In this document: positions 1 through 32,000 of the stretch, one piece after another
How positions within the stretch are numbered: the stretch's first letter is position 1
Layout: each line of letters begins with the position of its first letter
Assembly (NCBI GenBank): GCA_028710695.1
Contig: JAQTTP010000002.1
Location: 90,001-122,000 of the forward strand
Reading direction: 5' to 3'
Length of the DNA: 32,000 bases
Source: Candidatus Iainarchaeum sp.
GTDB taxonomy: Archaea; Iainarchaeota; Iainarchaeia; Iainarchaeales; 0-14-0-20-30-16
The notes under the pieces: generated by a model
What the model was told of the DNA's origin: nothing
Seen by the model: only the letters and a program-made list of their open reading frames with translations
Database searches by the model: none
Program-made: the position numbers and the translations under genes

Positions 1-1089
1 CAAAGAAAACAAATGTTGCATCTGCTTTGAAAGATATTTTATAAACTCTTTTCTCATCTCTTCCACAGGTTTCTTTGACAAGATAATAATTCCAAATCCA
101 ACTACCAAATATAACCAAAAAGAAAATAGCCTATCTATAATTACTACTGACAAAGCCAAAGTACTATCTATTCCTAATACGGATGACAAATATACAAAAG
201 ATAATTCATACGCACCCAAACCACCGGGAAGCATACTCACATTACCTATTATTTCACATAAAGACCATAAACCCAGAACTATAAAGAAATTTACTTCTAC
301 ACCAAACATTAAAAACACAAGATAAATCCTTAATGTGCAAATGAATATCTTCAAGACAGATAAAAAAAGGCTTAAGGAAATTGTCTTAAAAGAAATCATT
401 TCCATCTTTTTAATTTCTTTATAAAACAAGGAAAGAATATTTTTTAAAAAGTTAAAAACTACTGAATCAAAGAATTTAATTTTTATGTTAAATACTTTTA
501 TGAAATAATAACAAATTATTACAGAAACTACTGATAACAAAATAGCCAATACTATCAATACAATTCTATCCATTATTGATGGAAATGGCAAAAGAACCGA
601 AGAAATTAGCCCAATTGTCAAAACTGTAATAATATCAAATACATTTTCCATTGCAATGGAAAAAATTACTTGAGAATATTGTATCTTGTAATAATATTTC
701 AGAATAATAACCCTAAATGCCTCTCCCAAAGGCTTTGGAGGGATTCCCAAGGTTACTGCCAAACCACAGAGATAATAATATATTTGTTTTAAAGAATACT
801 TTTTTTCGTTGTACAAAGAGTATCGCAAAGATAAAACAAACAACTGCACAATAGATAACACAAAAAACAGCAATAAATAATAAACATTAATTTTTCCATA
901 ACTAAATATCTCAAAAAATCCGAATTTTGCAAATAAAAACAAAAATATTGCAATTACAACCAGGTACAAAAAAATATATTTTCTAAAATTAGTAAGAGAA
1001 TCTAATTTTTTTGCAAAGACAAAAAGTTTACTGTTGAAGTTTTCAATTATATTTTCAAGAGGCCTTTTGGTTTTTGGTTTGCGAATCAT
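1..1089 (-). CDS. Polytopic membrane protein, UPF0104 / lysyl-phosphatidylglycerol-synthase-TM-like (flippase-like) family; C-terminus runs off the window
   Basis: Absent from the ORF track, presumably because no stop is reached. My own translation of the minus strand from ATG 1089-1087 (MIRKPKTKRPLENIIENF...) stays open to base 1, about 363 codons. It has many hydrophobic segments. ...MLPGGLGAYELSF... resembles the PGGlGxxE signature of UPF0104. It starts 9 nt after the upstream gene's stop. Confidence 0.55.
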   Translation of the reverse strand, partial: MIRKPKTKRPLENIIENFNSKLFVFAKKLDSLTNFRKYIFLYLVVIAIFLFLFAKFGFFEIFSYGKINVYYLLLFFVLSIVQLFVLSLRYSLYNEKKYSLKQIYYYLCGLAVTLGIPPKPLGEAFRVIILKYYYKIQYSQVIFSIAMENVFDIITVLTIGLISSVLLPFPSIMDRIVLIVLAILLSVVSVIICYYFIKVFNIKIKFFDSVVFNFLKNILSLFYKEIKKMEMISFKTISLSLFLSVLKIFICTLRIYLVFLMFGVEVNFFIVLGLWSLCEIIGNVSMLPGGLGAYELSFVYLSSVLGIDSTLALSVVIIDRLFSFWLYLVVGFGIIILSKKPVEEMRKEFIKYLSKQMQHLFSL

Positions 1090-1098
1090 AAAGATCAA

Positions 1099-2193
1099 TT
1101 AGAAAAACAAAAACTTCTTTTTAATTCCGCTTTCAATCATTTCAAAAGGGTATGGAGTTACACCACTAATTTTTCTCTTATTTAATCTAGCAACAAGTTT
1201 ATCCAATTTATGTTCTGACAAGGACTCCAGATCAGATCTTTTCTTTGCTTTTAATTCTAAATTGTTAAACAAAGAATCAAACAAAAAGTTTTGTCTATTG
1301 AAATTAAATTTATCTTTTGAACCATACTTGGTTTTCTTTATTGTGTTTCTCACTATTTCATAACCAATGTCAACACTTTTTAAGGATTCAAAAAAGTTTT
1401 CTCCAGAAAAGTTGTTAAATATTCCACCTGCGCTTCCCAGCAACAAGGCTTTATCTCCAACCAAAGTTTTCTTTCCGTTGTAGTTTCCTATTTCTTTATA
1501 TTTTATTTCGCCATCAATAGAATAATTATTTTTCAAAGCAAATTCATCTATACTATCTTTAGACATTTCAGAAGAAACAAAATATCCAGTTTTGCTATCT
1601 ATTGGGCAAACAAACCGATAAAGGCTTTTACATTCATTAGAAATAAAATAATCTATTACTTTAGGGTCAAACTTGCCTTTTAACTGACAATAAACCATTT
1701 TCTTTTTTGCCAAAGAATAATTAAATAACTTATCTCTTACGTTTGAATAAAGGCCATCACAACCAATAACAACATCTGCTTTTCTTAAAGTTCCTTTTCC
1801 TTTCTCTTCAAAAAATACATTGTTATTTGTTTTATTATAGTCAAAAAATCTTGCGGAATGAACTAAGTCTTTTCCTTTGTTTTGAAGTTTTTTATAAAGC
1901 AAATATTCAAAAGTGGACTTATCGTAAATAGAATACATCCCACGAGTGTCTATTTCTGCAATTTTCCCATAAGGGGAATGAAATCTAACCAAATCAACAT
2001 CATTAACAAGGGCGGAGTTACTTATTTTTTTAAGGTCATATTTTTCTAAAAAAGAGTTGTTTAGAACAACATAATCCCCTTGTTCTCCCAAGATATCTGG
2101 TTTTTTGTCAAAAACATGATAATCTAAAGAGAGCTCTGAGAGATAATTAGCGAACCTTAAGCCGGCAACATTAGCACCTATTATGTATATCAT
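1099..2193 (-). CDS. FAD-dependent oxidoreductase, geranylgeranyl-reductase-like family
   Basis: N-terminal dinucleotide-binding fingerprint MIYIIGANVAGL. GCDGLYSNVR matches the GxDGxxSxVR motif of GGR and flavin monooxygenases. LLGSAGG...SGENFFES matches the C-terminal GGR-like motif. A TATA-like cttatatatat and an AGGGGT SD-like element lie upstream on the minus strand. Confidence 0.6.
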   Translation of the reverse strand: MIYIIGANVAGLRFANYLSELSLDYHVFDKKPDILGEQGDYVVLNNSFLEKYDLKKISNSALVNDVDLVRFHSPYGKIAEIDTRGMYSIYDKSTFEYLLYKKLQNKGKDLVHSARFFDYNKTNNNVFFEEKGKGTLRKADVVIGCDGLYSNVRDKLFNYSLAKKKMVYCQLKGKFDPKVIDYFISNECKSLYRFVCPIDSKTGYFVSSEMSKDSIDEFALKNNYSIDGEIKYKEIGNYNGKKTLVGDKALLLGSAGGIFNNFSGENFFESLKSVDIGYEIVRNTIKKTKYGSKDKFNFNRQNFLFDSLFNNLELKAKKRSDLESLSEHKLDKLVARLNKRKISGVTPYPFEMIESGIKKKFLFF

Positions 2194-2259
2194 TGCTTAC
2201 CCCTTGTTATCTGTCCTGATATATATAAGGATATAGTTATTAAAATAGTTTTGGTTCTA

Positions 2260-2276
2260 GCCTTTTACGAAAAGGC
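2260..2276. repeat. Palindromic hairpin gccttttacgaaaaggc (7-bp stem), a member of the TTTT-(G)TA-AAAA hairpin family
   Basis: Lies 10 nt downstream (minus sense) of the ABC operon's last stop. ctagccttttac(g)aaaaggc is near-identical to 7105-7124 next to tRNA-Met. It may act as a terminator or processing hairpin. Confidence 0.35.
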
Positions 2277-2286
2277 AAAGACTAAG

Positions 2287-2982
2287 CTATTTTCCCTTTA
2301 TATCACTTATCTTTCCATCACGGATGTGGTATATCTTATCTGCATACTTTGTAAGAGAAGGATCGTGAGTAACTATAACAAAAGTCTTCTTTTCTTTGTC
2401 TCTTAGCTTCAAAATAAGGTCTACTATGCTTTGCCCTGTCTTTGTATCTAAATTTCCAGTAGGCTCGTCCGCAAAGATTATTTCAGGGTCATTTATTAAT
2501 GCCCTAGCAATACTTACTCTTTGCCTTTCTCCTCCAGAAAGCTCTGCAGGCTTGTGCTTAAGCCTATGGCTCATCCCAACTGCTTTTAGAAGGGAAATCG
2601 CCCTTTGTGTTTTTTCTTCATTCTTTCCATCTGGGATTGTAGGAATTAGTACATTTTCCAAAACATTTAGGGTTGGGATCAAATTAAAGGATTGAAACAC
2701 AAATCCAAGATAATAACGTCTAAACACCGCCAAACTAAAGTCGTCTAATTCAGATATTTTTTTGCCTTTTATGTATACGTCACCAGTTGTTGGATGATCC
2801 AAAGCGCCCAAAATGTGGAGCAAAGTGGATTTTCCAGATCCTGATGGCCCAAGAATCATTATTATCTGAGACTTTTTCACATCTAGACTTACCCCATTAA
2901 GGGCATTTACTGTGGTCTCACCCAAGACATATGATTTAACCACATCTTTTGCTTGTATTATATTTTCCACCATAATCATCAC
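2287..2982 (-). CDS. ABC transporter ATP-binding protein, LolD/MacB/FtsE-type (cf. M. jannaschii MJ0796)
   Basis: Walker A GPSGSGKSTLL, Q-loop FVFQSFNL, signature LSGGERQRVSIARAL, Walker B IIFADEPTGNLD, H-loop VTHD. The track start at 2982 is GTG. An ATG at 2979 overlaps the upstream TGA by 1 nt (TGATG) and is the likelier start. Confidence 0.9.
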   Translation of the reverse strand: MMIMVENIIQAKDVVKSYVLGETTVNALNGVSLDVKKSQIIMILGPSGSGKSTLLHILGALDHPTTGDVYIKGKKISELDDFSLAVFRRYYLGFVFQSFNLIPTLNVLENVLIPTIPDGKNEEKTQRAISLLKAVGMSHRLKHKPAELSGGERQRVSIARALINDPEIIFADEPTGNLDTKTGQSIVDLILKLRDKEKKTFVIVTHDPSLTKYADKIYHIRDGKISDIKGK

Positions 2983-4124
2983 TCATCTCTCAATGCTTCA
3001 ACAGGATCCATTTTTGAGGCCTTTACTGCGGGATATATTCCGCCAACAAGGCCAATAAATATTCCAAAAGCAAATATCTCAAAAATTAAGGTCAAAGATA
3101 TTACTGTGTCTATTCCAATAACAAATCCAAGTAATTTACTTATTATTGTTCCAATTATCAATGCAATTATACTTCCAACAATTGACAAAAACACAGATTC
3201 TAAAATTATCATAAAAATTATATTCTTTTTTGTCCAACCAACTGCTTTTAAGGTTCCAAGTTCCCTTGTCCTTTCCATTACAGACATTAGCATTGTATTT
3301 ATTATTCCAATTGCTGCAACAAAAGCAGAAATCAAAGAAACAAATACTGCAATAAGTCGCAAATTCAAAAGCAAACTATTTACTTGTTCCATCATTTCTT
3401 CTTGTCCTTGCGCTTTTAACTCATCATAACTAAATTCTATTTTTTTAGAAATTTGTGTTGCATCCGCGCCCGCATCAGGAATCACATAAAAAGAATTTAC
3501 TTTGCCTTTTTTGTAAGGATAATTTTCTCTAAAATCGTCAACAGGCATTATAATTGCATTTACTGGAAATGAAGAATTAGCTTCGTATATTCCAATAACT
3601 TCAAACTTTGCAGATCCAACTTTTAAACTATCGCCAAGGCCTTTAAGATATTGCTCTGAAATATCTTTTGATATCATTACTACTCCATTATCCCCAGATT
3701 TTAAGCCCCTGCCTTTGTAAATTGCATCAATAAAAGCACTATAACTACTGTTTTCAAATTGGCCTGGATCTATAGCATAAATATATGGCTGGTCAAACAT
3801 AGAGCCACCGACAGCTTTATTTTGAATCTCAGTAACAAAATAATACTGTTCTGGAACAACTTCTTTTACACCTTGAATTTTGCTTAATTTTTGTTCATAA
3901 CCTTCATCAATAGAACTAAATACCTGGTCCACTGCAGATTCTTGAGATACAATAATGCCCTGCATTTTTCCAATAGTACTTTGTGCTTCGTTATTTATTC
4001 CATCAACAAAAGAAATCAATACCAATAATAAACAAAGACCAATTGCAATTCCCAAAAAAGTTAATATACTTCTGCTTTTTCTTCGGAATATATTAAGAAA
4101 TGCGGACTTAGCAATCTCAAACAT
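2979..4124 (-). CDS. ABC transporter permease, FtsX/MacB-type (paralogue 2)
   Basis: TM1, then a ~200-aa extracytoplasmic domain, then 3 C-terminal TMs. The FtsX-domain core is NTMLMSVMERTRELGTLKAVGW, and the C-terminus is GGIYPAVKASKMDPVEALR. Confidence 0.85.
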   Translation of the reverse strand: MFEIAKSAFLNIFRRKSRSILTFLGIAIGLCLLLVLISFVDGINNEAQSTIGKMQGIIVSQESAVDQVFSSIDEGYEQKLSKIQGVKEVVPEQYYFVTEIQNKAVGGSMFDQPYIYAIDPGQFENSSYSAFIDAIYKGRGLKSGDNGVVMISKDISEQYLKGLGDSLKVGSAKFEVIGIYEANSSFPVNAIIMPVDDFRENYPYKKGKVNSFYVIPDAGADATQISKKIEFSYDELKAQGQEEMMEQVNSLLLNLRLIAVFVSLISAFVAAIGIINTMLMSVMERTRELGTLKAVGWTKKNIIFMIILESVFLSIVGSIIALIIGTIISKLLGFVIGIDTVISLTLIFEIFAFGIFIGLVGGIYPAVKASKMDPVEALRDE

Positions 4125-4125
4125 C

Positions 4126-5274
4126 TTAATTACCCCTCAAAGCTTCAACTGGATCCATTTTCGATGCAACTATTGCGGGATATATTCCACCCAAAATCCC
4201 CAAAACAAATGCAAACAAAAAACATTGTATTACTAATGAAAAAGTTACTGCAGTATTAATTGCAAAAAAATATTCAAACAAAGCACTTCCGACAATACCA
4301 ATAACTATTCCCAAGATGCCCCCAAATATACCAATTATTGCAGATTCGAAAACAACTGAATAAATTATATTTGCCTTACTCCAACCAACTGCTTTCAAAG
4401 TCCCAATTTCTTTTATTCTTTCCATTACTGACATCAGCATTGTATTTACAACACCCAACCCAGCAATTATTGCAGCAATAAGTGTAACAACAATAACTAA
4501 ATATCTTAAATAATCTAAAAAAGAGCCAACGGTTTTCATTCTTTCTTGTTGCCCAACTGCTTTCAATTCCTCATATTTGAATTCAATTTTTTCAGCAATT
4601 GCATCAGATTCAGAAGGATCTACAGTAATAACATTAAAAAGATTTGTTTTATCCATTGCAATTCCATAGCTTTCTCTTGCACCATCTAAAGAAATTAAAA
4701 TTTGTTTTTCAAGAGTGCTTGTTTCTGCTTTAAAAATGCCTTTTATCTTAAACTCCTTGCCATCCAAATCTATTTTTGAGCCAATAGATTTTTTATAATC
4801 TTCTGCAAGCACAGTAGATATCAACACATAATCTTTATCTGAGCTTTTCAACAGTTGCCCAGAAATTAAATTTTCTTTAACTGTATTGTAAATCAATTCG
4901 TCATAATTTTCTGGATCTAGACCAATAACAGAATAACTACTTTGCGGCCCAGTTGCAACTGTTTTTTTATTATCAATAGTTCCCACAATTTGCAAAATCT
5001 GCGGTATTGCAACTTTTACACCTTGGACACTTTCTAATTTCATTTTATAGGACATGCTCATTTCGCTTGCAAAAGGAGCTAAAGCATCCGCACTAAAAAC
5101 AGTAATTCCCTGCATTTTTCCCAAAGTTGCAAAAGATTCCTCATATAAGCCATCAACAACAGAAACAAGAATAATTAAAGAGGCAATTCCCACAATAATT
5201 CCAAGAAGAGCCAATGCAGTCCTCTTTTTTCTACGAAATATATTTAGAAATGCAACCTTAATTAAATTATACAT
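4126..5274 (-). CDS. ABC transporter permease, FtsX/MacB-type (paralogue 1)
   Basis: Same architecture and length as 2979-4124 (382 vs 381 aa). Shared blocks include NTMLMSVMERIKEIGTLKAVGW and GGIYPAIVASKMDPVEALR. The 3' ends are visibly similar at the DNA level, consistent with a tandem duplication. Confidence 0.85.
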   Translation of the reverse strand: MYNLIKVAFLNIFRRKKRTALALLGIIVGIASLIILVSVVDGLYEESFATLGKMQGITVFSADALAPFASEMSMSYKMKLESVQGVKVAIPQILQIVGTIDNKKTVATGPQSSYSVIGLDPENYDELIYNTVKENLISGQLLKSSDKDYVLISTVLAEDYKKSIGSKIDLDGKEFKIKGIFKAETSTLEKQILISLDGARESYGIAMDKTNLFNVITVDPSESDAIAEKIEFKYEELKAVGQQERMKTVGSFLDYLRYLVIVVTLIAAIIAGLGVVNTMLMSVMERIKEIGTLKAVGWSKANIIYSVVFESAIIGIFGGILGIVIGIVGSALFEYFFAINTAVTFSLVIQCFLFAFVLGILGGIYPAIVASKMDPVEALRGN

Positions 5275-5275
5275 T

Positions 5276-6487
5276 CTAATTACCTTTCAAAGACCGCAAC
5301 TCTTTCTTTTTTGTTTTATTTTTTTTGTAGAAATATATTCCAACTCCAATTCCAATTATTATAATAATATAAACCAACCAAGCAAAAGAAATATCTTTTT
5401 TCACAATAAATAATGGGACTTCTTTTGTAAAGGTATATTCCTTGTCATATTGATCTAAATAGGAAATTTCCACGTTTATTTTTTGGGTCCCTGTTTCAGC
5501 ATTACTTAAAACATGCAAGTCAAAAATCCCTGAACTAGAATCATCTTCTTCTAATGAACCAACATAGGCAATATCAATTCCTTCGACTACTTGATTTTCC
5601 AATATTTTCATAGATGCGGATTTTATTGTAGACTTAGAAATATTTTCCAATTGTATGGACAAAGAAAAGTAACCATCTTGTTTAAGTTTTGTTTCTCCAG
5701 TACTTAGAGATTTATCAATTGATGAAATTATTACAGTTGGCTTGTCTTCTACAATAAATGATACTGTCTCTACATCGCTTATTGATCCTACTGCGTTAGC
5801 ATTTAAATCAACATCAAATAATGCAGGAGTTGCATTTTTTGAAATTAAAAAAGTAAAAATTACATCTTTTGTTTGACCTGGATCTAAATCCCCCAAAAAC
5901 TTTGACTTTTCGTCAAGAGCAATTAATTTATTTGTTCCAAAATCTGCCTCAACTTTAATTCCTTTCAAGGTATTATTTCCTTCGTTTTTTACATATCCTT
6001 TTAGTTCAACCTTTTCATCAAGATATTTTTTATCCAAAGGATATTCAGTTAGAACCAAATTTATTTTATCATAGTTTGAAACATTAATTGTTGTTTGGGT
6101 GTTAATAGTATACTTTTCTAGGCCATCTCTAAGATATTCAATTTTTACTGGTATTGAATAATAGCCCCCCTTTACAGAATCCTTAACTTTAAACCTCAAT
6201 GCAAAGTTTCCAGTCTGACTAAACTTAATTACATCTAAATGATCAAGGCCAGTAATTATTTCAAAATCATTACTAGTGGGCACAAGACTTACATTTACAT
6301 CTTCTGCATCAACAGTGCTAGAAATGTTCTCTAATGTTATATTAATGCTAGCTTCACTATTCGGGTATATTGTTGTTGGATAAGAATTAGTGGAATCAAC
6401 CTCAAGAATATAGGCATAATTCGAAGTCGCAGAGAATCCAAAACTCGCCAAAAGCAATACAAAAAATAAAATCAAGAATTTTTTCAT
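5276..6487 (-). CDS. Secreted, C-terminally membrane-anchored repeat-domain surface protein (CARDB / COG1361 S-layer-domain-like), sequon-rich
   Basis: I place the start at the internal ATG 6487, giving a clean signal peptide (MKKFLILFFVLLLASFGFSA). About three Ig-like repeat modules are visible (INITLENISST..., VELKGYVKNEGNNTLKG..., LSIQLENISKS...). There are many N-x-S/T sequons. A C-terminal TM (WLVYIIIIIGIGVGIYFY) is followed by a basic tail. The stop lies 1 nt before the next gene's start. Confidence 0.55.
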   Translation of the reverse strand: MKKFLILFFVLLLASFGFSATSNYAYILEVDSTNSYPTTIYPNSEASINITLENISSTVDAEDVNVSLVPTSNDFEIITGLDHLDVIKFSQTGNFALRFKVKDSVKGGYYSIPVKIEYLRDGLEKYTINTQTTINVSNYDKINLVLTEYPLDKKYLDEKVELKGYVKNEGNNTLKGIKVEADFGTNKLIALDEKSKFLGDLDPGQTKDVIFTFLISKNATPALFDVDLNANAVGSISDVETVSFIVEDKPTVIISSIDKSLSTGETKLKQDGYFSLSIQLENISKSTIKSASMKILENQVVEGIDIAYVGSLEEDDSSSGIFDLHVLSNAETGTQKINVEISYLDQYDKEYTFTKEVPLFIVKKDISFAWLVYIIIIIGIGVGIYFYKKNKTKKKELRSLKGN

Positions 6488-6750
6488 TAATAAGCCCCCA
6501 ATTAATATTATATAAGTATAGTCAGGAGCCTTTATATATTTTGTTTTTATGTGCAGCACATAAGGCAATAATAACAATAGTCAGACAAAAAACAATAAAA
6601 AATTGCTTTGTGGCATTTATGCCACTGTTTTTCTTTTGGAAGACTGCAGCTTTTCCAAGAATCTTTTTTGCAAAGCAAAAAAATTCAGGGGCTAAAGCAG
6701 TTTGTGAAACAAACTGGCTTTTTCCTTTTCCAAAAAAGAAAAGCTTGGTA

Positions 6751-6822
6751 AGCAGGAGATGGGAGTTGAACCCACAATCGCCCGGTCTGCAGCCGGAAGC
6801 ATTACCATTCTGCTACTCCTGC
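6751..6822 (-). tRNA. tRNA-Cys (GCA), 72 nt, no encoded CCA
   Basis: Hand-folded cloverleaf. Acceptor GCAGGAG/CTCCTGC. D arm GCAG-AATGGTA-ATGC. Anticodon arm TCCGG-CTGCAGA-CCGGG. Variable loop CGATT. T arm GTGGG-TTCAACT-CCCAT. Discriminator U73, the known Cys identity element. Confidence 0.85.
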
Positions 6823-6849
6823 CCCGAGAACAAACTTTCCCGTTAGAGT

Positions 6850-6880
6850 TGTATGTTGAACCAAAGGTTCAAGCATACTT
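6850..6880. repeat. 31-nt perfect repeat, copy 1 (tgtatgttgaaccaaaggttcaagcatactt), itself an imperfect palindrome
   Basis: Identical to 7140-7170. It lies 28 nt upstream (minus sense) of the tRNA-Cys 5' end. Its internal stem is gtatg-ttgaacc / ggttcaagcatac with an AAA loop. Confidence 0.9.
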
Positions 6881-6881
6881 G

Positions 6882-6896
6882 CTTTTTTTTATAAGA
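6882..6896 (-). promoter_or_regulatory. TATA-like box for tRNA-Cys (minus sense CTTATAAAAAAAAGC)
   Basis: An A/T box abuts the 31-nt repeat on its upstream side. An analogous AAATAAAATT box abuts copy 2 at 7171-7180. No TSS data are available. Confidence 0.35.
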
Positions 6897-6937
6897 CTGC
6901 GACATTTATGTCGCCAGAGTTTTCTTTGGGAGGCTGT

Positions 6938-6961
6938 AGCTTTCTTTTACAAAAGAAAGCT
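6938..6961. repeat. Hairpin agctttcttttacaaaagaaagct (11-bp stem) in the tRNA-Met 3' trailer
   Basis: A perfect palindrome around TTTTAC/AAAA that starts 3 nt after the tRNA-Met discriminator. The tRNA-Cys trailer has a related AAGCTTTTCTTTT sequence at 6731-6748. Confidence 0.6.
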
Positions 6962-6964
6962 TAG

Positions 6965-7104
6965 TGCCAAGGGGGAGACTTGAACTCCCGTCCTCCAGAT
7001 TTCTCTCCGAAATCTGGTTAAATCATCGCTTGCAAAGCAAGCTCATAATTCATAACCACGAATAGTTATGAGTCTGGCGCTCCAACCAACTGAGCTACCT
7101 TGGC
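6965..7104 (-). tRNA. tRNA-Met elongator-type (CAT; could be tRNA-Ile2) with a 66-nt intron at 37/38
   Basis: Exons 7104-7067 and 7000-6965 join to a 74-nt cloverleaf. Acceptor GCCAAGG/CCTTGGC. D arm GCTC-AGTTGGTTG-GAGC. Anticodon arm CCAGA-CTCATAA-TCTGG. Variable loop AGGAC. T arm GGGAG-TTCAAGT-CTCCC. Discriminator A73. Confidence 0.8.
7001..7066 (-). other. tRNA intron (66 nt), highly structured
   Basis: RNA sense: ACTATTCGTGGTTATGAATTATGAGCTTGCTTTGCAAGCGATGATTTAACCAGATTTCGGAGAGAA. The boundaries carry a 1-nt A ambiguity. It lies between A37 and A38. Confidence 0.7.
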
Positions 7105-7106
7105 CC

Positions 7107-7126
7107 TAGCCTTTTACAAAAGGCTA
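7107..7126. repeat. Hairpin tagccttttacaaaaggcta (9-bp palindrome) in the tRNA-Met 5' leader
   Basis: Lies 3 nt upstream (minus sense) of the tRNA-Met 5' end. It is near-identical to the hairpin at 2257-2276. Confidence 0.6.
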
Positions 7127-7139
7127 AGTTTGCCAAAAG

Positions 7140-7170
7140 TGTATGTTGAACCAAAGGTTCAAGCATACTT
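7140..7170. repeat. 31-nt perfect repeat, copy 2
   Basis: Identical to 6850-6880, exactly 290 nt away. It lies 36 nt upstream (minus sense) of the tRNA-Met 5' end and is flanked upstream by AAATAAAATT. Confidence 0.9.
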
Positions 7171-7272
7171 AATTTTATTTAGCAAAACTGAGCCAGACTT
7201 GTAAAATTCTCATGTACAAGGATATATTCCTATCTTTAACCTTTTTTAGATAAGAAAGACTTATATTCTATT

Positions 7273-7938
7273 CTATTCCTCTAAGGCGTTATAATCATAA
7301 AGAAATTTGTTCATTCCATCCAAAATGTCTTGTTCATAAATTGTTTTTTCATTTATTACTATTCCGGGAATATAATTTACGTCATAAAACTCTAAAATAT
7401 TATCCACTGCACTAATTCCTACCTCAGAAGGAATACTAAAAATCCAAACCTTATCGCCATATTTGTCTTTAATATCTTGTATCGCTGTTTCTAAAGGAGC
7501 ACATTCATTACAGTTATAAGGATAAAAATACAAAATATAGTTTTTCACATACTGCGGACAAATAGAATTAAACTTCTTAAGCCTCAACCACAAATCTAAA
7601 TTATTGTACACATATTCTTTTTGTAATTTTTTTACTTCTTCTAAATTATCTTTGTCATCAGCAGCCAGATTAACTTTCTTTCCCAAATCATACAAAAAAT
7701 CTGACAACCCAATTAGCTGGTTCTCCATTAAATCACAAGAATTGGCATCAACCATAGTATCATAAAAATTCATAGTTATTTTTAGATCTGTACTTTTATT
7801 GTAAATATCCAAAATATCATCATTCAAATCTGTTTTTTTCCAATCATAAACAAGATTTGCAAAAAGCAATGCAAAAAACATTACAGCAAAGGTAAATGCC
7901 AGAGCTTTATAAAATATTTTTTTCTTTCCGTTGTCCAT
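7273..7938 (-). CDS. Membrane-anchored thioredoxin-fold protein with a CNEC active-site-like motif
   Basis: N-terminal TM (ALAFTFAVMFFALLFANLV). The C-terminal segment ILYFYPYNCNECAPLE...VWIFSIP...YIPGIVIN fits a Trx fold (CxxC plus a cis-Pro loop). I prefer ATG 7938 over the track's GTG 7947: AAGGTGGAG lies 6 nt upstream and overlaps the GT2 stop as TAATG. Confidence 0.55.
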   Translation of the reverse strand: MDNGKKKIFYKALAFTFAVMFFALLFANLVYDWKKTDLNDDILDIYNKSTDLKITMNFYDTMVDANSCDLMENQLIGLSDFLYDLGKKVNLAADDKDNLEEVKKLQKEYVYNNLDLWLRLKKFNSICPQYVKNYILYFYPYNCNECAPLETAIQDIKDKYGDKVWIFSIPSEVGISAVDNILEFYDVNYIPGIVINEKTIYEQDILDGMNKFLYDYNALEE

Positions 7939-9233
7939 TATCTCCACCTTGTTTTGTATTTAGTAAATTGCAAAAATATTGCGCTTGCCCAGAAGAAAAT
8001 CTGCGCAGGAGTATAGATTATTGGAGTTAATAATAATATAATAATATGTTTGAAAGTAATCTTCTCCTTACTCTCATAAAATCCAACAATATATGCTACA
8101 ATCCACAAGATAAATGCAATTATTATTATAAAAAATAAAGACGAAAGCACATACATCGGATTTACTTCAAAATACTTCTGTATCGCCACGAAAGGATTCG
8201 GGACTATTTTTAGATATATATACCAGTATATTTTTGTTATAAAAGTACTCAAAAAAGAGTAGAAGTTTGTTATTAAATAATAAATTATTACTGCCAACAT
8301 GCTGATTGTAACACTTACTATTGGTATCATAACTATTGAGAAAAATCCAAACTGTGGATCAAAAGCCATTTTTCTGTATTTTGCAAAGTTTATCAACGAG
8401 CCTCTGTTCCATCTTATTCTCTGCCAAAACAGTTTCTTCCAAGTTGGCATCACTTTTGTGGAAACTCTTGCAGATTTTGAACTAAAGATTTTATATCCCG
8501 CTTGTCTAATTCTAAAAGTAATCTCCATGTCTTCTGTAGGAGTTATGTCTTGGCTGTAGAACCCGCCAATCTTTTTCAACAAATTTTTTCTATATAGACT
8601 CAACGGCCCTTTAGTAACATATATTGATTCTAAGCCACCATAAGCAGTCAATAAAAAGTTAGAAAATATGTATTCAATATGTTGAAACCATTCCACAAGC
8701 TTTTGTGGATTTTTTACAACCATCTTTGTTGTTACTGCGCCAACTGTTTTATCATCAAAATAACCAGTTATATACTTCAGTGAATTTTTTTCAGGGAATG
8801 CATCGGCATCAACACAGCCGACTAGTTCATATTTTGCAATTTGAGTTGCCTCATTTAGACTTTCTGATTTTCCTCTTTGCCCTTTTTTCTTTACAACTCT
8901 TATGAAATTATATCTTTTTGCGAAGTTTGTTGCTAAAGAATAACTCTTATCTGTAGAGTTGTCATCTACTACAATAACTTCAAAATCACCTTTGTGATTA
9001 TTTTTCATTTCTACCAAAGATTTTAAAGTGTCCACAATTGTATTTTCTTCATTCCAAATTGGTACAACTATAGATACGCCATAATTCTTCTTAGACAGGG
9101 GGTCTTTTTTTGTTCTAAATTCAAAATATGCAAAGATATAGAGGATTACAAAGAAGAGCAAAATTCCAATGGAAAAAAGCAAAATATAATCCACGTACAT
9201 TGTAAAATCACTTATGACTATTAAAATAATCAA
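7938..9233 (-). CDS. Processive family-2 glycosyltransferase (PgaC/IcaA/NodC/cellulose-synthase-like membrane synthase)
   Basis: Motifs VVDDNSTD, VDADAF (DxD), PTEDME (TED) and QRIRWNRG (QxxRW). One N-terminal TM and about 4-5 C-terminal TMs. An alternative start at ATG 9200 (MYVDYILLF...) would remove the 26-nt overlap. Confidence 0.85.
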   Translation of the reverse strand: MIILIVISDFTMYVDYILLFSIGILLFFVILYIFAYFEFRTKKDPLSKKNYGVSIVVPIWNEENTIVDTLKSLVEMKNNHKGDFEVIVVDDNSTDKSYSLATNFAKRYNFIRVVKKKGQRGKSESLNEATQIAKYELVGCVDADAFPEKNSLKYITGYFDDKTVGAVTTKMVVKNPQKLVEWFQHIEYIFSNFLLTAYGGLESIYVTKGPLSLYRKNLLKKIGGFYSQDITPTEDMEITFRIRQAGYKIFSSKSARVSTKVMPTWKKLFWQRIRWNRGSLINFAKYRKMAFDPQFGFFSIVMIPIVSVTISMLAVIIYYLITNFYSFLSTFITKIYWYIYLKIVPNPFVAIQKYFEVNPMYVLSSLFFIIIIAFILWIVAYIVGFYESKEKITFKHIIILLLTPIIYTPAQIFFWASAIFLQFTKYKTRWR

Positions 9234-10881
9234 GATACTTATTAAAAAGGAGGTATTTCTCCGAACTATAATTCACATCTGCCCCGTTGTCAAAAACAAC
9301 ATAAGGACTCGAAATAGAGGAAACCACTGCAAAATTATTATTTTTATCAATATAGCTTACTAACCCGGTTGATGTAGAACCAATAGAGAATATGATATCA
9401 TTGTTTTTTTCAAAATTATATCCTTGGGCCACATAAGACAATAACAGATCTTTAAAGTTCAAATGTGATAACAAATCATAATTTTCTTCTTGTTCTAAAT
9501 CGCTTGCAACAAAAATCAGAGGAACATTATAAGAAGAATGATTTTTTTCATTAAAATATCCTTTTTCTCCATGATCTGAAACTATTACAATTAAAGTTTC
9601 ATCAGACTTTCCAATTTCTTTGAGATAATTATAGAAATCATCAAAATAATAATTATAGTATTCTGTTCTACTTTGGTCTTTTAATGCAATATATTTCAAG
9701 GTATGGCCATAAATTAATTCTTGGTAAACAAATTGCTTTTCATTATTATTTGCAAGTTCTTTTAATTGGCCAAATACTGCACGATCTTCGCAAGCTTTTT
9801 CGAACTCTATCAAATGCATACAGATAAGATCTTCATCTGCACCATAATCCTCTTCTTTAAGAGTGATTATGTTTTTAAAATTATATTTAGTTATTTCGAA
9901 TGGCGCACCAACATCGGAAATCAAAAAAGTTGTGTTGTAGTTGTTATCATTGAAATAATCCACAAGATTCTGTTTTTTTATTACTTTTTCAGCATACAAA
10001 GAATACCAATCACTATAAGAATATGATTCATATGGGATCAAAGTAGAAGATAGCATTGTTAACATCGCAGTTCTACTATCCTGGTTGTTTGTATAATAAT
10101 TTTTATAAACTATTGAATTCTCTTTATTTTTTTCAAAAAAGTTTTTCTCCACTGGCACTTTTTTAATATCTTTATAGAACATATAATTAGGTATTTCTTC
10201 CATTACAAAAACAAATATCTTTTTGTATTTCATTTGGGGATCAAAGTTAAAATTAAGATCTTGTGAAAAACTTTTGTCAAATAAATTGAAATCATAATTA
10301 ATATCAATATTCAAGTCCACAAGTTCTTTTCTATCTTCAAAAAGATATCTTATTGTATCAACATAAGGGTTTGCAAAATAATTTCCGAATATGACAGGAT
10401 AAACTATTACGAGCCCAAGAACAACAAAAAAACATATTTTTATTGCTTTCCTTGAAATTATTAATTTGTCCAGCTTTATCAAATAAGCAACTACAAAAAT
10501 CGCCACAAAGATCAGCAAACACAATAAGATTAGTTTATAATTAATTATCTGCTTTGCTACAAAAATCGCAGTATCTAATTTCACAGAAAAAAATGAATAT
10601 GCTTTATTTGATAAATCATTTGCAAAATAAGCATACATGAAACACTGAAGAGTATTATAAAAATACAAAATGTAGAATATTGGCGAGGTCAGTTTTCTAG
10701 AAATCTTTAATGATGCAAACAAAAATAAAAAGAAAATAAAGGCATATACCAACACGTCAAAAACATAAGAAGAAATTATCAAAGAAACATTGCTTGTAGA
10801 AAATATTTTTACGAACAGCAAACAAACTAAAGTCAGAATAATGAGTTTAAGTTTATAGTTATAGAAGTTTAATTTACTCAT
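9208..10881 (-). CDS. Polytopic membrane protein with an extracytoplasmic sulfatase/alkaline-phosphatase-fold domain (LtaS/EptA/BcsG/OpgB-like), paralogue B
   Basis: About 5-6 N-terminal TMs, then IFVFVMEEIP, YYTNNQDSRTAMLTMLSS and LIVIVSDHGEKG (E, Ser/Thr and DH ligand pattern of the family). A TATA-like gatatatataac sits in the 50-nt gap upstream. Confidence 0.7.
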   Translation of the reverse strand: MSKLNFYNYKLKLIILTLVCLLFVKIFSTSNVSLIISSYVFDVLVYAFIFFLFLFASLKISRKLTSPIFYILYFYNTLQCFMYAYFANDLSNKAYSFFSVKLDTAIFVAKQIINYKLILLCLLIFVAIFVVAYLIKLDKLIISRKAIKICFFVVLGLVIVYPVIFGNYFANPYVDTIRYLFEDRKELVDLNIDINYDFNLFDKSFSQDLNFNFDPQMKYKKIFVFVMEEIPNYMFYKDIKKVPVEKNFFEKNKENSIVYKNYYTNNQDSRTAMLTMLSSTLIPYESYSYSDWYSLYAEKVIKKQNLVDYFNDNNYNTTFLISDVGAPFEITKYNFKNIITLKEEDYGADEDLICMHLIEFEKACEDRAVFGQLKELANNNEKQFVYQELIYGHTLKYIALKDQSRTEYYNYYFDDFYNYLKEIGKSDETLIVIVSDHGEKGYFNEKNHSSYNVPLIFVASDLEQEENYDLLSHLNFKDLLLSYVAQGYNFEKNNDIIFSIGSTSTGLVSYIDKNNNFAVVSSISSPYVVFDNGADVNYSSEKYLLFNKYLDYFNSHK

Positions 10882-10931
10882 AATTTATAATTAAAATACA
10901 AAAGTTATATATATCTATCAAGAAATCAGAA

Positions 10932-12608
10932 TTACTTATCGTTAAATTCTGTTTTACTTGTTTGGTAGCAAACCAACTGTTCTTGGAGATAATTATTATC
11001 TTTTGTTGTAGAACTTAAAATATTATACTCCCCAACATCTTTTTCTTCAAAAATGCCATTCTCAAAAGCAGTTTTGAACCCAAATGTTTTGCTTGCAGTA
11101 GGCCCAACAAAAAACAATTGTTCTTCAGGATAGTAGTCTAGCCCATATAGGTAGCTAAACAAAACAGTCTTGAAATCCAAATGCGATAATAAATTGTTGT
11201 CTTCGCGATAGGTTAAATCATTTGCAACAAAAATCAATGGAATATTATATCCTGCAGTTTTGGAATAATCTACTTTTTCTCTAAGTCCGTGGTCAGAAAC
11301 TATTGCAATAAGCAAATCTTTATCCAGGCCCTCTGCTTTTATTTTTTTGTAAAACTCTGCAAGATATTTTGAATAATATTCTGTTTTTGACAGCCCGCTT
11401 TCTTTAATATACAAATTACTGTGCCCGTAAATAAATTCTTGCATAATAAAGACTTTTTCTTTTTTCAAATCTTCCAAAAGCCTATCTAATAACACGATAT
11501 CCTCACATCCAATATCATATGGATATGGATTAAAACACATGAATTCTTTTGTCAGGGAATCATAGTTCTCTTTTATATCATTTATTTTTGACCATTTGTA
11601 CTTAGCAAGCTCACAAGGGGCCGCAGTATTAGAGACATAAAAACTAGTATAATAGTTTTCGTCATTAAAATGATCCACCAAATTATACTCTTCCATCATT
11701 GGATGGCCACACAAACTATACTCTTCAGAATAAGTATATGCTTCCGTTGGAATAAATTGAGATGATAATATAGTTACCATTGAAGGAACACTATCTTGGT
11801 TGTTTGTATAATAATTAAAATAATAATTTGAATTACCTTTTGTTATTCCAAAAAAATTCTGATCTTCTGAGACTTTAGAGATATCTTTGTAGAATTCGCC
11901 ATAAACCAGACTTTCCATGACAAAAACCACAATTTTTTTGTATTTGGACTCTTGTATAAGAGCAGGATAATTGTTTTGTTTTAAAAAAGATAGATTTGTA
12001 TCACAATTAAAATCTGTCAAGGTAATTGTTTCTTTTGTTTCGGCCAGGGCATATATTGTATTCACATAAAAATTATCAACATTAGAGACAAATATTATTG
12101 GGGTGCCGACTAATAAAAGTAAGGCCAAGAAAAGCAGAGGCAATACTGCTTTTTTTGGAAGATGAATTTTTATAAAATTAGATAACAAATAAGAAATTAC
12201 AACAGCAAGTACAAGACAAATTATAAAAAAGATCAGATAATGCCAGGGGAATAAAAATGTAAATGAAAACGAAGCATTTCCAGAATCAATTGACAAAAAA
12301 GACAACCCACGCCCAAACATATCATCCATAAAATACGAGGTAAGATATGCAGTAACTGTATGGAACAGATACAAAAAAATAAATACAATTTTACTAAGAA
12401 TAGTTGAAAGCTTATCAATCCCAATATAAATAAAGAAAAGAAGGGCATATATTCCAGAATCAAAAAGCCAAGTTGCCAAAATGTACATTGGCCTTGAACT
12501 ACAAGTTAGTTTCACAGCAAGCAAGCAAATTATTGAAATAAGAATCACAAAGAAAAATACTTTCTTCCAACTCCATTTCAAAAAAAATGACATAAAATCA
12601 CACCACAC
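10932..12608 (-). CDS. Polytopic membrane protein with an extracytoplasmic sulfatase/alkaline-phosphatase-fold domain (LtaS/EptA/BcsG/OpgB-like), paralogue A
   Basis: Collinear with 9208-10881: IVVFVMESLV, YYTNNQDSVPSMVTILSS, LIAIVSDHGLRE, NIPLIFVANDL, LLSHLDFK. The start may be the internal ATG at 12593 (MSFFLKW...). Confidence 0.7.
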   Translation of the reverse strand: MWCDFMSFFLKWSWKKVFFFVILISIICLLAVKLTCSSRPMYILATWLFDSGIYALLFFIYIGIDKLSTILSKIVFIFLYLFHTVTAYLTSYFMDDMFGRGLSFLSIDSGNASFSFTFLFPWHYLIFFIICLVLAVVISYLLSNFIKIHLPKKAVLPLLFLALLLLVGTPIIFVSNVDNFYVNTIYALAETKETITLTDFNCDTNLSFLKQNNYPALIQESKYKKIVVFVMESLVYGEFYKDISKVSEDQNFFGITKGNSNYYFNYYTNNQDSVPSMVTILSSQFIPTEAYTYSEEYSLCGHPMMEEYNLVDHFNDENYYTSFYVSNTAAPCELAKYKWSKINDIKENYDSLTKEFMCFNPYPYDIGCEDIVLLDRLLEDLKKEKVFIMQEFIYGHSNLYIKESGLSKTEYYSKYLAEFYKKIKAEGLDKDLLIAIVSDHGLREKVDYSKTAGYNIPLIFVANDLTYREDNNLLSHLDFKTVLFSYLYGLDYYPEEQLFFVGPTASKTFGFKTAFENGIFEEKDVGEYNILSSTTKDNNYLQEQLVCYQTSKTEFNDK

Positions 12609-12677
12609 ATTTTATGTTCCTGTTTGATATTTTTGCAATTTTTTCTGAGCATAAATTCAAACTTGACATAAGACCAC

Positions 12678-13562
12678 TCAAACTAGTAAAAATATAATAT
12701 ATGCTAAGGGACAAATAATTATAAAATAGATTATAAATTTCTTCCAACTACCATCAATTAAAGCAACAAAAACACTTGTAATTAAAGATAGCACACCAAT
12801 GTAAACATATATTGCTAATTTTGCAGTTTCCAATAGCACCGCATCAAAAGAAAATACATCTATTGTTGTATCAAAAGAGAAATTGGATACTATGTTCAAC
12901 ACCCATTTCAGCACAAGAGGCACAATTACTGCCGACGATATTAGCAAGGTGTATTTCTGTATTGTAAGCCCAACTTGCTTTTCTTTCTCAACAATTTCAG
13001 TTTCGATCAGATTTTTTGACAATTTTGTAAATAGTTCCGAGACCTCAATTCCCGATTCATAAGATATTTTCAAGTAATTTATTATCTGCCTTAACTTTAC
13101 ATTTTTATTTCTCTTAACAATGTTATCTAAAGCATCTTGAACTGCCGTTCCTTTTGTTATCTGAGAATGGCAGATTTTGAATTCATAAGACAAAACATTA
13201 TTTGAAATTGAATTATCCGAAAAATATTTTATTATTTCTATGATATCTGTTCCTTTTGGAAACAAAGAGGCTTGTATTAAAAGATCTGAAAGCCCAAGAG
13301 TTATTTTTTTCTGTTTATAATCTTCAAGATAGATGAAAAACAAATAAAAGAACAAAAAAGAAAATAAGGCCACAAAAATTATAAGACAAAGTAAAAGAAG
13401 TAAAGAAATTGTGCCAATAATATAAAAAAACAACAAAACACTAAATAAAAAAACAAATAATGTAAAGGAGTATTTTATATAGTCCGAGAGATCCAGAGAA
13501 TTTTTGCTTAGAATAAATTCAAAATCAGATTTTAGCTTTGAAAAATTGAAGTTTATTTGCAT
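12678..13562 (-). CDS. TFF platform protein with a single T2SSF-like domain (TadC-like)
   Basis: N-terminal TM pair, a ~130-aa soluble helical domain (LSDLLIQASLFPKGTD...ITKGTAVQDALDNIV...YESGIEVSELFTKLSKNL), then C-terminal TMs. SD AAGGAGGG lies 7 nt upstream. The start overlaps the upstream stop as TAATG. Confidence 0.6.
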   Translation of the reverse strand: MQINFNFSKLKSDFEFILSKNSLDLSDYIKYSFTLFVFLFSVLLFFYIIGTISLLLLLCLIIFVALFSFLFFYLFFIYLEDYKQKKITLGLSDLLIQASLFPKGTDIIEIIKYFSDNSISNNVLSYEFKICHSQITKGTAVQDALDNIVKRNKNVKLRQIINYLKISYESGIEVSELFTKLSKNLIETEIVEKEKQVGLTIQKYTLLISSAVIVPLVLKWVLNIVSNFSFDTTIDVFSFDAVLLETAKLAIYVYIGVLSLITSVFVALIDGSWKKFIIYFIIICPLAYIIFLLV

Positions 13563-14335
13563 TATCTGCCCTCCTTAAGATGATAAGGCATTTGATAAAC
13601 TACAAAAGAGATATAGACAATATCAATTAAAGGAAATACAGCAAAGAATAGGATCATTAGCTGAGTCGGAGTAATATTAACTTGAATTATAGTAGATCCC
13701 ACTGTAACAAACATTAGATATAAAGAAGGAAGAATTGCTGTGGCTGCAATAAAAAACAAGGAATACATTACTAATTTACTTGAATACCCTTTTGCTTCAA
13801 GTTTTTGTTTATTTAGTAATTCTTGCGCCAAAGTAGTCAAAATATTATCTTTATACCCAGATTCATAAAGCACCATTATTTGTGATAAAGACCTTTTTAG
13901 AGGGACTGAATTTATTCGTTCAGCAATTTTAAAGAAAGAATCTTGCAAATTACTGCCTTTTAAATAATTAAACAACAACTTTTCAAAAACAATATTTATT
14001 GTTTTGTATTTTCGTGAATTTACTTTTATTGAATCCAGAAAATCAGAGTTCAAAAATAAACTTATATCCAAATCCATTAAAAAATAAGGCAAATCTTTTT
14101 CTAGGTTCCCAATAAAATGTTTTTTCAGCAAGTAAGGCAGCACTAAGCAAAAGGCATAGATACATAAACTAAAGAACGCAGAATAAACAAGAGCATACAC
14201 TGAAAAAAAAGGAAATAAAAACGCAAGGAACACAAAATATCCAATTATTAATGATTTAAACATCAACTTTCTATATTCTTTTTCGCCCTTGTTAAAAAAC
14301 AAACTTACATAAAACAATTCTTTCATTTCATTCAC
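13562..14335 (-). CDS. TFF platform protein with a single T2SSF-like domain (TadB-like)
   Basis: TM pair, then LPYFLMDLDISL...LKGSNLQDSFFKIAERI...LYESGYKD...LAQELL, then C-terminal TMs. Start is GTG 14335 or ATG 14326, abutting the ATPase stop. Confidence 0.6.
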   Translation of the reverse strand: MNEMKELFYVSLFFNKGEKEYRKLMFKSLIIGYFVFLAFLFPFFSVYALVYSAFFSLCIYAFCLVLPYLLKKHFIGNLEKDLPYFLMDLDISLFLNSDFLDSIKVNSRKYKTINIVFEKLLFNYLKGSNLQDSFFKIAERINSVPLKRSLSQIMVLYESGYKDNILTTLAQELLNKQKLEAKGYSSKLVMYSLFFIAATAILPSLYLMFVTVGSTIIQVNITPTQLMILFFAVFPLIDIVYISFVVYQMPYHLKEGR

Positions 14336-15896
14336 TTAAAATATATGAATTAAACATTTTACTAAACTCGTCTATCTTTAGTTCTTTATCAGCAAGTAAA
14401 AACTCAAGATAATCCCTTAATTCTTTTGCTAGCACAGAATATTTCTTTCCAAACACAAGTTCTATTTTTTCTTTAACTTTTTTGCTTTCATTTACTTGCT
14501 CAAATTCATTTTTCAAAGCATTATATTTAAACAAGATATTTACTTTTGAATTTTCAACTTCTGCAATTTCAAACAACTTTCTTCGTTCTATTTTCTTCCC
14601 GTCTTTTATAGAGGTCCACCTTTTTTGTAGAATAATTAAATCCAATGCATTCAAATCCTGCTCAGTTAGCCCCAAATTCTTAAGCCTAGATATCGTTTCG
14701 TTCACGCTAAGCCCATGAAATGTGGCATAGCTTCCCTTTCCCTGGCCCGCAAGAATAGTATCTAAATAGGCATCAACTTCTTCTTTAGTCCTTATTTCCC
14801 CAACAATCACTCTATCGGGCCGCATTCTTAAAGTTGTTTTTATTAAATCTGTCATATTTATTTTCTGTTCCGCATTAACTTTCAAGCAAACTCTATGGTT
14901 ATGGGGGATGTTTATTTCAGGGGTTTCTTCAGTAATAATTATTCGCTCATCTAAAGGAACAAAAGAAAATAATGAGTTCAGAAGGGTGGTTTTTCCACTC
15001 CCTGTATTTCCTGCAATAAGAACATTAATTTCTGACTGCATGGCCAAGGCAAGAAAAATTGCGAGGTCTAAAGAAATCGTGTTATTTTTTATAAGATCCA
15101 AGGGAGTCAGAGGGTTAAATCTAAATTTTCTTATGGTAATTGAAATTCCAGAATTAACAACCGGCTTAATAATTGCATTAAGCCTTGATCCATCTTTTAA
15201 ACTTGCATTTAAAATTGGGCTAGACAAAGTAATCCTTCTACCAATGTTTCTAGACATTTTATTAACTAGCTCTCGCAAATAGTTTTCATTAGTGAAATAT
15301 AAATTTGAGTCATGCCAGCCTTTGTTGATTACATATACACAGATTTTTTTGTCTTTGCCATAACCATTTATTGCTATTTCCTCAATATCTTTACTATCTA
15401 ATAAATAAGACAAGGGCCCAAAAGAAAATAATTCTTTTCTTATTATTTCCAACAAATATTTTTGCTGGTCATTTTCAAGAATTATATTCTTTAAATTACA
15501 AAACTCCACAAATTGTGTTTCCAACTCTGCTTCTAAGTTCTCCGAAGGGATATCTTCTATACTTTTCAAAAACACAGACATAAGATATTTTTCTGCATCT
15601 GATAGCTTTTTTATTTTTAGAATACAGGATCCGTCAAGATAAAAATTATCAAACTCAGCAGTATCTTTAGATCCCGCCTTTTCAAGTTCCCAGCCCAAAT
15701 CTACTGCAGAATATTCTAAAAGTTCTTTTTCTTCTTGTATTTCAGGGAACTTAAAAGAATTATATTTTTGTAAAACTTTTCGCTTTAAGTTTTTGAAAAT
15801 TAGTTTTGTTTTCTTTATCTTACTTTTTTTTGCCTTTATAATTTCCATTAAAAATAAAAAAGGAAAAAGAGAATCACTTACTTTGTGATAACTCAT
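14328..15896 (-). CDS. Type II/IV secretion-family ATPase (FlaI/TadA/CpaF-like, T2SSE domain)
   Basis: Walker A GNTGSGKTTLLNS, Asp/Glu box IIITEETPEI, Walker B-like RMRPDRVIVGEIR, His box SYATFHG. An alternative start lies at ATG 15848. Confidence 0.9.
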   Translation of the reverse strand: MSYHKVSDSLFPFLFLMEIIKAKKSKIKKTKLIFKNLKRKVLQKYNSFKFPEIQEEKELLEYSAVDLGWELEKAGSKDTAEFDNFYLDGSCILKIKKLSDAEKYLMSVFLKSIEDIPSENLEAELETQFVEFCNLKNIILENDQQKYLLEIIRKELFSFGPLSYLLDSKDIEEIAINGYGKDKKICVYVINKGWHDSNLYFTNENYLRELVNKMSRNIGRRITLSSPILNASLKDGSRLNAIIKPVVNSGISITIRKFRFNPLTPLDLIKNNTISLDLAIFLALAMQSEINVLIAGNTGSGKTTLLNSLFSFVPLDERIIITEETPEINIPHNHRVCLKVNAEQKINMTDLIKTTLRMRPDRVIVGEIRTKEEVDAYLDTILAGQGKGSYATFHGLSVNETISRLKNLGLTEQDLNALDLIILQKRWTSIKDGKKIERRKLFEIAEVENSKVNILFKYNALKNEFEQVNESKKVKEKIELVFGKKYSVLAKELRDYLEFLLADKELKIDEFSKMFNSYILSE

Positions 15897-17577
15897 AATC
15901 CACTACTTTCTTGAATGCACTATAATCTACATATCCGCCAACTATTGCGTTGCCAACAATAAATGCTGGAGTCCCATTTAACCCCAAATTGGATGCGAAA
16001 TCAGCAATATTTGTCAATTCTAAGTTGTATGTAGTTCCATTGTAACAAGTGTCAAATTTAGTTAAATCTAATCCTACTTGTTGTGCAACATCCTTTACAA
16101 CATTAGCATCATACCCTTCTTCAGTAGTAATAAATATTTTTTCATGGTATTGCCAATACTTGCCTTGCTCCGCAGCACACATTGCTGCCAAAGATGCTAA
16201 ATGAGCTGTTGGGTGTAAATCAGCAATTGGGTGTTGTAGGTAGTAAAAGTTTACCTTTCCAGCATCAATATATTCGTTCTTAAGTTTTCCATAATTGTTT
16301 TTGTTGAATTCTCTACACCAAGGACATTGATAATCTGAAAATTCAATTATTGTTACTTTTGCATCTTTACTTCCTATTGAGTAGTCTTGTGACAAATTCT
16401 TTGCAAAGTCTGCCAAGTCAACTAAATAGTAGTAACCTTGAATTCCAACTGCTGCCATTGTCTGAGTCTTATATAGGCCCAATACGTTGTTATCTGTGTC
16501 TATATAAGGAGCAATATTTTCATAAAATGGACTTTCAGTAATTTGTCCTTCAAATACATATGCAGGAAGCATTTCTATGCCCAAGTCTGAAATAAGTTTT
16601 TTTCCAGCAACACTATCTGCATCAACTATTTCGTCAGTAATTGAATAGTAATAATCAAACACTTCAAAAGGATTTACATTTTGTTGCTCAAAATAGTCCA
16701 AACCAACTTTACCAATTATTTTTACAGTCATTGCTGGCTTTATTGGCTTTCCTAAATTTACATTCTGAACAACTGAATCTATAATGTCTAAAGCAAACTT
16801 CTCGCCGTCATAAACAAACATAGGGTCTAAGCTCATGAAACCATTCAAAGCAATTGTTTGGAACTGTGAGTCAACCATGTTTTTCTTGTCTTCTGATTTA
16901 TAACAAGCATCAAACTTTGTTTTGTCTAAGCCTAATTGAGTAACATAAGAGTTTATTTTTTCGTCAGTATAAATTCCAGGAAGCTGTTGTAGATAGTAGT
17001 ATTTACTAGAATAATATCCAACTGATGTTGCCCCATTGTGATCTTTGTTTGCATTTGTTAATAATAAATCGATCATTTCTTTTTCTTTTCCTTGATCTTT
17101 AGCACATAATTCTGCTATTTTTGCATTCTTTCCTTCTTTAAAATCAAATCCGCCCAAACTCTTTGAGCTTTCTATTCCACCATATAGTTCAAACTTTATA
17201 TCCACACCAGGATATTTTGCAACTAATGACTTATAATTCAAATCATAAAATGCTGCTGTGCTTGGAGACAGATAATCCCCATATAAAGTAAATATTACCT
17301 TATCTGAAACTATTTCTGTATTATTATCATCAGTTGGTTTTACTTCTTTATTTCCAAAAGCAAAAGCCAAACCAATTACTACAATTATTACTATTATTAA
17401 TCCAAGTATAAAGTATTGATTTGTAAAAATTTGTTTTAATTTGCTGCAATCACAGCTTTTACAACATTTTTTTGGTTCTTCAACAGTTTCTGCTGTTTTT
17501 GTATCTATTTTTTTTACGGGTTTTTCAGTCTTTTTTTCCACTTTCTTTACAACTTTACTTTTCTTCTTAACTACCAT
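15874..17577 (-). CDS. Membrane-anchored tandem DsbA/BdbD-like thiol:disulfide oxidoreductase (domain 1 degenerate, domain 2 CPWC)
   Basis: Lys-rich N-terminus, a CCKSCDCS cluster, then a TM (YFILGLIIVIIVVIGLAFAF). Domain 1 has YGDYLSPST where CxxC is expected. Domain 2 has FSDYQCPWCREF ... NGTPAFIVGN (cis-Pro loop). SD AAGGTGAT lies 3 nt upstream of the ATG. Confidence 0.7.
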   Translation of the reverse strand: MVVKKKSKVVKKVEKKTEKPVKKIDTKTAETVEEPKKCCKSCDCSKLKQIFTNQYFILGLIIVIIVVIGLAFAFGNKEVKPTDDNNTEIVSDKVIFTLYGDYLSPSTAAFYDLNYKSLVAKYPGVDIKFELYGGIESSKSLGGFDFKEGKNAKIAELCAKDQGKEKEMIDLLLTNANKDHNGATSVGYYSSKYYYLQQLPGIYTDEKINSYVTQLGLDKTKFDACYKSEDKKNMVDSQFQTIALNGFMSLDPMFVYDGEKFALDIIDSVVQNVNLGKPIKPAMTVKIIGKVGLDYFEQQNVNPFEVFDYYYSITDEIVDADSVAGKKLISDLGIEMLPAYVFEGQITESPFYENIAPYIDTDNNVLGLYKTQTMAAVGIQGYYYLVDLADFAKNLSQDYSIGSKDAKVTIIEFSDYQCPWCREFNKNNYGKLKNEYIDAGKVNFYYLQHPIADLHPTAHLASLAAMCAAEQGKYWQYHEKIFITTEEGYDANVVKDVAQQVGLDLTKFDTCYNGTTYNLELTNIADFASNLGLNGTPAFIVGNAIVGGYVDYSAFKKVVDYELSQSK

Positions 17578-17710
17578 AGAATCACCTTAGAATTAGTGTA
17601 TTTTATATAATAAAGAATAAATAATATAAAGTATTTGGTAAAAATGCAATGGGAAACCAGGCGTAAAATATATAAACCCACGCAAGTAGGTTTAAAAACC
17701 CGCCGAAATG

Positions 17711-17721
17711 TTTATATATAA
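17711..17721 (+). promoter_or_regulatory. TATA-like box (tttatatataa) in the divergent DsbA-like/TFB intergenic region
   Basis: The only strong TATA-like element upstream of tfb. It would give a ~40-nt leader carrying AGGAGTG (17774-17780). No TSS data are available. Confidence 0.35.
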
Positions 17722-17786
17722 CTTTCAATCCAAAGATATATGATTACTAATTATTTGTAATTCTAAAATCCTTAGGAGTGGTATTA

Positions 17787-18752
17787 ATGGTGGCTACCTG
17801 CCCGTCATGTAATTCAAAAAATATTAAAAAAGACAAAGACAAAGGAGAAGTTATTTGCTACGATTGTGGTAATGTTTTCGAGGACAACATAAATTTAGCA
17901 AAAGAATGGAGAACTTTCGATTCTAGCGAATACAACAAAAAAGCAAGATCAGGAAGCCCAATGCAGTATTCTAAACTAAATAAAGGTATTTCCACCATGA
18001 TTGAAATGGGTGGAAGAGATGCAAGAGGAAACAAGCTATCAAGCGACACAAAAGCACAGATGTACAGAATAGCAAGATGGCACAAGAGAACAACTGTTTC
18101 AAACTCCTTGCAGAGAAACCTTTCTATTGCTTTAACAGAGCTTAGGAGAATAGCGTCATACTTAAACATCCCTGAGCCACTAATAGAAAAAGCGGCTTTG
18201 CTTTACAGAAAGACTGTAGACAAGGAACTAATTAGAGGAAGATTGATTGAGTCCGTTGTTGCTGCTGTTCTTTATGCTGTTTGTAGAGAATCAAATGTTC
18301 CAAGAACTCTAAACGAAATGGCTGAAGCTTCAGGAATAAGCAAAAAGGATATTGGAAGAACATACAGGTTCTTAACTAAAGAGCTTGAATTAAATGTTCC
18401 TTTAACAAACCCAATATACTATATTCCAAGGTTCACTTCAGAACTTGGTTTAAGCGGAGAAGTCCAAGAAGAAGCAAGAAAGACTTTACAGAAAGCAATA
18501 GACCAAGGATTAATTTCTGGAAGAGGCCCAACTGGTGTAGCTGCTGCTGCAGTTTACATCGCTGCTTTGATTAAGGGAGAAAGAAGAACCCAGAAGCAAG
18601 TAGCAAATGTTGCAGGGGTAACAGAAGTTACAATTAGGAACAGATATAGAGAACTTAAAGAAAGATTGGGCTTAGAAGTCGAAGATGACTTCATAAACGT
18701 AGGCGGCCCAGATACAGAAATAGTAACTGATGAAAGCAAAAAGAAGCTATAA
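17787..18752 (+). CDS. tfb: Transcription initiation factor IIB (TFB)
   Basis: N-terminal Zn ribbon CPSCNS...CYDCG, followed by two cyclin-fold repeats (ALTELRRIASYLNIP..., YIPRFTSELGLSGEV...) and a C-terminal HTH (QKQVANVAGVTEVTIRNRYREL). I prefer ATG 17787 (SD AGGAGTG 6 nt upstream) over the track's GTG 17778. Confidence 0.95.
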   Translation: MVATCPSCNSKNIKKDKDKGEVICYDCGNVFEDNINLAKEWRTFDSSEYNKKARSGSPMQYSKLNKGISTMIEMGGRDARGNKLSSDTKAQMYRIARWHKRTTVSNSLQRNLSIALTELRRIASYLNIPEPLIEKAALLYRKTVDKELIRGRLIESVVAAVLYAVCRESNVPRTLNEMAEASGISKKDIGRTYRFLTKELELNVPLTNPIYYIPRFTSELGLSGEVQEEARKTLQKAIDQGLISGRGPTGVAAAAVYIAALIKGERRTQKQVANVAGVTEVTIRNRYRELKERLGLEVEDDFINVGGPDTEIVTDESKKKL

Positions 18753-18777
18753 AACTTCTTTTCTTTTTTTATTTTTT
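18741..18777 (+). terminator. Hairpin plus T-run downstream of tfb
   Basis: aagaag-ctataaaa-cttctt (6-bp stem spanning the stop codon) followed by ttcttttttt atttttt. Confidence 0.45.
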
Positions 18778-18789
18778 ATGCATAGAGGA

Positions 18790-19632
18790 TTATTTTGGCT
18801 TTCTTAAATGTTCTATCCAAACTCTAAACTTTGATTTTTTAGGGGGCTCTAACTTTTTTGCTAGTCTTTCGTGATCTTTTCTTAAACTTTCAAGAAGCCC
18901 AGAATCTGATAATCTTTTTAAATGGTCTCCAATTACAAATTTGTTTTCTTTTTTTAGCAATTTCAAAAGTCTTTGTCCAGCAAATATACTTAACTCTCTG
19001 CCAAATAATAACTGATTTGTTGCAACAAAATTTAACACATCCAAATTATTGAGAACGCCCACAGACCTCAATACAGATCTTTTTTTATTTGCGCCCTTCC
19101 ACCATATTGATTTTTTTGTTTCTTTCAAAAGGACCTCAGGGACATTTGGATTCAAACAAATAGCTATTTGAGTATCTAAACTTGCGTCATGTATCCGAGA
19201 AACTAGCCCATTTAAAATTTTTTCTTTGTTTTGAGGAGAAATAACTGTTTCTTGAGGATCAAATAACATTTTTTTTATGATGCTTGCACCATCTATATTT
19301 GCTATTTCTTTTGGATCAAGATTTGTTAATCTCGCAAATAATTGACTTTCGGCATAAAATACATAAACATCTGTATGGTTTGGGTTCTTTGCTTGTTCAT
19401 ACAAGGTAGCCAGGTCCATAAACTTAAGCCCCAATATTTCATCGGCATCATGTACATTTTTTATGACCCCACCTTCAGTTTTAATATGTATAGGTGGTAA
19501 TGGCCAATTATCTACCCTTATTATACCCCTATGATCAGTAAAAACTACTTTTTGTTTGCCAGAAACTGCCTTTATTCTTGCGTCAGGATATGTTTTCTTA
19601 AATTCTGCCCAGCCATCATCACGACGTTCCAT
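18790..19632 (-). CDS. Hypothetical protein; C-terminal half may contain LRV/HEAT-like helical repeats
   Basis: A 280-aa ORF with no competing frame. AICLNPNVPEVLLKE resembles the a-NPN-P-E-L leucine-rich-repeat-variant motif. I recognise no catalytic motif. Confidence 0.5.
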   Translation of the reverse strand: MERRDDGWAEFKKTYPDARIKAVSGKQKVVFTDHRGIIRVDNWPLPPIHIKTEGGVIKNVHDADEILGLKFMDLATLYEQAKNPNHTDVYVFYAESQLFARLTNLDPKEIANIDGASIIKKMLFDPQETVISPQNKEKILNGLVSRIHDASLDTQIAICLNPNVPEVLLKETKKSIWWKGANKKRSVLRSVGVLNNLDVLNFVATNQLLFGRELSIFAGQRLLKLLKKENKFVIGDHLKRLSDSGLLESLRKDHERLAKKLEPPKKSKFRVWIEHLRKPK

Positions 19633-19655
19633 CTATACCACAAACACAAATTAAT

Positions 19656-20093
19656 TTATTTTTTTCCACCAATCTGTCCAAGCATTATTATACCCATATA
19701 ACTCTTAATCATTTTCATATGGTCAAAACCAATTTCGTGTTTTCCTAAATCATCAATAGAAATCCAATCTATACTTTCAAAGTCATCTTCTTTTATTTGT
19801 TTTTTTCCACCAGACCAAACACAAATGTAGACCATACTTACATAATGCCCCCTGGGATCTCTTGTAGGATCATCATAAGCCCCCAAAGTAGCAATTACAT
19901 TAACATCATATCCTGTTTCTTCTTTTATTTCTCTTATTATTGCATTTCTTGTTGTTTCACCATATTCCACAAGTCCGCCTGGCAAAACATATTTTCCACT
20001 AAACGGATCTTTCTTTTTTTTCAAAAGTAAAATTTTGTTATTTTGCATAACAATACCGTCAACGCAAAGTATTGGTCTTTTTGTTTCAGTCAT
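19656..20093 (-). CDS. NUDIX hydrolase
   Basis: A complete Nudix box: GGLVEYGETTRNAIIREIKEETGY (Gx5Ex7REUxEExGU). Confidence 0.9.
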   Translation of the reverse strand: MTETKRPILCVDGIVMQNNKILLLKKKKDPFSGKYVLPGGLVEYGETTRNAIIREIKEETGYDVNVIATLGAYDDPTRDPRGHYVSMVYICVWSGGKKQIKEDDFESIDWISIDDLGKHEIGFDHMKMIKSYMGIIMLGQIGGKK

Positions 20094-20113
20094 TTTTTCA
20101 CGCTCCGCAGATA

Positions 20114-20545
20114 TTATCCAAACAAGATTTCACAATGAATAGGACAATTGCCCACATTTGGATTACAGGTAATTGTAACTTTAGTTTCCACATCATTCTG
20201 AGTAACTAATCCAGAGTCAATCTTCTTAAAAACAGACTTGTTAGAATTGAGGACGAGGCAGTCTTGTGTTAGCCCAGTCTCCTCTTCAAAATATTTAAAA
20301 GTGAAATAGGTCTCTTTAGGTATTATCACTTTATCAATAACGTATGGCTCTCCGGTTGGTGCCTTTACTGCATATTTTATATTGCTTACAAGAGATTCAT
20401 TTGAAAGATACACTTTCTGATTTTCTGTTTTCTCAATTAAAACAAGAATAATTCCAAGAATAACAGCCCCAATTACAGCACCGACAAGCAATTTAAAGAT
20501 AAAATCCTCTTGGCCTTTTTTGTTTCTTAAAAAGTCAAAGTTCAT
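20114..20545 (-). CDS. Putative archaeal type IV pilin-like protein (class III signal peptide)
   Basis: From ATG 20545 the N-terminus is MNFDFLRNKKG|QEDFIFKLLVGAVIGAVILGIILVLI. It has a short basic leader, a KG|Q cleavage-like site and a ~25-aa hydrophobic helix. The C-terminal domain carries 4 Cys. It lies directly downstream of the platform gene (TGA-C-ATG). The track start at 20554 is TTG. Confidence 0.45.
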   Translation of the reverse strand: MNFDFLRNKKGQEDFIFKLLVGAVIGAVILGIILVLIEKTENQKVYLSNESLVSNIKYAVKAPTGEPYVIDKVIIPKETYFTFKYFEEETGLTQDCLVLNSNKSVFKKIDSGLVTQNDVETKVTITCNPNVGNCPIHCEILFG

Positions 20546-20546
20546 G

Positions 20547-22805
20547 TCAACCAAACCCTGAAACCATCATTCCTGCTACTACAGAAGATATTATGAATAC
20601 CACCACCGCAATAGGAATTGTTTTTGCAATTAGTAATTTTGTTTGCAAAGAGTTATCTTCTAAAATCAAACTAACAAAGTAGGATAATATTATTACAATT
20701 AAAATTACATTTATAGTAATAATAATCATAAAGGCACCAGGAGTTGCAATGTTTCCAATTGCACTTGTGTTAAATGAAGTGGAAAGCTTTGAAAAGTCCA
20801 AACTTGACAAACCCTCCGGCATATTTTCCCCCATTTTTGACATCCCTTCTCCAAGCCCAGAAGAGGTTAAAGAATAAAGAGTCAACACAATTATTTTTTG
20901 TAGACTAACTGTGATTCCCAAAACAGCTGGCGCAATAAATGTTGCCATTGTTGCAAGCATTTCAGAAATATCAGAAATAACTTTTTTTATCAGCTGTTTA
21001 ATTTCTAAAACATTTTTTATCTGTATTGATATGGATATTGCTGTCTTTGATGCAGTATGTGGGCCCAACGTTACTGAATCCCCCATTATCTTTAAAGAAT
21101 TATTTAGTTGCATAGAGGGGTTGTGTTTCATAGAACCAAAAACAGGATCAAACATTGCTTGTTCTAATGGCAACCCAAGCAAATTAATATTATCCAAAGT
21201 TTTTGCAAATAAATCTTGACAAATAGTTAACTCAGGGAAAAAGTCTTTTGTCTTTTGCAAGGCATCTTCAATTGGCTTTCCTTCTGCCAACCTAGAAGCT
21301 AAAATGTACAAGACCTCCCTAAATTCATCTTCCATTTTCACATAATAATCTTGGATTTTCTTTTTGTAAATTGCAGAGAAATAAAAATACACAAATATGA
21401 TTAATGCAATAGTCAATGCCATTCCATAAATCACAAAGTAAGGGGTGGTATCATGCCCTGGCTGCATCATAAACAGCATCTTCTGAGCCCTAATTTCTCC
21501 AGCCAATGCTTCTGGATCACTTGCTACTTCTGCACCTTTATTAGCTAACAAAAAGTTCGTTGCTTGCAAAACAAAGTATGACTCTGGGTCTTTAACAAAC
21601 TCGTCTGGGAACTGCTCTGCTTGCATAACTTTTGCTAAAGTAGTTCCTAATGATAGTTGTAATAATACAGATAATACTATTCCAACAATAAAAATAATTG
21701 CGATTACAACTCTAATATCAATTTGTACTTTCCCAATTCTCATATTATTTTTCTTTGGAAGCCCAGGATAGGTATCTGGAATCACTGGAGGCTTATAGAT
21801 TCTTGGAACCTTTTTGATAATATAGAGTGCAAATATAAAACAGATTCCTGGAATTAAAATATCATAAAGTATAACTAAAACCCAAGGTTTAGCAAATGGC
21901 AAATTTGCAAACACAGACCCAATTGGAAGAATAACAATTAATAACAGAGGAAGTAAAACACCAACATAGAATAATACTAGTGATGGCTGTGACAAAGATC
22001 TTGCATACCCTTCCATTTTTATCTTTATAGAATCCAAAACAGAGCTTATACTTTTGTCCAACATATCTGCTCTTTTTTCTTCATCATCTTCAACCATAGA
22101 AGATTTTATTAGCATTATTGCTTCTTTAAATTCTGGAGAATAAACTTTCCATCTATAAGCCAATACTTCTAGCCCTTCTCCAATAGTATTATGTACTCCA
22201 ATATGGGTGTTCCACAATACTTTTTTCAAATCATCTGCAAGCTTTCCTTTTCCACGCAATGCAGCAAAATTCACTGCTTTCTCTAAGTTAGAGCTAAGCT
22301 TCATAGACATTGCCAAATAGCTTATTATTTCTGGAACGTAAGACAATGCTGCCCTTGCTTCCTGTTCTGCAGCAATTATTGGATACCGCATAAAAAAATA
22401 AATAATTCCCGTTGCAGCCCCACCAAACACTACTAACAAAATAATTATAATGTAAAAAGTTCCTAAAGAAGATGCTAACAAAGAACCAAGGATAAAATAT
22501 CCTATTATCATCAACACAATTGCAATAACTATTGAAAAAACAGTTACTGTTTTTATTCCCGCGTTCAGGTCTTCTGGTCTAATATTCCAACCTAAAAAAT
22601 CCAATGCCTCTTGATATTCTTTAGATATTTTACTATCTTTAAAATTAGGAAACTGCTTTGAAAATTTCTTACAAAGTGAAACATACCAGTTGTCTTTTTC
22701 AATTTGGGGCTTTTCTTCGTCCTCGAATTTTATTTCTTCCCCTTTTATTCCCTTGTACAACTTACCAAGATTAATTTCAGGCATGTTTAGATCACTTTCT
22801 GTCAT
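20547..22805 (-). CDS. Large TFF platform protein (FlaJ/TadC-like, two T2SSF-like domains fused, 752 aa)
   Basis: Many TMs. Two soluble helical domains with the T2SSF pattern (YVPEIISYLAMSMKLSSNLEKAVNFAA...; EFREVLYILASRLAEGKPIEDALQKT...). The start overlaps the ATPase stop by 14 nt. Confidence 0.7.
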   Translation of the reverse strand: MTESDLNMPEINLGKLYKGIKGEEIKFEDEEKPQIEKDNWYVSLCKKFSKQFPNFKDSKISKEYQEALDFLGWNIRPEDLNAGIKTVTVFSIVIAIVLMIIGYFILGSLLASSLGTFYIIIILLVVFGGAATGIIYFFMRYPIIAAEQEARAALSYVPEIISYLAMSMKLSSNLEKAVNFAALRGKGKLADDLKKVLWNTHIGVHNTIGEGLEVLAYRWKVYSPEFKEAIMLIKSSMVEDDEEKRADMLDKSISSVLDSIKIKMEGYARSLSQPSLVLFYVGVLLPLLLIVILPIGSVFANLPFAKPWVLVILYDILIPGICFIFALYIIKKVPRIYKPPVIPDTYPGLPKKNNMRIGKVQIDIRVVIAIIFIVGIVLSVLLQLSLGTTLAKVMQAEQFPDEFVKDPESYFVLQATNFLLANKGAEVASDPEALAGEIRAQKMLFMMQPGHDTTPYFVIYGMALTIALIIFVYFYFSAIYKKKIQDYYVKMEDEFREVLYILASRLAEGKPIEDALQKTKDFFPELTICQDLFAKTLDNINLLGLPLEQAMFDPVFGSMKHNPSMQLNNSLKIMGDSVTLGPHTASKTAISISIQIKNVLEIKQLIKKVISDISEMLATMATFIAPAVLGITVSLQKIIVLTLYSLTSSGLGEGMSKMGENMPEGLSSLDFSKLSTSFNTSAIGNIATPGAFMIIITINVILIVIILSYFVSLILEDNSLQTKLLIAKTIPIAVVVFIISSVVAGMMVSGFG

Positions 22806-25089
22806 ATTTCTTGTTCAAAAAAGGTACAAAGTCTTTATCCACCCAATTCTTCCAGGTAGTGTAAAGGTCGTCCCAATTCAACACATCCGCCTCTTCCATT
22901 TGTTTTTCTCTGAACAAGTGCAAAGAGGTATTTGCTATTGTTGTATTTTCTGCTTCCAACAAATCTGAAAAATTTAATTTATTTTTCAAATCAACCAAGT
23001 ATTGCTTTGTTTTTGAAACCATGCTGATTTCTTTCCAAATTTGTTCCATATTCAGTCCACTAACACTCTGAATTTTTGTAAACAATTCTGAGTCTTTCAA
23101 ATTATCTTCTAACAAATCAAGATTATCTTTTTTAGCATTATAGCTCATCAGATCTAGAAGTCCGCCCTCAGTTTCAGGATCTTCATTCCAGTGTTTTTTT
23201 ACTTCTGTAATCTGTACTAATCTTCTATTTCTTTTCAAAGACCCTTTAAACCTTATTGGCCTTGAAACAGTAACAATATCTGTTGCCTTAAAAGAAGTAG
23301 TTGGCACTTCTAAGTCATTTACAACCCTATCCCACACAGAATAAGCAGAGTCACCGTGGATTGTGCCCATTACAACATTTCCTGCAGCACCAACCCTCAT
23401 TGCTTCATACAAAACTTTTGCCTCTTTACTTCTTACTTCTCCAAGAATTATTGCACTATCTCCCAACCTCAATGCTGTTCTTAATGCCTCATCAGGAGGA
23501 ACTTCAACTCCAACTTTTGCAGTAGTAATTGCTGACTGAGTTTTCAATCTTTGGACATTATACCCTATATTTTTCATATACATTGCAGGTATTTCCAAAG
23601 TATCTTCTTGCAATAAAATTCTAGAACTCATTGGTATTTCTAGCATTAATGCACTCAATAAAGATGTTTTTCCAGATCCTCTTGAACCTGCAACCAAAAT
23701 ACTTGATTGCATATCCACCAAAAAGCTAAGCAAACCAGCAGATAAGGAGTTCATTCCATTTACATCTACTAGCTGTGGCAAAGTCCAAGGTGTTGTTTTA
23801 TGTAACCTAAACGCAAATGCAATTCCATCAGGAGACAGAGGCGGACCAATAACTGCTACACGAGTTTCAAACTCTGGTAAATCATAATCCAGCACAGGGT
23901 GTGTTTCATCAAAAGGCCTTCCACTCTGTGCCCTTATTTTTGAAACAACTGATTCTGCCTCTCTGTCACTATACAAAATATTTGTTTTACAGGATCCAAA
24001 TTTAGAATGTATTAACTTTAATGGCTTATCACCAATTGGCGCATCAACATAAAAATCTGTAATATTCTTATCAGACAAAAGTATTTCTAAAATTCCATAC
24101 CCCACAGTATAACGGGCAACAATTTCTGACAAGGATTTTTCTTCATCCAAAGTCAAAGGAATATTATTTGCCTTAGAAACTCCTTTTATAGTTGTTAAAA
24201 ATACTCTTTCAAAATAATCTCTTGATTTTGCCCCAACAGTAAATGCTGCACTTCCTGGCTTATACTCTGCAACAATCTCTCTTGCCTTACTAATTATAAA
24301 ATACTTGTCAGGGGTCAAAGAGTATTCCGGGGGATTAGCAATATACAAATATTCAACACTATCTGGCTGTTTAAAAATTTGAATTTGGGTGTTACCAACC
24401 ATGTATTCATCAACTAATACTAAACCTTCTATTTCTCCAAACAAAAGCCTAGATCCTATAAAGGACGGCTTTATTTCCGCATTAAAAAAATACCTATATA
24501 GTTGGCTAGTATCGGGGATATTAGTTAATTTTTGCAAATAATCTTTTACCTTCTTTATTAAATCTGTTTTCTCAAGACTTTGGTAAATATATATCAAAGT
24601 TTCCAAATAAGGCATTGCCCCTTTCTGGTATTTGCTCCCAAGCTTTGTAAGCCTTAGCTTTTCTTTGTTTATTTCATCTATTGTAGCAAGATATGCCAAT
24701 ATTGGATCTGATACCAAATAGTCGCTTGCTATCTTTGCCAGGGTTGCATGCCTATTAGCAGTGTATTGCTCATTTTCGTCAGAACCATCAGAAAGATGCT
24801 CTGGCCCCCATAACCCTTGGGCAGTAAAAGTAGAATACAATTCTCCAATTTGCCTTAACAGGGTAGTTTGGTCACTATTGTAAACTCTTTCATAAACATC
24901 AGCTAATACAACCATATCTGCTTTTTGTTTAGCCAAAAAAGTTATTGCGTGAAGCCTACAGGCCTTATCGTCTGCCAAAGAAGTAGCAAATACACAATTT
25001 TTACAGTTAAATATCAGATGCTCTTGGTTGTTTATTACCTTATAAATTCCTTGCCCAACCTTATAGCCGCCAATAATCATTAAAATCAC
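22792..25089 (-). CDS. Type II/IV secretion-family ATPase with a long N-terminal extension (765 aa)
   Basis: Walker A AGSRGSGKTSLLSALM, ILLQEDTLEI, RLGDSAIILGEVR, GTIHG. About 430 aa precede the ATPase core, including CKNC...C near the N-terminus. Confidence 0.85.
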   Translation of the reverse strand: MILMIIGGYKVGQGIYKVINNQEHLIFNCKNCVFATSLADDKACRLHAITFLAKQKADMVVLADVYERVYNSDQTTLLRQIGELYSTFTAQGLWGPEHLSDGSDENEQYTANRHATLAKIASDYLVSDPILAYLATIDEINKEKLRLTKLGSKYQKGAMPYLETLIYIYQSLEKTDLIKKVKDYLQKLTNIPDTSQLYRYFFNAEIKPSFIGSRLLFGEIEGLVLVDEYMVGNTQIQIFKQPDSVEYLYIANPPEYSLTPDKYFIISKAREIVAEYKPGSAAFTVGAKSRDYFERVFLTTIKGVSKANNIPLTLDEEKSLSEIVARYTVGYGILEILLSDKNITDFYVDAPIGDKPLKLIHSKFGSCKTNILYSDREAESVVSKIRAQSGRPFDETHPVLDYDLPEFETRVAVIGPPLSPDGIAFAFRLHKTTPWTLPQLVDVNGMNSLSAGLLSFLVDMQSSILVAGSRGSGKTSLLSALMLEIPMSSRILLQEDTLEIPAMYMKNIGYNVQRLKTQSAITTAKVGVEVPPDEALRTALRLGDSAIILGEVRSKEAKVLYEAMRVGAAGNVVMGTIHGDSAYSVWDRVVNDLEVPTTSFKATDIVTVSRPIRFKGSLKRNRRLVQITEVKKHWNEDPETEGGLLDLMSYNAKKDNLDLLEDNLKDSELFTKIQSVSGLNMEQIWKEISMVSKTKQYLVDLKNKLNFSDLLEAENTTIANTSLHLFREKQMEEADVLNWDDLYTTWKNWVDKDFVPFLNKKYDRK

Positions 25090-25159
25090 GTAACAGAAAC
25101 TGAGAGATGTAAATAATAGTTATACTTTATTTATATATCTTATTGTCCTAATTTTATTT

Positions 25160-26200
25160 ATGGACAAATCAGAAAAGGAACTAATAAAGGCAAAGTTTTC
25201 AAAAAATATCTTTTATCCTGACAGAAAAAGCCTTGAAATGTCAACTCCAGAACTAGTTTCTAAGTACAGGGCAAGCAGATTAAAGTGCAATACAGCAATA
25301 GATCTCTGTTGTGGACTTGGAATAGATGCAATTCTTTTGGCAAAAAGCTGCAAAAAAGTTATTGCAATAGAAAAAGACAAAAAAATACTAGATTGTGCAA
25401 TAAAAAACGCAAAACTATACAATACAAAGAACATTGAATTCATTTGTGCAGATTTTAAAACTCTGGATCTAAAAAAATACAACCCAGACATAATTTTTGC
25501 AGACCCATCAAGAAGAGTTGGAGAAAAAAGAGTTAAAGAATTAAGTGAAACAGAACCAAGCACAACAGAAATTATTTCTTTATTACAAAAACAAGGATTT
25601 GAAAATTTCTGCATAGAAGTTTCAAATAATTTAGATTTAGAAAAGCTAAATTTTGACTGCGAAAAAGAATTTATATCTCTTAATAAAGAACCAAATTGTA
25701 TTTCTCTTTATTTTGGAAATCTTAAAAAGTATAATTACTCTTTTGTTGCTTTGCCAGACAAAAAAGTAATATTTGCTGACAAAATAAATCCTGAATTTAA
25801 AACACAGGAAAACTTTAAAAAATATTTATACGAATTAGACGAAGGAATAAAAAAAATGCATTTTCAAAATGAACTTTTAAATCATTACAACGGCTTATAC
25901 GCAATAACAGATTCTTTTTTCACATCCACAAATCTAATAAAAGACCCAATCTTTAAAAACAGCTACAAAATAGAAACAGTTTTAGAAACAAGCTTTGAAA
26001 ACACAGACAAAAATATTTTAATTGAAGAGCTAAAAAAATTAGATGCAAAGAAAGTCGTTTTGCGTATTAAAATAGATCCAGACAAATATTACTCTCTAAA
26101 AAAAGATTTAGAAAAAGATTTGGAAGGCACAAAAAAGCTACATATAATTGAATTAAACAAGAAAGTTATTCTTTGCAAAAATCTTCTTCTGAGCGAATAG
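25160..26200 (+). CDS. Class I SAM-dependent methyltransferase (TGS1/Methyltransf_15-like core plus a C-terminal domain of unknown function)
   Basis: Motif I AIDLCCGLGIDAI. VIAIEKD...IEFICADF resembles the cap guanine-N2 MTase core. Motif IV reads FADPSRR rather than SPPWGG. Confidence 0.65.
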   Translation: MDKSEKELIKAKFSKNIFYPDRKSLEMSTPELVSKYRASRLKCNTAIDLCCGLGIDAILLAKSCKKVIAIEKDKKILDCAIKNAKLYNTKNIEFICADFKTLDLKKYNPDIIFADPSRRVGEKRVKELSETEPSTTEIISLLQKQGFENFCIEVSNNLDLEKLNFDCEKEFISLNKEPNCISLYFGNLKKYNYSFVALPDKKVIFADKINPEFKTQENFKKYLYELDEGIKKMHFQNELLNHYNGLYAITDSFFTSTNLIKDPIFKNSYKIETVLETSFENTDKNILIEELKKLDAKKVVLRIKIDPDKYYSLKKDLEKDLEGTKKLHIIELNKKVILCKNLLLSE

Positions 26201-26311
26201 GGAAATAAACCTGATTCAGTCAGGTCATACAAAGCCCAAACTCTTAACTAAACCGAATAATATAAATACTCTTTTCTCTTTATTCTGTTAGATAATTAAA
26301 GAGGTGGGATT

Positions 26312-26881
26312 TTGAAAACTTTAGAGAACCTAACAAAAGCCTTTATTGGCGAAAGCATGGCAAGAAACAGATACACATTTTACGCAAAGCAAGCATTCAA
26401 AGAGGGATATGACCAAATCTCAGAAATATTCACTCAAACTGCAGAGCAAGAAAGAGAGCACGCAAAATGGCTTTTCACTTTAATTAATGAAATAAAAAAA
26501 GGAAAAAAAGAAATTGAAGTTGCGGCATCAGTTCCAACAACTTTTGGAAACACAAAAGAAAATCTAAAGGCAGCAATTGCTGGAGAAAATCACGAGCACA
26601 CAAGCATGTATCCTGAGTTTGCAAAAATTGCTGTGAAGGAAGGTTTTCCAAAGATAGCAGTTAGGCTAATGGCAATAGCAACTGCTGAAAAACACCACGA
26701 GGAAAGATACAAAAAATTATTAAAAGAATTAGAGGATAAAACAATTTTCAAAAAGAAGAAAAAAATATCTTGGGTTTGTAGAAAATGTGGATACGAGCAC
26801 AATGGAAATTCACCACCTGATAAATGCCCTTCATGCGGACACGAAAAGAATTATTTCGAAAGAAAATGTGAGGAATATTAA
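26312..26881 (+). CDS. rbr: Rubrerythrin
   Basis: Ferritin-like diiron domain ([30 protein letters not shown]) plus a C-terminal rubredoxin-like CRKCG...CPSCG. TTG start, with AGAGGTGG 5 nt upstream. The conserved N-terminus supports this start. Confidence 0.9.
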
Positions 26882-26977
26882 AGGGTAGGGTCTAAACCGC
26901 ATCAGTTAGGCTACAAAGATGCAAAGAGATTTAAACAAAAAACAACATATATTTATGTTTTAAAAGGAGGATTAAAA

Positions 26978-27748
26978 ATGGAATTAGAAAAATATTTAAC
27001 AAAGTCATTTGCAACCACATTTAAAGTTAAACCATATTTGAGTTCTTTATTTGTAACAGTAGTAATTGGGGTATTATTTATCGCAGGAATTTTTGCTTTT
27101 TTCTTTGACTTAATAAAACAATTCATGCTGACTTTAGGTAAAAGTGCGCTCACAGGGCAAATGGCAAATTCAATGCTAGGATTTAAACTAGTTATGGCAC
27201 TAGGAACTGGATTCATTATATTCTGTGTTATCTTGTGCATTTTGAATATAATTGGACAAGCATTTATTTTCAAAAAAGTTGAAGCTGAAATGGAATCAAA
27301 AAATGATGGATTCTTTGAAAGATTTGGAGCATCCATGTTATTAGGCTTAAAAGTATTTGTAGTAATGATTATTTACTACATAGTTGTAGGAATAATTGGG
27401 GCAATAATCTTTGCAATTGGTTTAATCCCTTATGTTGGATTAGTAATTTCAATAATTTTATATGTAATATTGGGATTATATACAATCACTGGATTCTTTG
27501 CAATATATGGATTCACTGCAAAGGGTGGAATTGCAAAAGGAATAAGTGCATCTTTAACCCTGCCTTTTAGAAAAATACACTTGGTAGGTTATTCCTTTAT
27601 CTTCATGATTATTGCTATGGCAATTGGCTTCGTGCTTGGCCTTTTAGGTATGATACCAGTTTTAGGACAAATATTGTACATTTTAGGTATGCCAATAATC
27701 ACAACATACATGATGGGAATATCATATTGTATGGCAACAGAAGAATAA
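26978..27748 (+). CDS. Hypothetical polytopic membrane protein (~6 TM)
   Basis: Strong SD AAGGAGG 7 nt upstream of the ATG. Gly/Ile-rich TM segments run throughout. I recognise no family. Confidence 0.6.
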   Translation: MELEKYLTKSFATTFKVKPYLSSLFVTVVIGVLFIAGIFAFFFDLIKQFMLTLGKSALTGQMANSMLGFKLVMALGTGFIIFCVILCILNIIGQAFIFKKVEAEMESKNDGFFERFGASMLLGLKVFVVMIIYYIVVGIIGAIIFAIGLIPYVGLVISIILYVILGLYTITGFFAIYGFTAKGGIAKGISASLTLPFRKIHLVGYSFIFMIIAMAIGFVLGLLGMIPVLGQILYILGMPIITTYMMGISYCMATEE

Positions 27749-27779
27749 AGAAATATTCTTCTTCTTTTTCTTTTTTTTT
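27740..27779 (+). terminator. Intrinsic-terminator-like hairpin plus T-run
   Basis: gaagaata-aagaaa-tattcttc (8-bp stem including the stop codon) followed by ttctttttcttttttttt, at a convergent gene junction. Confidence 0.5.
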
Positions 27780-27821
27780 ATCTTATAGAGCAAGAACAGC
27801 GTTAGTCAGGCAAATTAAATA

Positions 27822-28184
27822 TTAAACTAACTCTAATTGTATTCTCTTTCCTGCGGAATCATAAACTGCAACCCTATCCAATGTGTATGGATAAGACACA
27901 ATTATATGTGCATTCCCTTCTGAAAAAAATGAGTGTTTATCTGCACTGCTAGGAGATGAATTCCCAGAGGGGTGTGAATGTATGGTTCCCACAATAGAAA
28001 AGTCTACTGGCTTTGTATGTTTATAATATGCAACCGAATCTTCTGTTTGATAAAATATTGGCACAGCAATAAAGTGGTCTATAACATCTTTTGTTTTTCC
28101 CAAATATGCAAAGAATTCATTAGGGTATGTTTGCTTACAGCCATCCAGTAAATCCAACAGCAAAATTCTAGACATTTTCTCCAT
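27822..28184 (-). CDS. JAB/MPN (JAMM) domain metalloprotease
   Basis: JAMM motif GTIHSHPSGNSSPSSAD (HxHPx6Sx2D) with an upstream Glu (PNEFFAYLG). 120 aa, the size of a stand-alone archaeal JAMM. Confidence 0.85.
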   Translation of the reverse strand: MEKMSRILLLDLLDGCKQTYPNEFFAYLGKTKDVIDHFIAVPIFYQTEDSVAYYKHTKPVDFSIVGTIHSHPSGNSSPSSADKHSFFSEGNAHIIVSYPYTLDRVAVYDSAGKRIQLELV

Positions 28185-28231
28185 ATTAGTCTTTAGAAAA
28201 GAAGGTATTAAATATTAAAACCAAAGAAACA

Positions 28232-28762
28232 TTATTCTAATTTTACTGGCAAGTTTCTTACAAGACGATATAGTCTAAACACTTTGTCTGTATAGGCCTC
28301 GATAAACGCTTTTGCTGCTTTTTCTCCAAGAATTCTATTAAGTTCTAAGGCAGCATCATTTACTATTTTTATTTGGGCTTCTATTCCAACGTTTTGTGCC
28401 CCTATTGCTCGAATCATTCTTTCTGTTTTGTCAACAACACCAGCCATAACTTTATGTACTGCAACTCTTTTTTGGGAATCATACTTTACACTTAATCCCG
28501 CAGCATCTAATGCGTATTTAGTTGCAACTCTCGAAACAATTGGTTTTCGTCTTAAAGACATTTCCGGATTAACTTTTCCAAAATTAGTCATTAATGCTTC
28601 CCAAGGGTTGTGGCCATACACTTTCATAAGATCTTTTTCAGGATAAGTTACTTTATTTTGGATTGCGCCCAATATTCTTACAGTCATTGCTTCATCAGGC
28701 ATTCTTTCTCCAAACTTTTTAGTCCTGTTCCTATCAACCATTCGCTTAATAAATTCGACCAT
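28232..28762 (-). CDS. Hypothetical protein (176 aa, soluble, helical)
   Basis: A clean ORF with non-low-complexity composition. I recognise no motif. Confidence 0.5.
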   Translation of the reverse strand: MVEFIKRMVDRNRTKKFGERMPDEAMTVRILGAIQNKVTYPEKDLMKVYGHNPWEALMTNFGKVNPEMSLRRKPIVSRVATKYALDAAGLSVKYDSQKRVAVHKVMAGVVDKTERMIRAIGAQNVGIEAQIKIVNDAALELNRILGEKAAKAFIEAYTDKVFRLYRLVRNLPVKLE

Positions 28763-28785
28763 AAGAAAACAGCCTGCATCAAATT

Positions 28786-29262
28786 CTAAATCTTAATTCT
28801 CATAACTTTTTGTGATTCTATAAACCCAAATTTCTTCCAGGCATCTACACCGATTCTATTATTTTTATCAACAACAACTTCAACATATTTTATTCTATGT
28901 TCTCTAAACCAATTCATAAGGGTTTCAAATAATTTTTTTCCTATTTTCATTCCACGATATTCTGCTAACAAATAACCATCATGCAAAAAACCCATTTGCT
29001 TAGTAACATATAATGCAGTAACAGTTTCAATTTCCCCAATATAAAATCCAATAACTTTTCTATGATATTCTGCGACCAAAATTTTAACCTTTGGGTTTTT
29101 CAAATTGTTTCTTAAAAATTTGTAAAATGCCTGGCTTGTATTTTCTCCACTTTTGTAAACCTTGCTATATCGCCTTAAATAATCAGACAATTCAGTATGC
29201 AAAGAAACCAATTCTCTTGTGTCCCGTTTATTAGCAGATCTAATCTTCACGCCCTTCTCCAT
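28786..29262 (-). CDS. GNAT-family N-acetyltransferase
   Basis: Motif A YRGMKIGKKLFETLMNWF (RGxxIG), a C-terminal FGF, and a typical 158-aa size. Confidence 0.85.
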   Translation of the reverse strand: MEKGVKIRSANKRDTRELVSLHTELSDYLRRYSKVYKSGENTSQAFYKFLRNNLKNPKVKILVAEYHRKVIGFYIGEIETVTALYVTKQMGFLHDGYLLAEYRGMKIGKKLFETLMNWFREHRIKYVEVVVDKNNRIGVDAWKKFGFIESQKVMRIKI

Positions 29263-29314
29263 AATATAAATACAACATATCCTTTTTTATTCTGATTTTT
29301 TTATTTTTTCTTAT

Positions 29315-29926
29315 ATGGTCTTAAAAGAATTGCGAGATTGGAATACAAAAAGAAGAATAAAATCCAGCAAAGAACTATCTTTATTTGCAATACAACATGC
29401 TCGTCGAATTCTAGAACAACGAAGGCCAGAATTATTACAAGAACTAAGAAAAACAACTAGAGAAGAAGTCATAAAACATGGCAACGGAAAAGGTTTTACC
29501 CTTGTATCGGTAGGGCAAAAAAGAACATTTGATCCAATAAGATATACTCACGCGGACGACTATCATCTAGAAGTCGGCCACGCGGGAGATGTTGCAAATT
29601 TTACCTACAAAAAAATAGGCAGAGTTATGCTATTTTCTGATTTAGCAGTAGGAAGATATCACAGAGAAAGCAACTTAAGAAGGCTTGGGATTGCAAAACT
29701 AATGGTTGACATTGCAAAGGAAATTGCACAAAGAGAAGGCCTAACATCAATAAGAATAAGCACTGAAAAAAAGCCATGGCTAAAAGATATGTATGAAAAG
29801 TTTGGATTTCTCACTCTCAGCAGGGCCCCAAATGGCGCAACAGAAATGGTTTATATTTTTGACAAAGCAATAAGAGACAAATTTGATCCAAGAGACCCAT
29901 ATGCAATTTTAAAATATTTAAGATGA
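29315..29926 (+). CDS. GNAT-like acetyltransferase with a basic helical N-terminal extension
   Basis: RRLGIAKLMVDIAKEIA...YEKFGF resembles GNAT motifs A and B. The N-terminal ~60 aa are Arg/Lys-rich. The stop overlaps the next start as ATGA. Confidence 0.5.
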   Translation: MVLKELRDWNTKRRIKSSKELSLFAIQHARRILEQRRPELLQELRKTTREEVIKHGNGKGFTLVSVGQKRTFDPIRYTHADDYHLEVGHAGDVANFTYKKIGRVMLFSDLAVGRYHRESNLRRLGIAKLMVDIAKEIAQREGLTSIRISTEKKPWLKDMYEKFGFLTLSRAPNGATEMVYIFDKAIRDKFDPRDPYAILKYLR

Positions 29927-30690
29927 GGCAATTCATGAATAACAAACAATTCTACTCAACATACAATTATCCAAACCTAAAATACATTGGTAAAACTCAC
30001 ACAAATCTTATGAAAAAAATTCTTTCTTTTGCAAATATTTCTTTTTCTGACTTGCAAGGAAAGGATATTTTAGATGCTGGCTGTGGGACTGGAGACAAGT
30101 CAGTATTCTTTGCACTAAAAGGAGCAAAAATCACAAGCATTGATTTCTCTCCCGGACAATTACAGAAAGCACAAGAAAATGCAAAAGAGAATAAGGTAAA
30201 AATCAAAGCTCTTGAAATGGATATTCTGAATTTAGATTCAAAAAAGTTAGGAAAGTTTGATTATATTTTTTGTTTAGGAGTTCTACATCACACAGAAGAT
30301 GCAAAAAAAGGGTTTGAGAATCTCTGCAAGCTTCTAAAGCCAAATGGAATTATTGTAATTGCTTTATACCACAAATATGCGCGCCTAAAATACAGAATCA
30401 TTAGGGCCCTATTACGCCTTTTTGTTTCAAAAGATCCCGAAAAAATAATTTCTTTTTTGTTTTCAAAAAACTTTTTCGCAAAAAAGTTAAACACAATAAC
30501 TAAAGAAACTCTTTATGACAGGTATGCTGTTCCTTTTGAATCTTACCACACTTTGAGAGAAGTCAAGCAGTGGTTCAAACAAAATAAAATAACAGAAATA
30601 GGACACAGCGAAAATGTTAACGGCTTTGAACCGTTTAAAGTATTTGAAAGAAAAACTTTATTTTTTGTAAGTGGAACAAAACCCAAATAG
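29923..30690 (+). CDS. Class I SAM-dependent methyltransferase
   Basis: Motif I ILDAGCGTGDKS, motif II ITSIDFS, post-I/III FDYIFCLGVLHH, and LKPNGIIV. Confidence 0.85.
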   Translation: MRQFMNNKQFYSTYNYPNLKYIGKTHTNLMKKILSFANISFSDLQGKDILDAGCGTGDKSVFFALKGAKITSIDFSPGQLQKAQENAKENKVKIKALEMDILNLDSKKLGKFDYIFCLGVLHHTEDAKKGFENLCKLLKPNGIIVIALYHKYARLKYRIIRALLRLFVSKDPEKIISFLFSKNFFAKKLNTITKETLYDRYAVPFESYHTLREVKQWFKQNKITEIGHSENVNGFEPFKVFERKTLFFVSGTKPK

Positions 30691-30739
30691 ACAAAAATCA
30701 ACCTGTTACCCTTATACAAAGAATAATTTCTCTATTTAG

Positions 30740-31423
30740 CTATTTCTTTCTAGTAGACGGAGCCAAATTATACAAAGACGAAACCCATTCTTTGTTTGTT
30801 GGTTTTTTTTCAGCCTTAATAGGGACAAAAAATGACATTGATTTTTTTTGTTTTGATTTGTTTTGGCTTTTTTTAAGCTTTATTTGTTTCTCTTTTTTTG
30901 GCTTTTGTTTTGTTCCTTTTCCTTTTGTTTTTTTTACTGCTTTTGCTTTATTATTAAACCAAATGCTCTCTTTCTTTTCTTCTTTTTTTGCAATTGTATT
31001 TTGTGGATTTGGATACTGCCTCATTACAACTTGCATCTCATCTGCAGGACTAAAGAATTTAAAATCTTTTGAGCTTCCAAAATGCGCTATCTTTACAGAA
31101 TATTTTTTTGATTCCAAATAATCTTTTAATTTCATTAAGATCTCAAAACTAAATTCATATGGCGGAATATTATAAGCCAGGTGTACAAAAGGCATAATTA
31201 TCACATTATTTGTTTTAAAGTGATCCGCCATTTCTCTTAAGTCTTTTCCAAAAGCGTCAAAATAATTCACATCTTCTTTTCCTTCAACAGTAATCCAAGG
31301 GCAAAGAACTTTCTTTTCTTTTATTTTTTTTGTGCTGTTCAACACATCCATACTAACATTACTGCCGTTAAGCTTACAATTTCCAATTTCTAATTTCTTA
31401 CAATACCAAATTAAAGCTTTCAT
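30740..31423 (-). CDS. Free-standing archaeal ThrRS-editing-domain-like protein (DTD-like fold) with a Lys-rich C-terminal tail
   Basis: Collinear with my recollection of the Pyrococcus abyssi ThrRS N-terminal editing domain. MKALIWYCKKLEI vs MRVLLIHSDYIEY. NVIIMPFVHLAYN vs NVFVYPFAHLSSE. AHFGSSKDFKFFS vs APFGYYKAFKISC. The last ~85 aa are K-rich and low complexity. Confidence 0.55.
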   Translation of the reverse strand: MKALIWYCKKLEIGNCKLNGSNVSMDVLNSTKKIKEKKVLCPWITVEGKEDVNYFDAFGKDLREMADHFKTNNVIIMPFVHLAYNIPPYEFSFEILMKLKDYLESKKYSVKIAHFGSSKDFKFFSPADEMQVVMRQYPNPQNTIAKKEEKKESIWFNNKAKAVKKTKGKGTKQKPKKEKQIKLKKSQNKSKQKKSMSFFVPIKAEKKPTNKEWVSSLYNLAPSTRKK

Positions 31424-31427
31424 TTAA

Positions 31428-32000
31428 TCACCTTATTAAACTTTCAATCATTTCTTTTGGTTTCTTTATTTTCAAATAATCCAATATTGTTGGAGCAATG
31501 TTTCCTAATACTCCATTACTCTGCAACTTTATTTTTTTTCCTTCTTCAGAAATGAAAATAAATGGAACTTTATTTAAAGTATGTGATGTATGCGGGTTCC
31601 CATTCTTATCAATCATTTGCTCTATATTTCCATGATCCGCAGTTATAATCCAAACCCATTTTTTTAGGTCTAATTTTTTATAAATCTCTTTCAAGCAAAA
31701 ATCCAGGGTCTTTACTGCCTTTATTCCTGCTTTCAGATTTCCAGTATGCCCCACCATATCCCCATTTGCATAATTTTGTATAATAATATTAAATTTATTT
31801 TTCTTTATTGCATTAGTTACATATTCTGTAATTTCTTTTGCCGACATTTCTGGCTCCAGGTCATAAGTTCTAACCCGCGGAGATGAAATTATTTTTCTTG
31901 TTTCACCCTTAAAAGGATTTTCCTTTTTCCCAGAGAAAAAGTAAGTTACATGCGCATATTTTTCTGATTCTGCAATTCTTAACTGTGTTAATCCTGCTTT
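31428..32000 (-). CDS. gpmI: 2,3-bisphosphoglycerate-independent phosphoglycerate mutase (iPGM), C-terminal part; N-terminus off the window
   Basis: NYANGDMVGHTGN, ITADHGNIEQM and TSHTLNKVPF. The frame stays open upstream of the track's Met to base 32000 (LRIAESEKYAHVTYFFSGKKENPFKGETRKIISSPRVRTYDLEPEMSA), matching conserved iPGM blocks. Confidence 0.85.
   Translation of the reverse strand, partial: KAGLTQLRIAESEKYAHVTYFFSGKKENPFKGETRKIISSPRVRTYDLEPEMSAKEITEYVTNAIKKNKFNIIIQNYANGDMVGHTGNLKAGIKAVKTLDFCLKEIYKKLDLKKWVWIITADHGNIEQMIDKNGNPHTSHTLNKVPFIFISEEGKKIKLQSNGVLGNIAPTILDYLKIKKPKEMIESLIR

Follow-up and report, generated by a model that had tools for sequence, protein, structure and literature searches.

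An eight-gene array in an Iainarchaeota genome that probably joins separate pilus and surface-glycan modules

A 10-kb array of eight genes in a MAG of a tiny archaeon of the Iainarchaeota/Diapherotrites (DPANN) is probably a set of neighbouring cell-surface modules, each inherited independently, and not one dedicated machine. The array lies in the window, the whole 32,000-nt stretch of DNA that was analysed. Module 1 would be the assembly core of a Tad/Epd-like type IV filament, made of a TadA/CpaF-type ATPase and two TadB/TadC-like platform proteins, with its pilins and prepilin peptidase encoded elsewhere. Module 2 would be a surface-glycan module. Its conserved core would pair a cellulose-synthase-like GT2 embedded in the membrane with TrxL, a single-pass protein of thioredoxin fold. 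A variable slot immediately upstream of this core would supply "decorating" enzymes that act outside the cytoplasm and draw on lipid-linked donors. This reading draws on gene content, folds, conservation of catalytic residues and genes that travel together, all directly observed. The features are:

15874..17577, minus strand: membrane-anchored DsbA-like protein, 567 aa, with a C-terminal catalytic DsbA/Thioredoxin_4 domain (CPWC)
14328..15896, minus strand: TadA/CpaF/FlaI-type type IV filament ATPase (Pfam T2SSE, E 6.7e-38)
13562..14335, minus strand: F1, first single-domain TadB/TadC-like platform protein, assigned by homology to F2
12678..13562, minus strand: F2, second single-domain TadB/TadC-like platform protein (Pfam T2SSF, 30.8 bits; cut-off 25.2)
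12609..12677, minus strand: 69-nt gap separating SulfB from the pilus trio; both the SulfB indel and the island swap have their left junction here
10932..12608, minus strand: SulfB, polytopic LtaS/PbgA-like transferase of the alkaline-phosphatase superfamily (Pfam Sulfatase PF00884, 32.2 bits)
10882..10931, minus strand: 50-nt gap; the TATA-like element TTGATAGATATATATAACTTTTGTA in it precedes the SulfA ATG by about 30 nt
9208..10881, minus strand: SulfA, an LtaS-like extracytoplasmic domain joined to a polytopic membrane domain (PF00884, 45.6 bits)
7938..9233, minus strand: membrane-integrated cellulose-synthase-like GT2 (Pfam Glyco_tranf_2_3, E 3e-28; D, DxD, ED, QRxRW)
7273..7947, minus strand: TrxL, which crosses the membrane once and combines a helical bundle with a thioredoxin-fold domain at its C-terminus (CNEC), assigned from the AF2 fold

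Gene array and pilus trio

Rechecked coordinates place eight consecutive ORFs on the minus strand at 7273-17577, as a sequence-only reading of this DNA had described, and Pfam, fold and profile-profile searches support nearly all of its domain calls. All the junctions it reported (overlaps of 23, 8, 1, 26 and 1 nt, and gaps at 12609-12677 and 10882-10931) are reproduced if the longest ORFs are taken, but two of the overlaps vary with the start codon chosen. On identical or related contigs, gene callers place the GT2 start at ATG 9200, leaving a 7-nt gap, and give an ATPase of ~503-509 aa, leaving ~22 nt to the DsbA-like gene; translation of the ATPase probably begins ~15 codons after its first ATG. 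For SulfB, ATG 12593 is the more likely start. The two gaps exceeding 40 nt contain no obvious terminators, and the array genes are tightly packed and co-directional in this genome; all eight may be co-transcribed. Co-directionality is nothing special here, because the minus strand carries all genes between 1099 and 17577, a run that goes far past the array and into an unrelated ABC transporter.

Together, the ATPase gene and the two T2SSF genes make up a Tad/Epd-like trio that stands on its own. The ATPase has 4955 homologues at E<=1e-20, with CpaF/TadA as source names, and its NCBIfam scores for FlaI (193 bits) and the TadA family (173 bits) each lie under the equivalog cut-off. F2 exceeds the Pfam cut-off. 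F1 has no Pfam match above threshold (T2SSF, E 0.032) and is homologous to F2 when 47 F1 and 41 F2 orthologues are compared by hhalign (probability 99.3%, E 2e-20). In related loci F1 always comes after the ATPase, and the trio is kept in essentially all of the 84, wherever the contig extends far enough. As had been noted, the array encodes neither a pilin nor a prepilin peptidase; it leaves no space for either gene.

The DsbA-like protein, first described as a tandem DsbA, has one intact catalytic domain, the C-terminal one with CPWC (residues 397-560: Thioredoxin_4, E 1.6e-30; DSBA, E 2.4e-18). Its N-terminal half is a degenerate copy of the C-terminal half (BLASTP E 1e-4), in which SPST replaces CxxC.

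Neighbourhood conservation and the variable slot

Linkage of DsbA to the filament genes is confined to the clade of the window (L029, L030/L031 and L033, with ATPases at least 70% identical). The trio recurs in 80 more distant metagenomic loci; there, a DsbA gene lies upstream in 0 of 45 loci with enough upstream DNA, and a sulfatase-fold (Sulf) or GT2 gene lies downstream in 0 of 35 with enough downstream DNA, in single-sequence phmmer searches (E<=1e-3) that very divergent GT2 or DsbA proteins could escape. Thus, the order as a whole is not conserved. A membrane-anchored DsbA-like oxidase would precede Module 1 only in this genus-level lineage, and it probably serves exported Cys-containing proteins in general.

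The remaining genes travel together. A Sulf-GT2-TrxL cassette is found in L002, L003, L004, L005, L018, L113/L114, L117 and L118, that is, in at least nine other Iainarchaeota loci and at least two other genomic contexts (ribosomal-L21e/RIO1/TopoVI or PLC/phosphatase), and in at least eight cassette loci no type IV filament or DsbA genes lie beside it. Processive-type GT2 is the sole recurrent Pfam neighbour family, present in 6 of 11 archaeal loci; the Sulf family members of L008-L011, L115 and L116 have no adjacent GT2. Since Sulf, GT2 and TrxL form a conserved three-gene cassette, the association of GT2, LtaS-like and redox-fold proteins is real.

These counts bear on the proposal that all eight genes form one system, in which motor, GT2, LtaS-like enzymes and the two oxidoreductases work together on one attachment structure, a decorated filament or exopolymer. 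Tight packing, shared direction and retention of the order within the clade (L033, L030) are in its favour, and DsbA might act on the Cys pairs that are almost invariant in the Sulf ectodomain and in TrxL. Support also comes from L115, an independent locus where a Sulf family member, without a GT2, is convergent to a Fer4-fused ATPase-F1-F2 trio. One integrated system is nevertheless largely refuted by the missing neighbourhood conservation. The cassettes that stand apart from filament and DsbA genes, the replacement or variability of Sulf genes in L030 and L033, and a minus-strand run that continues far outside the array also speak against it; we regard it as very improbable. In L007, a GT2..Sulf pair adjoins the other type of filament ATPase, and Sulf/filament adjacency in L115 and L007 appears to exceed a naive random expectation. 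Because L115 sets a family member beside a trio, a weak functional linkage may exist.

The two large gaps, read from alignments of related loci, coincide with evolutionary breakpoints. When the window is aligned with L033, a 90%-identical strain, identity extends to the F2 stop (TTTGAGT) and divergence follows; SulfB is missing from L033 as a clean one-gene indel. In L030, whose ATPase is 70% identical and which is syntenic on both sides of the slot, a different five-gene island begins at the F2-SulfB gap and encodes an APH-like kinase, GtrA, a GT2, a methyltransferase and PMT_2 instead of SulfB and SulfA; a 14-nt gap separates PMT_2 from GT2-TrxL. The slot would thus hold two LtaS-like phospho-headgroup transferases in the window, one in the 90%-identical strain, and in the 70%-identical relative the three glycosylation components GtrA/GT2/PMT_2 along with a kinase and a methyltransferase, within a DsbA-trio-...-GT2-TrxL order common to all three genomes. 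The TATA-like box reported in the second gap is present, and TTGATAGATATATATAACTTTTGTA is nearly identical in L033 despite the absence of SulfB there; it is a candidate promoter of a SulfA-GT2-TrxL unit.

The position of the slot raises another possibility, that of a pilin-modification island encoding alternative ectoenzymes for the pilins of the Tad-like machine: LtaS/EptA-like phospho-form transferases in the window and a PMT_2 GT-C glycosyltransferase in L030. There are precedents. Neisseria PptA adds phosphoethanolamine or phosphocholine to PilE, and Pseudomonas TfpW/TfpO glycosylate pilins; the statement that no described system combines a type IV filament with an LtaS/EptA-type enzyme had overlooked pilin phospho-form transferases such as PptA. 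The slot lies directly behind F2 in the three related genomes, where it swaps two classes of lipid-donor-dependent ectoenzymes, and L115 has its family member beside the trio without any GT2. In most genomes, however, Sulf either is translationally coupled to GT2-TrxL or lies next to it, and any filament gene is far away; the L030 PMT_2 abuts GT2-TrxL, not the trio; no pilin gene is close by; and none of the 35 other trio loci has a Sulf gene. Such an island is quite unlikely.

Enzymes of the surface-glycan module

Both members of the sulfatase-fold pair exceed the 25-bit PF00884 cut-off, as the sequence-only reading would lead one to expect. SulfA is predicted to be a lipid-headgroup (phospho-alcohol) transferase. 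The best Foldseek matches of its AF2 model (pLDDT 88) are 3lxq, PbgA/YejM, LtaP/LtaS and MCR-1, and across 27 family members E228, D268, S269, H393, D436 and H437 are invariant while C354 and C364 are nearly so. SulfB is an old paralogue (38% identity) with orthologues of its own (P0004, 51%; P0022, 60%; L006, 44%; P0015, 42%). Tandem old paralogues occur in the window and in L116, and the family extends to Polyangiales, Calditrichota and Bacteroidota.

The GT2 has the expected D,D,D,QxxRW signature, with the last motif reading QRIRW; D131, D133, E223, D224 and Q260-R-x-R-W264 are invariant. Its best NCBIfam model is PgaC_IcaA (134 bits; cut-off 422). The orthologue profile gives long alignments to BcsA, HAS, chitin synthase, ceramide GlcT and PcManGT, those to BcsA, HAS and chitin synthase extending into the TM region. 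Processivity is putative because the best single-sequence PDB match is PcManGT (6yv7), a mannosyltransferase implicated in N-glycan biosynthesis. TrxL scores under the Pfam Thioredoxin cut-off (E 5e-4; 20.4 against 23.5 bits), but all Foldseek matches of its AF2 model (pLDDT 76) are thioredoxins, which bears out the fold proposed for the CNEC protein. Orthologues follow GT2 in L002, L003, L004, L005, L018, L030, L113, L117 and L118; C68, C127 and the cis-Pro P191 never vary, while CxxC is confined to the close clade.

From these features we infer the substrates, product, physical complex and transcription units of the modules. The GT2 would polymerise and translocate a β-glycan, its nearest relatives being PNAG, chitin or cellulose synthases. 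A Ser-nucleophile, metal-dependent LtaS-like enzyme would then take a headgroup of phosphoglycerol or phosphoethanolamine type off a membrane lipid and attach it to the emerging product, as BcsG does on cellulose. TrxL would be an accessory subunit, redox-active solely in the clade that keeps CxxC.

The same modules could instead yield a lipid-anchored polymer or glycolipid, an archaeal LTA-like product and not a free exopolysaccharide, an alternative that we consider rather unlikely. Here the GT2 would glycosylate a membrane lipid, as ceramide/diacylglycerol glucosyltransferases do, and the LtaS-like enzyme(s) would add or polymerise glycerol-phosphate from (archaetidyl)glycerol, with SulfB and SulfA as primase and synthase in the manner of Listeria LtaP/LtaS. 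The structural matches of SulfA, which do not favour BcsG, fit this scheme, as do the GT2 matches to Glyco_transf_21 and ceramide glucosyltransferase structures, the two tandem pairs, and, in the L118/L003/L005/L018 group, a Zn-dependent phospholipase C after the cassette with a patatin-like lipase close by. Yet only one Sulf gene is present in most cassettes, the L116 pair lacks a GT2, and the GT2 retains QRxRW and matches BcsA, HAS and chitin synthase over their channel-forming regions; the nucleophile is an invariant Ser, which BcsG shares, where LtaS has Thr.

Comparison with known systems

Module 1 resembles the Tad/Flp core (TadA/CpaF, TadB, TadC) in having a T2SSE-family ATPase followed by two single-domain T2SSF genes, and archaeal Epd-type pili in having an ATPase (EpdL) and two separate platform genes (EpdJ/EpdK). 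DPANN type IV pilus loci with TadB/TadC have already been noted (PMC6393860). Unlike these systems, the locus in the window lacks genes for a pilin, a prepilin peptidase or accessory proteins; only in this lineage does a DsbA-like gene stand ahead of the ATPase, and the ATPase falls far under NCBIfam equivalog cut-offs (193 against 550 bits for FlaI).

For the slot, the GtrABC-type system (GtrA flippase, GtrB-like GT2, GT-C transferase) is relevant only as alternative content: it is absent from the window, and the L030 set (GtrA_DPMS_TM, Glycos_transf_2, PMT_2) fills the Sulf position exactly. Both are lipid-donor-dependent ectoenzyme systems.

The GT2 is similar to PgaC/IcaA in size and TM layout (residues 32-383 align with model positions 22-382, E 6.6e-39), and a small membrane-protein gene lies immediately downstream, as with PgaD/IcaD. 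However, its score is far under the equivalog cut-off, the thioredoxin-fold partner is unrelated to PgaD/IcaD, and a PgaB-like deacetylase is absent.

The Sulf proteins share with LtaS-type enzymes (including the Listeria LtaP primase and LtaS synthase) and PbgA/YejM an N-terminal polytopic domain and an extracytoplasmic sulfatase-fold domain, with conserved metal-ligand and nucleophile positions, and the window has two tandem paralogues. Sequence identity is only ~12%, the nucleophile differs, no NCBIfam or LtaS-specific model matches, and most relatives are single-copy.

In the type II Bcs systems of E. coli and Salmonella (BcsA+BcsG), too, a GT2 (D, DxD, ED, QxxRW) lies beside a polytopic Ser-nucleophile enzyme of the alkaline-phosphatase superfamily, an adjacency that recurs in at least nine Iainarchaeota loci. 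That enzyme, BcsG, associates with BcsA and decorates the nascent polymer, cellulose, from a phospholipid donor (PMC11379886, PMC11470070). The window differs in having no PilZ/c-di-GMP module, BcsB, BcsC, BcsE or BcsF, in its thioredoxin-fold single-pass partner, in a GT2 of ~420 aa, PgaC/NodC-sized, in a Sulf enzyme whose model is structurally closer to LtaS/PbgA than to BcsG, and in its archaeal host. On the best reading, the core of Module 2 resembles BcsA+BcsG or LtaS-type chemistry.

The array and its surroundings

The array occupies 7273-17577 on the minus strand. Its eight ORFs lie exactly where the sequence-only reading had placed them in proposing that all eight genes might form one surface-structure system. 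In order of transcription they encode a DsbA-like protein, the ATPase, F1, F2, SulfB, SulfA, GT2 and TrxL. The trio ATPase-F1-F2 belongs to a type IV filament (TFF) machine, and the order Sulf-GT2-TrxL is called the cassette.

Array genes downstream of the DsbA-like gene, and neighbouring features
2287-6577, minus: CARDB/Rib-like surface protein (433 aa), then two FtsX-type permeases and a MacB-like ABC ATPase
6750-6823, minus: tRNA-Cys, between the array and the CARDB/Rib-like surface protein
7273-7947, minus: TrxL, CNEC protein
7938-9233, minus: GT2
9208-10881, minus: SulfA, LtaS-like sulfatase-fold protein
10932-12608, minus: SulfB, paralogue of SulfA
12678-13562, minus: F2, T2SSF platform protein
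13562-14335, minus: F1, T2SSF platform protein
14328-15896, minus: ATPase, T2SSE
17778-18752: archaeal TFIIB
20114-25089, minus: second type IV filament locus, with a 765-aa T2SSE ATPase that has a long N-terminal extension

The reported gene overlaps of 23, 8, 1, 26 and 1 nt hold when the longest ORFs are taken, but two of them vary with the start chosen. On contigs that are identical or related, gene callers place the GT2 start at the ATG at 9200, so that a 7-nt gap takes the place of the overlap, and the ATPase start about 15 codons further in, which opens a gap of about 22 nt. The two gaps of more than 40 nt (12609-12677 and 10882-10931) are both real. With about 31% GC, the window is rich in AT. 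SulfA and TrxL are identical to NCBI proteins from a 'Candidatus ainarchaeum sp.' MAG, which, with the TFIIB gene, points to a DPANN archaeon of the Iainarchaeota/Diapherotrites. The intergenic gaps were inspected by eye, scanning for sigma-70 promoters and terminators being unsuited to an archaeon; no clear terminators were seen in these two gaps. Co-transcription of the tightly packed genes is possible in this organism. Co-direction is uninformative, since every gene of the whole run 1099-17577, including an unrelated ABC transporter and the tRNA-Cys gene, is on the minus strand. As had been noted, the array contains no pilin or prepilin peptidase gene, and 7273-17577 leaves no ORF space for one. 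An exact-sequence search with SulfA found a sole match, a 5-kb contig that duplicates the window and adds no further gene context. The CARDB/Rib-like surface protein is syntenic in the related metagenomic locus L030 too, downstream of TrxL.

The second filament locus also encodes a 752-aa polytopic protein without a T2SSF Pfam match and a 146-aa protein whose N-terminus resembles that of a pilin (..RNKKGQEDFIFKLLVGAVIGAVILGIILVLI). L029 and L030 share this locus in synteny, and in L042 the same pair directly follows an ATPase-F1-F2 trio.

The pilus trio and the DsbA-like gene

The motor assignment is borne out by a Pfam T2SSE match (E 6.7e-38), and the P-loop, GNTGSGKTT, is unchanged across 19 orthologues. 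FlaI and TadA equivalog status was rejected for the ATPase, whose scores fall far below the curated cut-offs. The claim of two single-domain T2SSF proteins also stands. F2 passes the Pfam T2SSF cut-off with 30.8 bits, and F1, which has no Pfam match, is a single-domain T2SSF/TadB/C-type protein, as a profile of 47 F1 orthologues aligns with one of 41 F2 orthologues in hhalign (probability 99.3%, E 2e-20). For many close relatives of the ATPase (e.g., the homologous proteins P0070-P0079 and P0090-P0091), precomputed Pfam annotation lists 4Fe-4S ferredoxin-type domains (PF12838, PF00037), a fusion that is unusual for a TFF ATPase; these domains are absent from the window ATPase. A heuristic scan for pilins with class III signal peptides next to 84 trio loci proved too noisy to rely on, with a convincing pilin in L072 only.

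The first gene of the array, described earlier as a tandem DsbA, encodes a 567-aa protein with one catalytic domain. Thioredoxin_4/DSBA matches its C-terminal third (Pfam E 1.6e-30), which has CPWC as its CxxC and a GTPAF cis-Pro loop, as a DsbA-type oxidoreductase should. The N-terminal half matches the C-terminal half (BLASTP E 1e-4), but this copy is degenerate, with SPST at the CxxC position. Among the window ORFs scanned, no DsbB or VKOR re-oxidising partner was recognised.

A search with the ATPase shows synteny between the window and its closest relatives: L029 (88% identity), L033 (90%) and L030/L031 (70%) share the order second TFF locus, NUDIX, TFIIB, DsbA, ATPase, F1, F2. In L032 (54% identity), the trio is solitary, amid tRNA synthetase and DNA-repair genes. 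In a distant sample of 80 metagenomic loci with ATPase relatives at 38-54% identity, the trio is found wherever the contig extends far enough. Of these distant trio loci, none of the 45 whose contigs reach at least 2 kb upstream has the DsbA gene, and none of the 35 that reach at least 2 kb downstream has a Sulf gene or a related GT2 gene; in L030 the Sulf genes have been replaced. The neighbourhood expected of one eight-gene system thus does not recur beyond the immediate clade. These comparisons do not support placing the TFF motor and DsbA together with the cassette in a single system.

The Sulf-GT2-TrxL cassette

Both Sulf proteins score above the Pfam cut-off for Sulfatase (PF00884), in agreement with their description as sulfatase-fold paralogues. 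They are old paralogues, 38% identical, each with its own orthologues. An AF2 model of SulfA (pLDDT 88) comprises a polytopic membrane part (helices 9-168) and a sulfatase-fold ectodomain (alpha/beta domain 221-555), and its nearest solved folds in Foldseek are 3lxq, PbgA/YejM, LtaP/LtaS and MCR-1 (E 1e-13 to 1e-9). A sequence-only PDB search with the Sulf family profile gave merely local D-H-motif matches to sulfatases, and the fold search was needed. Among 27 family members, E228, D268-S269, H393 and D436-H437 do not vary, and C354 and C364 hardly do; S269 starts helix 269-278 in the model. With residues matched to those of LtaS by position, not by superposition, this pattern is consistent with SulfA being an active metal-dependent transferase that uses a Ser nucleophile and has a disulfide in its ectodomain.

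The Sulf family is small, with 52 clusters among 5.8 billion proteins, and a genome scan located 27 loci in Iainarchaeota, other DPANN archaea and several bacterial phyla. When the window proteins were compared with every six-frame ORF of these loci, the order Sulf-GT2-TrxL was found in L002, L004, L005 and L018, and L003 has Sulf-GT2 with a diverged TrxL. Sulf is adjacent to GT2 in the window and in L002, L003, L004, L005, L018, L113, L117 and L118. No window-type TFF ATPase, T2SSF or DsbA gene lies within 8-10 kb of the Sulf gene in L002, L003, L004, L005 or L018. In a Pfam census of 90 neighbour ORFs from 11 archaeal Sulf loci, processive-type GT2s (6 loci) were the sole recurrent set, the others being housekeeping genes, and neither T2SSF nor DSBA was enriched. 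The cassette also stands beside genes for ribosomal protein L21e, RIO1 and TopoVI (L113/L114, L117). The neighbourhood searches therefore uphold a real, conserved link of the GT2, LtaS-like and thioredoxin-fold proteins and leave the TFF motor and DsbA outside it; the conserved association is Sulf, GT2 and TrxL. No description of the cassette or of the eight-gene array was found in the literature searched, which yielded the Bcs precedent and an overview of type IV pili in DPANN archaea.

Near bacterial and distant Sulf homologues, the Pfam census revealed no dominant partner family, and chitin-synthase-like GT2s occur in L017 and L023 only, so the Sulf-GT2 link is not universal in the family. 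In these two loci (L017:6242-9865, L023:6591-9950), Polyangiales and Myxococcota Sulf homologues adjoin ORFs of more than 1100 aa that match the window GT2, which indicates that pairing of Sulf with a synthase occurs in bacteria as well. Chitin_synth_2, polysaccharide deacetylase and GH18 each appear with two members in this census.

The QxxRW GT2 assignment is confirmed by a Glyco_tranf_2_3/Glycos_transf_2 Pfam match and the motif QRIRW. D131xD133, E223-D224 and Q260RxRW264 are invariant in 11 orthologues, whose profile aligns over long stretches, part of the TM region included, with BcsA, hyaluronan synthase, chitin synthase and ceramide glucosyltransferase. The best NCBIfam model is PgaC/IcaA (TIGR03937), at 134 bits against a curated cut-off of 422.3; PgaC equivalog status was rejected on this score.

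For TrxL, called a TM-anchored CNEC thioredoxin-fold protein, the predicted structure supports the fold, but the Pfam score is below the cut-off. In its AF2 model, which is of moderate confidence (pLDDT 76), a single TM helix and a helical bundle accompany a C-terminal domain, and every one of the 50 best Foldseek matches listed is a thioredoxin or PDI domain (TM to target 0.5-0.6). All orthologues have C68, C127 and the cis-Pro P191, whereas the CxxC is kept in 7 close orthologues and replaced by FSVEKA or FNIEKA in L003, L004, L005 and L018. Given this distribution, the conserved role of TrxL is more likely structural or accessory than catalytic. The Cys pairs in the predicted extracytoplasmic parts, SulfA C354/C364 (near-invariant) and TrxL C68/C127 (invariant), occur also in genomes without an adjacent DsbA gene.

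In one subgroup, the cassette stands in a lipid-processing context: in L118 (6168-11880), genes for a Zn-dependent phospholipase C, a low-molecular-weight phosphatase and a patatin-like lipase come after it, and L003, L005 and L018 are similar. Phospholipase genes flanking some cassettes are among the points that make an LTA-like or glycolipid route a serious alternative to a decorated glycan. Others are that Sulf, as modelled, is structurally closer to LtaS/LtaP, and that two old paralogues stand in tandem in the window and in L116. In L116 (6332-9701), the paralogues (547 and 566 aa) have enolase and an HD-domain gene as neighbours, but neither GT2 nor TFF genes.

The variable slot and comparison with known systems

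In L030, F2 is followed by five genes (13162-18106) encoding an APH/choline-kinase-like kinase, GtrA, a 310-aa GT2, a methyltransferase and a PMT_2 GT-C enzyme. The PMT_2 gene abuts the conserved pair, orthologues of the window GT2 (672 bits) and TrxL (327 bits), which are followed by a CARDB-like protein; thus, both sulfatase genes are replaced there. In L033, a strain 90% identical, SulfA directly follows F2, and DNA alignment (window 12594-12680 and 10882-10931; L033:7000-7130) identifies SulfB as a clean one-gene indel from the F2 stop codon. Despite this indel, the window and L033 have nearly the same TATA-like element upstream of SulfA. The borders of the variable slot are the two gaps picked out in the sequence-only reading. 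Taken together, the comparisons suggest that the array consists of a lineage-specific DsbA-like gene, an autonomous Tad/Epd-like trio, a variable slot and a conserved GT2-TrxL pair, which in the loci compared is usually preceded by one Sulf gene.

Two loci are points against this modular reading. L115 (6474-11730), with the Sulf member P0012 convergent to a T2SSF-T2SSF-T2SSE trio whose ATPase has 4Fe-4S ferredoxin domains, and with no GT2 nearby, is a second, independent Sulf/TFF adjacency; in L007, GT2 and Sulf have as neighbour a homologue of the second TFF ATPase in the window. Cell-envelope genes often cluster, but two extra adjacencies among about 16 archaeal loci exceed naive expectation. 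Taking these cases as proof of coupling, which would call for a proper null model, was rejected. PptA and TfpW decorate pilins in bacteria, and Sulf or PMT_2 enzymes might do likewise; because of the L115 and L007 adjacencies, pilin modification stays in consideration, at low probability.

DPANN archaea rely on host-cell contact, which makes their mostly uncharacterised surface structures central to their biology. A broader proposal is that the cassette would be an undescribed archaeal (DPANN/Iainarchaeota) synthase-dependent pathway, its product a phospho-headgroup-decorated beta-glycan or LTA-like polymer with membrane lipids, possibly host-derived, as donors. Recruitment beside a Tad-like pilus core and DsbA would have formed an attachment island in this lineage, exchange of LtaS-like for Gtr/PMT_2 enzymes between strains would vary the surface of a host-dependent archaeon, and the L115 adjacency would reflect real functional coupling. 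As a whole, this proposal is rather improbable. Should the product be a lipid-headgroup-decorated glycan or LTA-like polymer, the cassette would be for archaea what pEtN-cellulose or lipoteichoic acid systems are for bacteria, and could plausibly help to determine host attachment and surface variation.

On the modular reading, the apparent eight-gene system resolves into two testable pieces, an ordinary Tad/Epd-like pilus core and a compact conserved three-gene cassette. Like a Tad/Epd machine, the array has a T2SSE ATPase with a P-loop and polytopic T2SSF platform proteins; unlike one, it lacks class III signal-peptide pilins and prepilin peptidase. SulfA shares with LtaS/EptA/BcsG-type transferases an N-terminal polytopic domain, an extracytoplasmic sulfatase-fold domain, metal-ligand Glu and Asp-His, and a Ser/Thr nucleophile (here Ser) at a helix N-terminus. 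For the cassette, the closest described logic is that of BcsA with BcsG, an alkaline-phosphatase-superfamily enzyme that binds the synthase and moves phosphoethanolamine from lipid to nascent cellulose (PMC11379886, PMC11470070). None of the eight array proteins has a PilZ or BcsB Pfam match; the array has a membrane GT2 with D, DxD, (T)ED, QxxRW and a C-terminal TM region, and this synthase is conservedly adjacent to an alkaline-phosphatase-superfamily transferase. A cassette in a strain-variable slot, beside an ordinary Tad-like pilus core, is at present a modest archaeal extension of the known synthase-plus-decorating-enzyme logic, not a new kind of machine.
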